From: Terriglobales bacterium
GTDB lineage: Bacteria; Acidobacteriota; Terriglobia; Terriglobales; Acidobacteriaceae
Assembly (NCBI GenBank): GCA_050746005.1
Contig: JBOGLC010000118.1
Coordinates: forward strand, 28,465 to 92,464
DNA length: 64,000 bases
Direction: 5' to 3'
The notes under the pieces were generated by a model. It was not told where the DNA came from, ran no database searches, and saw only the letters and a list, made by a program, of their open reading frames with translations. Positions 1-64,000 of this stretch are shown piece after piece. The position numbers and the translations under genes are program-made. Positions within the stretch are counted from its first letter, which is position 1. Every line of letters starts with the position of its first letter.

Positions 1-372
1 CTGGTCGAACTGTATGTTCCCGATGCCACGGTGCTGCGGGCGAATGTTCCCGCGGTGCGCGGCGCCGCGGCCATTCGCGAGTTTTTCTTCGGGCTGCTCG
101 ATGCCGGCATGAGTGAAGTAGAACTGGATCCGCTGCGGGCAGAATTATTCGGCGAGTTCGGTTACGAGGCAGGTCGCTTCAAGTCCCTGGTGCCGAGCGC
201 CGTGGGCAAGCGGCGCGAAGAGCGGGGCAAATATCTGATTCTTCTGAATCGCCAGGCCAATGGCGACTGGAGGATTACGGCCGATAGCTGGTCCAGCGAT
301 CTGAGTCTGGGAGCAACCGCCGAATCGCCGGTCAAATCGAGTGTGCCTCCGTCGAGTACGCGCAAGGCTTGA
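1..372 (+). CDS. NTF2-fold SnoaL-like/DUF4440 protein, 5' end outside window
   Basis: Frame 1 is open from nt 1 to the stop at 370-372. The C-terminal 'GKYLILLNRQANGDWRITADSW' resembles the terminal strands of DUF4440/SnoaL-like proteins. Family call by eye. Confidence 0.5.
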   Translation: MVELYVPDATVLRANVPAVRGAAAIREFFFGLLDAGMSEVELDPLRAELFGEFGYEAGRFKSLVPSAVGKRREERGKYLILLNRQANGDWRITADSWSSDLSLGATAESPVKSSVPPSSTRKA

Positions 373-427
373 GGTTCCGATGAACTAAAAGCCGCAGTTG
401 AGAACCGGCCCACTCAACCGGCAAGAA

Positions 428-1090
428 TCAGATTTCCACTTCCAGCTTCCGCAACTCCCGCCGCAGCTGTTCCACATCGTGCATCTCGATGGTATGCATT
501 CCCAATTGCCGGGCGCCCTCGAGGTTGAGGGCGCGATCGTCGATGAAGCAGCAGTCTTGCGGCTCTTGCTGAGTCACCTCGAGGGCCAGCCGGTAAATGC
601 CGCTTTCGGGCTTGCGCAGGCCTACGAAGCAGGAGCTGACAAACACGGAGAAGATCTCGCGCAAGCCAAAAGTCTGAATGCGGTACTGGTTCAACTCTTT
701 CGACTCGTTATTGATGGTCGCCATGAAATATTTGCCCGCTTTTGCCAGTTGTTCGGCTAGAGCCAGCACTTCGCGGTGGGGTTGCGACAGAGAAAATACG
801 TAGTCCTTGAAAACTTCCCGGCCAAAGGGCCGAGGCCGGTAGAAGATGGTCCGATCAAGATATTCGTCAAAGCCGATTTTGCCCCGTTCCAGGGAAGAGA
901 CCAGCATCTCATGGCGATCCAAAAATTCGGATTCGTCTAACTTGAATTGTTTGAGAGCCCGCTCCCGTTGGGAGCGATCCCAGGCGTTGGTGAGCAAGAC
1001 TCCGCCAACGTCCCAAAAAATTGCTCTGATCTGAGGCAAGAGATCCACCTCCAGTGTGGTCGCGAGCAAAACGGCAGAGCCGCAAGACAA
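428..1090 (-). CDS. HAD-superfamily hydrolase (FDxGGVL-type subfamily)
   Basis: N-terminal nucleophile motif 'IFWDVGGVLL' and C-terminal 'CCFIDDRALNLEGARQLGM' (HAD motif IV). The start is uncertain: TTG at 1090, or alternative GTG at 1048. Confidence 0.8.
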   Translation of the reverse strand: MSCGSAVLLATTLEVDLLPQIRAIFWDVGGVLLTNAWDRSQRERALKQFKLDESEFLDRHEMLVSSLERGKIGFDEYLDRTIFYRPRPFGREVFKDYVFSLSQPHREVLALAEQLAKAGKYFMATINNESKELNQYRIQTFGLREIFSVFVSSCFVGLRKPESGIYRLALEVTQQEPQDCCFIDDRALNLEGARQLGMHTIEMHDVEQLRRELRKLEVEI

Positions 1091-1223
1091 CGATGATACA
1101 CGGGAAGACTATGGCGGCGAGCGGGTACGTTCCCATGCCGCTGCCTTTGCGGACAATGATTAAAGGATGGGTGGGGGGCTGCCGATGACTTGATGGAACC
1201 AGCAATGGCGTCAGGAATGCAGA

Positions 1224-1460
1224 ATGAGAGTCGTGGAGATGAGCAAGATCCTGCTTCTGATAGTTTCAGTGTCCTTGACCGGATGTCTGCACGAGCGGTC
1301 TGCGGGGTTCGTCGTACCAGCCCATTATGTCAGGGTCAACGTGCAGAGTTTTACCCGGCCCTGCGTGCAGCTTGTGGACGGCAAGATCGTGTGCGACGGG
1401 GTGGTGATCACGGCCAGTTGCCTGCAGGCGCCGCCGATTGCGGCGCCTGCACTTCCGTGA
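1224..1460 (+). CDS. small putative lipoprotein (hypothetical)
   Basis: 'MSKILLLIVSVSLTGC' is a signal peptide with an L-T-G-C lipobox, followed by 4 further Cys. The overlapping 1190-1510 frame is Arg-rich, as expected for an off-frame ORF. Start is 1224 or 1239. Confidence 0.35.
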   Translation: MRVVEMSKILLLIVSVSLTGCLHERSAGFVVPAHYVRVNVQSFTRPCVQLVDGKIVCDGVVITASCLQAPPIAAPALP

Positions 1461-1559
1461 AGGAAGGCTCACCCCGGAGACGCAAACAACCGGGTTTGAG
1501 CGGCAGCTGAATGCCTCAGGTGCAGGGGGAGCGAAAAGCTAATCGCTCCGGGTAAGATT

Positions 1560-3155
1560 CTAATAACTCAGTTCCCGCATGCTGATGGCGTAAAAAGAGT
1601 TGCCATTCGATGGGGGCGCACCCAAGGAAGCATCCCAATAAAAGTTCGTTCCACCCTGATCGTCAATCGTCTTGCCAATCGCCTGGCCGTAAAAGTTCGC
1701 ACCGCCGCGAAGAGTAATCGCGGAGTTGGGGGCATTGATCACCGCATATGCGCTGGTGCCACCGGTGATCGTCATGCTGCCGGTGCCGCCGTAGTTGATG
1801 ACAAGATTAGAGGGAACATAGGTACTGTTGCCAAAACCACCACCCGTCATATCCAGCACACTCGACATGTTAGGCTGCCCGGCAAGATTGATGACTACGG
1901 GGCCGGTGATCTCCATGTCGGCATTGCCGTTGAGGGTCAGGCTGTTAAAGGTGTAAACGGCGGGATTGCCGGCGGTTCCGCCCTGTAAGGTAACGGTGCC
2001 TTTCATGGTCACGTTGCCATAGGACCCTGGGGTGAGCGTCACGCCTTTATAAGTCGTGCTGGTTTGCGGGGGCAGCGGATTGGGTATTGGCGGAATGGGA
2101 GGAGTGTAAAGGCTGGGAAGACCGACCACGCTGCCGTAAGTCGGATTGCCGCTTTTCGAAACGCCACTCGCGGGACAAGAACCCACCGTGGGCGGCAGAA
2201 AAGTCGAAATGCTGCCGTTTACGCTGGTGCTGCTGCCGCCGAGGCTGACATTACCATTCGATCCCACGTTCCCACCGGAGTTTGCTTTATTGTTGGGTGG
2301 ATTGGTCGGAGTGCCTTCGGTAGCGGAATTGAAGCTGCCGGTGCTGGCGTTGCCCGCAAGGTTCAGGGCGCTGCATCCGGTTCCGGTCGCAAACAAACCC
2401 CCGGGATTCCCACCCGTCGGAGTCTGAGCCATCTCTTCCTGAACCATGCGGCGCGCGCCGCTTGAGGTAACGGCAAGCGCCGTGATCAGATACACGGGGT
2501 TGGCGATGGGCGTCAGAGCGTTGCACGCGGCAGTAGCGGTAGACGCAGCCGTCACTTCCGAGGTGCCGTTCCAGCAGACCACATTGGCGTTGGCTGAGGA
2601 GCCATTTACAGGAACCGCGGTGTTGCTGTTGTTTGCCTTCAAAGTCACCCGCACCCACTTGTAGTCCATGGCCACCGGCGCGACGCTGGCGGGCTGGGTA
2701 CTCGGGTACCAACTGCTTCCGCTGGGCAACGAACCGCAGCGAATATTCGCCGATGTGCTTTGGGTCATGGAGCCAATAGTGAGGTCATGACAGAGTTCGG
2801 CATCGAAATAAGGGTTGGACGCGGCCGCGTTGGTCACATTCGCCATGGTCACGCCGGAGGATAAAACATACAACGCCGCCGGATTGCCCGGAGGAAGCGC
2901 CAGAGTCGCAATCTGGGGAGCGATGGAGTAGGGAGCCGCGTAGACTGAGGTGGGAAGCATGCGGTCACGCACCTCCTCGACCCCGGCTCGAGCCGCGAAG
3001 TAAGCGGTCTCCTCGGATTTGAAATTGCTGCTGATCGCGGTTTCCGTGGAGGAGAGGTACATCATGCCGGCGGCCACTGCGGTGAGCAGCAGCAGAGCGA
3101 GGATAGCGACAAACAGTGCAACTCCACGTTCGTCCCGATGACTCGTTTTTGGCAT
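1560..3155 (-). CDS. PilX-like pilus assembly protein with large G/N/S/T-rich C-terminal domain
   Basis: PilX_N-type N-terminus 'ERGVALFVAILALLLLTAVAAGMMYLSSTETAISSN'. It is the last gene of the minor-pilin operon. GAGGAGA RBS upstream of the ATG at 3155. Confidence 0.75.
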   Translation of the reverse strand: MPKTSHRDERGVALFVAILALLLLTAVAAGMMYLSSTETAISSNFKSEETAYFAARAGVEEVRDRMLPTSVYAAPYSIAPQIATLALPPGNPAALYVLSSGVTMANVTNAAASNPYFDAELCHDLTIGSMTQSTSANIRCGSLPSGSSWYPSTQPASVAPVAMDYKWVRVTLKANNSNTAVPVNGSSANANVVCWNGTSEVTAASTATAACNALTPIANPVYLITALAVTSSGARRMVQEEMAQTPTGGNPGGLFATGTGCSALNLAGNASTGSFNSATEGTPTNPPNNKANSGGNVGSNGNVSLGGSSTSVNGSISTFLPPTVGSCPASGVSKSGNPTYGSVVGLPSLYTPPIPPIPNPLPPQTSTTYKGVTLTPGSYGNVTMKGTVTLQGGTAGNPAVYTFNSLTLNGNADMEITGPVVINLAGQPNMSSVLDMTGGGFGNSTYVPSNLVINYGGTGSMTITGGTSAYAVINAPNSAITLRGGANFYGQAIGKTIDDQGGTNFYWDASLGAPPSNGNSFYAISMRELSY

Positions 3156-3165
3156 ATGCTTCTCC

Positions 3166-3930
3166 TCAGATAACAGGGTTGTTGTTGTTCATCCTGGCTT
3201 TCGAAGTGATCGAAAAAATCTTGTACGTCTTGGTGGCAGCGTCTCCGTAGTCGGGCGCGATGTTGGCGGTGATCTGCAGGCTGTGGATGCTGGAGCAGGC
3301 CGCGATCGTGGTGCAAGTTCCCACCGCACCTCCGGCTACATCGTAGGCGTCGAAAACGTCGGCGGTACCGTAGGAGGCGTAGTTTCCGGGGCCGGGAAGA
3401 GAGATCGGATAAGTTGCCGCACCCGCTCCATTGCCACTATTCAGGACGCCGTTGACTTCGGTGAAATAAGTAGGAAGTGTGCCGGCCAGCGCATCCGATT
3501 TCCTGATGGCCCCGCGCTGCAGGGTACAGGGGCACTTCCCACCCGCAGGCACCTGCAGTTGCACATAGACCCGGTAAACCGTGCCGCTGCCATCCAGATC
3601 GCCTTCATAAATAATTTGAATAGGGCTGTAAGAGATTACACCGCACGCGACCGTGGCCACGCCGGTGCAAGCGGGTGCGCCGTTGAATACCTGGGGTGGT
3701 GGATAGCCCACGTTATGGACGTCCCGCACCATCTGGTCGATGAAGTCGCGGGTCTGCTGGGATACGTCGACTGTCGAAGTTTCGGTGCTGCTGCGCTGCT
3801 GCATTTGAATGATGCCGCGCATGACCACCGCCATGACGGCAGACACCATGGCTACCGCTATCAGCATTTCGATCAGCGAGAAGCCGAGTGAGCTTTTATT
3901 TGAGCGGGTGGGCGAACCGGAGTTTCGCAT
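3166..3930 (-). CDS. PilW-like type IV minor pilin (prepilin N-terminal methylation domain)
   Basis: 'LGFSLIEMLIAVAMVSAVMAVV' is a class III leader with Glu at +5. I trimmed the track ORF (to 4101) to the ATG at 3930, which lies 2 nt after the stop of the upstream gene. Confidence 0.75.
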   Translation of the reverse strand: MRNSGSPTRSNKSSLGFSLIEMLIAVAMVSAVMAVVMRGIIQMQQRSSTETSTVDVSQQTRDFIDQMVRDVHNVGYPPPQVFNGAPACTGVATVACGVISYSPIQIIYEGDLDGSGTVYRVYVQLQVPAGGKCPCTLQRGAIRKSDALAGTLPTYFTEVNGVLNSGNGAGAATYPISLPGPGNYASYGTADVFDAYDVAGGAVGTCTTIAACSSIHSLQITANIAPDYGDAATKTYKIFSITSKARMNNNNPVI

Positions 3931-3932
3931 GC

Positions 3933-4517
3933 TCAGAGTCCTCCAATGGTCCGCAGATTCGCCGGCATTACAAATCTGAGTCCGCCGTTTACCGGGGCTC
4001 CGGACGGACGCGCTGAAATGACCGCCACGCGGGTGTAAGCGCTCATGGAGATCAGGTCCCAGCGTATGTCGTACACGGTCTGCCGCCCGGCAATTCCGCA
4101 ATCCACGTAACGCATGGCGTAGCCTGCCGGGATGCTGGCGTAAGTCTGGGTCCAGTCAATGACGCCGCTCGAAATCAGACGGGCGCCGTCGCCGCCATAG
4201 GAACCGCCACTTCCGGCTCCGGTGGCATGTCCCTGAGTATTGATGGTCCAGGCTGTGCCCGCGCAATCCGTCAGAGTAAGAGGAGTGACTGAATTCGCCG
4301 GCTGAGCGCTGATCTGCTCCAGTACGTGCTCGGCGACCATGGTGGACGATGTGTCCTGGTTCGACCGGCGGTTGGTGTAAAGCGACGCCATGAGGAGGCT
4401 GGAAAGTCCCCCCAGACCGATGGCGAGGACGATCATCGCGATCAGGCTTTCGAGCAGGAAAGATCCCCGCTGACGGCGGCGCGAAGCAGACCCCGAAGTT
4501 GGTTTAAGAATTCTCAT
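3933..4517 (-). CDS. PilV-like type IV minor pilin
   Basis: 'RGSFLLESLIAMIVLAIGLGGLSSLL' is a prepilin-type leader plus hydrophobic helix. Operon position lies between the FimT-like and PilW-like genes. Confidence 0.7.
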   Translation of the reverse strand: MRILKPTSGSASRRRQRGSFLLESLIAMIVLAIGLGGLSSLLMASLYTNRRSNQDTSSTMVAEHVLEQISAQPANSVTPLTLTDCAGTAWTINTQGHATGAGSGGSYGGDGARLISSGVIDWTQTYASIPAGYAMRYVDCGIAGRQTVYDIRWDLISMSAYTRVAVISARPSGAPVNGGLRFVMPANLRTIGGL

Positions 4518-4521
4518 AGGG

Positions 4522-5166
4522 CTAGTTGAGTTGCGACCAAGTGGCGCCGTTATAAGCCCACTCCTTGATTCTTGAGGCGGGATTTACCGTGATCGCCTGC
4601 CACTTCCCGCCGCGTGTGTTCTGGACAAAGGTGACGTACGAGACCGGCAGGCCGTTGGCATCGAGATAGGGACAGGCTCCCCCTGAGACTTTGCAGGGCA
4701 GGCCGCGCGTTCCGAAAATCGGAATCGAGGTGTTCGCCACCGTGTTCACCGCCGTGGAGGGCAGGAATTGCCCCGCCAGGTTGGCCTCTGAAGGTCCAGA
4801 AGCGAATGTCTGCGGACTCACTCCAGCAGCGAATACCATTTCGGGTTCGCCGGTGTCGTAGGTGCCGTTACTATTGAGGTCTATAAAAGCCCTGGCGCGA
4901 GAGGTACCGGTGCAGGGCGCCGCCGAGCCGACCGTGCTGCAATCCACGCGCACGGTGTAAAAAGCGTTGTCCCGAACTGCGCGCACGCGCGCATTCTGCA
5001 AAAGGTTCGCGTAGTTCGTGCTTGAGCTACTCAAACGAATCTCGTTGGTTGCGTTCGAAGCCAATAGAATGCTGGTACCGGCGAGAATCAATCCCACCGC
5101 CAGTGTGATCAATAGCTCAGGTAAAGAAAAGCCGCGTTCAGCTTTGAATCCAGAGATGGTTCTCAT
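4522..5166 (-). CDS. GspH/FimT-family pseudopilin
   Basis: 'ERGFSLPELLITLAVGLILAGTSILL' is a prepilin leader. Trimmed to the ATG at 5166; the upstream extension of the track ORF has no pilin-like sequence. Confidence 0.7.
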   Translation of the reverse strand: MRTISGFKAERGFSLPELLITLAVGLILAGTSILLASNATNEIRLSSSSTNYANLLQNARVRAVRDNAFYTVRVDCSTVGSAAPCTGTSRARAFIDLNSNGTYDTGEPEMVFAAGVSPQTFASGPSEANLAGQFLPSTAVNTVANTSIPIFGTRGLPCKVSGGACPYLDANGLPVSYVTFVQNTRGGKWQAITVNPASRIKEWAYNGATWSQLN

Positions 5167-5343
5167 TCGGAGTCCTGTCAACAACCTGTAACGATAGTGG
5201 GTAAACAAGCGCCAAGCTACTAACCAAGGTACTGTCGGCAACCTGACCAAGGTAACCAGTAAACTCCCCTGCCCTCAAGGAGTTGGGGCATCAGAAGCAA
5301 AAGCTGAGTAGCGGTTGAGACGTTCATCGCGAGTGATAGAAAC

Positions 5344-5772
5344 TTAACGAGCGGAGGCTGCTCGAGCCTTGGCTGCCGTCTTACCGTTGGCTCCACGGGT
5401 ACTGGGCGCATAGGCGCAGGTGCGAAAATCATAGTGCCGCCCCAGGCAGTTGCTGCAAAGGTGAACCTGATGAACCTTGCAATGAATCACCGGCAGGTCT
5501 CCGAGGCACACATCACAGCCGCCACGAACGCGTCGCGCGGAGTTTTTCGATTCAGCGGGCACTCGCACCGATTTACCGGGAAGATGGAGAGCGCGAGCCT
5601 TAAGGTAAATGCCCGAGGCTGCAATCAGGGAGCCCAGCGACATTCCGAAGGCACCCAGAACCATGAGGCTGGGGTCGGGATGCTGTCCAAGAGCCGCGGG
5701 CAGCATGAGAATTCCGACGACCCCGCCGACTGCGCCCAAAGCGATCATCCAGTTACCGGGTTGTGACGACAT
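5344..5772 (-). CDS. two-TM membrane protein with C-terminal B-box-like zinc finger
   Basis: Two hydrophobic helices ('WMIALGAVGGVVGILMLPAAL', 'LMVLGAFGMSLGSLIAASGIYL') are followed by a C-x2-C-x8-C-x2-H-x4-C-x2-C-x3-H-x5-C pattern. Start trimmed to ATG 5772. Confidence 0.55.
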   Translation of the reverse strand: MSSQPGNWMIALGAVGGVVGILMLPAALGQHPDPSLMVLGAFGMSLGSLIAASGIYLKARALHLPGKSVRVPAESKNSARRVRGGCDVCLGDLPVIHCKVHQVHLCSNCLGRHYDFRTCAYAPSTRGANGKTAAKARAASAR

Positions 5773-5955
5773 GCGGGACCCTTCTGGCAGAGGTGAGAAG
5801 CGCTTACCGAAACAGATCGGCACCAGCAATTCCGAACATAACGATTTCTTTGGTGTAACTCCAGATGACGAAAGTCACCACCCGCCCTAAATTCACTCTC
5901 GAATGACCGAGGTAACTTGTCTCGGCTTACCGCGTAAATCTAACATCTTCGAAGT

Positions 5956-7053
5956 ATGGCGCTTACGTCCCTGGTGGTGTGTGCTGATTCGAAAGCGGTG
6001 CAGGTGCTCAGCCAGATTTTGCGCGAGCTGAACATCGAGGCGGAGCATTGCGGAGATTTGGGCAGGGCCGCCACCCGGCTGGCCACCCAGCATTTCGACG
6101 CCGTTGTGATCGATTGCCAGGACCAGATGTCAGCGATCGAACTGATCGCCGGCGCGCGCAAGTCGCCGATTAACCGGGGCACACTCATCATTGGCCTGGT
6201 GGACGGACGGGAGCAGGTTCGGGACATCTTCGGTCAAGGCGCAAATTTTATTGTGTATAAGCCGGTGTCGGTGGAGCGGGCAGCGAGTAGTCTGCGGGCG
6301 GCACGAGGTCTGATGGCGCGCGAAAAACGCGGCAAATTGAGGATCGCTCTCCATGCTCCGGCCTCGATTACGTATGCCAATGCGGAAAATGTGGCCGCCA
6401 CTCTGCTCGACCTGAGCGAGGATGGATTGGCCATCCAGGCCGAACGCCGATTGCCTCCGCGTTGCAAGGTTTATTTTCAGTTCAATTTGCCGGGGGAAAA
6501 ATCCTCAGTCCGGCTTTCGGGCGACGTGGTGTGGCAGGACTCTTCGGGCCGGGTGGGAATCCGCTTCGTGGATGTGCCCCAGACCTCGCGACGCACCATG
6601 AACGAGTGGATCAAGAGCAGCCTGGCCCGATTGGCAAAAGCGGAACAGAATGCGCCCAGGAAAGAACCGGCACCTGTGCCGGAAGGTGGAGTCACCCGGT
6701 TTGCCGGCCTCGGTCTTTCGGCCGCATCTTCCAATCGCCGCATCCAGGGCCGTCGCGCCTGCCATCTGAGCGCTGACGTGTTCCGAGTAGGCGAGGGCAT
6801 TCCCAATCGATGCACGCTGAGCGATGTAAGCACCGGTGGCTGTTATGTGGAGACTCCTTCTCCCTTTCCTTCGCACACGGCGTTGGAAATTGTGGTGCGC
6901 ACTCATGCCATGAAGCTGCGGGTTCGAGGAACCGTACAAGTGGTGCATCCCGGATTCGGGATGGGAGTGCAGTTCAGTCTCAACACGGCCGATGAGCGGG
7001 AGCATGTGAAGCAGTTGATTGCCGCTCAGGCTGCGGAAGATAGTCTGGCCTGA
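5956..7053 (+). CDS. receiver-like domain protein with two PilZ (c-di-GMP binding) domains
   Basis: CheY-like N-terminus ('AVVIDCQD', 'FIVYKP'). PilZ 1 has 'RGKLR' plus 'DLSEDG'. PilZ 2 has 'RIQGR' plus 'DVSTGG'. These match the RxxxR and D/NxSxxG motifs. Confidence 0.8.
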   Translation: MALTSLVVCADSKAVQVLSQILRELNIEAEHCGDLGRAATRLATQHFDAVVIDCQDQMSAIELIAGARKSPINRGTLIIGLVDGREQVRDIFGQGANFIVYKPVSVERAASSLRAARGLMAREKRGKLRIALHAPASITYANAENVAATLLDLSEDGLAIQAERRLPPRCKVYFQFNLPGEKSSVRLSGDVVWQDSSGRVGIRFVDVPQTSRRTMNEWIKSSLARLAKAEQNAPRKEPAPVPEGGVTRFAGLGLSAASSNRRIQGRRACHLSADVFRVGEGIPNRCTLSDVSTGGCYVETPSPFPSHTALEIVVRTHAMKLRVRGTVQVVHPGFGMGVQFSLNTADEREHVKQLIAAQAAEDSLA

Positions 7054-7095
7054 AAGTTCTACAATTCCCCCTCTCTTTATTTTTTCCTGAATCAT

Positions 7096-7158
7096 GTCTT
7101 CCTGAGCGGAGTGGTCGCTTCGCGAAGCGAAGTGGCCACGCAGTCGAAGGACCCCTAT
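7096..7158 (+). repeat. REP-like palindromic element, family A (GTCWTCCTGAGCG...stem-loop...GTCGAAGGACCCCTAT)
   Basis: The conserved ends GTCTTCCTGAGCG and GTCGAAGGACCCCTAT flank the internal palindrome CGCTTCGCGAAGCG. The same architecture recurs at 7227, 7399, 17459, 17611 and 17758. Confidence 0.85.
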
Positions 7159-7226
7159 CACATTTCCGAGAGTTTCCCTTTGAAGTCTGGGGAATAACCC
7201 ACGCGCGCAAGCTGCAGATGAGGGGG

Positions 7227-7288
7227 TAGGGGTCCTTCGACTCCATCTTTCCATTCGCTCGCGAATGGAAAGATTGCGCTCAGGATGA
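7227..7288 (-). repeat. REP-like element, family A, inverted orientation
   Basis: TAGGGGTCCTTCGAC...GCGCTCAGGATGA with the internal palindrome TCTTTCCATTCGC/GCGAATGGAAAGA. Confidence 0.85.
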
Positions 7289-7302
7289 GAGGGGTTTGAG
7301 AG

Positions 7303-7392
7303 GTGCGCGGCACGGCAAAAATCAGGCGCAACGATCCCTGCCGTTGCGGCTCCGGGAAGAAATACAAGAAGTGCTGCGGCGCCCAAGGATAA
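7303..7392 (+). pseudogene. 29-codon SEC-C-motif mini-ORF, probable gene remnant between REP elements
   Basis: Translates to [29 protein letters not shown], a textbook SEC-C metal-binding tail. An in-frame stop lies at 7297, only a GTG start is available and there is no spaced RBS. Confidence 0.35.
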
Positions 7393-7398
7393 ATTCTT

Positions 7399-7450
7399 GT
7401 CTTCCTGAGCGGAGTGAGATGTTTCGCTCGTGAAGTCGACGGACCCCTAT
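7399..7450 (+). repeat. REP-like element, family A
   Basis: GTCTTCCTGAGCGGAGTG...GTCGACGGACCCCTAT. Confidence 0.8.
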
Positions 7451-7503
7451 AAGCGAATAAGTTCGGGACCAGCGTAAGCTCTCCCGAACTGCTTTGACCA
7501 CGC

Positions 7504-7602
7504 CAATGTAGGCGCGAGGGCGCTCGCTCGTGCGTCCGATTCCGAGTGCGAGGGAGTGATGGCGCTGACCTTTGCACGAGCGGGGCGCTCGCGCCTACAT
7601 TG
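7504..7602. repeat. Family B repeat pair forming a long imperfect hairpin (CAATGTAGGCGCGAG..GCTCGTGC / GCACGAGC..CTCGCGCCTACATTG)
   Basis: Arms of about 29-30 nt at 7504-7533 and 7574-7602, directly 3' of the UDP-xylose synthase stop (7614, minus strand). Single arms recur at 44934 and 50491. Confidence 0.75.
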
Positions 7603-7613
7603 CTTGAACGCGG

Positions 7614-8555
7614 TCAGCCAGCGGCCTTGCGGAAATAATCGAGCGACAAACGCAAGCCGGTTTCAAGATCGATCTTCGGTTCCCAGCCCAGCAGGGTCCT
7701 GGCCCTGGTGATATCGGGGCAGCGTTGCTTGGGATCGTCCTGGGGCAAGGGTTCGTAGCGGATCTTGCTCTTCGATCCGGTCACCGCCAGAACCCGCTGC
7801 GCACATTCCAGGATGGTGAACTCGGTAGGATTGCCGATGTTCACCGGTAAATGCTCGGCCGATCTGGAGAGCCGCAGGAAACCATCAATCTCATCGCTGA
7901 CGTAGCAGAAGCTACGGGTCTGGCTGCCATCGCCGTAAACCGTGAGGTCCTCGCCACGCAGCGCCTGCTTCATGAAGTTGGGGACCACGCGGCCGTCATT
8001 CAGTTGCATGCGCGGTCCGTAGGTATTGAAAATCCGGACGATGCGCGTGTCCACCCGATGGTAGCGGTGATAGGCCATGGTGACAGCTTCGGTGAACCTT
8101 TTGGCTTCGTCGTATACCGAGCGCGGACCGATGGAATTTACGTTGCCCCAGTAGGTTTCCGTCTGAGGATGCTCCAGAGGATCGCCATAACATTCCGATG
8201 TCGACGAGACCAGATATTTGGCTCCGTACTTGCGGGCGACATCGAGCGCGTGAAATGTTCCGAGCGATCCCACCTTGAGCGTGGCGATGCCATGGACGGC
8301 ATAATCCACGGGGCTGGCCGGACTTGCGAAGTGGAAGACAAAATCCACCGCGCCGCAATCAAACGGCTCGATGATATCGATCTGCTGAAATTCGAAGCGG
8401 GTTTCGTGGCGCAGGTGTTCGAGATTGGACAGTTTTCCCGTAAGCAGATTGTCTGCGACCACGACCGAGTAGCCTTCGGCCAGCAGGGCATCGCACAAGT
8501 GCGAGCCCAGAAAGCCGGCTCCGCCAGTGATCAGGGCGCGTTGCCGGTTCGTCAT
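7614..8555 (-). CDS. UDP-glucuronate decarboxylase (UDP-xylose synthase), SDR family
   Basis: '[14 protein letters not shown]' Rossmann motif and 'YDEAKRF' (YxxxK). Strong overall resemblance to the UXS family. 4-nt overlap with ugd. Confidence 0.85.
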
Positions 8556-9961
8556 TTCTTCAGTTTCCTTGAAGCCGGAGCGGCGTTTGCCGGAACCAGC
8601 GGAACTCCTGCCGGACGGCCGACGCTGTAGTAGGTGAAGCCGCGCGCGGCCATCGCATCCGGCTCGTAAAGGTTACGGCCGTCGATCACAATGGGATACT
8701 TCAGCTGCTTGAAGACGCGGTCCAGGTCGAGGGTGGCGAACTCTTCCCATTCGGTCAAAATCAGGAGCGCATCCGCGTCGCGGGCCGCTTCATAGGGATT
8801 ATCCACGAATTCTATGCCGGAGCTCAGCACTTCCCGGGACCGGGCGACGGCGGCCGGATCATAGGCCGCAATCTGACAGCCCTCCTGCAGTAGCGACTGG
8901 ACCAGAAGAATCGCGGGGGACTCGCGGATATCGTCGGTTCCTCCCTTGAAAGCCAGGCCCAGCACGCCCAGACGCTTGCCCCGCAGGGTCCACAACGCGG
9001 TACGCACCTTGCGCAGGAAGCGCTGGCGCTGCTCCTCGTTAATACGCATGACCTCATCGAGCAGCCGGAACTCGTATCCGCACTCCCGGGCTACGGCGCG
9101 AAATGCCAGAAGATCCTTGGGGAAGCAGGATCCGCCATAGCCGATCCCGGGATTCAGAAAGCGCGGACCGATGCGGCTGTCGGTCCCGATCCCCTGGCAA
9201 ACCTGCTGCACGTTCGCTCCTACCGACTCACAAATCGACGCGACGGCGTTGATAAATGAAATCTTCATGGCCAGGAAAGCATTGGAGGCGTGCTTGATCA
9301 GTTCCGCACTCTTGGCGCTGGTGACAATCAGCGGAGGAGGAATCTGCGCCCGGTCGGGCGCCGGAATCGCGTCCTTGCGCTGGTAGTAGCTGCCATCCGT
9401 CATGGGCGCGTAAATTTCGCGCAACACCGCGGCACAGCGCTCGCTGTCCGCCCCCACTACGATGCGGTCGGGATAAAGAAAGTCGGTGACTGCGGTGCCT
9501 TCCCGTAGAAATTCCGGGTTGGAAGCGACCTCAAAAGAATCCGGTGCGGCGGCGTTGCGTAAAATAATCTTCCGCACCCAGTCGCTGGTGTAAACCGGAA
9601 CCGTACTTTTTTCCACGACCACCTTGTAACCGTTGATGGCTCCGGAAACGCTGCGCGCCACCGATTCCACGTAGGAGAGATCCGCTTCGCCCTGTTCTGT
9701 CGGCGGAGTTCCCACCGCGATGAAAATGGCTTGGCTGGTGCGTACGGCCTGGTTCAGGTCGCCGGAAAAAGCAAGTTTCTTGCCGCGATGCCGCTTCAAC
9801 AGTTCGGGCAGGAATTTCTCGTGAATGGGGACATCGCCGGCTTTCAGCGCGGCGACTTTGGCCTGGTCATTGTCCACCAGGATCACGTCGTGGCCGAGGT
9901 CGGCGAAACACGCGCCTGCCACCAGCCCTACGTAGCCCGAACCCACTACTGCAATGTTCAT
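8552..9961 (-). CDS. ugd: UDP-glucose 6-dehydrogenase
   Basis: '[20 protein letters not shown]' and the catalytic-Cys motif '[11 protein letters not shown]'. Length is typical at 469 aa. Confidence 0.9.
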
Positions 9962-10120
9962 CCCTTATTCTCCGCTTACTCAGCCAGCAGCATTGTTTGA
10001 CTTACTGTAGCAGCCTTTCGGGCGCCCAAGGCGGCGCCACGTGGTGACGAAGCCAGAGGGTAATGATAAAGCCTCACGCAGTTTGTGAGGGAGTGGTCAT
10101 TGGTCACTAACGACAGTGAC

Positions 10121-10171
10121 GGAGGTCACATCTTTAGACGGCACATCAGAGGTCACATCAGAGGCCACATC
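10121..10171 (+). repeat. four copies of a 12-mer (RGASGNCACATC), three of them perfectly tandem
   Basis: ggaggtcacatc (10121), agacggcacatc (10136), agaggtcacatc (10148), agaggccacatc (10160). They lie in the ugd upstream intergenic region. Confidence 0.8.
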
Positions 10172-10232
10172 TTTAAATGTGAACTATGCAGGTGAGCATT
10201 TTGTCGCGCCGCCGCCCGGCTAGATTCCGGTG

Positions 10233-11468
10233 TTATGAAAAACTCTTTCCTTTTCGCTCTGAGCCCAGCGCGATGACGGTCATTAAGATCGCGATGTTCG
10301 CGATCTCGAATGCGGACAGAGCCCAGGGATATCCCAGCGGCTTGCGTAAAGCGTAGACGACATTGTTGACGGGGGCGGCAATGAGGATTCCCATCTGGTA
10401 GGCGAAGCCGGGCATAAGGCCGCGGACCGCGTCAGGAGAGAGTTCATTGAGATGCGCGGGGATGATGCCCCATGCGCCCTGGACGCCCGCCTGCATCACG
10501 AAAGCGCCGACCGCCAGAGTCATCAGCGATCCGCCGAAAGTCCAGGCCGGAATCATGGCCAGGCACAAAAGCAGGGCCAGAATCATGCTGCGGCGGCGGC
10601 CAAAACTTTCCGAGAGATGTCCGAACAGAATGGCGCCCAGCACGGCTCCCACATTGAACAGAATTACCAGGTACGCGACAGCTTTCGAATCCAGGCCGCG
10701 GGCCGACTTCAGGAAATCGGGATAAAGGTCCTGAGTGCCGTGGGAGAGAAACATCATCAGCGTCATCAACAGGACAAGATAAAGAAAAATTCTCCAGTGA
10801 CCGCTGGCGGTGCGCAGGATCTTGCCCACAGTCGGGGCGCGGTGCCGTTTCCAGGCCTCTGACTCACGCACCCGGAAGCGGATGTAGAAGGCCAGCAGCG
10901 CTGGCGCGCCGCCTGCCCAGAACATGGCGCGCCATCCCCAGGCGGGGAGAATGAAGCGCGCCGCTACAGCCGCCAGCAGATAACCGATGGAATATCCGCT
11001 TTGCACGATTCCGGAGAGGATGCCGCGCCACCGGGGCGGAGCGCTCTCCATGGCGAGTGACGCTCCGACGCCCCACTCGCCGCCCATCCCGATGCCATAG
11101 ATCGTGCGCAGGATCAGAAATACGGTGTAATTGGGGGCGAATCCGCAGAGCAACTCGACCACAGAAAAGAAAATCACGTTGGCCATCAGGGGCTTGCGGC
11201 GTCCGTAACGGTCGGCGAGCAAACCGAACAGGACTGCGCCCAGCGGACGCATGGCCAGAGTCGCGGTCATGGTCCACACGATGGCGCCTTTGGTGACGTG
11301 GAAGTGAAGGGCCAGCGTGTCTACGAGAAAGACGACAACGAAGAAGTCGAAGGCATCCAGGGTCCAGCCCAGGAAACTGGCGGAGACGGCATGCCACTGG
11401 TCAGAGCGCGATAGGGGCGACGCGGATGCTGAATTTGAACCCGGAGCGGTCAGCCTCTTGATCCCCAC
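10233..11468 (-). CDS. MFS transporter (metabolite/sialate:H+ symporter-like)
   Basis: 12-TM pattern. 'FLGWTLDAFDFFVVVFL' and 'LADRYGRRKPLM' (MFS loop 2-3 motif). GTG start at 11468. Confidence 0.8.
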   Translation of the reverse strand: MGIKRLTAPGSNSASASPLSRSDQWHAVSASFLGWTLDAFDFFVVVFLVDTLALHFHVTKGAIVWTMTATLAMRPLGAVLFGLLADRYGRRKPLMANVIFFSVVELLCGFAPNYTVFLILRTIYGIGMGGEWGVGASLAMESAPPRWRGILSGIVQSGYSIGYLLAAVAARFILPAWGWRAMFWAGGAPALLAFYIRFRVRESEAWKRHRAPTVGKILRTASGHWRIFLYLVLLMTLMMFLSHGTQDLYPDFLKSARGLDSKAVAYLVILFNVGAVLGAILFGHLSESFGRRRSMILALLLCLAMIPAWTFGGSLMTLAVGAFVMQAGVQGAWGIIPAHLNELSPDAVRGLMPGFAYQMGILIAAPVNNVVYALRKPLGYPWALSAFEIANIAILMTVIALGSERKGKSFS

Positions 11469-11582
11469 CTTCTTGGAAGATTTCCAGCCGGGGAAGTGTA
11501 CACCGCAGATCGGGCCTGGAAATCAAGGGGCCGGAGGATGCGGCAATGGGGAGCTCAACAAACCGCTTGACAAGATATCTAG

Positions 11583-11602
11583 TGTTATAGTTAAGTATAA
11601 CA
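11583..11602. promoter_or_regulatory. candidate GntR-type operator: TGTTATA-N6-TATAACA inverted repeat
   Basis: Perfect 7-bp inverted repeat in an AT-rich island about 110 nt upstream of the 11713 gene, which leads into the GntR/ABC genes. A TTGACA lies at 11567-11572. Confidence 0.35.
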
Positions 11603-11712
11603 GTATTCAGCACGGGGCTTGACCTGTCGGAATTCGAAACAGAGACGCCAGAGAATCATCCCTGGCTTTGAGAACACACAAGTAGAGACGAAGTCTCCAA
11701 GGAGAAGGAAAC

Positions 11713-12252
11713 ATGAAATCCCATGGTTTAATACTGTCGGTGGTTCTGCTGTCGCTCTCCACCATCGCTTTTGCCCAATCCGAGGCGCAAAAATCTTTCG
11801 CCGAGCTGAAAACCTTAGCGGGTTCCTGGCAAGGCCCCGTGACCACCGATCCGCCGCAGCCCGAAATGGGGAACGGGACGATCACCCAGGTCATGCTGCA
11901 TGTGACCTCCCGGGGAAACGCGTTGGAGCATGAGATGAAGGGAGCAGGAAAGCCGGACGACCCGATGCGTTACGACCATCCCCTTACCATGTTTTACCTG
12001 GATGGCGATCGGCTGCTGCTGACCCATTATTGCGATGCCGGAAACCGGCCACGCATGGCGGGAAAGATGTCGCCCGACGGCAAGTCGGTAGAATTCGCTT
12101 TTCTCGACGTCGCCGGGAGTACGCAGTACGGACACATGCAGCACGCGGTGTTCACCATGGTTGACGCCAACCACCACATCGAGGACTGGACGTATATGAT
12201 GCCGGGGGACAAGCCGGTCCACGCGCGCATGGACCTGAAACGGACGAACTGA
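11713..12252 (+). CDS. secreted hypothetical protein (DUF1579-like by eye)
   Basis: Signal peptide 'MKSHGLILSVVLLSLSTIAFAQ', AAGGAG RBS, and the 'LAGSWQGPV' motif. The family assignment is tentative. Confidence 0.6.
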   Translation: MKSHGLILSVVLLSLSTIAFAQSEAQKSFAELKTLAGSWQGPVTTDPPQPEMGNGTITQVMLHVTSRGNALEHEMKGAGKPDDPMRYDHPLTMFYLDGDRLLLTHYCDAGNRPRMAGKMSPDGKSVEFAFLDVAGSTQYGHMQHAVFTMVDANHHIEDWTYMMPGDKPVHARMDLKRTN

Positions 12253-12291
12253 CGGGAGATATTTCCCGCAAGGGTTATCTGGAAAAACAGG

Positions 12292-12726
12292 ATGGACCGT
12301 GAGTGGAATGACAGTCAGCCGATTTACCACCAGCTGCGCGATCGCGTGGTCGCGATGATTCTCGACGGTGTGCTCAAGGACGGCGATCCGCTGCCCTCGG
12401 TCCGCAACGTCGCGGCCGAGTATCGGGTCAATCCGCTCACGGTTCTGAAGGGATATCAGCAACTGGTGGACGAAGGGCTGGTCGAGAGCCGACGCGGACT
12501 CGGCATGTTCATCAATGCCGGCGCGCGGGGCTTGCTGTTGCAAGGCGAACGGCAGAAATTTCTAGGCGAAGAATGGCCCCGGATCTATGCCAGGATTCAG
12601 CGGCTCGGCCTGAATGCTGAAGAACTCCTGGACGGTTCAAACCGCGGGTCGCCGGCGGACGCGGCACGGTCGAAGGCCTCCAGGTCGAAACCACACGAAC
12701 CAGATCGCAACAAGGAGGAGCTCTGA
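12292..12726 (+). CDS. GntR-family transcriptional regulator, YtrA-like short subfamily
   Basis: wHTH 'LPSVRNVAAEYRVNPLTVLKGYQQLVDEGLVESRRGLGMFI' with a short C-terminal tail, followed immediately by an ABC ATPase as in ytrA-type operons. Confidence 0.85.
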   Translation: MDREWNDSQPIYHQLRDRVVAMILDGVLKDGDPLPSVRNVAAEYRVNPLTVLKGYQQLVDEGLVESRRGLGMFINAGARGLLLQGERQKFLGEEWPRIYARIQRLGLNAEELLDGSNRGSPADAARSKASRSKPHEPDRNKEEL

Positions 12727-12730
12727 CGCC

Positions 12731-13618
12731 ATGGCATGCATAGAAGCTCGCGGCTTGCGCAAGGCCTTCGGCACGACGGTCGCGCTGGACGGCATCAACT
12801 TGCGGGTTGAAGAAGGCCGCATCCTCGGGCTCATCGGCCCCAACGGCGCGGGCAAGACCACTGCGCTCAACGCCATTCTCGGCCTCACTCCATATCAGGG
12901 AGAGCTGAAGGTGCTGGGGCGCGACCCCTGGACCGCGCGCGACCAACTCATGCGGGACGTCTGCTTCATTGCCGACGTCGCCGTCCTGCCTCGCTGGATG
13001 AAAGTTTCGCAGGCACTCGACTACGTCGCCGGGGTGCATGAGCGATTCGATCGGAGGAAGGCGGAAGGCTTTCTGGCGAAGACCACGATCGGACGCGCCC
13101 GCAAGGTCAGGGAATTGTCGAAGGGCATGGTAGCCCAGCTTCATCTTGCGCTGGTCATGGCGATTGACGCGCGATTGCTGGTGCTGGATGAACCTACGCT
13201 TGGACTCGACATCCTGTATCGCAAGCAGTTCTACGATTCTCTGCTGAACGACTACTACGATCGCAGCCGCACCATTATCGTGACCACGCATCAGGTGGAG
13301 GAGATCGAGCACGTAATCACCGACCTGATGTTCATCAACCGCGGCCGTATCGTGTTCGATTGCAGCATGGAGGAGTTGGAGTCCCGCTATATGGAGGTGA
13401 CGGTGCATCCCGAGCAGGTGGTCGCGGCACGGGCGCTCAAGCCAATTCACGAGCGCCAGTCTCTCGGCCGCAGCATCCTGCTATTCGATCGCATCGAGCG
13501 ACAGCAACTGGCCGGGCTGGGCGAAGTGCGCACTCCCAGCATCGCCGACTTGTTCGTTGCGGTGATCGATAATCAGGCCGGACCGGCACCGCGTAACCAT
13601 CAAGGAGCTGCCAGGTGA
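12731..13618 (+). CDS. ABC transporter ATP-binding protein
   Basis: Walker A 'GPNGAGKTT', signature 'LSKGMVAQL', Walker B 'LLVLDEPT'. Trimmed to ATG 12731, 5 nt after the GntR stop. Confidence 0.9.
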   Translation: MACIEARGLRKAFGTTVALDGINLRVEEGRILGLIGPNGAGKTTALNAILGLTPYQGELKVLGRDPWTARDQLMRDVCFIADVAVLPRWMKVSQALDYVAGVHERFDRRKAEGFLAKTTIGRARKVRELSKGMVAQLHLALVMAIDARLLVLDEPTLGLDILYRKQFYDSLLNDYYDRSRTIIVTTHQVEEIEHVITDLMFINRGRIVFDCSMEELESRYMEVTVHPEQVVAARALKPIHERQSLGRSILLFDRIERQQLAGLGEVRTPSIADLFVAVIDNQAGPAPRNHQGAAR

Positions 13619-14565
13619 ATACTCCGTCCAACACCATGCCCGAGTCTTCCCGCAACTCGCGTATAGACGATTCCCCGGTAATCGCACCGGCGGTCGCCGT
13701 GACGCCACAACCCCTGTATTGGTCGCTGCGGCGCGAACTGTGGGAAAACCGTTCGATCTATATTGCCCCGCTGGCAGTCGCCGCCATGTTTCTGTTTGGC
13801 TTCATGATCGGCGCGCTTCGTCTGGCGGGCAAGGTGCGAGGCGCGTCGGCGCTCGATCCGATGCAACTGCGCGAGTGGATTGAGCAGCCGTACAACTTCG
13901 CCGCTCTTCTGATCATGGGGACCACTATTGTTGTCGCGGTGTTCTACTGCCTCGATGCGCTGCACGGCGAACGGCGCGATCGCAGCATCCTGTTCTGGAA
14001 GTCACTGCCGGTTTCCGATCTCACCACCGTGCTCTCGAAGGCCGCCATTCCGATTGTGGTTCTTCCGCTGCTTACCTTCGCGATCACCATTGCCACCCAG
14101 TGGATCATGCTGCTGGTGAATACGGCAGTGTTTCTGGGGAGCGGTCTGAGTGTCGCGCCCCTGTGGAGACAGTTCCCATTGTTCCCGATGTGGCTGATGC
14201 TGCTCTTCCACCTTGTGGCCATTCACGGGCTTTACTATGCGCCCTTCTATGGCTGGCTGATTCTGGTCTCAGGCTGGGCGCGGCGCGCGGCATTTCTATG
14301 GGCCAGCCTACCTCTCCTCGCGATCGGCGTGGTCGAAAAGATTGCCTTCAACACTTCCCATTTCGCCACCCTGCTGGAATCTCGTTTGGGGGGCGGCGCG
14401 AACGCCGTGGCCTCCACAGCGCCGGGCATCAGCCTCATGCATCCGCTGACGTTAATCACGCTCGGCGAATTTCTGACCAGCCCGGGTTTGTGGATCGGCC
14501 TGGCAATCGCAGCGGCCTTCCTCGCCCTGGCGGTACGGTTGCGCCGGTATCGCGGGCCGATCTAG
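13615..14565 (+). CDS. ABC-2-type transporter permease (multi-TM)
   Basis: At least 6 hydrophobic helices. Its GTG start overlaps the ATPase stop (GTGA). Confidence 0.7.
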   Translation: MNTPSNTMPESSRNSRIDDSPVIAPAVAVTPQPLYWSLRRELWENRSIYIAPLAVAAMFLFGFMIGALRLAGKVRGASALDPMQLREWIEQPYNFAALLIMGTTIVVAVFYCLDALHGERRDRSILFWKSLPVSDLTTVLSKAAIPIVVLPLLTFAITIATQWIMLLVNTAVFLGSGLSVAPLWRQFPLFPMWLMLLFHLVAIHGLYYAPFYGWLILVSGWARRAAFLWASLPLLAIGVVEKIAFNTSHFATLLESRLGGGANAVASTAPGISLMHPLTLITLGEFLTSPGLWIGLAIAAAFLALAVRLRRYRGPI

Positions 14566-14838
14566 GACCAATCGTTTCTGATTCCGGAAGTGGCCCCTCA
14601 AAACAGAACGATCTCAGGCAGCAGCTCGCTCAGATTTCACCCGCCAGGCGAGGAAATAAGTACAATCGGAAGGGAAGGAATGCTGATTCCGGGTTCTTTA
14701 TCTCCTGTTCGACGCCTTGATAAAGTTATTGTTTTGAGTTGATTACCTCGGGCCATTTGTGTTGACAAGACGTTTGTTTCAGGCGAAACTCCGCTCAATT
14801 GCCGCCGGCGGTCAGTCGGTACAGCCCGGATTATTGGC

Positions 14839-16305
14839 ATGGCTCGAAACATGCTAAAGCCTGATTCAACGCGTGATCCCGATCGCGACCAAATCCGCAT
14901 CAGCGGTCCGGAGTGGATCGAGCCCAACTCCGAGGAGCCTGAGGCGGGGCCGAGCAATGTTCTGCCCTTCAAGGCCAAGAGAGATTTGCCCGCCGACTTT
15001 GCCCTGGATTCGCAGCTGCATGAGATTCTGGAACAGACCAGGGTGACCGCCGCTTCGAGCGGAGCCGTGATCGCACTGGCTCGAGGCAACAAAATGGTGT
15101 GCCGCGCCACCCTGGGCGACAAGGCTCCGGTGGCAGGGGCTTACCTCAACACTCGATCCGGCCTGTCGGGCGCATGCGTTCAGACCCGGGAGATGCAACT
15201 CTGCGACGATACGCTCGTCGATCCCCGCGTCGACACGGCCGCGTGCCGTGATCTTGGAATTCGGTCGATTGTGGTGCAACCGGTGCTGGATGATGGAGAA
15301 TTGTGGGGGATGCTCGAGGTGTTCTCCCTGGTGCCGCGTGCTTTTTCCGACTCGGACCTGCAGGCGCTGCAATCCCTCAGTCGCAAAATCTCGCAGATGG
15401 TGAATGATGCCATGGAAGGCGAGTCGACCACATTGGCGCCAGAATCGGTTCCACCGCCGCAGCTTCCTGAACCTGTGGAAGCGGAATTCGCCAACCTGGA
15501 GCTTTCGTTTGAGGCGGGAGAACGGGAAGGCGCAATTGCGGGCCGGGACTTCCGAACCGGCGCTCTGACTGCGGCTGTACTGGCTTTGGCCGTGCTCCTG
15601 GGCTGGATGGTGGGTCGGGTAGGTTGGAGCATGGCCGTCAACCGGGCGCCGGTACAGATTCCTGTAACTCCGGATGAGACGCAAGCCCGTGCGCCGGTGG
15701 TGCCCGACGCTCGGCCGGCTCAGAGCCCGACCGAGGAACCATCTGTTCCCGCCAAGCCAGTCGATTCCCAAGCCCGGGCGCCGGCCGCGACCAAGCCAGT
15801 TTCAAAACCGAAGGTCGAAAAGGCTGTGCCGCCCGCCAATCCGCCCGCCACGCCGCCCGAGGTCGATGGCGGTCTGGTGGTGTACGAACATGGCAAGGTG
15901 GTTTTTCGGATGCCGCCTGCGGCAAGTCAAACCCCGGCTTCCACCGAACCCGGCGTCATCGAATTTGGGGCGATTCAAAAAGCGGCGACGCGGGAAGAAG
16001 ATGATCCGTCGGCGGCGCCCGCGGCTGCTTCTGCTCAATCCACGGGGAGCTATCTTCTGGAGAGGGTCGAGCCGGAGTATCCAGAGGCCGCCAGGCAACA
16101 GCGCATACAGGGTCCGGTCGTGATGAATGTTTTGGTTGGAACCGACGGATCGGTGCGAAAACTCACGGTGATCAGCGGCGATCCTCAGCTGGTCAACGCG
16201 GCCGCCGACGCGGTGCGGCAATGGCGTTTCAAACCTCACCAGCTCAAAGGCAAAGTGGTTGAATTCGAGACCCGGATTACGGTGAACTTCGCGCTCGCGG
16301 AATAG
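14839..16305 (+). CDS. GAF domain - single TM - Pro-rich linker - TonB C-terminal domain fusion protein
   Basis: GAF-like block 'SGAVIALARGNKMVCRATLG...GIRSIVVQPVLDDGELWGMLEVFS', TM 'ALTAAVLALAVLLGWMVG', a P/A/K-rich spacer, and TonB_C 'YPEAARQQRIQGPVVMNVLVGTDGSVRKLTVISGDPQLVNAAADAVRQWRFKP'. Confidence 0.8.
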   Translation: MARNMLKPDSTRDPDRDQIRISGPEWIEPNSEEPEAGPSNVLPFKAKRDLPADFALDSQLHEILEQTRVTAASSGAVIALARGNKMVCRATLGDKAPVAGAYLNTRSGLSGACVQTREMQLCDDTLVDPRVDTAACRDLGIRSIVVQPVLDDGELWGMLEVFSLVPRAFSDSDLQALQSLSRKISQMVNDAMEGESTTLAPESVPPPQLPEPVEAEFANLELSFEAGEREGAIAGRDFRTGALTAAVLALAVLLGWMVGRVGWSMAVNRAPVQIPVTPDETQARAPVVPDARPAQSPTEEPSVPAKPVDSQARAPAATKPVSKPKVEKAVPPANPPATPPEVDGGLVVYEHGKVVFRMPPAASQTPASTEPGVIEFGAIQKAATREEDDPSAAPAAASAQSTGSYLLERVEPEYPEAARQQRIQGPVVMNVLVGTDGSVRKLTVISGDPQLVNAAADAVRQWRFKPHQLKGKVVEFETRITVNFALAE

Positions 16306-16407
16306 GCGTTAGTCGTCATTCATTATTCATGCGTATCAGTCACACCTTGCGCCGCGGCAGACATATTCACTAAGCGCCGGAGCGACGAGCCGCGGCCAAT
16401 ATCTGAA

Positions 16408-17232
16408 TTATCCGTAAGCTAATTCCTTCGCCCGCTGCGCTGCTTTCACCACAGCTTTAATCAAGGTCACGCGCAGTTTACCCTCCTCCAGTTCCATAAT
16501 GCCGTCGATGGTACAGCCCGCTGGCGTGGTCACCGCATCTTTCAGCAAGGCCGGGTGGTCTCCGGTTTCGAGCACGACGGTGGCAGCTCCCAGGGTGGTC
16601 TGGGCGGCGAGCAGGGTGGCTACATCGCGAGGCAGGCCGACCTTCACGCCAGCCTCCGCCAGCGATTCCAGAATGATGTAGATGTAAGCGGGGCCGCTGG
16701 CTGAGAGGCCGGTGACGGCGTCCATGTGCTTCTCGTCCACCACTACGGTTTTTCCCACCACGTTGAACAGGGCGCACGCGGCCTCCACGTGATGGGCATC
16801 GGCAAATTTGCCTTTGCACAGGGCGGTCATGCCGCAACCGATCGCGCAGGGTGTGTTGGGCATGGCTCGAATCACGGCCACATCGCTGCCCAGTGCTTTT
16901 TCGATGTGGCTGGTAGGCACCGAAGCCGCCACCGAAATGATGAGCTGCTGGGGGGTAACGTGGGGGCGAATCTGCTCTATTACGTCCTGCACCACTTGCG
17001 GCTTCACACACACCAAGACGATGTCGGCATTGCGGACTGCCGCCAGGTTATCGGTACTGACCGACACGCCCAGCTTCTTCGCCAGAGCACGCGCCCGGTC
17101 TTCATGCTGGACCGTGGCAAAGGTCGCCTTGGGAGAGAGCAGACCTTTTTCCAGCAACGCCTTCAGCAGGATTCCGCCCATCTTGCCCGCGCCCAGCACT
17201 GCCACTCGTTTTCCTGCAAGATCAAAACTCAT
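16408..17232 (-). CDS. proC: pyrroline-5-carboxylate reductase
   Basis: 'VAVLGAGKMGGILLKAL' NADP motif, and the C-terminal 'VTTPAGCTIDGIMELEEG' typical of ProC. Trimmed to ATG 17232; the upstream extension runs into REP sequence. Confidence 0.9.
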   Translation of the reverse strand: MSFDLAGKRVAVLGAGKMGGILLKALLEKGLLSPKATFATVQHEDRARALAKKLGVSVSTDNLAAVRNADIVLVCVKPQVVQDVIEQIRPHVTPQQLIISVAASVPTSHIEKALGSDVAVIRAMPNTPCAIGCGMTALCKGKFADAHHVEAACALFNVVGKTVVVDEKHMDAVTGLSASGPAYIYIILESLAEAGVKVGLPRDVATLLAAQTTLGAATVVLETGDHPALLKDAVTTPAGCTIDGIMELEEGKLRVTLIKAVVKAAQRAKELAYG

Positions 17233-17458
17233 TGCTTCGCGCCCTCCGTGTGGTTGGTGTCGGCAATTGTACCGTTTTGCGGGCTGGGGGCGAGGATGCC
17301 TGATCGTTTGTGTCGTATGGAACGGAGTGGACTGCTTCGCGAGGCGAAGCAGCCGGCAGTCGATGGACCCCTGGCAGCAGCTCCATGAAATCCAATTCAT
17401 TCACGGGGCGTTCCGGTCATTTCCCCTTTCAATTTCCGCAGCGCGGCGGTGATGCTTG

Positions 17459-17522
17459 CAGGGGTCCTTCGACTGCGTAGCGTCTTCCGCCAGCGAAGAC
17501 GCTACTTCGCTCAGGATGACAG
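17459..17522 (-). repeat. REP-like element, family A
   Basis: CAGGGGTCCTTCGAC...GCTCAGGATGACAG with the internal stem GTAGCGTCTTC/GAAGACGCTAC. Near-identical to the copy at 17758. Confidence 0.85.
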
Positions 17523-17610
17523 CGGTAGAAGTCGTTGCGGAGGCATCACAGCAGGCGCTGCAAGGCAGCCCTGTTTTCGGCGCTGCAGTGAAACAAACGT
17601 ACAACTCCGT

Positions 17611-17674
17611 GTCATCCTGAGCGCAGTCGTACATTTCGCTTGCGAAATGCACGACGGAGTCGAAGGACCCCTAT
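17611..17674 (+). repeat. REP-like element, family A
   Basis: GTCATCCTGAGCGCAGTCGTACATTTCGC/GCGAAATGCACGAC...GTCGAAGGACCCCTAT. Confidence 0.85.
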
Positions 17675-17757
17675 CGTAACCTCGACTGCCGGCAACTGGT
17701 GTTTTAGCCGTTTGCAGCGTAAGAAAAACCCCATTCGCCGCGGGAGCGCAGCGAAGG

Positions 17758-17820
17758 TAGGGGTCCTTCGACTGCGTAGCGTCTTCGCCAGCGAAGACGC
17801 TACTGCGCTCAGGATGACAG
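17758..17820 (-). repeat. REP-like element, family A
   Basis: TAGGGGTCCTTCGACTGCGTAGCGTCTTCGCCAGCGAAGACGCTACTGCGCTCAGGATGACAG. Confidence 0.85.
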
Positions 17821-17880
17821 CTTGGGGCTCAGGATGACGGCTTGGGGGGCTCAGGATGACAGCTTGGTGGGGCTTCAGGA
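17808..17880. repeat. tandem ~21-22-nt repeats (GCTCAGGATGACRGCTTGGGG) x3 plus a partial copy
   Basis: Three head-to-tail copies of the REP terminus. The last partial copy overlaps the lhgO stop codon (17875-17877). Confidence 0.8.
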
Positions 17881-19089
17881 GCCGGCAATCGCTTGGCGCG
17901 CCATCTCGGCGATGTGGCGTCCGATGGGGAGGGAAGCGGTGGCTGCGGGCGAGGGAACGTTCCACACGTGCAACATTTTGTTGACCTGGACGAACTGAAA
18001 GTCGTCTACCAGCGATCCATCGGGACGCACAGCTTGAGCGCGGACGCCGGAACCGTCGGCGACCAGATCCGCGCCGACGATTTCCGGCACCAGCCGCTGC
18101 AGAGCTTTTACAAATGCGCCCTTGCTCAGGGAGCGATAGTATTCGCTGGCGCCGTCGCGCCAGTATTTTCCCGCCATGTGCCAGAACCCCGGGTAGGTGA
18201 GCGTGCCGGCGAAATCCCGCAGGTTGAAATCGGTGCGCTTGTAGCCTTCCCGTTTGAAAGCCAGGACTGCGTTCGGTCCGGCGTCCACACCGCCCTGGAT
18301 GCGGCGCGTGAAGTGCACGCCAAGAAATGGGAACTTGGGATCGGGCACAGGATAGATCAGCGTGCGCACCAGATGCGTTCTCTCCGGAACCAGATCGTAA
18401 TACTCACCGCGAAAGGGCACGATCCTGACTTCCGGTTGCTGGCCCGCCATGCGGCTCACGCGATCGCTGTGCAGCCCGGCACAGTTGATCACATAGTTGG
18501 CGGCGAACTCTCCCCGGGTGGTCTCGACGATCATTTCGGCGCCGCGCCGAACCACCGCCCGAACTTCCGTCCCGGTGCTTAGTGTCCCGCCTTGCGCGAC
18601 TAGAATCTCGGCGTATTTGCGGCTGACTACGGCATAGTCGGTGATGCCGGTGCCCGGCACCAGCACGCCCAGCAAGCCGCTGCAGTGCGGTTCGATCTCG
18701 CGTAATTGTTCCTGCTGCAGCAGGCGCAGGCCGGCGAGGCCGTTGGCTTGTCCGCGCTCGAGCAGCACATTGAGGCGCGGGATTTCCTGGTCGCTGGTGG
18801 CCACGATCACCTTGCCGCAGATTTCGTGGGGCAATTGGTGCTTGCGGCAGAATTCCACCATCGCGGCCGCTCCCTCGACGCAGAATTTCGCCTTCAAAGA
18901 ACCGGGCTTGTAGTAAATGCCGGAGTGAATTACGCCGCTGTTGTGTCCGCTCTGGTGTCTGGCGACGCCATCTTCTTTTTCGACTAGCAGCAGTCGCAGC
19001 TGAGGCAGGACGCGGGTGGCGTGCATCGCGGTCGAGAGACCTACGATTCCTCCACCAATGATTACGATGTCGAAAGATTGGTCCGGCAT
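17875..19089 (-). CDS. lhgO: L-2-hydroxyglutarate oxidase/dehydrogenase (FAD-dependent)
   Basis: 'FDIVIIGGGIVGLSTA' FAD motif, then 'RHQSGHNSGVIHSGIYYKPGSLKA', characteristic of LhgO/YgaF. Trimmed to ATG 19089. Confidence 0.85.
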   Translation of the reverse strand: MPDQSFDIVIIGGGIVGLSTAMHATRVLPQLRLLLVEKEDGVARHQSGHNSGVIHSGIYYKPGSLKAKFCVEGAAAMVEFCRKHQLPHEICGKVIVATSDQEIPRLNVLLERGQANGLAGLRLLQQEQLREIEPHCSGLLGVLVPGTGITDYAVVSRKYAEILVAQGGTLSTGTEVRAVVRRGAEMIVETTRGEFAANYVINCAGLHSDRVSRMAGQQPEVRIVPFRGEYYDLVPERTHLVRTLIYPVPDPKFPFLGVHFTRRIQGGVDAGPNAVLAFKREGYKRTDFNLRDFAGTLTYPGFWHMAGKYWRDGASEYYRSLSKGAFVKALQRLVPEIVGADLVADGSGVRAQAVRPDGSLVDDFQFVQVNKMLHVWNVPSPAATASLPIGRHIAEMARQAIAGS

Positions 19090-19266
19090 AGCGGCGCAGG
19101 GAAATCTGCGCCACATTCTTTATACATGGCCGCCTGGATTGGGTGAAGTTACGGCGATTATTGCCTGCAACTCAGTTCGTCCTTCGACTTGCCTTAGGGT
19201 CTTGATGCTTGCGAAAGATCTGCCTGAAGCGGTTTCCACTTGACGACAATTACTCTGATGCGCGCC

Positions 19267-19326
19267 AGATCCCTTCGACTTCGCCCAAGGCAGACTCTTC
19301 GGGACTGAAGTCCCTCAGGATGACAT
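19267..19326 (-). repeat. REP-like element, family A' (GTCATCCTGAGGGACTTCAGTCCCGAAGAG...GAAGTCGAAGGGATCT)
   Basis: AGATCCCTTCGACTTCGCCCAAGGCAGACTCTTCGGGACTGAAGTCCCTCAGGATGACAT. Homologous copies at 38690 (+), 34509 (partial) and 62633 (partial). Confidence 0.8.
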
Positions 19327-19354
19327 AGATTGGCAGGCGCCCACTGTCTTGGCC

Positions 19355-22300
19355 TCATTGTACGATCAACGCCACTGTCGCGTTCCGCGTGATTGAGCCG
19401 ATCGTGCCGTTGACTGTAATGGTGTAACTGCCCGGCGGAGTTCCAGGATGTCCTGCGCCGCTGCCTCCGCCTCCGCCATCCCCTCCGCTGGGACCGCTAC
19501 TGCCTCCGCCGCAGGCTACCAATAGACCGAGCAACAAGCTCAGGACAGCAAGCCGCAAAGTTCTTTTCTTGAGACGCCGGCCAGAGTTTGTCAGTCCGCC
19601 GAAAGCCGTGACCACTGCGGCCAGAGACAAGCCCAGGTCGTACCAGAGCACATGAGATGTTCCTGCCATTCTCGATACGTTGGCGGTGGCTGCAGCGGTT
19701 GCGATTTTCAACACCACATTGGTGTCGCCTTGTCCCGAAGTCACCTGGCTAGGCGTGAACGAGCAAGTGGCTAAGGGAGGCAGTCCGGGACTCGAGCACG
19801 ACAGAGTCACGTTGCCTGGGAAAACGCTGCCATTGCCCAGCGGCATTACGTCCAGGTTGTAGCTGGCGGTCTGGCCCGACGAAATTGTCTGGCCGGTCGA
19901 ATTGTTGTTGATCACGAAGTTGAAGCCGACGATCAATTCCACCGGGATCGATTTGTGAATGTGGGCTGCATCGGTTCCGGTGGCGTCGATGGTGAAATTG
20001 AAGTGGTTCTGGGCATCGTGGCTGGCTGTTACCGCAAACCCGGCGCCCGCGGCGGTCGGGGTGAGCGTTGCCGGTGAAGGCGCGCACAGAAGCGGGACGG
20101 CCCCGGAACAGCGCAAGCTTACCGGGCTGGAATAGCCTCCGGAAGCGGTCAGCGTGCCGTTGAACACGACAGTTTCGTTCGGGTTTGCCGTCAATGATGG
20201 ATTGCTGACCGCGAGCGTGAAATCGGCAGCGCCGACGCTGCCGGCGCTGACCGTCAACGACAGGCTTTGGGTTCTGGCCGCCCCGCCTGCGACTGCACCG
20301 CTGATGGTAACTTGAGAGGTCCCAACCGGCGTGTTCGGACCGGCGCTTATGGTCAGGGTCACAGTCGCCGGGTTGCCGGACCCCGGTGAGACCGAGCTTG
20401 CGGGCAGAAAGTTGCAAGCGGCGCCGGCCGGCAATCCAGTGCAGGAAAGAGTGACCGCCTGGCTGAACGCTCCCGCCGCGGTTACCTGAAACGCCGCCGG
20501 CCCGGAAGTGCTGGATTGATTTGCGGTCAGGCTTGCGGGAGCGGGAGCCGTCAGATTGAAGTCCACGACGTGCAGGGTGAGAGAGAAATCGCGCGTGGTT
20601 GTATTCGGGTCGCTGCCAACGCCGTGAGCGTTGAACAAGTAGTCGCCCACCGGGCCGCTCGCATTTACGCTGAAGGTGCCGCCCGAGCTGGTGGGTGTCA
20701 CCGTGGAGGGTGCCGGAGCACAAGTTGGCGGCGGTGGCGTGGCCCGGCGGCTGCAACTCAGATTCACGGCGCTGCTGAAGCCATTCACGTCCTGCACCGT
20801 GGCGTTAAAAACGGCGCTTTGCCCGGCAAACGCGGTCAGCACATTGGCGGGCGAGGAAAATTGAAAATCCGGCCCTGACGCCAGAGTGAACTCCCAGATT
20901 CCGCGGCCATAAGTGGAAGCGCGAAGTTTTTTGGTGCCGCCGAAACTGAACATGCGCAACGCCGTGACCTCAACGTTGGGCAGGTATCCGGACTGACTTC
21001 TGCCCGGCGCTGGCCCCACCTCAGTCCAGGCCGGGCTGGTAGTGCTGCTCGCGAAAACTCCGACATCGGTTCCGACATAGACGGTATTCGCGGATGCATC
21101 TACCAGCACCGCATTGGCGGGCGCGTCGGGCAAACTTCCGGTGAAGTCTGTCCAGGATGCCCCGGCGCTGGTCGTTTTCCACACGTGGGAGACGTGAAAT
21201 CCCATGATGGTCAGGTAGGCGGTCTGGCCGGTGGAGTCCGAGCGGTCGACCGCAATGGCTGAGACTGGGAATCCGGACGGATTGGTGGCTCCGGTGCGAT
21301 CCATCCACGCACTCGGGCCGCCGCTGACGTTTGCAGCCACCCACACATGGCCTCCGCTGGGGATGAGGGGGCCGAGACCATCGGTTCCTGCGTACATCAC
21401 GTTGGAAAATCCGGAGCTGTCCTTGATCCCGCCCGCAGCCAGGGCCCGGACTGTGTTGACCTCGCCGCCGGTGCAGGTTTCGGTGCCGCCGGTTTCAAGG
21501 TTATTGGTAAGGGCGGAGAAAGTGCTGCCGTCGGTGGCTCCGCGCCACACCCGGCAAGTACCCACCAACAGCGCTCCGGAATTTTGCGGATCCAGAATGA
21601 AGGGGGTGAAAAGCGGTCCGGCATCGCCGCCCACGGTGGCGTTCGACACGACCAGGCCGCTGCTGAAATCCTGCGCCCGGCAGTCCACTCCGGAAGCGCA
21701 GCGCTGGATGCTCACATCCGTGTTCGCGGTGAACCATTCGGTGGGATTGTCGGGATTGATCTGGTTGTATCCGCCGGCGCCGGCATTCACGTTCGCCCAA
21801 CTGGTGTTGCTTTGCGATGTGCTGGTCGCGGGCGATCCGTTGTTCTCCGCGCCGCCCAGAATGGTGTTGGGATCGCTGGGATGCTGCGAAAAGGAAACGA
21901 ACTGAGTGATTGAGCCCAGGGTCTGGTTCAGACTATCGAACTGGTTGCTTCCGCCGCAGGCGCCGGTGAGAAGTCCGGTGTAGCCGTCCAGAGCACGATA
22001 GATTCCGCCATCGTTGGCAAAGTACATCACCACCTGGGTGTTGCTGCTGGTTTGCAAGAACGCCAGCGCGTGCTGGCTGGGGTGAACATGCGCAATCGAG
22101 CCAAAGCTGGGAGGACAGCCGTAAGCATGCGTAAGATTGATGAAAGTGTCGGGCGCGCTGCCGCCACAACTGGGCGACGCGCTGGTGATCCTGCACTTGT
22201 AAAGATTCACCGCCCCGGCGTAGAGATCGGTCACCTGCCCGTCCGGTACCGCGGCCAGTTCCAGGTTGTAAGCGCCCTGTTCGGTCCCGCAACCACCGAG

Positions 22301-23563
22301 CACGTCACCGCAATTGGCGATGCCGTCGTCGTTGATCTGGGTCCAGGAGCTGCCGCCGTTTTTGGTCTGCCAGATCAGGCGGTCCGTGTTGTTGCTGTCT
22401 ACGTACCAGAAATACATCTCGTCGCGGCCGGGCACGACCGCAAACTCTCCGCGATACAACGGACATGACGATTTGGTGGGAGAAGCCGGACAGGCGACCG
22501 GGCTCAGGCCGCCGGGCTGGCTGTTCAAGCGGTCCCAGTTGGCGCCATCGCTGGAGGAATAAATTCCATGCCATTGAATGGCGGCGAAGAACTTTCTGGC
22601 GATTGCGTTGTACACCACCGAGGTGGCCGAGCCGGGATCGATAACCAGTCCCGCATCCTTCACGGTGGCATAGGTCCACGAGAGGCCGCCGTCATTCGAG
22701 TAGTAGAGGCCGCGATTGGCGATCACCGGATGTTCCAGTCCCTCCACAACTCCCTGGGTTGCTCCCGCCGCGGCGGCAACCGCTACAGCGGGATTCACGG
22801 TGCTGAACGCGATTTGGCTGAAGCCGAGGCCGGCGAAGGATCGAGTGCCGCTGCTGTCTTGCGATATCAGCTTCCAGGTGCTGCCGGCGTCAGCGGAGCG
22901 CAGAATACCCAGTCCGTAATAGGAGTCAGCGGAGCTGTTGGTTTCTCCCGTGCCCACCAGGACCACGCTCCGAGAGGCGTCCGGACTGGTCAACTGCGGT
23001 TGGATGGCGATTGCGCCAACGGCCAGAGTGGGCTGGTCGTCGCTGAGCGGAGTCCAAGTAACACTTGAACTATTTGGATTGAGAGATCCGGCATTGCTGG
23101 ACTTCCATACCCCGCCATAAGCGCCGCCTATGTATACCGTGTTGCCGCTGCCATCCGCCGGGTCGACCGCTACGGCGGTGGCGCGGCCCGCGACCGGGCC
23201 GTAGTCCTGCACTCCCTGTCCCGTTGCATCGGAAGCCAGAGGGGCGGGGCCCAGGGCAGTCCAGTTGGTGCCGGAAGCGATTCGCGGAGCGGCGGTCACC
23301 CCGGCCACCTGTGCGGCAGCGCCGCGCAACGCCCGCAATTGCAACTTCTGCCGATGAGCACGATATCGCAGCGCAGCCGCGGGTTGTCCGGGAATTTCAC
23401 GGCCATGCCGGAACCAGAGCTCGCGCTGAGGCAAGGGGTGGCGACCTGGAACGGATGACGGTCCGGCTTCCGCGCTAATCTTTGTGGTTTGGGCGGACAC
23501 CAGCGCAGCCCAAAGTATCAGCCAGACAAATAACTGGCGGCGAAAGTAAAAGTTCATAAGCAC
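19355..23563 (-). CDS. 1402-aa exported BNR/Asp-box beta-propeller protein with four C-terminal Ig-like repeats
   Basis: Signal peptide 'LFVWLILWAALVSAQT'. Asp-box motifs 'SNDGGLSWT', 'SSDGANWD', 'TKNGGSSWT', 'SADAGSTWK', 'TTSAGASWT'. Four ~100-aa repeats each carry a conserved L-S/R-C...C pair. Confidence 0.85.
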   Translation of the reverse strand: MLMNFYFRRQLFVWLILWAALVSAQTTKISAEAGPSSVPGRHPLPQRELWFRHGREIPGQPAAALRYRAHRQKLQLRALRGAAAQVAGVTAAPRIASGTNWTALGPAPLASDATGQGVQDYGPVAGRATAVAVDPADGSGNTVYIGGAYGGVWKSSNAGSLNPNSSSVTWTPLSDDQPTLAVGAIAIQPQLTSPDASRSVVLVGTGETNSSADSYYGLGILRSADAGSTWKLISQDSSGTRSFAGLGFSQIAFSTVNPAVAVAAAAGATQGVVEGLEHPVIANRGLYYSNDGGLSWTYATVKDAGLVIDPGSATSVVYNAIARKFFAAIQWHGIYSSSDGANWDRLNSQPGGLSPVACPASPTKSSCPLYRGEFAVVPGRDEMYFWYVDSNNTDRLIWQTKNGGSSWTQINDDGIANCGDVLGGCGTEQGAYNLELAAVPDGQVTDLYAGAVNLYKCRITSASPSCGGSAPDTFINLTHAYGCPPSFGSIAHVHPSQHALAFLQTSSNTQVVMYFANDGGIYRALDGYTGLLTGACGGSNQFDSLNQTLGSITQFVSFSQHPSDPNTILGGAENNGSPATSTSQSNTSWANVNAGAGGYNQINPDNPTEWFTANTDVSIQRCASGVDCRAQDFSSGLVVSNATVGGDAGPLFTPFILDPQNSGALLVGTCRVWRGATDGSTFSALTNNLETGGTETCTGGEVNTVRALAAGGIKDSSGFSNVMYAGTDGLGPLIPSGGHVWVAANVSGGPSAWMDRTGATNPSGFPVSAIAVDRSDSTGQTAYLTIMGFHVSHVWKTTSAGASWTDFTGSLPDAPANAVLVDASANTVYVGTDVGVFASSTTSPAWTEVGPAPGRSQSGYLPNVEVTALRMFSFGGTKKLRASTYGRGIWEFTLASGPDFQFSSPANVLTAFAGQSAVFNATVQDVNGFSSAVNLSCSRRATPPPPTCAPAPSTVTPTSSGGTFSVNASGPVGDYLFNAHGVGSDPNTTTRDFSLTLHVVDFNLTAPAPASLTANQSSTSGPAAFQVTAAGAFSQAVTLSCTGLPAGAACNFLPASSVSPGSGNPATVTLTISAGPNTPVGTSQVTISGAVAGGAARTQSLSLTVSAGSVGAADFTLAVSNPSLTANPNETVVFNGTLTASGGYSSPVSLRCSGAVPLLCAPSPATLTPTAAGAGFAVTASHDAQNHFNFTIDATGTDAAHIHKSIPVELIVGFNFVINNNSTGQTISSGQTASYNLDVMPLGNGSVFPGNVTLSCSSPGLPPLATCSFTPSQVTSGQGDTNVVLKIATAAATANVSRMAGTSHVLWYDLGLSLAAVVTAFGGLTNSGRRLKKRTLRLAVLSLLLGLLVACGGGSSGPSGGDGGGGGSGAGHPGTPPGSYTITVNGTIGSITRNATVALIVQ

Positions 23564-23847
23564 CTGGAGCCGGAAGCAGACGAAACCACGACTATCACCT
23601 GCCGGCTGTTGCTCGCAGTGACGGGCCGGCGTAAATCTGCCTTTCTTTCTGTGATTGGGTCTAAATGGGAATCTGTGATGTGAGCAGGGAGGCAGCTGTG
23701 CCCTGCACTAAAGTTGACTTGACGGGGAGCGGGACGTCTGGCGTCCGGCGTCCGACTTCTGGAGCTTTACGGTTACGAAGATCGGGTGGTGCGGTTTGCG
23801 GTTATGCCTCTGGCAACACGCGGGGGGACGCCCGCGCCACCTCACGA

Positions 23848-24690
23848 CTAATCGGCTATCACTTTTTGCTGTTGTTGGCCCAGGCCCGGGATGCCTAATT
23901 TGATCACGTTGCCGGGGCGCAGGTAGGTCGGGGGTTTTTGGCCCAGACCCACGCCGGGCGGCGTGCCGGTAGAGATGATGTCTCCGGTCCTCAGGCTCAT
24001 AAACCGGCTCAAATAACTGATCAGGTAAGACACGCCGAAGACCATGGTTTTTGTGGATCCGTTCTGATAGCGGTGTCCGTCGACCTCGAGCCACAGATCC
24101 AGATTCTGCGGGTCGGGAACTTCGTCGGGCGTAACCAGCCATGGGCCGATGGGACCGAAGGTGTCGGCGCTCTTGCCTTTCACCCACTGGCCTGTGCTTT
24201 CGAGTTGGAAGGCCCGCTCCGAAACATCGTTGACCACGCAGTATCCGGCAACATGCGAGAGCGCATCGGCTTGGTCGACGTACTTTGCCGGCTTGCCGAT
24301 GACTATGCCGAGCTCGACTTCCCAGTCGGCTTTTTTGGCGCCACGAGGAATAACAACGTCATCGTCAGGACCACAAATGGATGATGTTGCCTTCATGAAG
24401 ATGACCGGCTCCGCGGGCACGGCCATCCCGGACTCGGCCGCGTGGTCGGAATAATTCAGACCGATGCAGATGAACTTTCCCACACTGCCCACGCAGGGGC
24501 CGATGCGGGTGTGGCCCGCGACTCGAGGTAAACGCGAGATGTCGGTCTGGCGCAGTTTTTCCATGGACTCAGGAAGCAAGGCGGGCCCGGCAAGATCGGG
24601 GATGAGGCTTGACAGATCGCGGATGCCGCCATCGGAAGCCAGCACGCCCGGCTTTTCCTCGCCGGGTAATCCATAACGCAGTAATTTCAT
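23848..24690 (-). CDS. fumarylacetoacetate hydrolase (FAH) family protein
   Basis: 'GLNYSDHAAE', 'DWEVELGIVIGK', 'GDIISTGTPPGVG' are typical FAH-fold metal and substrate motifs. GGAGA RBS. Confidence 0.85.
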   Translation of the reverse strand: MKLLRYGLPGEEKPGVLASDGGIRDLSSLIPDLAGPALLPESMEKLRQTDISRLPRVAGHTRIGPCVGSVGKFICIGLNYSDHAAESGMAVPAEPVIFMKATSSICGPDDDVVIPRGAKKADWEVELGIVIGKPAKYVDQADALSHVAGYCVVNDVSERAFQLESTGQWVKGKSADTFGPIGPWLVTPDEVPDPQNLDLWLEVDGHRYQNGSTKTMVFGVSYLISYLSRFMSLRTGDIISTGTPPGVGLGQKPPTYLRPGNVIKLGIPGLGQQQQKVIAD

Positions 24691-24711
24691 TGTTTCTCCA
24701 ATGGTCCTGAG

Positions 24712-26952
24712 CTATCTGGTTTTGGAAGCTACTGTATTTTCTACTTTGCCGCGCAATACGGTGATCGACGCCGGGGGGAGCGTGTATTGCGCTTCCGGAC
24801 CGCCGCTGTCGGTTGCGGTGACTGCGGGTCCGTCGGGATCGGCGTAGCCTTCTTTTCTTGCCGGATGCCACCGATACTGGGCTTTTCCGAATGTGACCAT
24901 GGCGACAGGTCCTGCAAAAGAGCCATCGGAATTGGCATCGCCGTCATGGAAGGCGATGCGGACCCGGTGCGGGTTGTCGTAGTCCTTGTTGATCAGCATG
25001 ACCGACCATTGACCGTCGGGACGGAGCACGGCGTAGGCCGTGACCAGAATGTGGCCATCGGCGTCTTTAATATCGCTGGCGGCGGTAAAGAGGCGATGCT
25101 CGGCATCGACCGGTTGCGCCCACTCCTGAGTGAGAAGCTGGGCGGCAAAGAACTGCGAGGTGCGCGACCGGATCTGGTAGTTCTTGTCGACCATGAACAT
25201 GTGGTAGGTTCCCCAGCTATTGGGACACACGGGGTGTGCCGGGGAGTAGGACAGCGCGTGATAGTAGAAGGTCGCCTGGCCGCCTGCGGTCAGAAAGCCG
25301 GCAAAGGTGTCGTCCAACCACAAGGCTCCAAAGATTTCTACCGAGGCCTCTCCGCCGTGAGCGTTGGTCTCGGTGTCGAGCAGCGGGACTTCTGGCGGTA
25401 ATCCATCGTCGCGCCAGACCTGCATGATGTGAGTGAGCAGTTGAGGTTCCTGGTAGATATTTTTCCACGGAGTTTCGCAACCATCATAGGGGTAGTGTTC
25501 GAAGGACATGAAGGCCAGGTCGGAAAGCCTGCCATGGGCCTTAAGGTAATCGAGAAAGCGCCCGAACCAGGAAGTCTTGCCATGCGCGTCGGGCCAGGCC
25601 TTGATGTCCTCGGTGACGCCTTCGAAGACCGGTCCTCCCAGCTTGAAATTCGGATCCACGCGATGCAGCGCCGCGGCCCACTGCAGGTAGAACGCGCCGT
25701 AATCTTCGGGTTGCATGTACTGGCCGTCGGGCTCTTCCCCCATTTCGACATACCAGATGGGATAGCCCCGCTTCTTCAGGTAAGTCATCTGAGCGACGGA
25801 ATCTTCGGGTGTGCCGTAGAGCATGGCTACGGGAATCACGGCGGGCAGGCCGCGCGTAATGCCGCTGGTATAGAACAGGTCGAGGCCGGGCTGATCTCCC
25901 GATTCCATGCGGTCGGGCGCAAGGTACAAATCTTTGGGCTCATGCCAGGGATCTACCGAGGAGCAGTAGGTGAGGGATTGTTGCTGGTCGGGAGAGTGGT
26001 GCAGCAAATCGATGAAGTCTCCGGCGGCGTTGATTGTTCCCAGATAAATCTCGCGGATGGCGTAGCCCACGCAGTTGCGGCGGTCGGTGGAACCGTGGGT
26101 GTCACAGGTGTTCGAGGATGCCGTCATCAGGATCCGGACAAATCTCGCGCTGACCGAAGATGATTCCAGGGGCAGGGTTACGGTGCCGCCTTTGCCATCG
26201 GTCACGCTTCCGGATGAGAAATTTTTCCATTCACCATTACCCTGGTCGTCCATCGCGTCTTCGCCGGTCCAGTACTGCACCTGGTAGGCGCGAGCGTAGG
26301 GTTCCGCCCAGGCGATGTGGATGGCGTTTACGTCCTGCTTTTTTCCCAGATCGACGACCACCCATTGCGGGTGGAGCGAATCGGCTTCGCCAGTGAATCG
26401 CTGAGTGAGATAGGGATTGCTCTTCCAGTACGTGTTGAGGTCGCCGTCATCGAGGCGCGAGAAGCCATCGAATTCGGTTCCTCCATTGCGGGTGAAGCCG
26501 CGATGTTGCAGGGCATAGCCGTACGAATGCCGGATCTGTTCCTGGGTCGGCGTGGCATCCCCGGTGAAGTAGCCTTTGTCGGAGTGATCGCTCCAGGTGC
26601 CCTTGGGGTTCCAATGCCAGGCCTGAACGAACAGTTCAGTATTTTGGCGATAGCTGACCGAGCCCCAGCCTGCGGAGAGCACCTGCTTCACCTGGTCGGG
26701 GCGGAAGAAGGTGTCGGTGGAGTTGCTGGGCACCCGGTCCACGGTGGTGCCCAGCGCATGCAGCGGGCTGAACTTGTTTACGACGTGGCTGGGCGTGGCA
26801 TCGATTCGAACGGTCTGCGCACAGGCCTCGCGCGTGAGGCTGGCGGTGCAGGCCAGCAGAAGAACCAGAAGGACGGAATGCACGATCCACTTTTCCGGCA
26901 GCGTTGGTCTCGGGTTGAGGCTGAGATGCCGCGTATTTTCGGTTGAGGGCAT
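24712..26952 (-). CDS. exported discoidin (F5/8 type C) domain protein fused to a clan GH-A-like TIM-barrel glycosidase domain (paralog 1)
   Basis: Signal peptide. Discoidin-like block 'HPQWVVVDLGKKQDVNAIHIAWAEPYARAYQVQYW...FVRILM'. Barrel motifs 'YVEMGEEPDG' and 'LLDTETNAHG'. Clearly homologous along its whole length to 32202-34406. Confidence 0.7.
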   Translation of the reverse strand: MPSTENTRHLSLNPRPTLPEKWIVHSVLLVLLLACTASLTREACAQTVRIDATPSHVVNKFSPLHALGTTVDRVPSNSTDTFFRPDQVKQVLSAGWGSVSYRQNTELFVQAWHWNPKGTWSDHSDKGYFTGDATPTQEQIRHSYGYALQHRGFTRNGGTEFDGFSRLDDGDLNTYWKSNPYLTQRFTGEADSLHPQWVVVDLGKKQDVNAIHIAWAEPYARAYQVQYWTGEDAMDDQGNGEWKNFSSGSVTDGKGGTVTLPLESSSVSARFVRILMTASSNTCDTHGSTDRRNCVGYAIREIYLGTINAAGDFIDLLHHSPDQQQSLTYCSSVDPWHEPKDLYLAPDRMESGDQPGLDLFYTSGITRGLPAVIPVAMLYGTPEDSVAQMTYLKKRGYPIWYVEMGEEPDGQYMQPEDYGAFYLQWAAALHRVDPNFKLGGPVFEGVTEDIKAWPDAHGKTSWFGRFLDYLKAHGRLSDLAFMSFEHYPYDGCETPWKNIYQEPQLLTHIMQVWRDDGLPPEVPLLDTETNAHGGEASVEIFGALWLDDTFAGFLTAGGQATFYYHALSYSPAHPVCPNSWGTYHMFMVDKNYQIRSRTSQFFAAQLLTQEWAQPVDAEHRLFTAASDIKDADGHILVTAYAVLRPDGQWSVMLINKDYDNPHRVRIAFHDGDANSDGSFAGPVAMVTFGKAQYRWHPARKEGYADPDGPAVTATDSGGPEAQYTLPPASITVLRGKVENTVASKTR

Positions 26953-27071
26953 GAAGATCTTTGATGGAATTTCGCTCGCGATAGTGTAAGAGGCTCGTCG
27001 TTTCTTCGCAACAACCCGGCTTGACTGAGGGCGGTTTTTTGACGCTGCTGGAGAAAATCAACGTCTTAAAC

Positions 27072-27107
27072 CGCAAAGAACGCAAAGACGCCGCAAAGTG
27101 CGCAAAG
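27072..27107 (+). repeat. four CGCAAAG heptads with 9-11-9 spacing
   Basis: cgcaaagaacgcaaagacgccgcaaagtgcgcaaag. Same heptad phasing as the array at 32114-32149. Confidence 0.8.
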
Positions 27108-27141
27108 AAGATCAGTACTTGGGAATATGGGCGCGAGCAGC

Positions 27142-27531
27142 TCACATTTGAGACGATCCGATCAGACTAAAGAGAAGAATAGCGAGCACGATTACGGTAA
27201 AAACGACGTACATGCCGTCCCGCTCTTCGGCAAATCCCCAGATCGAAAATATCACCCGGGCCACCGGAGTGGCGATCAGGAATAACAGCCCCAGCTGGAT
27301 GATGCTCCGGCCGCTCATACCCGCAGCGTTGCGCACGATGCCGGGCAGGCTGCGAAGGTCCGAAGGTTCGCCCCGGAATACACGGTAATCAGCGGGCGAA
27401 TGGCCATGCCGGGCGAGATACAGCACAGCGCCACAGAAGACCACGATTGCGGCAAGGCCTACCCCGGCGCGTAACAGATTGCCTAGAATGTTTTCAATCC
27501 GCTTGTCGGTCCAGGCCGGCTTCACAAGCAT
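27142..27531 (-). CDS. DUF1634 domain membrane protein
   Basis: 'ENILGNLLRAGVGLAAIVVFCGAVLYLARHG' and a 3-4 TM pattern. Its start lies 1 nt downstream of the TauE-family stop, the usual DUF81/DUF1634 pairing. Confidence 0.75.
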   Translation of the reverse strand: MLVKPAWTDKRIENILGNLLRAGVGLAAIVVFCGAVLYLARHGHSPADYRVFRGEPSDLRSLPGIVRNAAGMSGRSIIQLGLLFLIATPVARVIFSIWGFAEERDGMYVVFTVIVLAILLFSLIGSSQM

Positions 27532-27532
27532 T

Positions 27533-28369
27533 TCATATCCCCCCGCTCAGCCCTTTGTAGAGCATTTCGATTCCGAGAACCACGATCACCCCGCTGAAAA
27601 TCAGACGCAGCCATTTGGTTTCCGCCTTCACCAGAATGCGGGTGCCCACCAGAGACCCGGCAAGAACACCCAACATCACCGGCATGGAGAGGCTGGGGTC
27701 AATATAGCCGCGGTTGAGATAGACGCCGGCGCTGGCGGCCGCGGTCACGCCAATCATGAAGTTGCTGGTGGTGGTGGAGACCTTGAAGGGAATCCGCATG
27801 GCCTGGTCCATGGCGAGAACTTTCATGGCGCCGGAGCCGATGCCGAGCAGGCCGGACAAAGTGCCGGCGGCAAACATGATGCTGAAGCCCGCGGGCACCC
27901 GCTGCACATTGTAGGTTCTGGTGCCTTCAAGGTCGGGGAAGCTGCCGTTGAGACGCAGCCGTGTGGCCAGCGGGTCGGGCGGAGAACTGCGTTCGGCCGG
28001 GGATCGGGGTTTGCGGGAAAGATATGCGGACGCAATCAGCACGAATCCAAAGATAATGGCGATTGCGTTGGTTGAGACCCATGCCGTGACGAACGCGCCC
28101 AGGAGCGCCCCCAGGGTGGTGGCAATCTCCAGAAACATACCGATTCTGATGTTGGAAAATCCCTCTTTTACATACGCGGCAGCAGCACCCGAGGAAGTGG
28201 CGATCACGGAAACCAGAGAGGCGCCAATCGCGTAGCGGATATCCACTTTGAAAAACAGGGTCAGGAGCGGGACGAGAACGACACCACCGCCGAGTCCGGT
28301 TAAGGCTCCCAGCAGACCGGCAACCAGCGAGCCCACGAAGACCAGGGCCGTAAATTCCAGAGTGTTCAT
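27533..28369 (-). CDS. TauE/SafE (DUF81) family anion/sulfite exporter
   Basis: Gly-rich TM repeats 'GLLGALTGLGGGVVLVPLL' and 'GTLSGLLGIGSGAM', typical of the TauE/SafE family. Confidence 0.8.
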   Translation of the reverse strand: MNTLEFTALVFVGSLVAGLLGALTGLGGGVVLVPLLTLFFKVDIRYAIGASLVSVIATSSGAAAAYVKEGFSNIRIGMFLEIATTLGALLGAFVTAWVSTNAIAIIFGFVLIASAYLSRKPRSPAERSSPPDPLATRLRLNGSFPDLEGTRTYNVQRVPAGFSIMFAAGTLSGLLGIGSGAMKVLAMDQAMRIPFKVSTTTSNFMIGVTAAASAGVYLNRGYIDPSLSMPVMLGVLAGSLVGTRILVKAETKWLRLIFSGVIVVLGIEMLYKGLSGGI

Positions 28370-28394
28370 GCAGTTTTAACCGGAACCAGACGAA

Positions 28395-29441
28395 CTAGTG
28401 TCCGTAACCGCCTCCGTCGAGGCGCACTTTCCCGCGAAACATGCGATAGATCACGACAAAGTAGACGATTGCCAGGACCATGCCGAATGCCCACCATGCC
28501 AGTCCAACTCGCAATGCGTAAGGTCCGGAGAGCGCATTGTTCACGGTAATATCAAAACCAACATCGTTGCTGGAGGGCAGCAGTCGAGGGTACAGGGAAA
28601 CCGCGGCGCCCACCAGCATGGCGGAAAGATAGATGCAGGAGGAAGCAAAGGCTTTGCCATCGGCCTCGCGGCGGCAGAAATAAAGAATTCCGCCCAGCGA
28701 GGCCAGCACCGCAACCGGAATGGCGAAGGCCGGCGGAAACGCATAGTAATTGGCGAGGGCATCGCTGCGCACAGCGATAGTCGCGACCAGGCTGACTACG
28801 GTAATGGCGAAGAGGACGCTCCACGACCGGCGGACGAAAATCCGGGCCCGCGTCTGCAATTCACCCTCGGTCTTTACCGCCAGGTAGAGAGCTCCGTGAA
28901 TGGCCAGCGCCACCAGAGCCACCATGCCGCCGATTACGGTGTACCAATCCAGAATGCCGGGTTGTGGGCCGACCCGCCAGTTGGTCCAGAGGGGAAGGAA
29001 GAAATAGCCGTCCGCCTGGAGGGGAACGCCGCGAATCACGTTGGCCAGCGCCGCTCCGAAGAATATTGCCAGGAGCGAACTGGAGACAAAAAACAGGCCG
29101 TCGAAAAAAGAACGCCAAACGCTGTCGTCGATGTGCATGCGCAACTCGATACTGGCGCCGCGCATGATGAGCAGCCAAAGGACAATCATCAGGGCCAGAT
29201 AGAATCCGCTGAACGCGGACGCGTAGAGAGCAGGGAAGGCGAAGTAGAGAGTGCCGCCGCCGGCCACCAGCCAGACTTCGTTGCCGTCCCACACCGGACC
29301 GATGCTCCTGAACATGATCTGCCGCTCCGCTTCGCTGCGCGCGAGCAGCGGATGCAGGATGCCGACGCCCAGGTCGAAACCGTCCAGCACGACGTAGGCG
29401 GCCAGCATGACGGCAACGATCCAGAACCAGATGAATCCCAT
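28395..29441 (-). CDS. cydB: cytochrome bd ubiquinol oxidase subunit II
   Basis: 'WFWIVAVMLAAYVVLDGFDLGVGIL' is the canonical CydB N-terminus. It follows cydA. Confidence 0.9.
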   Translation of the reverse strand: MGFIWFWIVAVMLAAYVVLDGFDLGVGILHPLLARSEAERQIMFRSIGPVWDGNEVWLVAGGGTLYFAFPALYASAFSGFYLALMIVLWLLIMRGASIELRMHIDDSVWRSFFDGLFFVSSSLLAIFFGAALANVIRGVPLQADGYFFLPLWTNWRVGPQPGILDWYTVIGGMVALVALAIHGALYLAVKTEGELQTRARIFVRRSWSVLFAITVVSLVATIAVRSDALANYYAFPPAFAIPVAVLASLGGILYFCRREADGKAFASSCIYLSAMLVGAAVSLYPRLLPSSNDVGFDITVNNALSGPYALRVGLAWWAFGMVLAIVYFVVIYRMFRGKVRLDGGGYGH

Positions 29442-29490
29442 CGTCTTTCCTTTTTCTTGCGCCTGCGTCTTTCTTACGCCAGGGTCTTTC

Positions 29491-30852
29491 CTAAGCCAGG
29501 GTCAGGGGCCGTGCTTTCGCGGCGTGGGGCTGATCGCTGGCGGAAGGTCCTTCACTTATCGTGCGGTAGACCAGAACGATGAACAGGATGGAGAGCACGG
29601 CGTACATTCCCATGAAACCCAACAGGGTAAATAGCGTGTTACCGGCCGACACATTTTTGGAGTATCCATCCGCTGTGCGGATGAGTCCATAGACCAGCCA
29701 GGGCTGGCGGCCGATTTCGGCGGTCATCCAGCCCGCCGTGTTGGCAATATAAGGCAGCGGAAAACTCAAGAGCAGCGGCCACAAGGCCCAGCGAGTCTCG
29801 AACAGCTTGCCGCGCCACAACAGAAAAACTTCCAGCAGCATCAGCAGAACGAAGTAAGTGCCGAGTCCGGCCATGATGTGATAGCTGTAGAACAGCAGGG
29901 GGAGCGGCGCTGGCCACTGGTCGCGGGGAAACCGATCCAGGCCCGTTACTTCGGCTCGCCTCGTCCCATAAATCAGGAAGCTCAACATGTCGTTGACCAC
30001 GATCGCATTGTCAATGCTCTGCGTAGTCTCATCCGGCTGCCCCATCAGAACGATCGGGGCGCCAGCCTGGGAGCTGAACAGGCCTTCCATGGCGGCAATG
30101 GCGGCGGGCTGATGCTTGGCCAGGTAGCGGCCGTGCAGGTCGCCGGTGGGGAAAATCTGGGTCGCGCAGGAAATGACCCCCGCAATCACACCGACGCGGA
30201 CGAAAATCCTGGCGTGCTCCTCGAACTTCTTCTCCAGAAGGTAGAACGCTCCCACCGAACACATCACAAACGCGCCGGTAATGACAGCGCCCGACATGTT
30301 GTGGGCGTACTCAAGCAGTGCCCAGGGGTTCATCAGCAGTCCCCAGAAACTCGTGATCTCGTACGATCCGTTGGGAAGAACTGAATAGGCGACGGGATGC
30401 TGCATCCAGGCATTGGTAACGATAATGAAAAAACCGGATATCCATGAGCCGACGAACACCAGGAAAGCCGATGCCCAGTGCGCCCACGGGGGGAGACGCT
30501 TCTCGCCGAACAGGAAAAGCCCCAGGAACGCGGACTCGAGGAAGAAGGAGAAGACGCCTTCCATGGCCAGCGGCTGGCCGATCACCCCGCCGGTGGAGCG
30601 CGCGAACTGCGCCCAGTTGGTGCCGAACTGAAATTCCATGGGAATGCCGGTAACGACCCCGATGAGAAAATTAATGGCGAATATCCTGGCCCAAAAGCGC
30701 GCGGCCTCGTTATAGCCCTCGTTGTGACGGACGAGCGCGACCGTCTTGAGCACCACGATCAGCAGCGCCAGGCCCATGGTCAACTGCGGAAACAGGTAGT
30801 GATAGGTAATGGTGAAGGCGAAGTGCAGACGGTGGAGGAGCAGGGCGTCCAT
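29491..30852 (-). CDS. cydA: cytochrome bd ubiquinol oxidase subunit I
   Basis: 'LHRLHFAFTITYHYLFPQLTMGLALL' and 'GIPMEFQFGTNW' are CydA hallmark motifs. At 453 aa it is the short Q-loop type. Confidence 0.9.
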   Translation of the reverse strand: MDALLLHRLHFAFTITYHYLFPQLTMGLALLIVVLKTVALVRHNEGYNEAARFWARIFAINFLIGVVTGIPMEFQFGTNWAQFARSTGGVIGQPLAMEGVFSFFLESAFLGLFLFGEKRLPPWAHWASAFLVFVGSWISGFFIIVTNAWMQHPVAYSVLPNGSYEITSFWGLLMNPWALLEYAHNMSGAVITGAFVMCSVGAFYLLEKKFEEHARIFVRVGVIAGVISCATQIFPTGDLHGRYLAKHQPAAIAAMEGLFSSQAGAPIVLMGQPDETTQSIDNAIVVNDMLSFLIYGTRRAEVTGLDRFPRDQWPAPLPLLFYSYHIMAGLGTYFVLLMLLEVFLLWRGKLFETRWALWPLLLSFPLPYIANTAGWMTAEIGRQPWLVYGLIRTADGYSKNVSAGNTLFTLLGFMGMYAVLSILFIVLVYRTISEGPSASDQPHAAKARPLTLA

Positions 30853-31024
30853 CGGGAGGCTCTAGTCGGACTCAACATGATACATAAAACGTCCAACCGA
30901 GACTGTCTGGCCAGGCGCGGAAAGCCAATCCCAGGCGCTAAAAGCGCGACCCGATTCCACAAGTAAGGGGCACGAACCCGTGCCTTTTCTATTTCGTGGT
31001 GAGCTCGGGCGATTCCGACGACGG

Positions 31025-31987
31025 CTAGGGCTGTGGTTGATGCAGGACTTTTGAGCGGTCGATGACCCATTGCGGAAATACGGGTGCGCCTTGCGGTGGC
31101 TTGCCCAGCGAGATGGCCCAATGATCGAGCCAGCCCGTGCCTTCTTCGCCCACGTAAGTGTCGGGCAGGCCGTAAGCCTGATCGCTCAGAGCATCCGCCA
31201 GCGTGATGAAGTGGTAGCCTCGCTTGCGCATCAGGTCGAGCAGTTCACCGATGTGGTCGGCCTCGAGTTGATTGCCGTGCAGCAGGAGAATTTGTTTGGG
31301 TTCGTAGCCGATGGTTTGTCTTGAAAGTTGCTCGGAGTACGCGAACACCTGGTCGCTGTAAGAGAGATAGCTTTTTGTGAGTTCCTCCTGGAGAGCAGTG
31401 TCGCCGCGCTTCTTGGCATCTTCGTAGACTCCGGCATACATCCAGTCCCAGGCGTCAAGCGTAACCGGAGCGATCTGGTAGCCCCGGTTGGCAAGAAAGG
31501 CTTCGGCCTTGCGGCGGGTTTGAAGGTCGCGGCCAGTGTCCAGGTAGGGATGGCGGAAGTATCGGAGCTTCATGTTGTGTTCGGCCAGGAGCAACTTGAT
31601 CACGGTCTCGCCCTGCACGATGTCGTCCTCCCAGGCCTGCAGCCCCACCTGGTTCAGGGAAGAGTGGCTGTAGGTGTGATTGCCGAGCTCGAACCCGTAA
31701 TCGAGCCACATGCGGAGGGCCTTAATGCGTTCATCGACTTCGCCAAATTTATAGAGCTTTCTTTCGTTGACGAATCCGACTACCGGTATTTTCTGGTCGC
31801 GAAGCGTGGTCAGCAACTTCGTGGTCATCTCGGTGATGGTCGCGGCGGACATGGTGTTGGCCGAACCGGCGGGCAAGTCGTCAATCGTGATCGCGACCTC
31901 GCGCTTGGGCTGGTCCGCTGCTGTTGAGCTAGGAGGAACTGCCATAAGGGATAGCGCACAAACGACTGGGAGCAATATCAGTTTCAT
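31025..31987 (-). CDS. exported polysaccharide deacetylase (NodB homology, CE4-like)
   Basis: Signal peptide 'MKLILLPVVCALSLMAVPPSSTAA', 'VAITIDDLP' (TFDD-type motif) and 'GNHTYSH' (His-His metal motif). Confidence 0.8.
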   Translation of the reverse strand: MKLILLPVVCALSLMAVPPSSTAADQPKREVAITIDDLPAGSANTMSAATITEMTTKLLTTLRDQKIPVVGFVNERKLYKFGEVDERIKALRMWLDYGFELGNHTYSHSSLNQVGLQAWEDDIVQGETVIKLLLAEHNMKLRYFRHPYLDTGRDLQTRRKAEAFLANRGYQIAPVTLDAWDWMYAGVYEDAKKRGDTALQEELTKSYLSYSDQVFAYSEQLSRQTIGYEPKQILLLHGNQLEADHIGELLDLMRKRGYHFITLADALSDQAYGLPDTYVGEEGTGWLDHWAISLGKPPQGAPVFPQWVIDRSKVLHQPQP

Positions 31988-32113
31988 GAGAGCCTCCGGC
32001 CGGGTCGGAATCAGTTCGCGAAGCAGATATTAGAACATGAAAGGCGTTCATTTTCGTCGGGATTGGTGTCGATGCTAGAATTCGCGCGTTGCGATCAGCG
32101 GCAAAAGCTTTAC

Positions 32114-32149
32114 CGCAGAGGACGCAAAGGATTCGCAAAGAACGCAAAG
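32114..32149 (+). repeat. four CGCARAG heptads with 9-11-9 spacing (copy 2)
   Basis: cgcagaggacgcaaaggattcgcaaagaacgcaaag, 53 nt upstream of the paralog-2 start codon. Confidence 0.8.
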
Positions 32150-32201
32150 AGGTTGTGAAAGATTTGAGGCGGGTTGTGATCGAGTTCTACGAGAGGACCG
32201 G

Positions 32202-34406
32202 ATGCTAACTAAAAGCTTTTCAAGGCGACCTTGGACTAGGAAGCTGTCGAGTGTAGCCGTGACCGCAATTGTCATCTGTTCTGCCGTGGCGCTGCCGAGG
32301 TCTTCGGCCCAGTCCATGGCGGGCGCTGCGGGAGCGCAGGTTGGGACCGTCAGGGTGGACGCGACGCTGGGACACGCGATCAATTCATTCGATCCCGACA
32401 GTGCGCTGGGCAGTTCGATCGATGTGCTGTCCCGCCGCGACATCGATATGGTGTACACGCCGCACATCATCCAGGAGTCGCTATCGGCGGGCTGGGGCCC
32501 GATCACGTATCGCAATAATACCGAGTTGCGCATGGCGGCCTGGCACTGGACAGAACATGGGACCTGGAGCGATGCCGCGCACCGCAGCGGGTATTTCACC
32601 GGCAGCACGGAACTGAAGGAGCCCATCCGATATATCCTGGCCTATGCGCTGCCTCACCGCGGCTTCGCGACCAGCGGCGACCGGCCGGTGCAGGGTTCGG
32701 ATCTTTCGTATTGGAAAAGCAATCCCTACCTGACCAGCAAATTTACCGGGGAGAGCGACGCTCTCCATCCGCAATGGGTGATCGTGGATTTGAAGGCCGA
32801 GAAACCGGTGAACGCCGTGAGTATTGCCTGGGCTAATCCTTTCGCGACAAAGTATCAGGTGGAGTATTGGGTGGGCGCAGGCGACGCCCTCGATTTCGAC
32901 GGCGGCCCCAAGGGGGAATGGAAAGTTTTCGGTTCCGGGGTGATCGGCAATGGCCAGGGTGGAGCGAGCCCGCTGAAGCTTGCCGATACGCCTGTTTCCA
33001 CGCGGTTCTTGCGCGTCCTGATGACGGAATCATCGAACACTTGCGACGAGCAGGGCTCCGGCGACGTCCGCAACTGTGTGGGCTACGCGATTCAGCAAAT
33101 TGCAGCCGGGACCATGGACGGCAGCGGCGCTTTCTCCGAGGCTGCGAAAGGTCCTGGCGAGAAGCGGACTACATTTTGCGTTTCATCGATTGATCCCTGG
33201 CATTCCGACGAGGACGTATATCAGGGCGGAGGCTACCAGCACAGCGGCTTCGATCTTTTCTTCCGCAGCGGGCTGACCAATAATCTGCCGGCAATGATTC
33301 CGGTCACCATGCTGTACGGCACTCCCGACGACGCGGCCGCGCAGGTTGCCTACATCGAGAAGCGCGGCTATCGCATCGGATACATAGAAATGGGCGAGGA
33401 ACCTGACGGTAAGCATGCCATGCCGGAGGATTATGCTGCGCTTTATTTGCAGTGGGCGACCGCCATCCACAAGGTTGATCCCAAGCTGAAACTGGGCGGG
33501 CCCGTCTTCGAAGGCGTCAATGAAGATATAACCCTGTGGCCGAACGCGCAGGGGCGCACGTCATGGATGGGCCGGTTCGTGGACTATCTGAAGGCCCACG
33601 GCCGCTTGGCCGACCTCTCTTTCGTATCGTTCGAGCATTATCCCTTCGAGCCCTGCACCATCACGTGGAAAACTCTCTACACGGAGCCGCAGCTGATCAA
33701 GCACATCCTGCAGGTGTGGAGGAATGACGGTGTTCCCAAAGAGGTTCCACTGATGGTGACCGAAAACCATCTGGCGGCCGAGCTCACCGGACCCATGACG
33801 ACGATCTTTGCCGCGCTGTGGCTGGCGGACAACGTCGGGTCTTTCTTCGAGGGAGGTGGCGCTGCGTTCTATCACTCGCCGATTCAGCCTCAGGGGCTGC
33901 AGGACAGTTGCCTGGGTTGGGCCTCATGGTCGAACTTTGTTTCCAACGAGCACTATGACATCAAGGGTTATACCTCGCCTTATTTCGCCGCGCACATGAT
34001 CAACCGGGAGTGGGTGCAGCATCGTTCCGGCGTGCATTCGATGTACAAGTCGTCTGCCGACATCCAGGACAGCGAGGGCAATGCCCTGGTAACGACCTAT
34101 GCGGTGCATCGACCGGACGGGAACTGGTCGTTGATGCTGGTGAATCGCGATGAAACGAATCCGCACACGGTACGGGTTGTGTTTGACGATTCGAAAAACA
34201 AGGTTGCATCGTTTTCCGGTCCGGTCCGGTTCGTGAGCTTCGGCAGCGAACAATATGATTGGATCAACGACGGGCTGAACAGCCACGCCGACCCGGATCA
34301 TCCCCCCGTCGGGACGACGGTCGAGGCGGGTTCCGGAACTACGTTTACCCTGCCCAAAGCTTCAATTACAGTGTTGCGCGGCAAAGTGGCGGGAATCAGA
34401 GAGTAG
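32202..34406 (+). CDS. exported discoidin domain / clan GH-A-like glycosidase (paralog 2)
   Basis: Signal peptide. 'HPQWVIVDLKAEKPVNAVSIAWANPFATKYQVEYW', 'YIEMGEEPDG', 'LMVTENHLA'. Collinear with 24712-26952. Confidence 0.7.
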   Translation: MLTKSFSRRPWTRKLSSVAVTAIVICSAVALPRSSAQSMAGAAGAQVGTVRVDATLGHAINSFDPDSALGSSIDVLSRRDIDMVYTPHIIQESLSAGWGPITYRNNTELRMAAWHWTEHGTWSDAAHRSGYFTGSTELKEPIRYILAYALPHRGFATSGDRPVQGSDLSYWKSNPYLTSKFTGESDALHPQWVIVDLKAEKPVNAVSIAWANPFATKYQVEYWVGAGDALDFDGGPKGEWKVFGSGVIGNGQGGASPLKLADTPVSTRFLRVLMTESSNTCDEQGSGDVRNCVGYAIQQIAAGTMDGSGAFSEAAKGPGEKRTTFCVSSIDPWHSDEDVYQGGGYQHSGFDLFFRSGLTNNLPAMIPVTMLYGTPDDAAAQVAYIEKRGYRIGYIEMGEEPDGKHAMPEDYAALYLQWATAIHKVDPKLKLGGPVFEGVNEDITLWPNAQGRTSWMGRFVDYLKAHGRLADLSFVSFEHYPFEPCTITWKTLYTEPQLIKHILQVWRNDGVPKEVPLMVTENHLAAELTGPMTTIFAALWLADNVGSFFEGGGAAFYHSPIQPQGLQDSCLGWASWSNFVSNEHYDIKGYTSPYFAAHMINREWVQHRSGVHSMYKSSADIQDSEGNALVTTYAVHRPDGNWSLMLVNRDETNPHTVRVVFDDSKNKVASFSGPVRFVSFGSEQYDWINDGLNSHADPDHPPVGTTVEAGSGTTFTLPKASITVLRGKVAGIRE

Positions 34407-34438
34407 TCCGCGAGAATCGCTCGCCGATAAACCGCGAC

Positions 34439-34545
34439 GTCATGCTGAGCTTGCGAAGCATCTGGCGTGGAGCGGCTATACGCCGGCCAGCGTTGTGCCG
34501 CCGCGCACAAGATCCCTTCGACTTCGCTCAGGGCACGCTCTTCGG
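34439..34545. repeat. REP cluster: family C (GTCATGCTGAGCTTGCGAAGCATCTGGCGTG) plus a partial family A' unit
   Basis: Family C unit at 34439-34470 and partial A' unit (AAGATCCCTTCGACTTCGCTCAGGGCACGCTCTTCGG) at 34509-34545, between convergent genes. Confidence 0.8.
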
Positions 34546-34612
34546 ACCAGGCGTTGCGTGCGCTACCTGGTGCGATTTGCCGGGGGCCCCAAGTCTTGCC
34601 TCTGGCTAACCG

Positions 34613-35641
34613 TCATTTCGCGCGATAAGGAATATATCCCCGGGTCCTGGTGCGCAGACGATAGACCGATGTGGTCGCCGTAATGTACAAGGTGCGGTAG
34701 TCGTTGTCTCCCCAGGCCAGGTTGGCGGGTTGCTCCGGCATTTCGATCGTGCCCAGATGCCGGCCTTGCGCATTCCACACCCAGATGCCTTTGGGACCGG
34801 TCACGAACAGGTTTCCTTTGCGGTCGATCTTCATGCCGTCGGGAACGCCCTGGTGTGGCCCGCCGGGCTCCTCGCCGAAGATTCTGCCGTTGCTCACTGA
34901 ACCATCGGGCGCGACGTCGTACACGCGAATGTTTCTCCGCTCGCTGTCATCCACGTAAAAGTGTTTCCCATCGGGTGAAAAAGCAAGCCCGTTGGGTTGG
35001 GTCAGATCTTTGGTCAGGAGGCGGACGCCGCCCTTGTCATCGAGCCGATACACACCCTGGAAGGGAATTTCCTGCTTCTCTCCCTTGACCAGATCAAGCG
35101 TGGGGTCGGTGAAGTAGAGGGCGCCGTCGGGGCCGGTCACGACGTCATTGGGACTGTTGAGTTTCATTTCGTCATAGCGATCGGCGAGGACGGCGTATTT
35201 TCCCTGGGGAGTGACCGCGATGATGGCGCGCAGAACACTGGCGCAATCGATCAGACGATGTTGCCGGTCGTAAGTGTTGCCATCCGGGTCGCCGAGCGAG
35301 ATCACTTCCTCTTTGCGGCCGTCGAGAAAGACGCGAAAGATCTTGTTCTGCTCTTCATCGCTGACATAGAGGAACCCGGACTCGTCCCACACCGGGCCTT
35401 CGGTGAAGCCGAAAGCGCCGGCCACTTTGGTCAGCTTCGCTTTGCGGTCAAGCAGTTTCCAGAACTGGGGTGAATCGGCGGTAAGCTTGAAGGTCCGCGC
35501 AGGCTTGTCGGCCGCGGCCGCGACACCCGGCGAACCCGAAAACAACAGAACGATGCCGGCCAGGGCAGCGGCTTTGAGCCAGTCATGGAGCCTTGGACGG
35601 CTGACCAGTGCCGGCGTTCTATCGATCGACCTAGTCTTCAT
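34613..35641 (-). CDS. exported SMP-30/gluconolactonase/LRE-family beta-propeller protein
   Basis: Signal peptide ending 'GSPGVAAAADK'. 'FGFTEGPVWDESGFLYVSD', 'PNDVVTGPDGALYFTD', 'PNGLAFSPDGKHFYV' and 'PDGMKIDRKGNLFV' are repeats typical of the SGL family. Confidence 0.85.
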   Translation of the reverse strand: MKTRSIDRTPALVSRPRLHDWLKAAALAGIVLLFSGSPGVAAAADKPARTFKLTADSPQFWKLLDRKAKLTKVAGAFGFTEGPVWDESGFLYVSDEEQNKIFRVFLDGRKEEVISLGDPDGNTYDRQHRLIDCASVLRAIIAVTPQGKYAVLADRYDEMKLNSPNDVVTGPDGALYFTDPTLDLVKGEKQEIPFQGVYRLDDKGGVRLLTKDLTQPNGLAFSPDGKHFYVDDSERRNIRVYDVAPDGSVSNGRIFGEEPGGPHQGVPDGMKIDRKGNLFVTGPKGIWVWNAQGRHLGTIEMPEQPANLAWGDNDYRTLYITATTSVYRLRTRTRGYIPYRAK

Positions 35642-36455
35642 CCTGATCCGCCTCCGGTTTCTTCTTGTTTCGCGCAGCGCTGATCAGGTAGCTGATGAGA
35701 TCGTCCAGTTCCTGACGGCTGAGCCGGGTGGCGTAGTCGCCGGGCATAAGGGAACGAGGCTGATATTCGATGCTTTGCAAATCCGACCGGGCAAACAGAT
35801 GCAGGTGGCCGTCCGTGGTCTGCAGTTGCAAAGAGAAGTTGTCTTCATTGCGCGCAATTCCGGCGAGTGTTTTCCCCTCTTTCGTGGTGACGATGACCAT
35901 TCGCTTTCGCGGGTCGAGACCACGGTTAGGTTCAGTAATTGCGCTTCGAATGTCAGCGACGGACAGGGTGGCGGCGTAACTGGAAAGATCGGGGCCAACG
36001 ACGCCGCCCTCGCCCTCAGTCATATGACATTGCGAACAGCCGGGTGCCCCAGTGAAAAGAATCCTGCCTTTTTTGGGATCGCCCGGAAGCTTCACCGCCA
36101 GGGTTTGTCCCTGGAGCTCGCGGAGATAGTGGACGACAGCTTCAACCTGAGCGTTGCTGAGCGAACTGAAGGCGGGCATGCCGGTTCCGGGGACACCGTC
36201 ACGAACAATCTGCATAAGAGCCCGGTCCCCCAGGCGCTGAACTTCTCGCCGGTGAGCGATATCCGGACCGTGCTCTCCCCCGGCGCCGTCGAGGCCATGG
36301 CAGGCCACGCAAGTGGTCGAAAAAATCTCCTTGGCCTCGGGGGCGGCGCCGTCAGGCTTGGCGGCTGGCTGGGCGTGCAAGTGCGCAGGTGCATTCACCA
36401 GCGCAATGCACGCCACAAACATCCACAGGAAGAATCGGGGTAGATTGCGGAGCAT
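35631..36455 (-). CDS. exported dihaem c-type cytochrome
   Basis: Signal peptide 'FFLWMFVACIALVNAPAHLHA'. Two CxxCH sites ('CVACH', 'CSQCH'). The C-terminal 'SLMPGDYATRLSRQELDDLISYL' resembles PVC-type haem-binding domains. Trimmed to ATG 36455. It overlaps the SMP-30 gene by 11 nt. Confidence 0.85.
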   Translation of the reverse strand: MLRNLPRFFLWMFVACIALVNAPAHLHAQPAAKPDGAAPEAKEIFSTTCVACHGLDGAGGEHGPDIAHRREVQRLGDRALMQIVRDGVPGTGMPAFSSLSNAQVEAVVHYLRELQGQTLAVKLPGDPKKGRILFTGAPGCSQCHMTEGEGGVVGPDLSSYAATLSVADIRSAITEPNRGLDPRKRMVIVTTKEGKTLAGIARNEDNFSLQLQTTDGHLHLFARSDLQSIEYQPRSLMPGDYATRLSRQELDDLISYLISAARNKKKPEADQDED

Positions 36456-36459
36456 CGGG

Positions 36460-36936
36460 CTATTTTCGTTTGACCGCAATGGCTGATACTTCAATGCGTG
36501 CATTGTTCACCAGCGCGGCCACTTGCACTGTGGCGCGGGCAGGCTTGGGGTCGGGCATCACGGCCTTATAGGCCTTGTTCATATCGGGGAACTCATGAAT
36601 GTCGGCTAAAAAAACGGTTACGGAAACAATATCCTTCATTTCGAAACCGGCCTCCTTCACGACCTTTTCGATGTTGGCCAGCGCCGCTTGAGTCTCCGCG
36701 CCAATTCCGCCCGGCGTGAGTTTACCTTTGTCGTCGATGCCTTCCTGGCCCGCGACGTAAAGCGTGTCGCCGGCGATTACACCGTCGCTGAAGGGAAAAC
36801 CTTCCGTGCCGGGCAGTTTGATTGCCCGCCGCTCCTGCGCGAAGCTGGTGAGGGTTACCGATTGGGCAAACAGCATCAGGACAAGCACTCCGAGGACGAC
36901 GTGCAACAGGGACAAACCGACCTTTTTGGTATTCAT
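36460..36936 (-). CDS. exported RidA (YjgF/UK114) family enamine/imine deaminase
   Basis: Signal or anchor 'VGLSLLHVVLGVLVLMLFAQSVTLTSFAQ'. RidA core 'GDTLYVAGQ...AETQAALANIEKVVKEAG...PARATVQVAAL...IEVSAIAV' retains the Arg of the PAR motif. Trimmed to ATG 36936. Confidence 0.8.
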   Translation of the reverse strand: MNTKKVGLSLLHVVLGVLVLMLFAQSVTLTSFAQERRAIKLPGTEGFPFSDGVIAGDTLYVAGQEGIDDKGKLTPGGIGAETQAALANIEKVVKEAGFEMKDIVSVTVFLADIHEFPDMNKAYKAVMPDPKPARATVQVAALVNNARIEVSAIAVKRK

Positions 36937-37036
36937 ATCGTGCCAGCTCCTTTTTGACAGCGTGAGAGTTGCTCCTTCACAATCACTCCACAACAATGCT
37001 AGAGTCCGCGTTCATATATACAACCAGGAGGCAGAG

Positions 37037-37819
37037 ATGAACAAATTGCAATTTGGGAGATTTCCGCGGAAAACGTCTTTCGCGGTGGTGGCGATGCTGT
37101 TCATCTGCGCAGCCTGGCAACTTAATTCCAGCCTGCTTGCGCAGTCCTCCGGCGGTCCTCAGCGGAGCGAAAACGACGCCCTTCTCGAGAGCTATCGCCA
37201 CGTGGAGGTGGCTTCGGTTTCGGACGCCCTTGAGCAGCTGACCGGCCGGAAGATGTACCTGTCTCATAAGATGCAATCGATTTTTCCGGCCAAATTCGCG
37301 GGGTTCGCGCTCACCGTCAAGTTGAGCAAGGATGAGGGCAACAAGGATCCCAAGGCGTTAAGCGGCATGCTGGCGGCCATCGATCAGGGATCGCAGAATT
37401 CGGTGTGGGTGATGGTGGTCGAAGACGGAGCCGACATCGCGGGAATGGGCGGACTGATGGGAACGGCCATGTCAGCCCGGGGATATTCCGGCGCGATCAT
37501 CGATGGCGGCGTGCGCGATGTTGGGCAGCTGCGCAAGATCGGTTTTCCGGTTTACGCCACCGGCATCGTTCCTTCAACTTCAGTGAGCCACTACCGCTTT
37601 GCCGGGGCAAATATCCCGGTAACCTGCGATGGTGTCGAGGTCGAGCCCGGCGACATTGTGGCCGCCGACGGGGATGGTGTCGTGATCGTGCCGCGCGCCA
37701 AGGCCGCGGAGGTTCTGGCGTTGGCCCAGGACATGGACTTCAAAGAGCATTCCATGTACTCGATTATCGAGAAATACAAATCCATTCAGGAAGCGGTCAA
37801 ACGGTTTGGCCGGTTGTGA
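37037..37819 (+). CDS. exported RraA-fold protein (HMG/CHA aldolase / oxaloacetate decarboxylase family)
   Basis: AGGAGG RBS at 37026. Signal peptide 'TSFAVVAMLFICAAWQLNSSLLAQ'. 'GGLMGTAMSARGYSGAIIDGGVRDV' and 'GDIVAADGDGVVIVP' motifs. The track ORF start (36764) was trimmed. Confidence 0.8.
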   Translation: MNKLQFGRFPRKTSFAVVAMLFICAAWQLNSSLLAQSSGGPQRSENDALLESYRHVEVASVSDALEQLTGRKMYLSHKMQSIFPAKFAGFALTVKLSKDEGNKDPKALSGMLAAIDQGSQNSVWVMVVEDGADIAGMGGLMGTAMSARGYSGAIIDGGVRDVGQLRKIGFPVYATGIVPSTSVSHYRFAGANIPVTCDGVEVEPGDIVAADGDGVVIVPRAKAAEVLALAQDMDFKEHSMYSIIEKYKSIQEAVKRFGRL

Positions 37820-37859
37820 ATTGTGGGGGGGCAGGCTCGACGGTCCTGCATTCTGCACA

Positions 37860-38603
37860 CACTCCGGTGGTGTCAGCGGACAAGCTTGCAGGCATCCTTA
37901 GGCTGCGCAGCTTCGCGAACCGAAGCAGCTACTCCGCAAAGCGGACGACAAGCAGTTCCAGGGACTGATGCCACCGTTGTTTGCCGCGGTATCGAAATAG
38001 CGTCTGCCGCCGACTTTTGCAGTCGTCATCCTGAGCGAAGGACCTATGCATTTCGCCGCCACCAGCACTTGCGCGTGTGAAGTAACAGAAGATTCAGATC
38101 AAGCAAGGTTTGGAGCACTGCGGGCGAAAAGCCAATGCAAAGGTCCTTCGTCGGGACCCTTCGCGTAGCGAAGGGTTCCGCTTCCTCAGGATGACAGCGT
38201 ATTTCGCTCGCACTCCGGGGATATCAGCGCACAAGCTTGCAGGGATCCCTCGGCTGCGCAGCTTCGCAGCCGAAGCAGCTACTCCGCAAAGCCGATGACA
38301 AGCAGTTTCAGGGACTGATGCATTCACCGTTGTTTGCCGCGATATCGAAATAGCGCCTGCCGCTGACTTTTGCAGTCTGTCATCCTGAGCGCGGTCTTGC
38401 CTCCCGCCCAGCGGGAGGCAAGCAAGCGAAGGACCTGTGCATTTCGCCGCCATCAGCAGTTGCGTGTGTGTAGTAACAGAAGGTTCAGATCAAGCAAAGT
38501 TTGGAGCGCTGCGAGCGAAAAGGCCAATGCAAAGGTCCTTCGTCGGGAACCCTTCGCGTAGCGAAGGGTTCCGCTTCCTCAGGATGACAGCATGTTTCGC
38601 TCG
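37860..38603 (+). repeat. tandem duplication of a composite REP-rich unit (copy 1: 37860-38210, 351 bp; copy 2: 38211-38603, 393 bp)
   Basis: Both copies start CACTCCGG..CAAGCTTGCAGG and end CCTCAGGATGACAGC.T.TTTCGCTCG. Copy 2 carries an extra insert of roughly 40 bp (by eye) containing the perfect hairpin CTTGCCTCCCG-CCCAG-CGGGAGGCAAG. Confidence 0.85.
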
Positions 38604-38638
38604 CGGCGTCTGCTGAGCTGACGAAGCCTGGTTTGTCG

Positions 38639-38820
38639 GGTAGCGGCTGAATTTGAAATGCAACTTCCAAAGGGTGCCATCTAAAGGGTGTCATCCTGAG
38701 GGACTTTAGTCCCGAAGAGCCTGCCCTGAGCGAAGTCGAAGGGATCTTGCGTGCCGCTGCGCGATGCCTGGCCTTGTTCGTATCCGCTGGGCGCAAGATG
38801 CTGCGCAAGCTCAGCGTCAC
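38639..38820. repeat. REP cluster: family A' unit with 5' extension (38639-38747, +) and family C unit (38795-38820, -)
   Basis: GTCATCCTGAGGGACTTTAGTCCCGAAGAGCCTGCCCTGAGCGAAGTCGAAGGGATCT. The extension GGCTGAATTTGAAATGCAACTTCC is mirrored at 62660-62687. Confidence 0.8.
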
Positions 38821-38989
38821 GCCCACGGAACGCAACGGTCACAAACTCAGCCGCTACCGTTTGTCATTAGTGATTGCTTTCCTGTAATTTTAGTTGGATA
38901 ATTTCGCTTCATTAAATCGATTCAGTTGCTCGCGCGCAGGCACAGCTTTGCTGTGTCAGGGAGCGAATTCGAGTATCCAATAAAACCTG

Positions 38990-40645
38990 ATGCGGATTGC
39001 CACTAAAAAGCGAATGGGGCGAAGGAAGGCGCTGGCGCTCGCCGCGGTTCTGGGATGTGTGATGTTGGCAGGCTTCTCGGATTTGCCCCGGGAGACAAGT
39101 TCGGTTGCGATCGACGTGCCTCCCGGCGAACTGACCGCCTCTCCGCCGGGAGCAAACTGGCTCTCCTATAACGGGGATTTTACCGGGCGCCGCTTCAGCG
39201 GCCTGTCCCAGATCAATCTCGCCAATGTCGGCCAGTTGCGGGCGCAATGGATTTTCCATTCCAGCAATTCGAACCGGTTGGAGGTGACGCCGGTGGTGGT
39301 AAACGGCGTGATGTTCGTGACCTCGGCGAATGATACTTTTGCGTTGGATGCACGCACCGGGCGAGTGATCTGGCATCACGAGTGGCCGATCTCGGCCGGG
39401 CTAATAGACGATGCGTCGGGGCATCTCAGCCGCGGGGTTGCGGTGTGGCACTCGCGAGTGTACCGGCAAACCGATAATGCGCATTTGCTCTGCCTGGACG
39501 CGCGCTCCGGGCATTTGCTGTGGGACGTGGCTTATGCCGACTGGAATCCGAATTACGGTGCGACCGGCGCGCCCCTGGTGGTAAATGACAAAGTGATCGT
39601 AGGCACTTCCGGCGGAGACGACGGGGTCCGCGGTTTTGTGGCGGCGTTCGATGCGGCCACAGGCAAGCTGGCATGGCGTTTCTGGACCCTTCCCGCTCGA
39701 GGGGAATTCGGCTCGGAGAGCTGGCCGGGAGATATGTACCTGCACGGCGGCGGCACCACCTGGATGCCGGGCACCTACGATCCTGAAACCAACACGCTGT
39801 TTTGGACGACCAGCAATCCAAGTCCGGATTTCGACGGCAAGGTACGTCCGGGCGACGACCTGTATACCTGTTCGGTGGTGGCGCTCGATCCGGGCACGGG
39901 GAAATTGAAGTGGCACTTCCAGTTCACGCCCCATGATCTGTTCGACTTCGATGCTACCGAAACCCCGATGCTGATCGACCAGGTTTACCAGGGTAAGCCG
40001 CGCAAACTTCTGGTGCAGGCAAACCGCAACGGGTTTATTTATGTGCTGGACCGGACCAACGGAAAGTTTCTGTCCGCTGCCCCGTTCGTGAAGAACCTGA
40101 CCTGGGCGAAGGGCATTGACGTGCAAGGCCGTCCGATCCGGTCCGGGCTCGAACCTGCTCCCAACGGGACCCGGATATGCCCCGGTTTCAATGGCGCGAC
40201 CAACTGGCACGCGCCGTCCTATAACGAGTCGACCCATTTCGTTTACTTCATGGCGCTGGAAGACTGCGAGATTTTCTATACCAAGCCGCAGCAATTCGAA
40301 GAAGGAAAGACTTACTATTCCACGGGCACGAAGCGGATTCCTTCGGAACTTTCGCAGAAGATTCTTCTGGCTTACGACCTGGACAACCAGTCGTTCGCGT
40401 GGCGTTATCCTCAGGTGGGCCGCGCGCACTCCGCCGGGGGGACCATGACCACAGCTTCGGGCCTGCTTTTCTTCGGCGATGATGCGCAATCGTTCGAGGC
40501 CGTGGATGCCCGGACGGGAAAGCCTCTCTGGCATTTCAATACCGGGCAGGATTTCTCGGCGTCGCCGATGAGCTATGCCGTTTCGGACAAGCAGTACGTG
40601 GCGGTCGCTGCGGGAAGTGATATTTTCAGTTTTGCATTGCCATGA
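38990..40645 (+). CDS. exported PQQ-type eight-bladed beta-propeller dehydrogenase (methanol/ethanol-family-like, no cytochrome domain)
   Basis: Signal peptide 'RKALALAAVLGCVMLAG'. Repeated AxDxxTGxxxW blades ('ALDARTGRVIW', 'CLDARSGHLLW', 'AFDAATGKLAW', 'ALDPGTGKLKW', 'AVDARTGKPLW'). Confidence 0.85.
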   Translation: MRIATKKRMGRRKALALAAVLGCVMLAGFSDLPRETSSVAIDVPPGELTASPPGANWLSYNGDFTGRRFSGLSQINLANVGQLRAQWIFHSSNSNRLEVTPVVVNGVMFVTSANDTFALDARTGRVIWHHEWPISAGLIDDASGHLSRGVAVWHSRVYRQTDNAHLLCLDARSGHLLWDVAYADWNPNYGATGAPLVVNDKVIVGTSGGDDGVRGFVAAFDAATGKLAWRFWTLPARGEFGSESWPGDMYLHGGGTTWMPGTYDPETNTLFWTTSNPSPDFDGKVRPGDDLYTCSVVALDPGTGKLKWHFQFTPHDLFDFDATETPMLIDQVYQGKPRKLLVQANRNGFIYVLDRTNGKFLSAAPFVKNLTWAKGIDVQGRPIRSGLEPAPNGTRICPGFNGATNWHAPSYNESTHFVYFMALEDCEIFYTKPQQFEEGKTYYSTGTKRIPSELSQKILLAYDLDNQSFAWRYPQVGRAHSAGGTMTTASGLLFFGDDAQSFEAVDARTGKPLWHFNTGQDFSASPMSYAVSDKQYVAVAAGSDIFSFALP

Positions 40646-40698
40646 AACTTCGCTATGGAACGAATGACGAAGGCAATCAAACTCCAGGGAGACCGATC

Positions 40699-41199
40699 AT
40701 GACCTCGACGTTCTTCAATCGTAGAAAGCTGATGACTTCGCTGGCTGCGATAGTGTCGGCCGTGGGCGCCGGAACATTGATATCCACTCGCGCCCAGGCC
40801 AAAAGCAAGGACGGCGGGGTGCGCAAGCTCAACCGCGATGGCAAGCCGGCTGACGGAAAGCAGATGATCACCGCGCTGATTACACACAACGGCCTGCTTT
40901 ACATTGCCGGCCAGGGCGCAAACTCGAATGGACCCGTGGGCAAAGATGACATCGACAGCCATACCACGAAAGTGATGGAGAATGTGAAAGAGCTGGTTGA
41001 AGCTGGCGGCGGTACTATGGATAGTGTGCTGCAGCTGACGGTTTATCTTGCCAATCTGGAGTATTACGATCCCATGAACAAGATATTCAAAACTTACTTT
41101 CCCAATGGTGGACCGGCGCGCACCACAGTGGCGGTGGCCGCGCTCCCGGGGAACTCCATGTTGGAAATTAATTGCATTGCAGCGATCGTCCGCAAATAA
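40699..41199 (+). CDS. Tat-signal RidA family protein (second copy)
   Basis: 'MTSTFFNRRKLMTSLAAIVSAVGAGTLISTRAQA' has a twin-Arg plus an h-region. RidA core 'GLLYIAGQG...PARTTVAVAALP...LEINCIAAIV'. The alternative start 40642 would overlap the PQQ gene stop. Confidence 0.75.
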   Translation: MTSTFFNRRKLMTSLAAIVSAVGAGTLISTRAQAKSKDGGVRKLNRDGKPADGKQMITALITHNGLLYIAGQGANSNGPVGKDDIDSHTTKVMENVKELVEAGGGTMDSVLQLTVYLANLEYYDPMNKIFKTYFPNGGPARTTVAVAALPGNSMLEINCIAAIVRK

Positions 41200-41254
41200 A
41201 GGCTGCCATTTACGCCTGCGGGCAACAACTGCGGGACGAAACAAGGAGGAAATC

Positions 41255-42502
41255 GTGCAACTGGGAACGGAGTGGAACCGCAGAAGCTTTCTGGGAACAT
41301 TGGGAATGATTGCCGGTTCGATGATGGCGCCGGGAAAACTTTTCGCGGCAAAAGCGGGCGCCAAGGTCAGCGGCTTCGGACAAACTGGAAATCCGTACGA
41401 AGAGCTGGGAGTTGCCACGGTTATCAATTGTGAAGGCACCATGACCATGCTGGGCGGTTCCGTCCTGCGCCCGGAACTGGAAGCCGTGATGGCCCAGGCC
41501 GCGCGCCACTTTATCAGCATTCCCGAGTTGGAGGTGGCGGCGGGCAAGCGCATCGCGGAAATGCTCAAGCTGCCGGAGGGAAACACCGCGCTGGTGACGG
41601 CGGGCGCGGCGGCGGCGATCCAGTCCGGGCTGGCAGGAATTCTTACCGGCGACAATGAAACCTACATCAAGCAACTGCCGGACCTGACCGGAATGAAGTC
41701 GGAAGTCATCATCCAGAAGACCCATCGCAACCCGTTTGACCATCAGCTCCGCACCACGGGCATAAAGCTGATTGTGATCGAAACCCGCGATGAGTTGCGG
41801 CAGGCGATCGGCCCGCGCACCGCCATGATGCACTTCTCCAACTTTGCCAACGCCGCCGGACAGATCAAAGTGGATGAGTGGCTGAACCTGGCCAAGGAAT
41901 ACAAAATTCCGTGCATGAACGACGCGGCTGCCGACACGCCGCCGGTCTCCCATCTTTGGGAGTACACCAACATGGGCTATGACCTGGTGACTTTCAGCGG
42001 CGGCAAAGCCATGCGCGGTCCGCAGTGCGCCGGATTACTGATCGGGCGCCAGGACCTGGTGGCCAACGCATTGCTGAACAACAGTCCGCACGAGGACACC
42101 TTGGGGCGCAGTTCAAAAGTAGGCAAGGAAGAAATTGTCGGGATGGTCAAGGCCCTGGATCTCTATCTCAAAGAAGACCACGATGCCTTGGCAAAAGAAT
42201 GGCAACGCCGGCTGGATTTGATATCCAAGCACATCACGCGCGTGCCGGGCGTCAGTACAGATTTTTTCACTCCTGACATCGCGAATCACGTGCCCCATAT
42301 GCAGATCACGTGGGACGAGGCAAAGATTTCCCTGACTCCGAAGCAGGTCTCCCAACTTTTGCGCCAGTCCAAGCCGGCAATCGTGATGGGAGGAGGCGAA
42401 GGGAAGCCGGGCATGGCCATGAACTCCTTCATGCTGCAACCGGGAGAAGACAAGATCGTCGCTGCACAGCTCACCAGGATTTTCCGCGAGCACGTTGCGT
42501 GA
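41255..42502 (+). CDS. Tat-signal SelA/DgaE-like PLP-dependent enzyme
   Basis: AAGGAGGA RBS and a GTG start. 'WNRRSFLGTLGMIAGSMMAPGKLFAA' is a twin-arginine motif. 'FSGGKAMRGPQCAGLLIG' matches the SelA-family PLP-Lys motif (FSGDKLLGGPQAGII in E. coli SelA). Confidence 0.75.
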   Translation: MQLGTEWNRRSFLGTLGMIAGSMMAPGKLFAAKAGAKVSGFGQTGNPYEELGVATVINCEGTMTMLGGSVLRPELEAVMAQAARHFISIPELEVAAGKRIAEMLKLPEGNTALVTAGAAAAIQSGLAGILTGDNETYIKQLPDLTGMKSEVIIQKTHRNPFDHQLRTTGIKLIVIETRDELRQAIGPRTAMMHFSNFANAAGQIKVDEWLNLAKEYKIPCMNDAAADTPPVSHLWEYTNMGYDLVTFSGGKAMRGPQCAGLLIGRQDLVANALLNNSPHEDTLGRSSKVGKEEIVGMVKALDLYLKEDHDALAKEWQRRLDLISKHITRVPGVSTDFFTPDIANHVPHMQITWDEAKISLTPKQVSQLLRQSKPAIVMGGGEGKPGMAMNSFMLQPGEDKIVAAQLTRIFREHVA

Positions 42503-42591
42503 GCGATCGCAGACGCCGGGGTACAGTTCCTCGCCGGATTCCCGGTGGAATGAAGGGTCGCATTGTTGGAAAACGCCCGGCGAAGGAGTTC

Positions 42592-43506
42592 TTAGTTCTC
42601 CGGCATGCGCCTGGCCGATCCTTTTTTCGCCAGCCACTGATTGAACTGCTCGACCATCTCCCGGGTCCACTTCGCGTCAATTTGCCCCGGCGTGTATTTA
42701 CCTTCGCGCAGCATCATGTGGCCCCATTCGTCCACCAGACGGTCCATTTCCGTGTCGTCAGCGACTTTCTGCGCCAACTGCGGAGGAATAAACGTAATGC
42801 CTTCCGGGTCGCCGACCGCGATGTCGCCGGGCATGATGGTAGTGTCGCCGATGCGGATGGGGACGTTGATGCCGGTGAGCATGACATTTTCCAGCGCGGA
42901 AGGATCAACCCCGCGAACATAAACCTCAAAGCCCGGAATCTGCTGAATTCCAGTCACATCACGCACCGAGCCATTGACGATCAGGCCGTTGTGACTCTTG
43001 GCGAAGATGGCGGTGGAAAGATTGTCGCCGGCAAATGTGCCGTATCTGATTTTGCCGAACAGATCGACTACCAGCACGTCTCCGGGCTGAAGGATGTCGA
43101 TGACCCAGGAGTTTTCGTCTCCGATACGGCGTTCCTTTTTTCCGTTGGCGCGAATCACGGAATCGACATCCGGGCGTCGGGGCATGAATACGGCGGTGAC
43201 GACGCGCCCGACCAGCCGATCTCCGCGATTGAGCACTTTCCATCCGCCCTCGAACTGGTTACGAAAGCCGGCTTCCTGCAGCACGTCCCAGGCTTCGTCC
43301 GCAGTGACGCTCTTCAGTCGCTGCAATACGGCGTCGGGTACCTGTGGCCGGCCGTCAGGAAAACGGTCGCCGTGCCATTCCGGGGTGAACGCAATTCGCT
43401 GCTCGGAGGAAAACAGCCCGAGCTGTCCGAATCCGGAAATCGCGATAGTGACTACTGCCAGCGTGGCAGCCATGAAGCGAAGCGAGTGAAAGCGACTTTT
43501 GTGCAA
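42592..43506 (-). CDS. exported RraA-fold protein (second, longer copy)
   Basis: Signal peptide 'LRFMAATLAVVTIAISGFG'. 'GDNLSTAIFAKSHNGLIVNGSVRDV' and 'GDIAVGDPEGITFIP' motifs. An extra C-terminal ~60 aa. Confidence 0.75.
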   Translation of the reverse strand: MHKSRFHSLRFMAATLAVVTIAISGFGQLGLFSSEQRIAFTPEWHGDRFPDGRPQVPDAVLQRLKSVTADEAWDVLQEAGFRNQFEGGWKVLNRGDRLVGRVVTAVFMPRRPDVDSVIRANGKKERRIGDENSWVIDILQPGDVLVVDLFGKIRYGTFAGDNLSTAIFAKSHNGLIVNGSVRDVTGIQQIPGFEVYVRGVDPSALENVMLTGINVPIRIGDTTIMPGDIAVGDPEGITFIPPQLAQKVADDTEMDRLVDEWGHMMLREGKYTPGQIDAKWTREMVEQFNQWLAKKGSARRMPEN

Positions 43507-43565
43507 GGGTCACCCACATGGAGATCAGAGTTCGAGCCGTTGGGGAAAATATCACAACGCCCTCC

Positions 43566-44915
43566 ATGCAACAACACCTTGGTCGCCGAGGAACAACGGT
43601 GAACGGCGCCCGAACTAGCTACGTGCGCTGGTTTCTGGTGGGCTGGATGTTCATCCTGAGCGCGGTCTCATACCTCGACCGCGTGAATATTTCGGTGGCC
43701 GGCCATTCCATCGCCGAGGAATACGGGCTGAGCAATGTGCAACTCGGCTACGTGTTCAGCGCGATGCTGATCGGCTATGCATTGTTCCAGACCGTGGGCG
43801 GAAGGCTCGCCGACCGCTTTGGTCCGCGCCGCGTGCTGACAGGGGGAGTTGTATGGTGGGGAATCTTCACCGGGCTGACGGCGCTGGTGCCTTCGAGCAT
43901 CCGCGGGGCTCTGTTCGTATTCATCGCCATCCGTTTTCTGCTCGGCGCCGGCGAGGCCGTGGTCTATCCCGCCTCGAATCAATTCGTGGCGCGATGGATT
44001 CCGGCGCAGGAGCGCGGCGTTGCCAACGGCTGGATTTTCGCCGGCGTGGGCGCCGGCGCCGGCCTTTCACCGCCGTTGATCACGTACTTCATGCTGCATT
44101 ATGGCTGGAGAGCGTCGTTCTGGGCATGCGCCATCATCGGCTTGGTCGCAGGAATGGTGTGGTATCTCACGGCGCGCGACGATCCCGCGGAGCATCCTCG
44201 CGTATCTGCATCGGAGCTGGCGACCATTCAGTCGGGACTGCCGATCAAAACCGATTCGGAAGGAAAAGGCGGCGGGCTCGTCCCCTGGGGAATCGTGTTC
44301 CGAAGCAGGGAAGTATGGGCGGTGACCGCCAGCTATTTCAGTTTCGGATATGTGGCCTGGATTTTCTTCAGCTGGTTCTTCATCTACCTGGCGCAGGTGC
44401 GCGGACTGAATCTGAAGGCGAGTGCGTTCTACGCCATGCTTCCGCCTATCGCAATGTCAGTCTGCAGCCTGTTGGGCGGCGGCGTCAATGACCGGCTGAC
44501 CAGGTGGCATAGCCCCCGTTTGGGACGGTGCGGCCTGGCCGCATTCGGCCTGGCTGTGGCCGGGATATTTATCGCCTGCGGTTCCCAGGTTGACAGCGCT
44601 CGTGTGGCCAGTGTTGTGCTTGCGGGCGGAGCGGGAGCGCTGTATCTGGCGCAGAGTTCGTTCTGGTCGGTGACGGCGGACATTGCCGGAAAATCGTCCG
44701 GATCGGTTTCCGGCTTCATGAACATGGGAGCGCAGATTGGCGGGGCCGTCACTGCGTCGCTCACGCCGGCGATCGCGGCGCGCTTTGGCTGGACGGCGTC
44801 ATTTCTGGTGGCCGCGGGGTTGTGTTTTCTGGGAGCGGCGGCCTGGCTGATGGTCGATCCCACACGGGTGTTGAGCGCTTCTGCGCTGAGAGCGGACGAA
44901 CTCCCACGACGGTGA
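43566..44915 (+). CDS. MFS transporter, ACS (anion:cation symporter; hexuronate/aldonate-type) family
   Basis: 'RWFLVGWMFILSAVSYLDRVNISVAG' and 'GGRLADRFGPRRVL' are typical ACS-family motifs. Start ambiguous (43518, 43566 or GTG 43599). Confidence 0.8.
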   Translation: MQQHLGRRGTTVNGARTSYVRWFLVGWMFILSAVSYLDRVNISVAGHSIAEEYGLSNVQLGYVFSAMLIGYALFQTVGGRLADRFGPRRVLTGGVVWWGIFTGLTALVPSSIRGALFVFIAIRFLLGAGEAVVYPASNQFVARWIPAQERGVANGWIFAGVGAGAGLSPPLITYFMLHYGWRASFWACAIIGLVAGMVWYLTARDDPAEHPRVSASELATIQSGLPIKTDSEGKGGGLVPWGIVFRSREVWAVTASYFSFGYVAWIFFSWFFIYLAQVRGLNLKASAFYAMLPPIAMSVCSLLGGGVNDRLTRWHSPRLGRCGLAAFGLAVAGIFIACGSQVDSARVASVVLAGGAGALYLAQSSFWSVTADIAGKSSGSVSGFMNMGAQIGGAVTASLTPAIAARFGWTASFLVAAGLCFLGAAAWLMVDPTRVLSASALRADELPRR

Positions 44916-44933
44916 GCATTGGTGGAGCTTTTC

Positions 44934-44962
44934 GCACGAGCGCGGGCGCTCGCGCCTACATT
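44934..44962. repeat. Family B repeat, single arm
   Basis: GCACGAGCGCGGGCGCTCGCGCCTACATT between the convergent MFS and MBL genes. Confidence 0.7.
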
Positions 44963-45898
44963 TTAGCGGGCGCGGAGGAGGAAAGAGATGCCGTCGGAAC
45001 GGTAAATGGCCTTGCCGGCCTCCTGCGGTTCCGGCGACACTTTGCCCGCGCGAACGGCTTCAATTGCGACAACCAACCTCGGCAGCACCGACGGCTGCGC
45101 GAAGGGCACGTTGTGCGCGCCCAGGACGAGCTTAAGGTCCGGAACCAGGACGGCGAGGCGTTTTACTGAAGCGACGTAATCATCGAGATTGGTCTCCGGG
45201 CGAAACAGCCAGATCGGAGCGGGATAGTAGGTGTCGCCGGTGAACAGCAGGCCGTGGGCGTGGTCGAGCAGAGAGATGGCATCGGGAGTGTGGCCCGGCG
45301 TGGAGAGAATTTCCAGGGTGCGGCCGCCCAGATCGATTTTGTCGTGGTCGTGAAGAAAGCGGGAGATTTTCCAGGGCCGGGTCGAATAGGATTTGGCGTC
45401 AAAGCCTTTGGGCAGATCGCCGCAGATCATACCCGGGCCCAGCTCATCCTGAGCATCCTGGCGCGAACCTTTTGCGTTGGTCCGGGTGAAATCCGTATCC
45501 ATTCCATAGACAGTTTCGAACTGCCAGTTGTCACCGACGTGATCATTGTGGGTGTGGGAATTGAGGACGATGATGGGCAGATGAGTGATTCCGGCGGTGA
45601 TCTTTTTAATATCGCCGATGCCCATGCCGGTATCGAACAACAGCGCCTGTGTCTGGCCCACAATAAGGTAAGAGATAGTTTCTTCCGCCTGATGCGGTTC
45701 GTAAATCGCGAAGACACGCGGGACCACCTCGTAGACTTCGAACCAGGGATCGCTGACGGAAATACGTTTGAGCGTTCTGTATTCGGGCCGCGGGAGGGCG
45801 CGGCACCATTCGGGTTTGCCGGTTTGAGCCGGAGATGAAGCTGGCAGTCCGGCTACGAAAGCGATAAGTGCAGCGGCGAGGGGGGCGGTCCACTTCAC
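44963..45898 (-). CDS. exported MBL-fold metallo-hydrolase
   Basis: Signal peptide 'APLAAALIAFVAGLPASSPAQ' and the 'HTHNDHVGD' (HxHxDH) motif. Its GTG start lies 2 nt after the rpsA stop. Confidence 0.8.
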   Translation of the reverse strand: MKWTAPLAAALIAFVAGLPASSPAQTGKPEWCRALPRPEYRTLKRISVSDPWFEVYEVVPRVFAIYEPHQAEETISYLIVGQTQALLFDTGMGIGDIKKITAGITHLPIIVLNSHTHNDHVGDNWQFETVYGMDTDFTRTNAKGSRQDAQDELGPGMICGDLPKGFDAKSYSTRPWKISRFLHDHDKIDLGGRTLEILSTPGHTPDAISLLDHAHGLLFTGDTYYPAPIWLFRPETNLDDYVASVKRLAVLVPDLKLVLGAHNVPFAQPSVLPRLVVAIEAVRAGKVSPEPQEAGKAIYRSDGISFLLRAR

Positions 45899-45900
45899 CG

Positions 45901-47598
45901 TTACACTAACTCCAGTTCAATCTTCTTGGCGGCTGGCTCCAGCCGGGTAATCCGAAATTTGCGAACCTGTCCGGCGCGGACGGCTTCGGGCTTGGACTCG
46001 CCGAGGGCAGCGCCGCCTTTCCAGTGCGCCTTAAGCCTGGAACTCAGCGAGGATAAGTCCGGCTCTGCGCCCGCCGGAGCCGACTCTTGAACGACTTCCA
46101 CCGCTGGACCGCCGGCCGCAATTCGGCAGATCGCATTGATGCCGTCTCCCAGCTCCACGCGCGCCTGCCCGCCCGAAACATCGCCCATGCGTCCCGTAAC
46201 CACGTCGCCTTCTTTATGTTCGGCGATGTATTCGTCCAGGCTGGTGGGGACAAGCTGCTTCATACCGAGCCGCAGCCCCCGCTTGCTTGTGTCTACCGAA
46301 AGCACTTGAGCTCTCACCAGTTGCCCGACCTTCAGCGCGTCTTGTGGAAATTCGATGCGCTTCTCAGCGCTGATGTCGCTGACATGAATCATGCCTTCGA
46401 TGCCTTCGGCCAGCTGCACGAACGCGCCGAATTTGGTCAGGTTGGTGATGGGCCCTTCTATGGTTGTGCCCACGGCAAAACTCTGTGCCACATTCGCCCA
46501 CGGATCTCCCAGCGCCTGTTTGAGGCCCAGAGAAATGCGGTGTTCCGCCGGATTTACTCCCAGAACCACTACGTCCACGGTCTCCCCCGGCTTCACCACG
46601 TCGCTGGCAATTCTGATCTTTTTGGCCCACGACATCTCCGAAACGTGGATCAAGCCTTCAATTCCCGGCTCCAGTTCAACGAAGGCTCCAAAGTCGAGCA
46701 CGCGTGTGACGGTGCCGCGCACGCGTTCGCCGAGTTTGTATTTGGCAACGGCCGAATCCCAGGGATCCTGCTGAAGCTGCTTCATGCCCAGTGAAATACG
46801 TCGCTTTTCGGGATCGACCTTGAGCACTTTGGCTTCGATCTGCTGGCCCAGGGAGAGCACGTCTGCCGGCTTGCTGATGCGGCTCCAGGCAATCTCGCCA
46901 ACGTGCAGCAAGCCGTCCACGCCGCCCAGATCGATGAAAGCGCCGTAGTCGGTGAGGCTGCGGACCGTGCCGCGCACAATTTCGCCTTCGCGGATCTCGG
47001 AGTAGCGGCGGTCTTTCACCGTGCGCTCTTCTTCTTCGGCGAGAGCGCGCCGGTCAACCACCACATCTTCCTCGGTGGCATCGACCTTGATAATGCGGCA
47101 GCGGATTTCCTGCCCAATCAGGTTCTCCATATCGGCAGCGTCGCGCACTCCGCTGCGCGAGGCCGGCATGAACGCCCGCACTCCTACGTCCACGCTGAAC
47201 CCGCCCTTGATCACGCCCGTGACCGTGCCTACAATCGTCGCCTTGTCCGCGAAGGCTTGCTCCAGCGACGACCAGTCGGTGGGCTGCGCAATTTTCTGGC
47301 GCGAAAGCTCGTAGTAGCCCTCGGGATCGCGCCCCTTCACCGAGACCGGCATCTGGTCGCCGGGTTTGACGGCCTGACCCGCGTTCTGGAACACAGCCAG
47401 CGGCATGATGCCTTCAGTCTTGAAACCAATATCGAAGAACACGGATTCGGCGGACACGGCAATCACCGTGCCCTCGATCTGCTTGCCGCCGTCATCCTTT
47501 TTGCGCGAATGGCTTTTCTCATACTGGGTGAGAATGTCTTCGAAGGATTCGCCGGACTCGGCGACGGGATGGGACTCTGGGGCGCTGGGATTCGACAT
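45901..47598 (-). CDS. rpsA: 30S ribosomal protein S1
   Basis: Six S1 repeats ('G.V..V...G.FV.L..G.EGL.H.SE' pattern, e.g. 'GTVRSLTDYGAFIDLGGVDGLLHVGEIAW'). Trimmed to ATG 47598, giving 565 aa. Confidence 0.9.
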   Translation of the reverse strand: MSNPSAPESHPVAESGESFEDILTQYEKSHSRKKDDGGKQIEGTVIAVSAESVFFDIGFKTEGIMPLAVFQNAGQAVKPGDQMPVSVKGRDPEGYYELSRQKIAQPTDWSSLEQAFADKATIVGTVTGVIKGGFSVDVGVRAFMPASRSGVRDAADMENLIGQEIRCRIIKVDATEEDVVVDRRALAEEEERTVKDRRYSEIREGEIVRGTVRSLTDYGAFIDLGGVDGLLHVGEIAWSRISKPADVLSLGQQIEAKVLKVDPEKRRISLGMKQLQQDPWDSAVAKYKLGERVRGTVTRVLDFGAFVELEPGIEGLIHVSEMSWAKKIRIASDVVKPGETVDVVVLGVNPAEHRISLGLKQALGDPWANVAQSFAVGTTIEGPITNLTKFGAFVQLAEGIEGMIHVSDISAEKRIEFPQDALKVGQLVRAQVLSVDTSKRGLRLGMKQLVPTSLDEYIAEHKEGDVVTGRMGDVSGGQARVELGDGINAICRIAAGGPAVEVVQESAPAGAEPDLSSLSSRLKAHWKGGAALGESKPEAVRAGQVRKFRITRLEPAAKKIELELV

Positions 47599-47757
47599 GA
47601 GGGTCACAGACTCGGACTGCCAGGAATACTGGCTAGGATAGCACTCCGGGCGCGTATCCGCCGCCATGGAAATGGGAAGAAGAACCCAGATGGCCTAGTG
47701 GCCAGTGCATAAAGTAGACCCCCGCGAATCGCTGCGGCGCGGTATAGAATCTCCGCC

Positions 47758-49089
47758 ATGTGGAAATGGATTCTTCTGTTACTCAGCTTTACGGCTCCGG
47801 CGATTGCCGAAAAGATGTCCGCACCGCAATTGATCGACCTGGCGCAGTCCAGCAGCGCGGGTCTGAAAGACGCGATCATCGGCACCTTCGATGCCAAAGA
47901 CCTGAAGGAGGGAACTGCCTGGGCGGGCCACGGCCCGGACGTTTTTTTCGCTACGCAAGCCCTCGCGCAGCCATCACTCATCATCGACGACGCCCCAGGT
48001 CCCCACATGCACCATCTCACCGGCTCGGATCTCTGGTATGCGGCCGCTAAGATCGAACCCGTGGCCAGGCTGCACTCGTTTCACTATATGATCAGCGGCG
48101 CTGCCTTCGGCGGCAAGCTGGATTTGCCGGCGTTCGGTCCTCTTTCCTACCTGCAACCCGGAGTTCCTTCCGGCACGCTGTCGGAGAAGATCGACCACAC
48201 CAGCAAAATCTACGATGGCATGAAGAGTGAATACTGGATTTACGTGCCGGCACAGTATGACCCCAAAACGCCGGCGGCGCTGATGGTTTTCCAGGACGGC
48301 GGCGGCTACATCCATCGCGACGGCAACAATCCCACGCTCAATGTTCTCGACAACCTGATGGCGCAGAAAAAGATTCCGGTGATGATCGCAGTGTTCATCA
48401 ATCCGGGGGATATCACCGACTCTCCCGGTACGCCGACCTACAATTTCGTGAAGGCATACTCGGACCAGTGGCACCGCACTCTGAAGGATTCGATGCGCAG
48501 CACGCTGTATGACACGGTGAGCGCCCGCTATGCCCGTTTTCTGCGGGATGAAGTTCTGGCCGATGTGCAGGCCCGGTACAACATTCGCAAGGATGCGTAC
48601 AGCTGGGCGATCACTGGCCTGTCGTCAGGCGGTATATGTTCTTTCAATGTGGCCTGGCAGATGCCTGAACGGTTCAGCCGCGTGATCTCATGGATCGGCA
48701 GCTTCACCAGCATCCAGTGGAAAGAAGATCCTGGCGTTCCGGACGGAGGCCAGGACTATCCTGAGAAAGTCTTGCGCGAATCGAGACGCAATCTTCGAGT
48801 GTGGCTGCAGGACGGATCGGAAGACCAGGAGAACGACCGCTACGGAAGCTGGCCGCTCGCCAATATCCGCCTGGCCAATGCCCTGAAGCTGAAGGGCTAT
48901 GACTTTCACTTCAGTTTCGGCAAGGGCACGCATAACTCCGGCCAGGGTGCGGCTGAGTTTCCGGAAGAGATGATCTGGCTCTGGCGAGACTACGACCCGG
49001 CCAGAACGGAACAGACGTACGAGATGGATCAGTCGGAGAAGGCCAAGCCGCCTTTCCGGGTTTCGATCACAAACCGCAATTCCGATTAA
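47758..49089 (+). CDS. exported esterase (enterochelin-esterase-like alpha/beta hydrolase)
   Basis: Signal peptide 'MWKWILLLLSFTAPAIA', 'YWIYVPAQYDPKTPAALMVFQDGGGY', and the nucleophile elbow 'ITGLSSGG' (GxSxG). Confidence 0.75.
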   Translation: MWKWILLLLSFTAPAIAEKMSAPQLIDLAQSSSAGLKDAIIGTFDAKDLKEGTAWAGHGPDVFFATQALAQPSLIIDDAPGPHMHHLTGSDLWYAAAKIEPVARLHSFHYMISGAAFGGKLDLPAFGPLSYLQPGVPSGTLSEKIDHTSKIYDGMKSEYWIYVPAQYDPKTPAALMVFQDGGGYIHRDGNNPTLNVLDNLMAQKKIPVMIAVFINPGDITDSPGTPTYNFVKAYSDQWHRTLKDSMRSTLYDTVSARYARFLRDEVLADVQARYNIRKDAYSWAITGLSSGGICSFNVAWQMPERFSRVISWIGSFTSIQWKEDPGVPDGGQDYPEKVLRESRRNLRVWLQDGSEDQENDRYGSWPLANIRLANALKLKGYDFHFSFGKGTHNSGQGAAEFPEEMIWLWRDYDPARTEQTYEMDQSEKAKPPFRVSITNRNSD

Positions 49090-49101
49090 AGAAAGCTTCG
49101 C

Positions 49102-50361
49102 CTAAGGGAGCCCGCCGGGACTGGCGAGGCGATCGGCTTTCTGCTTTTCTGCCGCTGCCTGCGCGGGCCGGCTGGTCAGGGAGTAGATCTCAGCCATGCG
49201 GAGATGCGGCTCGGGCTCCTGCGGCCGTAGTTTCGCCGCTGCTTCCAGATAACGCAAAGCCTCAGCATACTGGCCGGAGCCCTTGTTTTTTTTCGCCAGG
49301 CCGAAGGCGGTAGCATAGAGTAGGTTCGCGGTTCCGGGATCTTTGGGATCGAGTTCATGCGCGTGTTCCAGTACCTGGTAAGCGGGCAGGTCCTGGCCCA
49401 GCTTGACCAGCACCGCTCCATAGAGGGCGTTCAGCTGAAACAGATCCGGCCAGCGCTTGAGGGAATTGGCCAGGGGCGCGCGGGCTTGCTCAAACCGATT
49501 CAGCTGGTAGTAGGTGAGGGCAAGGTTGTACTGCATCTGCGGCGATTGCGGCGCCAGTTCCGCGGCCCGGCGCAGGGGCTTAAGCGCCGCTTCCAGGTCT
49601 CCGTGCTGTCCGTAGATGGTGCCGAGTTCGGTTAGCTTGTCGGCGTCATCGGGATCATAGAGTTTTTCGCAGACAGCGCGGGCCTCATTGCGCAGCCCCT
49701 TGTCGAGCTTCTGCCTGCATTCCATTCTCAACCGGCTCTCCTCGGAGTCGCGTCGCCGCAATTCCTCCGACAGCGCCAGGGCCTTAGCGGCTTCCTGCTC
49801 GCGCCCCAGCTTGCGATACACCAGTCCCAGTTGATAGGGAACCCGGGCATCCCGCGGAGTGAGCCGCGAGGCTTCGGTCAGCCACTTTTCAGCGGAGGCG
49901 AGATCGCCCTGTTTGAAGCAGGCATAGCCAAGGTAGTAGGCAGTATCGGGAAAAGGGGGCTTGGCTGCAGCCTGCTTCAGATTCCGGATCGCGCTGGCAT
50001 ACTGATGATCGTCCAGGTCGATTCGTCCCAGGTAATAGAAGACGTTAGGATGGTCTCCAACTTCGCGGCGTACCAGTTCAAGTTCGTGACGGGCTTCGTC
50101 AGATTTATGCAATTCGAAGAGCGCTACGGCGAGAGGAAATCGGGCCCTCAGATTCAATCCGGGATCGGCCGCCAGGGCGGCCCGAAATTCGGTGACGGCC
50201 GCATCATAGCGGTCTTGCTTCAAAGCGTCGTAACCCCTGCCCAGATGGGCTTCCGCAGTGACAGGCGCTGACTCCTCGGATGTCGCCCGGAAGGCCCCCA
50301 TGAAGCACAGGGACAGTGCCAGCGCGAAAATCATTCGTCTTGTGAAGAGTGGAGCACCCAT
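49102..50361 (-). CDS. exported tetratricopeptide-repeat protein
   Basis: Signal peptide. Repeated 34-aa A/Y/L patterns (e.g. 'YYLGRIDLDDHQYASAIRNLKQAAAKPP'). Confidence 0.75.
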   Translation of the reverse strand: MGAPLFTRRMIFALALSLCFMGAFRATSEESAPVTAEAHLGRGYDALKQDRYDAAVTEFRAALAADPGLNLRARFPLAVALFELHKSDEARHELELVRREVGDHPNVFYYLGRIDLDDHQYASAIRNLKQAAAKPPFPDTAYYLGYACFKQGDLASAEKWLTEASRLTPRDARVPYQLGLVYRKLGREQEAAKALALSEELRRRDSEESRLRMECRQKLDKGLRNEARAVCEKLYDPDDADKLTELGTIYGQHGDLEAALKPLRRAAELAPQSPQMQYNLALTYYQLNRFEQARAPLANSLKRWPDLFQLNALYGAVLVKLGQDLPAYQVLEHAHELDPKDPGTANLLYATAFGLAKKNKGSGQYAEALRYLEAAAKLRPQEPEPHLRMAEIYSLTSRPAQAAAEKQKADRLASPGGLP

Positions 50362-50490
50362 GGCAAGAGCAGAATCATTATATGTGCCGCCCCTTGATGT
50401 GGGCGCGGGCGCCCCGCCCGTGCGTCAATCTCCTGAGCTGCTGGTGGGAAAGGCGTCCACCGCGAAAACCTTGTCGAGCTGCGCTCGACC

Positions 50491-50520
50491 ACACGAGCGA
50501 GGGCGCTCGCGTCTACATTG
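50491..50520. repeat. Family B repeat, single arm
   Basis: ACACGAGCGAGGGCGCTCGCGTCTACATTG, overlapping the stop codon of the 50513-51835 gene. Confidence 0.7.
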
Positions 50521-51835
50521 TTTGGCGGGCTTTATTCATCAGAGCGGTGGCTACTTCTTTAATGGCGGCGATCTCGTCCGGCGTGGCGGTGCTGACGCAG
50601 TCGCTTACCAACTTCTCACAATGCTCGCGCACCCGATCGTAGGCGGTGGGGTCCTGACCGCGGACGGCCAACAGCTCTTTGAGCCAGTGCTTGCCGTAAC
50701 CGGCGTGCATGGTTTCGTCGGCCCAGTCGAAGTCCATGTCGTGTTCGCTTACGGCGTCGCCGTAGGCGTGGAAGAGTTGAGCGCGGGCCGGCTTGTGGCG
50801 GATGTTTTTAGTCTCGAAAAAGTAGAGCATGCCCAGGCGATAAATGGGGTCTTCACCGGAGGCACTCTCATAGATATACGTTCCCAGAGGAATTTCCGCG
50901 GGATTGAATCCCCACGCCATGAGGCGTTCATAGCCCATGCGACAATGCCGCGATTCATCGTAGGTCCAGCGCGCGGAATTGTGGATCCACTCCCAGGGCA
51001 ACACGTCGGCGAAGGCGCTCAGCATCACCCCACCGTTTTCGATGGCCCAAACCTCATTCAGGTGACTGATGGCCGACCGGACCTGCAACTGCATCCCCTC
51101 TCCGTAGGGATAAGCGGGGTCGACCACGTCCGGCCAGTAGAAACGGCACGGCCAGAAGCGGGAATCGCGCGCGGGCTGGTCGGGAATCGCGTACGCCTTG
51201 ACTCCCGGCAAAGGCCCAGCGGCGGGGGGCAATGGGGAAGGCCCGACTCCTACTCCGCCTGCGTCAGAAAGCCGTTTTGCAAGCGCATCTGTCCAGGCCA
51301 GCGCAGCGTCGCGCAAGCCGGGGTCGGCGCCCAGCGTGGATTCTCCCCAGCGCTCGAAGGCGGCAATCTGTTCGGTCTTTTCAGCGAGTGCGAGAGAAAG
51401 AAAACGGTGGGTTGGACCGTCAGCAATGGCATCGGACGCATCAAGATAGGCCTGAAAGGAGTCGCGCAGCGCTGGCAGGAGAACCTTTCCAATACTCAGG
51501 AGGAAAGCGGGAACTGACGGAGAATCCTTGACGGCGCTGAATATTTCGATCAGGGCGTGGTCGGACCCTTCTTCTTCCACCAGACGGCTGGGGAAACGAA
51601 GCTCGAAGACGCGATTGCGGAGAGCGTCTGCGGTTTCCGCGCTCTGCCACACGAAACGAGCGAGGCCGGTCTTGATTTCAAGTGGAGCGATGGCAGGAAT
51701 CCACGCGGCCAGGCTTATGAGCAGGGAACGTTCGCAAAAGAAGAAGCGCTTGAGAAGCTGTGCCGTATCCACCCGCATCCATCGAGCTCGGCGCTGCTCC
51801 GTCGAGAGGAATGAGGAATTTCGTGACATAGACAC
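50513..51835 (-). CDS. ferritin-like di-iron four-helix-bundle protein (DUF455-like by eye)
   Basis: Candidate ligand pattern E / ExxH / E / ExxH: 'VWAIENG', 'DESRHCRMG', 'FFETKNIRH', 'ADETMHAGYG'. Confidence 0.55.
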   Translation of the reverse strand: MSMSRNSSFLSTEQRRARWMRVDTAQLLKRFFFCERSLLISLAAWIPAIAPLEIKTGLARFVWQSAETADALRNRVFELRFPSRLVEEEGSDHALIEIFSAVKDSPSVPAFLLSIGKVLLPALRDSFQAYLDASDAIADGPTHRFLSLALAEKTEQIAAFERWGESTLGADPGLRDAALAWTDALAKRLSDAGGVGVGPSPLPPAAGPLPGVKAYAIPDQPARDSRFWPCRFYWPDVVDPAYPYGEGMQLQVRSAISHLNEVWAIENGGVMLSAFADVLPWEWIHNSARWTYDESRHCRMGYERLMAWGFNPAEIPLGTYIYESASGEDPIYRLGMLYFFETKNIRHKPARAQLFHAYGDAVSEHDMDFDWADETMHAGYGKHWLKELLAVRGQDPTAYDRVREHCEKLVSDCVSTATPDEIAAIKEVATALMNKARQTM

Positions 51836-51966
51836 GTTCGTTTTCGAAAAATGGACGGCTTAAGCAAATCCCCTATTTCCAGTTGGCCCTGAGATACTCC
51901 CACGCCCGCAAGGATTCCGGGCGCCTCCGCTCAATTGTGAGCCAAGTGCAAAACTGGTTCACGCCG

Positions 51967-51991
51967 GATGCTTCGCAAGCTCAGCATGACG
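51967..51991 (-). repeat. REP family C unit
   Basis: GGATGCTTCGCAAGCTCAGCATGACG is the reverse complement of the GTCATGCTGAGCTTGCGAAGCATC motif. It is followed by a direct duplication of TTTAAGACAAA (52010-52036). Confidence 0.75.
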
Positions 51992-52098
51992 CCCGATATT
52001 GAAACAGCGTTTAAGACAAAGCGATTTAAGACAAACCCACTTGCCCATTTTCGCAGAGTTCGCCGCCAAGTCACATAGGAGAGGTGAAAATAGTCTTC

Positions 52099-53112
52099 CT
52101 AGAACAAATTGCTGAGCGCCACGGCGATCACGGCCACGATGAGGACCAGCAAGCCCTGATTGAGCAATCGGAGAGCGGGAGGGGGAGCACCCTTCCACTC
52201 GCCTCGCCACACGCCCCAGAGATTGCCTACGACAATGGAGAGCGAAATGAACAGCGGCCAGCCTGCGACCGCCCCCCAACGTCCCAGCCTGGCGGCGCCG
52301 GAACCGTAAAGATAAAAACTGCCGATCCACATCAATGCCATGCATGCGCTCAAGCCCAGATTGCGCGGCGTCTCCCGGTTCAGGTATTGGCCCAGGGTGT
52401 GTCGGCTGATCATCAGGTAAAGGCAATATGCGAGGTTTGCGACACATCCCAGGGTGAAGAGCAGCGCCCATACGGTATTGCCCGAAGACGCCGGAGAGGC
52501 TCCGAGGGCGACGGCGGCATTGATCACATTTCCGCCAAAAGCCATCCCCACATTGGGCAAGCAGGAAAGGATTCCAGCCAGGATCGCGATGGCAAGGCCG
52601 ATTTTGAAAGCGTTTGAATGCTTGGACATGGTGTTGCCATCGGAAGGCGTCTTGCGCGAACCGGCGACGGAGCACAACACGATGCCGAAGATTACCAACG
52701 CCGTTCCAGCCAGCAGCACCACGCCTTTCGTTGCCACGAGTGTTTGCGGAAAGAACAGCAGCAACGGAATCAGCGCTCCCAGGCTGGCGATAAGGCCCAT
52801 AATGATGGGATAGCCGAGGGCCATTCCGAGGCGATCCATCCCCAGTCCGAACAGGACAGCGCCTACTCCCCAGCCCAACCCGAAAAGCGCCAGAACAGCG
52901 AGGTCTTTCGCAGGGGACGCGGAATACACAGCGAAAATATTGGGGACCAGGAGAAGCGTGATGATCCAGTTAAAGACGAACATTCCCAGCAGCGAAAACG
53001 TGGCCCAGGTGTGCTCCCACGACCATTGCCTGACCAGGGTCATGGGAAGAACGAAGGTCCCTTGCAGCAGGGCCGCGAGCAGCACGAGAAGGAAGCCGAT
53101 CAGCAGAGACAT
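52099..53112 (-). CDS. RhaT-family sugar:H+ symporter (DMT superfamily)
   Basis: 'VRQWSWEHTWATFSLLGMFVFNWII' parallels E. coli RhaT 'KKWSWETMW'. 10-TM pattern. Confidence 0.75.
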   Translation of the reverse strand: MSLLIGFLLVLLAALLQGTFVLPMTLVRQWSWEHTWATFSLLGMFVFNWIITLLLVPNIFAVYSASPAKDLAVLALFGLGWGVGAVLFGLGMDRLGMALGYPIIMGLIASLGALIPLLLFFPQTLVATKGVVLLAGTALVIFGIVLCSVAGSRKTPSDGNTMSKHSNAFKIGLAIAILAGILSCLPNVGMAFGGNVINAAVALGASPASSGNTVWALLFTLGCVANLAYCLYLMISRHTLGQYLNRETPRNLGLSACMALMWIGSFYLYGSGAARLGRWGAVAGWPLFISLSIVVGNLWGVWRGEWKGAPPPALRLLNQGLLVLIVAVIAVALSNLF

Positions 53113-53133
53113 AAGAGGTTGAACTGACCGGTA

Positions 53134-53586
53134 TCACCGCAGAACCGGCGTTGCGTTGGTGGCCACGCATACCCAGTTGCCGTTCTTAAATATCCAGGTA
53201 TCTACAAAGCGCTCGCGGCGCACATAGCTCTTTCCGCCTTCGACCCCTTTGGCGCGAAACACTCCAGTCGAGATCGCAGTCGTGCCAAATACGTGTACAG
53301 TCATCGATTCTGGCGCGACCTGCTGCTCCTGAGAATTGTTGCCGGTGGATTTTACGCTGGCCAGAAATTCGGCCTTGTTCTGGACCGAACCATCATCGTT
53401 GACAAGTACAATCTCGTTGTCCAGGATCGAATCCAGCGCGCGAGTGTCCCCGGCCTTGTATGCCTGGTTCCAGGCCTTCTCCAGGGCCACGATCTTGGTT
53501 CGGATTGCGGAATCTGAATTTTCTTGCGCCTGTACAAACATGGCGGTCGTGCAGAGCGCGAGCATCAGGAACGCTTTTGGTCTCAT
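53134..53586 (-). CDS. exported DUF4440/SnoaL-like (NTF2-fold) protein
   Basis: Signal peptide 'MRPKAFLMLALCTTAMFVQA'. 'IVALEKAWNQAYKAGDTRALDSIL' and 'DTWIFKNGNWVCVA' are typical of DUF4440. Confidence 0.65.
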   Translation of the reverse strand: MRPKAFLMLALCTTAMFVQAQENSDSAIRTKIVALEKAWNQAYKAGDTRALDSILDNEIVLVNDDGSVQNKAEFLASVKSTGNNSQEQQVAPESMTVHVFGTTAISTGVFRAKGVEGGKSYVRRERFVDTWIFKNGNWVCVATNATPVLR

Positions 53587-53688
53587 GGCGCGGACTCCCT
53601 TAGGCACTGGCTATGCAGTATATGCAAAGTCTTGTCTTTTCTGGCTGGGAGGAGCATAACTTGCCACCGTTCGCAGGCAAACTGACTC

Positions 53689-54663
53689 TCAAGCTGGGCG
53701 GGCAGGATCGCTCACAAACCAGTCCGGAGGCGCCACGGCCCGCTGCCGGTAGGTCTCGAGGACTTCATTGCGGCGAGGCAGGGAAGGGATCACGCCCTCC
53801 CTGGTAACTGCCAGACCGCCCGTCACCACGGCAAATTGCACGGCCGCTTCCAGGCTCGCGCCACAAGCCAGCGCCATCGCCAGTCCGGCATTGAAGGCAT
53901 CCCCGGCGCCGGTTGTATCAACCGCAGCCATGCGGACAGCTGGAACGAGCCTTGACGAATTCCCGGTGACGATCAGCGCGCCATTTTCGCCCAGCGTGAT
54001 GACCACTTGTTGCACGCCACCGCGAATCAGTTCGCGCGCGACCGCCTCGGGTTTGAGATCGGCATGAGGGTCCAGGCCGGCGAGTATCCTGGCCTCACTC
54101 TGGTTGGGGGTCAGAATATCGACCAGTTGCAGGATGGATGGAGGCAAGGGCCGAACGGGAGCGGGATTGAGAATCGTGACCGCGCCGTGCTCGCGCCCGC
54201 ATTTCAGGGCCGCCTCGGCGGCGGTAACTGGAATCTCCAGCTGGGTGAGCACTACTGCTGGCGAATCGAATGCCGCTGCACTGCCGCAAACATCGTCAGC
54301 GGTCAACAATTCATTGGCGCCCGGATCGATGGTGATGCAGTTCTGTCCGCTTGCGTTCTCTACAATAATGAAGCCGACTCCAGTCGAGGCGTCGGCTGCT
54401 TGTTTTACGTGGGCGGCATCAATGCCTTCCTCGCGATAGAGAGCCAGGGCCATCTCACCGAAAGGGTCGGTTCCAATTCTGGCCACCAAGCTGACCTTTG
54501 CTCCCAGCCGGGTGCATCCCACCGCCTGATTGGAGCCCTTGCCACCGTAGTCCACGCGATAGCCCGTTCCCAGCAACGTTTCACCAGTAATCGGCATGCG
54601 CGCAACTTTCATGGTCAGGCCGGTGGCATAGCTGCCCACCACCGTAATTCGAGGAGCGCTCAC
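53689..54663 (-). CDS. rbsK: ribokinase (PfkB family)
   Basis: 'YGGKGSNQAVG' (GGKGANQA-type) and 'DTTGAGDAFNAGLA' PfkB signatures. Start assigned to GTG 54663 ('VSAPRITVVGS'). Confidence 0.85.
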   Translation of the reverse strand: MSAPRITVVGSYATGLTMKVARMPITGETLLGTGYRVDYGGKGSNQAVGCTRLGAKVSLVARIGTDPFGEMALALYREEGIDAAHVKQAADASTGVGFIIVENASGQNCITIDPGANELLTADDVCGSAAAFDSPAVVLTQLEIPVTAAEAALKCGREHGAVTILNPAPVRPLPPSILQLVDILTPNQSEARILAGLDPHADLKPEAVARELIRGGVQQVVITLGENGALIVTGNSSRLVPAVRMAAVDTTGAGDAFNAGLAMALACGASLEAAVQFAVVTGGLAVTREGVIPSLPRRNEVLETYRQRAVAPPDWFVSDPARPA

Positions 54664-54746
54664 GGGAAATCTCCAGCGCAGTTTGGACAACCTGAAACTC
54701 GTAAGCCTACCACAGGGAGAAACGGCTTCGGGATGGCGCGGCAATC

Positions 54747-57700
54747 TTGACCGGCCAGGACGAGAATGTTAGTTTCGGTTTCACACGTGAATGTCCAAGG
54801 GGCATCAGTCTGAACCGGAGAGGGAAGAGAAGACCGCGTCCGGTCCATTTTATCCATACCGGGCGCGATCCGGCGGACGCCGATCTGACCGGTGGTGACC
54901 TGGCCGATTCCAGCCGCCGTGATTTTCTGATCCGCTGCTGCCAGGGAGCCGCCGTGGCGCTGGTCCCTCCGGGTTTGCGAGATCTCGCTTACCCGTTCGC
55001 CTACGACTCCGTTTCGCAAAGCCTGGCGTCATCCCCTGGTGTGTTCCATCTGCATCCCCACTATCGTGCCCAGCTGCCCATCGAGGCCACGCTGCTGAAG
55101 ACGAAAGCCGGCCTGGATATCTTCATTACAGAGAAATACCAGGACCAGATTGCCGCCATCCTTGCGGAGTGGAGCGCAGGCTTGAAGGAGTCTCCACAGA
55201 ACTTAGGGGCGGTGGAAGGAAGTCTCACCGCGGATTTTTCCGGCGCTTCGTTCCGGCCCGTTAAATCGCGGCTGGTGCGCCCCGGACCGGCAGTCGAAGG
55301 CCGGCAAAACAGATTTGCGCGCGAGCCTGCCCTCGGGCGGGAGGCTTTTGTGCGCGACTTGCGCAGCGCCATGGGTTCCTTTTCCACCATCATCACTGCT
55401 GAATTTCAGGTGACGGGGATCGATGCGGGTTCCACGCTTTATTCGGCGCTTCGTGTTCCCAGCCGTCTTCGGACCGTGGTGCGATATGAACTGGTGGGCG
55501 CAGCCAGGGATTTCTATCGCGAGCAGCGCGTGGGACAGTGGGAGCTTGAGTGGGAAGCGTCAGCTGCGGGTGAGTATCGTCTCCGCCGCTGGCAGCCGGG
55601 TGACGAGACCCAGAGCCGTTCAGCCGCCCCTGTCTTTGTCGACATCGCGGCCCAGGCTTTCGCCGGCAACGCGTCCTATTCGTCGCAGTTGCTTCGCGGA
55701 GTCGATTACTGGCGCACGGTCCTAGATGTTGCGTGCGGGATTGATATCTACGGGCACAACGGAGTTTCGATCGGCGACATTGACGACGATGGATTCGACG
55801 ATCTTTACATTTGCCAGCCGGCCGGACTTCCCAACCGGCTTTATCGCAACCGCGGTGACGGAACCTTCGAGGACATTACGGAAGCCTCCGGGGTGGGCAT
55901 ACTCGAAAATACCGTGTGCGCGCTTTTTGCCGACTTCGATAACGACGGCCGTCAGGACCTGATCGTGGTACGCACCGACGGACCTTTGTTATTTGTGAAT
56001 CAGGGCGGCGGCAAGTTTCGCCAGAAGCCCGATGCTTTCAAGTTCGCCCGGCCGCCACAGGGGACATTCACGGGCGCAGCCGTGGCTGACTATGACCGCG
56101 ACGGCTGGTTGGACATTTATTTCTGCCTCTATCTTTATTATCAGGGCACGGGCCAGTACAAATATCCCTCTCCTTATTACGACGCGGAAAACGGCCCGCC
56201 GAACTTCATGATGCGCAATCAGCGGGACGGAAGTTTTCGCGACGTCACCGCCGAGACCGGCCTCGATAAAAACAATACTCGATACAGTTTTTGCTGCGGC
56301 TGGAGCGATTACAACCGCGACGGCTGGCCCGATCTTTATGTAGTGAACGATTTTGGCCGCAAGAACCTCTACCGCAACAACGGCGACGGGACGTTTACCG
56401 ATGTCGCTGCGGCGGCGGGAGTGGAAGATGTCGGCGCCGGGATGGGCGTTTGCTGGCTTGACTACGACAACGACGGCGCCGAAGACCTCTATGTTGCCGA
56501 CATGTGGTCGGCAGCCGGCACGCGCATCTCGAGCCAGGAAATCTTTCAAAAAGAAGCACCTGAAGCAGTTCGTGCGCTCTATCGCAAACATGCGCGGGGG
56601 AACTCCCTGTTCCAGGCCAGCGGAGCGGGATTCCAGGATACCGGCGCGGCGGCGGGCGTTGAAATGGGACGCTGGGCGTGGTCCAGCGACGCCTGGGATT
56701 TTGACCATGACGGTTTTCCTGACCTTTATGTGGCCAACGGAATGGTGTCCGGTCCTTCGCGCGATGATCTGAACAGCTTTTTCTGGCGCCAGGTGGTTGC
56801 GAATTCTCCAGTCGAGGCGAAGTCTTCCCGCGATTACGAACAAGGTTGGAACGCGTTGAACGAGCTCCTTCGTTCGGATGGCACATGGAGCGGGTACGAG
56901 CGGAACGTTTTCTATGCCAACAACCGGAATGGAACGTTTTCGGATGTCTCGGGTGCCGTGGGCCTGGACTTTGCCGAAGATGGCCGGGCATTCGCTCTGG
57001 CCGACTTCAATCATGATGGCCGGCTGGAAGTATTTCTGAAGAACCGCAATGGCCCGCAGTTGCGTCTCTTGCAGAACGTATTGAACGAGCTCGCCCCGTC
57101 CATTGCTTTCCGTCTACGTGGCGGAAAGAGTAATCGGGACGCCATCGGCGCGGCGATAACGGTTGAAACCGACTCAGGCAGGCAGGTTCGCATGCTTCAG
57201 GCCGGATCCGGATTTCTTTCCCAGCACAGCAAGGAAGTATTTTTCGGCCTGGGAGAGGCGAAGGGTCCGGTGCGGGCATCGATACGTTGGCCCAGCGGCC
57301 TGGTGCAGGAGCTCCACGACCTTCCGTTGAACCATCGGATATGGGTCGACGAGGGTTCCCCGCCATCGCGAATGGAGGCTTTCAAAGTGAGCCCTCGTCG
57401 GCCAAAGGCCTTACCGGTGGCGGCTCGCGGCGGAGCGGCCGACAAGGTAGCTCTGACAGCCACCGGGTCGCAAGAAGCCGAGTTGCTTCCTCGCTCGGTT
57501 GAGACCTGGCTGATCGTGCCCGTGGCTGCGCCGGATTTTTCTCTTCCTGACCTGAACGGTCAGACTCGGAAGCTGGCGTCGCTTCGCGGCAAGCCTGTGT
57601 TGCTCAATTTCTGGCTCGCGGAATCGCCCGGCTGCCAGCAAGACTTCAGAGTCTTCAGCCGGGCACACTCGCGTTGGGCTGCTCTGGGACTTCAACTGCT

Positions 57701-58787
57701 TACCGTGAATGTCGATGCTCCTGCGGATGCCGGAAAAATCAGGGCGCTTAATAGTCGGAACCACTTTTCGTTTCCCATCCTTCAGGGGTCGGACGATCTG
57801 GCCGGCATTTATAGCATTCTGTATCGTTATCTGTTCGACCGCCACCGCGACCTGAGCCTTCCAACCTCGTTTCTGATTGACTCCGCCGGCGACATCGTCA
57901 AAATTTATCAGGGACCGGTCAATCCGGAACACGTCGAGCGGGATTTCCGGCAGATTCCCCAAAACGCAGCGGAGAGATTGTCCAAAGCCCTGCCATTTCC
58001 CGGCGTCAGCGATGCCGTGGAATTTCGTCGCAACTATCTCAGCTACGGCTCGGTGTACTTCGAGCGAGGATATCTGGACCAGGCCGAAGCGTCATTCCGG
58101 CTCGCCCTGCGCGACGATCCTGCGAGCGCCGAGGCGCTCTATGGCATAGGCAGCGTTTACCTGAAGCAGGACAAGAACCGCGAGGCACAAGAGAGCTTCG
58201 AACGTGCGACCAGACTTGAAGCCAGTTATCCCGACACTCTGGCCAACGCCTGGAACAATCTCGGCCTGCTGGCTACGCGAGAGGGGCGCACCGCGGAGGC
58301 GATTCCGTATTTCCAGGAGGCGCTCAAACAGAATCCCGACCACGTGATCGCGCTCGAGAACCTGGGCAACGCGTATCGGCAGCAGAAGAATTGGGAAGAA
58401 GCCCGCAAAGCGCTGGGACACGCGGTGACCGTGAGCCCGCTGGACCCCGAAGCGAACTACAGTCTGGGAATGGTGTTCGCGCAACTCAACGACACCGGCA
58501 AGGCCTACGAGTATTTGCAGCGAGCGTTGAAGGCTCGTCCGGATTATCCCGAAGCTCTGAACAATCTGGGTGTGCTTTACCTGCGCACCGGACGGAAGGA
58601 CGAGGCGGTGGCAAGTTTCGAAGAGTGCATTCGGGTTGCGCCCGCTTTCGATCAGTCCTACATGAATCTGGCCCGCGTCTACGCTTTGGACGGCGCGCGG
58701 GAGAAGGCAAGGGATGTTTTACTCCAACTTCTTAAGCAGCATCCGGAACATCCGCAGGCACGGCAGGCGCTTGAGCAACTGCAGTGA
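54747..58787 (+). CDS. CRTAC1/ASPIC-type FG-GAP (VCBS) repeat protein fused to a thioredoxin-fold (redoxin) domain and TPR repeats
   Basis: Tat-like 'SRRDFLIRCCQGAAVALVP'. Seven 'D.D.DG..DL' repeats. UnbV/ASPIC 'NRDAIGAAITVETDSGRQVRMLQAGSGFLSQHS'. Redoxin 'PDFSLPDLNGQTRKLASLRGKPVLLNFWLAESPGC'. C-terminal TPRs. The only in-frame start upstream of the RR motif is TTG 54747. Confidence 0.8.
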   Translation: MTGQDENVSFGFTRECPRGISLNRRGKRRPRPVHFIHTGRDPADADLTGGDLADSSRRDFLIRCCQGAAVALVPPGLRDLAYPFAYDSVSQSLASSPGVFHLHPHYRAQLPIEATLLKTKAGLDIFITEKYQDQIAAILAEWSAGLKESPQNLGAVEGSLTADFSGASFRPVKSRLVRPGPAVEGRQNRFAREPALGREAFVRDLRSAMGSFSTIITAEFQVTGIDAGSTLYSALRVPSRLRTVVRYELVGAARDFYREQRVGQWELEWEASAAGEYRLRRWQPGDETQSRSAAPVFVDIAAQAFAGNASYSSQLLRGVDYWRTVLDVACGIDIYGHNGVSIGDIDDDGFDDLYICQPAGLPNRLYRNRGDGTFEDITEASGVGILENTVCALFADFDNDGRQDLIVVRTDGPLLFVNQGGGKFRQKPDAFKFARPPQGTFTGAAVADYDRDGWLDIYFCLYLYYQGTGQYKYPSPYYDAENGPPNFMMRNQRDGSFRDVTAETGLDKNNTRYSFCCGWSDYNRDGWPDLYVVNDFGRKNLYRNNGDGTFTDVAAAAGVEDVGAGMGVCWLDYDNDGAEDLYVADMWSAAGTRISSQEIFQKEAPEAVRALYRKHARGNSLFQASGAGFQDTGAAAGVEMGRWAWSSDAWDFDHDGFPDLYVANGMVSGPSRDDLNSFFWRQVVANSPVEAKSSRDYEQGWNALNELLRSDGTWSGYERNVFYANNRNGTFSDVSGAVGLDFAEDGRAFALADFNHDGRLEVFLKNRNGPQLRLLQNVLNELAPSIAFRLRGGKSNRDAIGAAITVETDSGRQVRMLQAGSGFLSQHSKEVFFGLGEAKGPVRASIRWPSGLVQELHDLPLNHRIWVDEGSPPSRMEAFKVSPRRPKALPVAARGGAADKVALTATGSQEAELLPRSVETWLIVPVAAPDFSLPDLNGQTRKLASLRGKPVLLNFWLAESPGCQQDFRVFSRAHSRWAALGLQLLTVNVDAPADAGKIRALNSRNHFSFPILQGSDDLAGIYSILYRYLFDRHRDLSLPTSFLIDSAGDIVKIYQGPVNPEHVERDFRQIPQNAAERLSKALPFPGVSDAVEFRRNYLSYGSVYFERGYLDQAEASFRLALRDDPASAEALYGIGSVYLKQDKNREAQESFERATRLEASYPDTLANAWNNLGLLATREGRTAEAIPYFQEALKQNPDHVIALENLGNAYRQQKNWEEARKALGHAVTVSPLDPEANYSLGMVFAQLNDTGKAYEYLQRALKARPDYPEALNNLGVLYLRTGRKDEAVASFEECIRVAPAFDQSYMNLARVYALDGAREKARDVLLQLLKQHPEHPQARQALEQLQ

Positions 58788-58877
58788 TGGAGGACGGGCG
58801 TCCTGCATGTCCAACCGGGCGGGCGCATCCGGCCGCCATCTCAAGTTTTTATTCTCTATTCTCGATCGCGACCGCAT

Positions 58878-59951
58878 TTAGGGCTTCGGGGTGGGCGCGG
58901 TGAGCAGGTCCACGAACATCTTGTAAAACCTTTCAGTGTCCACGTCGTCCTGCACTTCGACGGCCTGGACATCGATCTTTGGTTTGTCTTGATCGGTCCA
59001 GGTGAGCATGTTGCCGTAGCCGGCACCGCGGCCCAGATCCACATCCAGGAAGCGAGTTTCTTTTTTGGTGATCAAGCTGGGGTCGAGCCACGCCGCCGCC
59101 GCCAGTTCATCCCACAGATAGTTGTATTCACCAAACAGGCGTGCGTATTTCCCGATGTATTGCGCTGAGGGCGTATTCCCGGCCTTGATCTGATTGATCA
59201 GCCCGGTAGTCATTCTCGTTTTTACCGAAACATCCACCGGGGTGCAGATGATTTTCTTCCAGGGCGCGCGCAAGACGATGTGCGCGGCCTCCGGATCGAA
59301 CCAGATGTTGAACTCATGGCGGGGAGTATCGATGAACTCGGGGTCGGTGGTTTGGGGATTGAAGCTGGCGCCCATAAAAACCAGTTCCCTGGCCAGGGTT
59401 GCGAACTCGGGGTCGATGGAAATCGCCAGGGCCAGATTGGTCATGGGGCCGCCCGCGTAGATCGTCACCTGATGGGGAAACTTGCGGACCATGCGTATCA
59501 GAAAATGCGGCGCGTCCTCGTCGAGCGCCTTGGTGCTGGGCTTGCCTTCCGGCATGTCTCCCAACTGGTCCGGCGGGTGATAAAACCTCGGCGTCCAGGC
59601 GCCCAGCCAGGCGATCGAGCCATAACGCTGCTGCCAGAGTTCGGTCTGTTCTTTCCGGCGGACCAGCGGATATTCGGCTCCGGGAACCACGGGAATATCG
59701 GTGCGACCGATGAGTTCGAGCATGCGCAACGTATGAGCCACCTCCGACTTAAGCCAGGCGTCGCCGGTCACGACAGTGATGCCAAGCACATCGGTTTGCG
59801 GAGACTGGATCAGCAGCAGAATGGATTGCTGATCGGTTCCACCGGGGCCGGCAGCGTCCTGATCGATGATGATCTTGCGTTTTTGCTGGCCCCAGCACGT
59901 GAGGCATGTCACCAGCATCGCTGCGACAATCCAGATTCGGCCGAATTTCAT
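58878..59951 (-). CDS. exported nucleoside-hydrolase-fold protein, divergent N-terminal motif (paralog a)
   Basis: Signal peptide 'IWIVAAMLVTCLTCWGQ'. 'KIIIDQDAAGPGGTDQQSILLLIQ' replaces the canonical DTDPGxDD. The rest is collinear with the IUNH fold ('GPMTNLALA'). Confidence 0.7.
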   Translation of the reverse strand: MKFGRIWIVAAMLVTCLTCWGQQKRKIIIDQDAAGPGGTDQQSILLLIQSPQTDVLGITVVTGDAWLKSEVAHTLRMLELIGRTDIPVVPGAEYPLVRRKEQTELWQQRYGSIAWLGAWTPRFYHPPDQLGDMPEGKPSTKALDEDAPHFLIRMVRKFPHQVTIYAGGPMTNLALAISIDPEFATLARELVFMGASFNPQTTDPEFIDTPRHEFNIWFDPEAAHIVLRAPWKKIICTPVDVSVKTRMTTGLINQIKAGNTPSAQYIGKYARLFGEYNYLWDELAAAAWLDPSLITKKETRFLDVDLGRGAGYGNMLTWTDQDKPKIDVQAVEVQDDVDTERFYKMFVDLLTAPTPKP

Positions 59952-60030
59952 TATTCACCTCGGAGTTTGCAACGCTTCCAGAGTAACGGTTGCCGGGCTC
60001 ATCCCGGCGGGCTGGTGAGAACACCTGCCC

Positions 60031-61230
60031 CTACGTTGATGCGGACAAACGTCCGATCAGCAGATTGAAGAACCTTGCGGAATCCACGTCCACCGCGACT
60101 TTGGCGTTGGGTACGAATTTGTCTCGCAAGACCGGGGACGTTCTGGTACTGGCAAGTGTCGGCGCCGATCCGCGAATCGACATATTCATGCCTGCCGCCT
60201 GCTTTTCCATTTCCGGCTTTCGGCGCAAGTCGCCGGTGCTTGGACTGTAGCCCAGAGTCTCTCCCGCGGTCAGTTCGCCGGTCGTCTCGACATCGACGTA
60301 ATAATCCTTGAACGTCAGAATCGAGGGATCGAGAAACGCGGCGACGGCCAGCGAGTCGTGCATATTCGGTCCAACCAGAAAGCCCTGCTCGCGGTTGTGG
60401 TTGATGGCATTGCGGCCGATCTTCGCGGCGGCCTGGCTGACGGGATTATGCGCCGCCTCGAGCGTGCGCACGTGGTCTTCGGTGAGCGAAGTCTTGCGGG
60501 TGGCGTCGAGGCCGACCATGGTAATGGGAATGCCGGATTGAAAGACGATGCGGGCCGCCTCGGGATCGACGTAAATGTTGAACTCGGCGGCGGGCGTGAT
60601 GTTTCCGCCGGACAGCGACCCGCCCATCAGCACGATCCCACGCACCATGGCGGCGAGCTCTGCATCGAGCTTCAGAGCGGTCGCAATGTTGGTCAGCGGG
60701 CCAATGGGGATCAGGGTGACTTCACCGGGATACTTGCGAATGATCTGACGAATGAATTCCGCGGCGGGCTGGGCGATAGGTTTGATTTTCGGCTCCGGAA
60801 AAACTGCGCCACCGAGTCCGTTCTCGCCGTGCGCGTAAGCTGCGGTGACCAGACGGCGCAGCAGAGGCACTTTGGCGCCGGCAGCAACCGGGATATCGGT
60901 TCGGCCTGATATTTCCACCATGCGCAGGGCGTTGGGAAGCGTGAGCTCCAGCGGGACGTTTCCTGCGACCGGGGTTATGCCCTCAATCTTCAACTCCGGC
61001 GAGCGCATGGCCAGCAGCAGAGCCAAAGCGTCATCGACGCCGGGGTCGGTGTCGATGATCACGCGGAAGGGGCCGTGATCGCTTCTCTGTCCCGACTGTT
61101 CCAGCTCGGCCATCGCGGCAGCTTGGGCAAATGGAGCGGAAGCCCCTGCCAGGCTGCTCGCAGCCATGGCTGCGGCCGAGGTAGTCACGAACTGGCGGCG
61201 GGTCACACGAAAATGCGGTTGCGAATCCAT
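60031..61230 (-). CDS. Tat-signal nucleoside hydrolase (canonical IUNH motif)
   Basis: 'RVTRRQFVTTSAAAMAASSLAGASA' twin-Arg signal, 'VIIDTDPGVDDALALLLA' and 'GPLTNIATAL'. Confidence 0.8.
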   Translation of the reverse strand: MDSQPHFRVTRRQFVTTSAAAMAASSLAGASAPFAQAAAMAELEQSGQRSDHGPFRVIIDTDPGVDDALALLLAMRSPELKIEGITPVAGNVPLELTLPNALRMVEISGRTDIPVAAGAKVPLLRRLVTAAYAHGENGLGGAVFPEPKIKPIAQPAAEFIRQIIRKYPGEVTLIPIGPLTNIATALKLDAELAAMVRGIVLMGGSLSGGNITPAAEFNIYVDPEAARIVFQSGIPITMVGLDATRKTSLTEDHVRTLEAAHNPVSQAAAKIGRNAINHNREQGFLVGPNMHDSLAVAAFLDPSILTFKDYYVDVETTGELTAGETLGYSPSTGDLRRKPEMEKQAAGMNMSIRGSAPTLASTRTSPVLRDKFVPNAKVAVDVDSARFFNLLIGRLSAST

Positions 61231-61254
61231 GTCGTCTGCTCCGTGGAGAATTTG

Positions 61255-62361
61255 CTAGTGCACTTGCCGGGGTGGCTGGGTCATCAGCCTGATATAGAGA
61301 TCGTACAGTTTTGCGGTGTCCACATCGAACTGTACAGTGGCCTTCCTTTCATAAGGAGGGAGCTCTGTTCCTGGCGCCCAGAACAGGGTTTCGCCGTAAC
61401 TCGGTCCGTGATCGACGTCAATGTCCACGTAAAGTTCTTTCTGCCCGGTAATGATGGAGGGATCGATCATGGCTGCTGCGGAGAGCTCGTCCCACATAAA
61501 GCTTTCGACGGCGTACGCGGTGAGATAGCGAGCCACTGGAGTATCCGCTTTGGCGATGGCCGCCTTGACCGCCGGATTCACCGTGGTCTTGACTGAAATG
61601 TCGATGGGCGTGATAGTGATCTTTTTCCAGGGCCCGCGCATGACGATGCGCACCGCCTCAGGGTCGAACCACCAGTTGAACTCGCGGCGGCCGTCGATGC
61701 TGTTGATCCCGCCGTTGTTGGCATACATGCCGCTGCCCATCAGGACCAGTTCCTTGGCCAGGGTCGCCACCTCGGGGTCGAGGCGCAGAGCCAGTGCGAT
61801 ATTGGTCATGGGGCCGCCGGCCCAGATCACTACTTCGCCGGGATACTGGCGTACCATGCGAACGATAAAATGCGCGGCGGTTTCATCCAGGGGCCTGGTA
61901 TGAGGCGTGCCCTCGACCAGCGGGGGAACGACGTCGGGGTCGTGATAGCCGGCGCGAAAGGCCGGCGGCGTGTTTGCGGGACGCTTGGAAAAATCGCTCC
62001 AGCAGCCCTTGTAACGGAACTTACCGTAGAGTGCCTCCCAGCGCTCGCTCTCTTCTTTGGAGTTCAGCAGAGGAAACTCTGCGCCCTGCACGACCGGAAC
62101 GTCGGTTCGGCCGGCGATTTCCAGCAACCGCAGGGTGCGCTGGGTTTCTTCCTTTACCCACTGGTCGCCGCTCACCGTGGTGATGCCCAGCACGTCGAAC
62201 TTGTCCGACTGCAGAAAAATGAGTATCGATTGCATGTCGGTGGTGGCGGGGCCGCGGGCGTCCTGATCGACGATAACCTTGATTTTTTGCGCCTGCAGGC
62301 CGGCAGCAGTAGCCAGAATCAGAAAAACATCCAGCAGGACCACGAAGCTTCGTGGCTTCAT
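61255..62361 (-). CDS. exported nucleoside-hydrolase-fold protein, divergent motif (paralog b)
   Basis: Signal peptide 'FVVLLDVFLILATAAGLQAQ'. 'KVIVDQDARGPATTDMQSILIFLQ'. Clearly paralogous to 58878-59951. Trimmed to ATG 62361 because the track extension is REP sequence. Confidence 0.7.
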   Translation of the reverse strand: MKPRSFVVLLDVFLILATAAGLQAQKIKVIVDQDARGPATTDMQSILIFLQSDKFDVLGITTVSGDQWVKEETQRTLRLLEIAGRTDVPVVQGAEFPLLNSKEESERWEALYGKFRYKGCWSDFSKRPANTPPAFRAGYHDPDVVPPLVEGTPHTRPLDETAAHFIVRMVRQYPGEVVIWAGGPMTNIALALRLDPEVATLAKELVLMGSGMYANNGGINSIDGRREFNWWFDPEAVRIVMRGPWKKITITPIDISVKTTVNPAVKAAIAKADTPVARYLTAYAVESFMWDELSAAAMIDPSIITGQKELYVDIDVDHGPSYGETLFWAPGTELPPYERKATVQFDVDTAKLYDLYIRLMTQPPRQVH

Positions 62362-62550
62362 GTGAAGTCCCCCTCGGTCTTCTTGAGTTTGTAATCTTGC
62401 TTGCTGGATTGACTGGAAGACAGCACTGAGTTTCCAACGACCCGGCCGGAAGAACCTGCATTTTAATGCTTGCTTGGAGACTCCGCCAGCTTTTTGAGTC
62501 GGGTTGCCCGGGGTGGATGCATTTTGTGAGCGTTGCCATTCAGCGGGGGC

Positions 62551-62687
62551 GTCATGCTGAGCTTGCGAAGCATCTGGCGTGTAGTGGATAGGAAGAAGGG
62601 CAGCCACTGCGCAGCTGCGCGCAATATCCATCGGGACTAAAGTCTCTCAGGATGACACCTCTAGAAGTTGCTTTTCAAATTCAGCCA
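62551..62687. repeat. REP cluster: family C unit (62551-62582, +) and partial family A' unit with extension (62633-62687, -)
   Basis: GTCATGCTGAGCTTGCGAAGCATCTGGCGTGT matches 34439-34470 almost exactly. GGGACTAAAGTCTCTCAGGATGACAC...GAAGTTGCTTTTCAAATTCAGCC mirrors 38639-38712. Confidence 0.8.
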
Positions 62688-62783
62688 CTGCCTGGATTGC
62701 CCAGTCCGATTGCGGACGGAGACAGCAGCGGCTAGAATGATGACCGCACGCAGGATTTTTCTTCTTTGATCTCCCTCTTGTTT

Positions 62784-64000
62784 ATGGGCCGCTTCCGCCG
62801 CGCCGCACGTCAATCCGTTTTTTGGGGAGACGGTGTCGCGATTTGTATTCTAGGGCTAGCATTTCTCTTTTCACCGATGATTCAGGCCCTGGCTCAGGAC
62901 GCCGGCGGGGCGTCCACGTTGCAGGGATCGGTGCGCGACTCAACTGGCCATCCGGTGGCCGGCGCAACCGTATATCTACACTTAAAGGATGGCACGCAGA
63001 CGCTGTCCGCACTCTCGGACTCAGCGGGCGCCTATCGATTTTCAGGGCTTGGCGAAGGCATTTACGTGCTGCGCGTGGAGGCGGCGGCCAATAGTCACTC
63101 CAATTTCGGTCCGTGCGCGTTGGGACCAAGGGAAACCAGGAAACTGGATCTGACGATCGAGTCTCCAAAAGCTTCACCATCTGCTTCGACGGGCAAAGCG
63201 GACGGAGAATCGCCCGAGTTTTTCGACGAGCCCCAATTCACCGTGGCCGGGGTCACCGACGGGACCAATCTTGGCGGTCATGGTTCGAACACCGTGGTAC
63301 GAACCAAACAATCTCTGGCTAAGGATGTTGCCTCTCTCAGCAGTATTGGGGAAAAGTCAGGCGATCCGCTTGACGCGGTGCGGGAATACCAGCGCGCGGC
63401 GGAGTTGAAGCCCAACGAATCCAACTACTTCGATTGGGGAGCTGAGCTGCTGCTGCATCGCGCGGTTGAGCCTGCCATCGAAGTATTCGGCAAGGGGAAT
63501 CGCCTGTTCCCGCGATCGGCACGGATGCTGGTCGCGCTGGGCGTGGCGTTGTACAGCAACGGCGCCTACGATCAGGCCGCGCAACGTCTCTGCGAGGCCT
63601 CAGATCTGAACCCTGACGACGCCAGTCCGTACCTTTTTTTGGGCAGGATAGAGGGCGTCGAAAGTACGCAGTCCGAATGCTCCACCATGCGGCTGGCGCG
63701 ATTTACGAAGCTTCAGCCCGAAAATGCGCTGGCCAACTACTACTACGGCGTAAACCTCTGGAAGCGGCGGAAGGGGCCGGACGACGCGGAAAGTTGGGCA
63801 CAAGCCGAACTCCTGCTGAAAAAATCAGTCGAGCTCGACTCCAGGCTGGCGGTCGGCTATCTGCAATTAGGCGTTCTCTATTCCGAGCGAAGGGATTTCT
63901 CCCGCGCGATTTCCAGCTATCAGGACGCAATCAGGGCCAATCCTCAACTGGAGGAAGCGCACTACCGTCTGGCTCAGGCTTACAAGCGGACCGGCGAAAA
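62784..64000 (+). CDS. CarboxypepD_reg-like domain + TPR protein, 3' end outside window (not in supplied ORF track)
   Basis: My own translation from ATG 62784 is open to the window end: MGRFRRAARQSVFWGDGVAICILGLAFLFSPMIQALAQ (signal), 'LQGSVRDSTGHPVAGATVYLHLKDGTQTLSALSDSAGAYRFSGLGEGIYVLRV' (carboxypeptidase-regulatory-like), then TPR-like 'YYYGVNLWKRR...LGVLYSERRDFSRAISSYQDAIRANP'. Confidence 0.75.
   Translation, partial: MGRFRRAARQSVFWGDGVAICILGLAFLFSPMIQALAQDAGGASTLQGSVRDSTGHPVAGATVYLHLKDGTQTLSALSDSAGAYRFSGLGEGIYVLRVEAAANSHSNFGPCALGPRETRKLDLTIESPKASPSASTGKADGESPEFFDEPQFTVAGVTDGTNLGGHGSNTVVRTKQSLAKDVASLSSIGEKSGDPLDAVREYQRAAELKPNESNYFDWGAELLLHRAVEPAIEVFGKGNRLFPRSARMLVALGVALYSNGAYDQAAQRLCEASDLNPDDASPYLFLGRIEGVESTQSECSTMRLARFTKLQPENALANYYYGVNLWKRRKGPDDAESWAQAELLLKKSVELDSRLAVGYLQLGVLYSERRDFSRAISSYQDAIRANPQLEEAHYRLAQAYKRTGE

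Follow-up and report, generated by a model that had tools for sequence, protein, structure and literature searches.

The cluster studied here lies in a 64,000-nucleotide stretch of DNA from a Terriglobales bacterium (the window) and comprises ten genes. The minus strand carries genes for a lactonase of the SGL/SMP-30 (SMP-30/gluconolactonase) family (34613-35641; Pfam PF08450, E 1.6e-51), a dihaem cytochrome c (35631-36455, alternative start 36503; PF00034/PF13442, TIGR02603) and a first RidA protein, RidA-1 (36460-36936; PF01042, E 4.5e-33). On the plus strand lie rraA1, encoding an RraA-fold protein (37037-37819; PF03737, E 2e-35), and the genes for a PQQ propeller (38990-40645; PF01011, E 1e-85), RidA-2 (40699-41199; PF01042, E 1.6e-23) and a SelA/DgaE-like PLP enzyme (41255-42502; PF03841/PF00266). 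These are followed by rraA2 on the minus strand, encoding a second RraA-fold protein of 304 aa (42592-43506; PF03737, E 1.4e-23), an ACS-like MFS transporter gene on the plus strand (43518-44915; PF07690, E 6e-67) and, on the minus strand, a gene for an exported MBL hydrolase (44963-45898). All ten open reading frames lie where the original prediction had placed them, and Pfam and NCBIfam profile matches confirm the family of each. The spacings it gave were also recovered with the best start codons: the lactonase and cytochrome genes overlap by 11 nt, ridA1 and the cytochrome gene are 4 nt apart, and the gaps of about 55 nt in the PQQ-ridA2-selA series measure 53 and 55 nt. The 1.17 kb between rraA1 and the PQQ gene is occupied by a tandem repeat. 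Strong Shine-Dalgarno sequences precede four of the chosen starts (AAGGAG for ridA1, AGGAGG for rraA1, GGAGG for the lactonase gene and AAGGAGG for selA, which begins with GTG); the start of the MFS gene is uncertain (43518, 43566 or 43599).

The original prediction held that every soluble enzyme carries an export signal, and such leaders are indeed present, each showing either a hydrophobic core flanked by a charged n-region and an AxA-like site, or a twin-arginine (RR) motif. Sec-type signals begin the lactonase (…GVAAAADKP), the cytochrome c, RidA-1 (MNTKKVGLSLLHVVLGVLVLMLFA…SFA/QE), both RraA-fold proteins, the PQQ enzyme, where the signal carries a possible lipobox (VLGC), and the MBL hydrolase. 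Twin-arginine leaders are found on RidA-2 (MTSTFFNRRKLMTSLAAIVSAVGAGTLISTRAQA/K, roughly 40699-40800, FFNRRKLM) and the SelA/DgaE-like enzyme (MQLGTEWNRRSFLGTLGMIAGSMMAPGKLFAA/K, roughly 41255-41350, WNRRSFLG). Orthologues 65-91 % identical, from about 80 Terriglobia species genomes, were scored for a hydrophobic leader with an in-frame start and charge before it, and a Sec-type leader recurred in rraA1 (68/68), rraA2 (30/31), the lactonase gene (43/43), ridA1 (42/51) and the PQQ gene (56/63). The RR motif was present in 95/97 selA and 59/72 ridA2 orthologues from Terriglobia and in 93/102 distant SelA-like homologues. Applied to cytoplasmic-type neighbours in the same loci, the same test flagged 4/86 (5 %; IclR 1/38, KDG-kinase-like 0/21, NagB-like 3/17, rpsA 0/8, FAH 0/2).

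An alternative view of these leaders is that they are wrong-start artefacts or membrane anchors facing the cytoplasm, the enzymes being ordinary cytoplasmic RidA, RraA and DgaE-like proteins. Several of the genes do have alternative downstream starts, and the Pfam TAT_signal model did not match the leader peptides, so that the Tat assignment rests on the RR motif and its conservation. Against this view, almost every orthologue has a reading frame that stays uninterrupted across the leader, with hydrophobicity, charge and AxA/RR features kept while the sequence diverges, and the cytoplasmic controls are rarely flagged. In addition, for ridA1, rraA1 and selA the starts that take in the signal are preceded by strong Shine-Dalgarno sequences, the N-terminal extension of 25-45 residues is absent from solved cytoplasmic homologues, and the rraA1 product of 260 aa, signal included, was called independently by JGI, NCBI and ENA. 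Judged by these comparisons, the leaders are not start-codon artefacts, an explanation that we consider extremely improbable, and every enzyme of the cluster is predicted to be extracytoplasmic, as a conserved property, including the PLP enzyme, RidA and RraA-fold types that ordinarily work within the cell. RR leaders occur only on the PLP enzyme and the RidA protein encoded immediately upstream of it, and the haem-, PQQ- and metal-dependent enzymes are of the Sec type. This division of export routes matches the cofactor logic expected from what is generally known of Tat and Sec export; the PLP cofactor would presumably be loaded in the cytoplasm before passage through Tat.

Linkage was counted in those Terriglobia species genomes, 62 in all, in which the flanks of the locus were complete. 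Most genes of the cluster are nearly constant (ridA2 92 %, cytochrome c 90 %, rraA1 and PQQ 89 % each, MFS 87 % of loci); the lactonase gene (73 %), ridA1 (66 %) and rraA2 (35 %) are less so. Since most of the module genes occur in 87-92 % of loci and the flanking genes are common to 3-10 %, the counts support a functional module that travels as a unit rather than a chance neighbourhood. The co-localization on which the original prediction leaned is thus kept across the Terriglobia relatives, which are soil Acidobacteria, and a second lineage, described below, has a parallel operon. The context that it drew from adjoining genes fared less well. The polysaccharide deacetylase and the MBL hydrolase were rejected as module members, being present in 8 % and 10 % of related loci, respectively, and the discoidin proteins, taken as glycosidases and a clue to amino-polysaccharide breakdown, resemble glycosidases only by a weak fold match.

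The SelA/DgaE-like protein is a fold-type I PLP enzyme that scores 175.7 against TIGR01437 (cut-off 385) and 133 bits against the DgaE equivalog profile (cut-off 600). It aligns with DgaE (PDB 7lc0) across 370 residues (E 7.8e-28), and the alignment shows the PLP lysine conserved along with Arg226, which binds the carboxylate; neither the phosphate-site Arg301/332/346 nor the His162/163 pair is kept. The claim of a DgaE-like lyase holds for the fold, the PLP lysine and the carboxylate arginine, but orthology with DgaE was rejected because both NCBIfam scores are under their cut-offs and the arginines that bind phosphate are missing, as is the His-His pair. In DgaE, His163 protonates C-3 and may stop escape of a toxic intermediate (PMC9529869). 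The residue losses would fit an unphosphorylated substrate, given the missing phosphate-binding arginines, and, because the proton-donor histidine is absent, release of an enamine/imine that would need RidA. Arg105 ('PAR') is kept in both RidA-2 and RidA-1, an archetypal RidA whose closest structures in the PDB are 2-iminobutanoate/2-iminopropanoate deaminases (E 7e-24); like the PLP enzyme, both RidA proteins fall short of the curated cut-offs of characterized equivalogs.

Two cytoplasmic systems offer a chemical parallel. DgaE, of the same PLP fold and family, converts an amino-aldonate to a 2-keto-3-deoxy acid and NH3 ahead of an aldolase, the logic that we propose here (PMC9529869); however, DgaE acts in the cytoplasm on a PTS-delivered 6-phosphate, whereas the window enzyme has a Tat leader and its aldolase-like partners are RraA-fold rather than DgaF-type proteins. 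The Ong pathway of Pseudoalteromonas, which acts on oxidized chitin, employs the D-aminoacylase OngB, the deaminase OngC, the RidA protein OngD and KdgK to take GlcNAc1A via GlcN1A to KDG and NH3 in the cytoplasm, with RidA genetically essential and a KDG kinase following (PMC9537276). This is the chemistry predicted here, and the pattern of amidohydrolase, RidA, lyase and kinase neighbour recurs in the window or its relatives. In contrast, a cytoplasmic location is predicted for OngB, OngC and OngD, whose counterparts here all bear export signals; OngC belongs to fold-type III, and the Ong cluster encodes no PQQ enzyme, no lactonase, no cytochrome c and no RraA-fold protein.

The PQQ enzyme belongs to the alcohol-dehydrogenase type; it is an eight-bladed propeller dehydrogenase and has no haem domain (TIGR04528 531, cut-off 650; TIGR03075 473, cut-off 480). 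A glucose-dehydrogenase type was considered and rejected, as the enzyme falls in the alcohol-dehydrogenase clade, nearest to the type II quinohaemoprotein alcohol dehydrogenase 1kv9 (E 1.4e-98), and for this reason the family does not itself imply a sugar substrate. It carries the lanthanide-type aspartate ('DFD'; D-[YF]-D in 58/59 orthologues) and lacks vicinal cysteines, as do all of its orthologues (CC in 0/59). The co-encoded cytochrome c has two CxxCH motifs (CVACH and CSQCH) and scores 114.7 against the TIGR02603 haem-binding domain, above the cut-off of 68.15. The arrangement resembles known periplasmic PQQ oxidation of aldoses and alcohols, in which a propeller passes electrons to a c-type cytochrome and a lactonase gene adjoins, but differs in that the dihaem cytochrome is a separate protein and not a fused domain, and in the missing Cys-Cys and the extra aspartate typical of lanthanide enzymes. 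We know of no description of a PQQ oxidation system linked to a deaminating module.

The two RraA-fold proteins share the fold of RraA and of HMG/CHA aldolase, a class II pyruvate aldolase/oxaloacetate decarboxylase (3noj), and differ from both in their Sec-type signals. Both keep Arg123/Asp124 of the aldolase ('VRD'); the HMG/CHA-aldolase-like rraA1 product aligns to 3noj, and that of rraA2 matches 5x15 (E 1.9e-22) and also 3noj. They score 105 and 69 bits against the aldolase equivalog (cut-off 179) and 53 and 38 bits against that of RraA (cut-off 136). The rraA1 type is specific to Terriglobia and the rraA2 type is conserved across phyla. To our knowledge, no RraA-fold enzyme cleaves KDG-type acids. 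Public annotation names both proteins 'regulator of RNase E activity RraA'; an exported RraA-fold protein cannot regulate cytoplasmic RNase E.

The MFS transporter, an inner-membrane protein, is best matched by the D-galactonate transporter family TIGR00893 (226 bits, cut-off 395), and its gene comes after selA or rraA2 in 53/62 loci. In relatives, a KDG/KDGal-kinase-like PfkB gene lies directly 3' of it, and KdgR/IclR-like, NagB-like, KduD-like, KDPG aldolase and TonB receptor genes also stand beside the module, neighbours that point to amino-sugar and keto-deoxy-sugar-acid metabolism. A tblastn search of the window with the relatives' proteins found no amidohydrolase, IclR, KDG-kinase-like or NagB-like gene. 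The position of the kinase-like genes suggests that the keto-deoxy acid is imported, which makes full periplasmic cleavage to pyruvate, a step of the original prediction, doubtful. These neighbours also bear on the possibility that the cluster serves lactone or antibiotic detoxification or quorum quenching, with the lactonase (and MBL hydrolase) opening homoserine-lactone-type or other lactones, an amidase stripping off the acyl chain, and RidA and the PLP enzyme together deaminating the amino acid so released. Acyl-homoserine-lactone lactonases do occur among SMP-30/PON-like and MBL-fold enzymes, the MBL protein has a weak AiiA match (E 0.008), and 2-iminobutanoate, expected from homoserine/threonine elimination, is hydrolysed by RidA. 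Nevertheless, we judge quorum quenching highly improbable, as the MBL gene is so seldom part of the related loci, the window has no amidohydrolase, and the PQQ enzyme, cytochrome c, RraA-fold proteins and sugar-acid neighbours would be left without a role.

A non-orthologous twin of the module is found in low-GC, Bacteroidota-like contigs around a shared SGL-RidA-SelA-RraA core; one such locus (L100) reads GSDH-cytochrome c, SGL, RidA, SelA, amidohydrolase, RraA, SBF, AraC. Here cytochrome c is fused to the dehydrogenase, an aldose/sorbosone dehydrogenase of the GSDH type, and the transporter is SBF. The enzymes all carry signals (amidohydrolase 54/54, RraA 17/18), the RidA proteins are nearer to RidA-2 (RR in 39/50), and RraA, an orthologue of RraA-2, scores 270-300 bits to rraA2 versus about 30 bits to rraA1. 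The step order proposed for the window is independently echoed by this operon with its different PQQ enzyme and transporter. The twin also weighs on a further explanation, that the cluster scavenges nitrogen in the periplasm by deaminating free D- or beta-hydroxy amino acids (D-serine or D-threonine or, in loci with the amidohydrolase, N-acyl-D-amino acids). Ammonia would then be freed outside the cell by RidA and the SelA-like lyase, and the RraA-fold proteins would decarboxylate or cleave the oxo-acid, with the PQQ enzyme, cytochrome c and lactonase a separate, merely co-travelling sugar or alcohol oxidation unit. The substrates of DgaE- and OngC-type lyases are D-alpha-amino acids that bear a beta-hydroxyl, and OngC is active on D-serine and D-threonine as well, deaminating both (PMC9537276); extracellular deamination has a precedent in a periplasmic L-amino-acid oxidase that includes a RidA subunit (PMC5053998). 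The tightest-linked pair is ridA2-selA, with ridA2 directly upstream of selA in 57/62 loci, and in some distant loci SelA, RidA and amidohydrolase occur with neither lactonase nor dehydrogenase. However, two lineages link dehydrogenase/cytochrome c and lactonase to the core by means of non-orthologous proteins, a PQQ-ADH type in one and a GSDH-cytochrome fusion in the other, which would be difficult to account for if no pathway were shared; the genes beside the module in relatives, moreover, belong to sugar-acid metabolism (KDG-kinase-like, KdgR-like, KduD-like, KDPG aldolase, NagB-like) and not to that of amino acids. Scavenging of amino acids therefore seems to us unlikely.

Our preferred reading, to which we give an even chance, is that the cluster forms a conserved module by which an amino sugar or a 2-amino-2-deoxy-aldonic acid is catabolized in the periplasm. 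Our working hypothesis, in which location, enzyme activities, step order and substrate are all predicted, is that the lanthanide-type PQQ dehydrogenase, possibly lipid-anchored, would oxidize the substrate and pass electrons to the dihaem cytochrome c, and the SMP-30 lactonase would open the resulting lactone to an amino-aldonate. The Tat-exported PLP enzyme would take off the beta-hydroxyl and release an enamine/imine, which the exported RidA proteins would convert to a 2-keto-3-deoxy acid and ammonia. The ACS-type MFS protein would import this acid for a cytoplasmic KDG-kinase-like enzyme and KDPG aldolase, as encoded in relatives, and the exported class II aldolase/decarboxylase-like RraA-fold proteins may cleave part of it in the periplasm. 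The exported amidohydrolase of the Bacteroidota-like version would fit substrates that are N-acetylated, N-acetylglucosaminic acid or its lactone for example. The limited occurrence of rraA2 and ridA1 counts against the proposal, as do the alcohol-dehydrogenase affinity of the PQQ enzyme, the scores of the PLP, RidA and RraA-fold proteins under the equivalog cut-offs, and the want of amidohydrolase, IclR, KDG-kinase-like and NagB-like matches in the window. The periplasmic oxidative and deaminating route originally predicted is favoured by the module, its conserved signals and catalytic residues and the twin operon, short of full cleavage to pyruvate.

Extracytoplasmic RidA, RraA-like and SelA-like enzymes had been thought to be without precedent, a claim that does not extend to RidA. 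In Chlamydomonas, as cited in PMC5053998, the periplasmic L-amino-acid oxidase M-alpha/M-beta has an extracytoplasmic RidA partner; the extracytoplasmic case of the bacterial lao-cccA-ridA cluster is itself only predicted (PMC5053998). In that account, an imine-producing enzyme and a c-type cytochrome accompany a RidA that works extracytoplasmically, with ammonia released extracellularly, as proposed here, but the imine arises from a flavin oxidase rather than a PLP lyase, and the systems it covers are without lactonase, PQQ enzyme, RraA-fold protein and SelA-like enzyme. Our literature search found no published description of an exported amino-sugar-acid deaminating cluster, and the genes described here point to an undescribed breakdown of amino sugars outside the cytoplasm.

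All ten genes that the original prediction placed between positions 34613 and 45898 lie where it had put them, and the family assigned to each was confirmed by both Pfam and NCBIfam profiles. With the best-supported start codons the predicted spacings are also correct (overlap of 11 nt; gaps of 4, 53 and 55 nt), and Shine–Dalgarno sequences precede the signal-including starts of ridA1 (AAGGAG), rraA1 (AGGAGG), selA (AAGGAGG) and the SGL gene (GGAGG). The minus strand carries genes for an SMP-30/gluconolactonase-family lactonase (SGL; PF08450, 175.7 bits against a cut-off of 26.3, profile positions 1–245 of 246), a cytochrome c with two CxxCH motifs, the second half of which matches the TIGR02603 haem-binding domain above cut-off, and the first RidA (ridA1, 36460–36936). 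On the plus strand follow the RraA-fold gene rraA1 (37037–37819), an eight-bladed PQQ propeller dehydrogenase (38990–40645; Pfam/NCBIfam), ridA2 (40699–41199) and the SelA-like PLP enzyme (selA, 41255–42502), and then the second RraA-fold gene, rraA2 (42592–43506, minus strand), and an MFS transporter (plus strand). The transporter has the D-galactonate (ACS) family TIGR00893 as its top MFS subfamily, at 225.9 bits, under the 395-bit cut-off. An MBL-fold hydrolase (Pfam/NCBIfam) also falls within 34613–45898. The two RidA copies share 36 % identity and the two RraA-fold copies 34 % over their cores, so both pairs are old paralogues and not recent duplicates. The divergent frames of rraA2 (TTG, 43506) and the MFS gene (ATG, 43518) start just 11 nt apart, which would mean either leaderless or overlapping transcripts or a later start of the MFS gene, at ATG 43566 or GTG 43599.

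A six-sequence alignment, scanned against one genome per species, returned 80 loci, all from Terriglobia/Acidobacteriota MAGs, with SelA-like proteins 65–91 % identical to that of the window, which places the window itself in Terriglobia; every related locus considered here is a MAG or metagenome contig. In 62 of these loci the SelA-like gene has full 10-kb flanks, and there most of the other module genes accompany it in the majority of cases: ridA2 is present in 92 %, the cytochrome c in 90 %, rraA1 and the PQQ enzyme in 89 % each, the MFS transporter in 87 %, SGL in 73 %, ridA1 in 66 % and rraA2 in 35 % (phmmer with the window proteins as queries, E ≤1e-6, by which divergent members may be missed). 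The commonest layout is that of the window, with SGL, cytochrome c and ridA1 on one strand, rraA1, PQQ, ridA2, selA and MFS on the other, and rraA2, where present, inserted in reverse between the last two. The window's other neighbours (rpsA, an esterase, the MBL hydrolase, cydA and a deacetylase) are common to just 3–10 % of loci; the module thus keeps its linkage in a changing neighbourhood. Two of these neighbours that had been drawn into the scheme, the MBL hydrolase and the polysaccharide deacetylase, are found in only 10 % and 8 % of loci, respectively, and are not regarded as parts of the module.

Relatives differ from the window in several ways. In the close relative L001, SGL, cytochrome c and PQQ genes are missing and an amidohydrolase stands in their place. 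Many Terriglobia relatives carry a KDG/KDGal-kinase-like PfkB gene directly after MFS, an IclR regulator (KdgR/BhcR-like) between rraA1 and PQQ, and a NagB-like glucosamine-6-phosphate deaminase homologue near the module, all three without a signal, and KduD-like and KDPG-aldolase genes also occur near it; examples of such extra genes lie at 6802–7755 of L006, 12652–13758 of L020, 12752–13570 of L021 and equivalent places. Searching the window by tblastn with the relatives' IclR, KDG-kinase-like and NagB-like proteins gave no match. In the window, part of the rraA1–PQQ gap (37850–38610) is filled by about two copies, 84–95 % identical, of a direct repeat arranged in tandem (period about 350–392 nt); a 27-nt palindrome, GGAACCCTTCGCGTAGCGAAGGGTTCC, is present in two of the repeat units and is unique to them within the window. 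The same gap measures just ~290 nt in a 91 %-identical relative (L002), and none of the fetched loci yielded a copy of the repeat. An Rfam search of 30000–50000 gave no match, and a promoter/terminator scan did no better than on shuffled sequence. A second, paralogous module adjoins the first in L017 (302–6129) and also in L010, L028, L040, L042 and L046–L049. It comprises a 438-aa protein with three tandem RidA domains (with a signal peptide in at least L010 and L028), which we take to be the '3x-RidA' of Niehaus (2015), then a SelA-like paralogue with a Tat leader, and a divergent, weakly DUF4380-like protein and PQQ dehydrogenase.

The original prediction held that every enzyme of the module is exported, and conserved leaders in the orthologues support that predicted location. 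Our heuristic leader test, applied to six-frame ORFs, asked for a frame that remains open ahead of the conserved domain and for a hydrophobic 10-mer in that stretch, itself following an in-frame start and a basic residue. A leader was detected in 68/68 rraA1, 30/31 rraA2, 43/43 SGL, 42/51 ridA1 and 56/63 PQQ orthologues, and a twin-arginine (RR) motif in 95/97 selA and 59/72 ridA2 orthologues from Terriglobia. The leader sequences diverge among species and retain their charge, hydrophobic core and ends (such as VRA/QS, AHA/QL or LFAA/K), the pattern expected of signal-peptide evolution. The extension, 25–45 residues long, is missing from solved cytoplasmic homologues, which begin at the domain, and the 260-aa rraA1 product including the leader is called alike by JGI, NCBI and ENA. 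Wrongly chosen start codons could create spurious signals, an explanation that we reject given that the leaders are kept across orthologues and that the same test flagged only 4 of 86 cytoplasmic-type genes in the same loci (IclR 1/38, KDG-kinase-like 0/21, NagB-like 3/17, rpsA 0/8, FAH 0/2). The proteins are very probably extracytoplasmic.

The leaders also suggest two export routes. The selA leader (WNRRSFLG…LFAA, then K) and the ridA2 leader (FNRRKLM…AQA, then K) each combine a Tat-like motif with an AxA-like end, WNRRSFLG being near the S/T-R-R-x-F-L-K consensus. The Pfam TAT_signal model gave no match on four leader peptides, so the Tat assignment rests on the motif and its conservation. 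RR leaders are confined to the PLP enzyme and to the RidA copy whose gene, ridA2, immediately precedes selA, and the haem-, PQQ- and metal-dependent proteins have Sec-type leaders; presumably, the PLP enzyme must fold around its cofactor in the cytoplasm before Tat export. Such a split between Tat and Sec agrees with the known cell biology of both systems.

The same core recurs in a second lineage. A search of 1.84 billion cluster representatives gave 4379 SelA-like relatives, and of the 88 near-full-length proteins among the best 150 of these, 30 are extended at the N-terminus by 22 or more residues that include RR, the rest starting directly at the conserved IYExLGV. One relative, P0137, is 43–44 % identical to the window SelA-like protein and lies on a contig of 39 % GC, where it adjoins genes for an SGL lactonase, a second SelA-like protein, an amidohydrolase and RidA, all with signals. 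A metagenome scan seeded with a P0137-type protein gave 80 loci, and in the low-GC set, called Bacteroidota-like from GC content and SusC/SusD neighbours only, the recurrent co-directional order is SGL, ridA, selA, amidohydrolase, rraA. Here a leader was present in 54/54 amidohydrolases, 17/18 RraA-fold proteins and 46/50 RidA proteins (39 with RR), and 93/102 SelA-like proteins carry RR. The Bacteroidota-like RraA-fold proteins are rraA2 orthologues (270–300 bits, against ~30 bits to rraA1) and their RidA proteins are nearer ridA2 than ridA1. The amidohydrolase of the relatives scores above cut-off for NF006689/PRK09237 and is related to TIGR03583 (EF_0837), which we believe to be encoded beside DgaE-family genes in Firmicutes.

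The commonest further neighbours in these loci are an SBF-family transporter (11/100 neighbour proteins) and a fusion of a GSDH-family PQQ sugar dehydrogenase with cytochrome c (7/100). The metagenome contig L100 (43 % GC) carries at 6138–15689 a complete co-directional operon of eight genes, in the order GSDH–cytochrome c, SGL, RidA, SelA-like, amidohydrolase, RraA-fold, SBF transporter and AraC regulator. This operon is a functional twin of the window cluster, built from partly non-orthologous parts. Two lineages thus join a periplasmic PQQ dehydrogenase, a c-type cytochrome, a lactonase, RidA, a Tat-type SelA-like protein, an RraA-fold protein and an inner-membrane transporter, and the presence of non-orthologous dehydrogenases and transporters around the same core argues most strongly for a joint function of the parts. 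GSDH enzymes turn aldoses into lactones, and their presence in the Bacteroidota-like operon supports a sugar-to-lactone step.

The PQQ enzyme of the window meets the PF01011 cut-off (289 bits), falls just under that of TIGR03075, the methanol/ethanol family (473 bits, cut-off 480.05), and has as its best NCBIfam model, below cut-off, the 'acido-empty-quinoprotein group A'. Its nearest structural relative is the dehydrogenase domain of the type II quinohaemoprotein alcohol dehydrogenase 1kv9 (E 1.4e-98); unlike that enzyme, it has neither a haem domain nor vicinal cysteines, and 0/59 orthologues have the vicinal Cys-Cys known from classical PQQ-dependent alcohol and methanol dehydrogenases. PQQ binding is predicted, with the catalytic Asp in DLFDFD. 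An extra Asp two residues further on (FDFD) is kept as D-[YF]-D in 58/59 orthologues (loci L002–L081), and since such a D-x-D presumably marks lanthanide-dependent PQQ dehydrogenases of the XoxF/PedH type, the enzyme bears the signature of a lanthanide-type dehydrogenase. It may in addition be a lipoprotein, as many orthologues have a Cys at a lipobox-like position (e.g. AFLGC).

The predicted amino acid sequence of the PLP enzyme aligns with Salmonella DgaE (PDB 7lc0) over ~370 residues (E 7.8e-28), yet it scores 133.1 bits with the DgaE equivalog NF047797 (cut-off 600) and 175.7 bits with the family TIGR01437 (cut-off 385.3). The PLP lysine (K213 of 7lc0, SGxK) is kept in FSGGKAM and the carboxylate arginine (R226) in LIGRQ; among exported-clade representatives the lysine is present in 31/31 and Arg226 in 24/31, with Lys in a further six. 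In DgaE, Arg226 is proposed to bind the alpha-carboxylate, the substrate phosphate docks against Arg301, Arg332 and Arg346, and His162/His163 are strictly conserved, His163 protonating C-3 and perhaps stopping release of a toxic intermediate (PMC9529869). The window enzyme has H, G and F at the three phosphate-site positions, and the segment aligned with the His pair, FSNFANAAG, is free of histidine; across the exported clade, His163 and Arg346 are each kept in 0/31. Both its scores and two groups of diagnostic residues thus set the enzyme apart from the DgaE equivalog. The lack of the phosphate-site arginines suggests that the substrate is unphosphorylated, as expected where there is no ATP, and the lack of the C-3 proton donor suggests that an enamine or imine is released, which would account for the ridA2 gene directly upstream of selA in 57/62 loci.

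Both RidA copies pass the Pfam PF01042 cut-off and fall just short of TIGR00004 (98.8 bits for ridA1 and 82.0 for ridA2, cut-off 106.25), and both keep the catalytic Arg105 of E. coli/Salmonella RidA, KPARATVQVAAL in ridA1 and GPARTTVAVAAL in ridA2 aligning to the PAR of solved RidA. The RraA-fold proteins keep an Arg-Asp pair of HMG/CHA aldolase (GGVRDVGQL in rraA1 and GSVRDVTGI in rraA2, against AGVRDTQTL), which we take to correspond to the catalytic Arg123 and metal-binding Asp124 of PDB 3noj. Against the aldolase models NF006731 (cut-off 179 bits) and TIGR02798 (304.5), rraA1 scores 104.6 and 96.4 bits and rraA2 68.5 and 64.8 bits, below both. Exported RraA-fold proteins (37037–37819 and homologues) are publicly annotated as 'regulator of RNase E activity RraA', and the exported SelA-like proteins (41255–42502 and homologues) as 'L-seryl-tRNA(Ser) seleniumtransferase' (homologue sets P0001–P0120 and P0391–P0510). 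The RNase E regulator is a cytoplasmic protein of ~160 aa, whereas the window proteins have 260 and 304 aa and conserved signal peptides, and they score 53.3 and 38.2 bits, under the 136-bit cut-off of NF006875; we reject that identity for rraA1 and rraA2, and a conserved export signal is incompatible with either label. Judged by profile scores, the RidA, RraA-fold and PLP enzymes are superfamily members outside the characterized families.

A number of other genes surround the module. Two paralogous ~740-aa proteins with an F5/8 type C (discoidin) domain are encoded at 32202–34406 and 24712–26952; they are very conserved in Terriglobales (identity of 78 % or more across the 120 best homologues), and discoidin-type proteins occur near the module in 16–26 % of related loci. 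Outside the F5/8-C domain no sequence match was found. An AlphaFold model of low confidence (pLDDT 48.7) has fold matches among clan GH-A glycosidases (GH79/GH51/GH44; E about 1e-13, TM 0.27–0.45); the best of them is the GH79 beta-glucuronidase from Acidobacterium capsulatum, which gives a weak hint that the protein may be a glycosidase. An ORF of 1402 aa at 19355–23563 (minus strand) has no Pfam match at E ≤0.001. A few kb upstream of the module, cydA and cydB (cytochrome bd oxidase) and a gene for a TauE/SafE-family membrane protein occupy 27533–30852 (minus strand); this block also flanks the module in L001, cydA alone does so in L002 and L058, and neither was seen in more distant loci. 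At 54747–58787 (plus strand) lies a gene for a 1346-aa protein with FG-GAP/ASPIC-UnbV repeats, an AhpC/TSA (redoxin) domain and a long TPR array, just downstream of a PfkB kinase gene (53689–54744) and a RhaT-like symporter gene (52099–53112).

The gene content of the module and its conserved residues, signals and linkage are established, and the observation is confirmed far beyond chance. Of the interpretation first offered, a periplasmic oxidative and deaminating route for (amino)sugars, the module, its predicted location and the order of steps draw support from the comparative evidence; the substrate, the enzyme activities and the final aldol step are proposals, and the MBL hydrolase and deacetylase drop out. 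Our current working hypothesis is that an amino sugar, or an already oxidized form of one, would enter the periplasm (TonB-dependent receptors are frequent among the neighbours), where the PQQ enzyme would oxidize it and reduce the dihaem cytochrome c. The lactonase would open the resulting lactone, the amidohydrolase, where present, would strip the N-acetyl group, and the Tat-exported PLP enzyme would eliminate the beta-hydroxyl; RidA would then hydrolyse the enamine or imine, giving ammonia and a 2-keto-3-deoxy acid, whose import would fall to the MFS (or SBF) transporter. That a keto-deoxy sugar acid is what enters the cell is suggested by the KDG-kinase-like, KdgR-like IclR, NagB-like, KduD-like and KDPG-aldolase neighbours in relatives. 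The weakest link is the role of the exported RraA-fold proteins, which may split a portion of the keto-deoxy acid into pyruvate and an aldehyde, as first proposed, may act on another stereoisomer or a dicarboxylic analogue, or may be decarboxylases. We judge the pathway logic about equally likely to be right or wrong, and derivation of the substrate from glucosamine or N-acetylglucosamine less likely than not. A quorum-quenching reading of the cluster was also considered and seems unlikely.

RidA is regarded as protecting PLP enzymes in the cytoplasm, the RraA fold is associated with RNase E regulation or with cytoplasmic aldolases, and SelA/DgaE-like enzymes are likewise known from the cytoplasm. 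Here members of all three carry export signals that are conserved over dozens of species and in two lineages, and their genes are linked to those of a respiratory dehydrogenase and a lactonase. We regard the cluster as a candidate periplasmic version of amino-aldonate deamination drawn from families that are otherwise cytoplasmic. The closest known chemistry is that of the Dga pathway of Salmonella and the Ong pathway for oxidized chitin, in which RidA is essential (PMC9537276); both are cytoplasmic, whereas the window enzymes are predicted to be exported. Nearest in cell biology are periplasmic PQQ oxidation systems and an extracytoplasmic L-amino-acid oxidase with a RidA partner (PMC5053998). 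Full-text literature searches turned up no account of a joint action of exported RidA, RraA-fold or SelA-like enzymes, nor of periplasmic glucosaminate lyases, and signal peptides and the periplasm both go unmentioned in the main genomic survey of the Rid family.

It is tempting to speculate, as a tentative reading that we think possible though somewhat improbable as a whole, that these loci encode a widespread, unrecognized periplasmic pathway of soil Acidobacteriota and Bacteroidota-like bacteria. Amino sugars, or their oxidized N-acetylated lactone or aldonate forms, would be fully deaminated outside the cytoplasm by a Tat-exported PLP ammonia-lyase that has lost its internal proton donor and so depends on a dedicated co-exported RidA. 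The RraA-fold enzymes would act as extracytoplasmic aldolases or decarboxylases, and electrons would pass through a lanthanide-type PQQ dehydrogenase (or the GSDH–cytochrome fusion) and cytochrome c to respiration. If this is true, the idea of RidA as 'metabolite damage control' would reach the periplasm, RraA-fold proteins would gain a third cellular role, a widespread misannotation (RNase E regulator RraA; seleniumtransferase) would be corrected, and several large uncharacterized protein clades would acquire a testable function. Abundant soil Terriglobia and Bacteroidota would then free ammonia and gain electrons from amino sugars ahead of uptake, which would bear on the turnover of soil nitrogen and carbon, given the large pools of amino sugars in chitin, peptidoglycan and microbial necromass.
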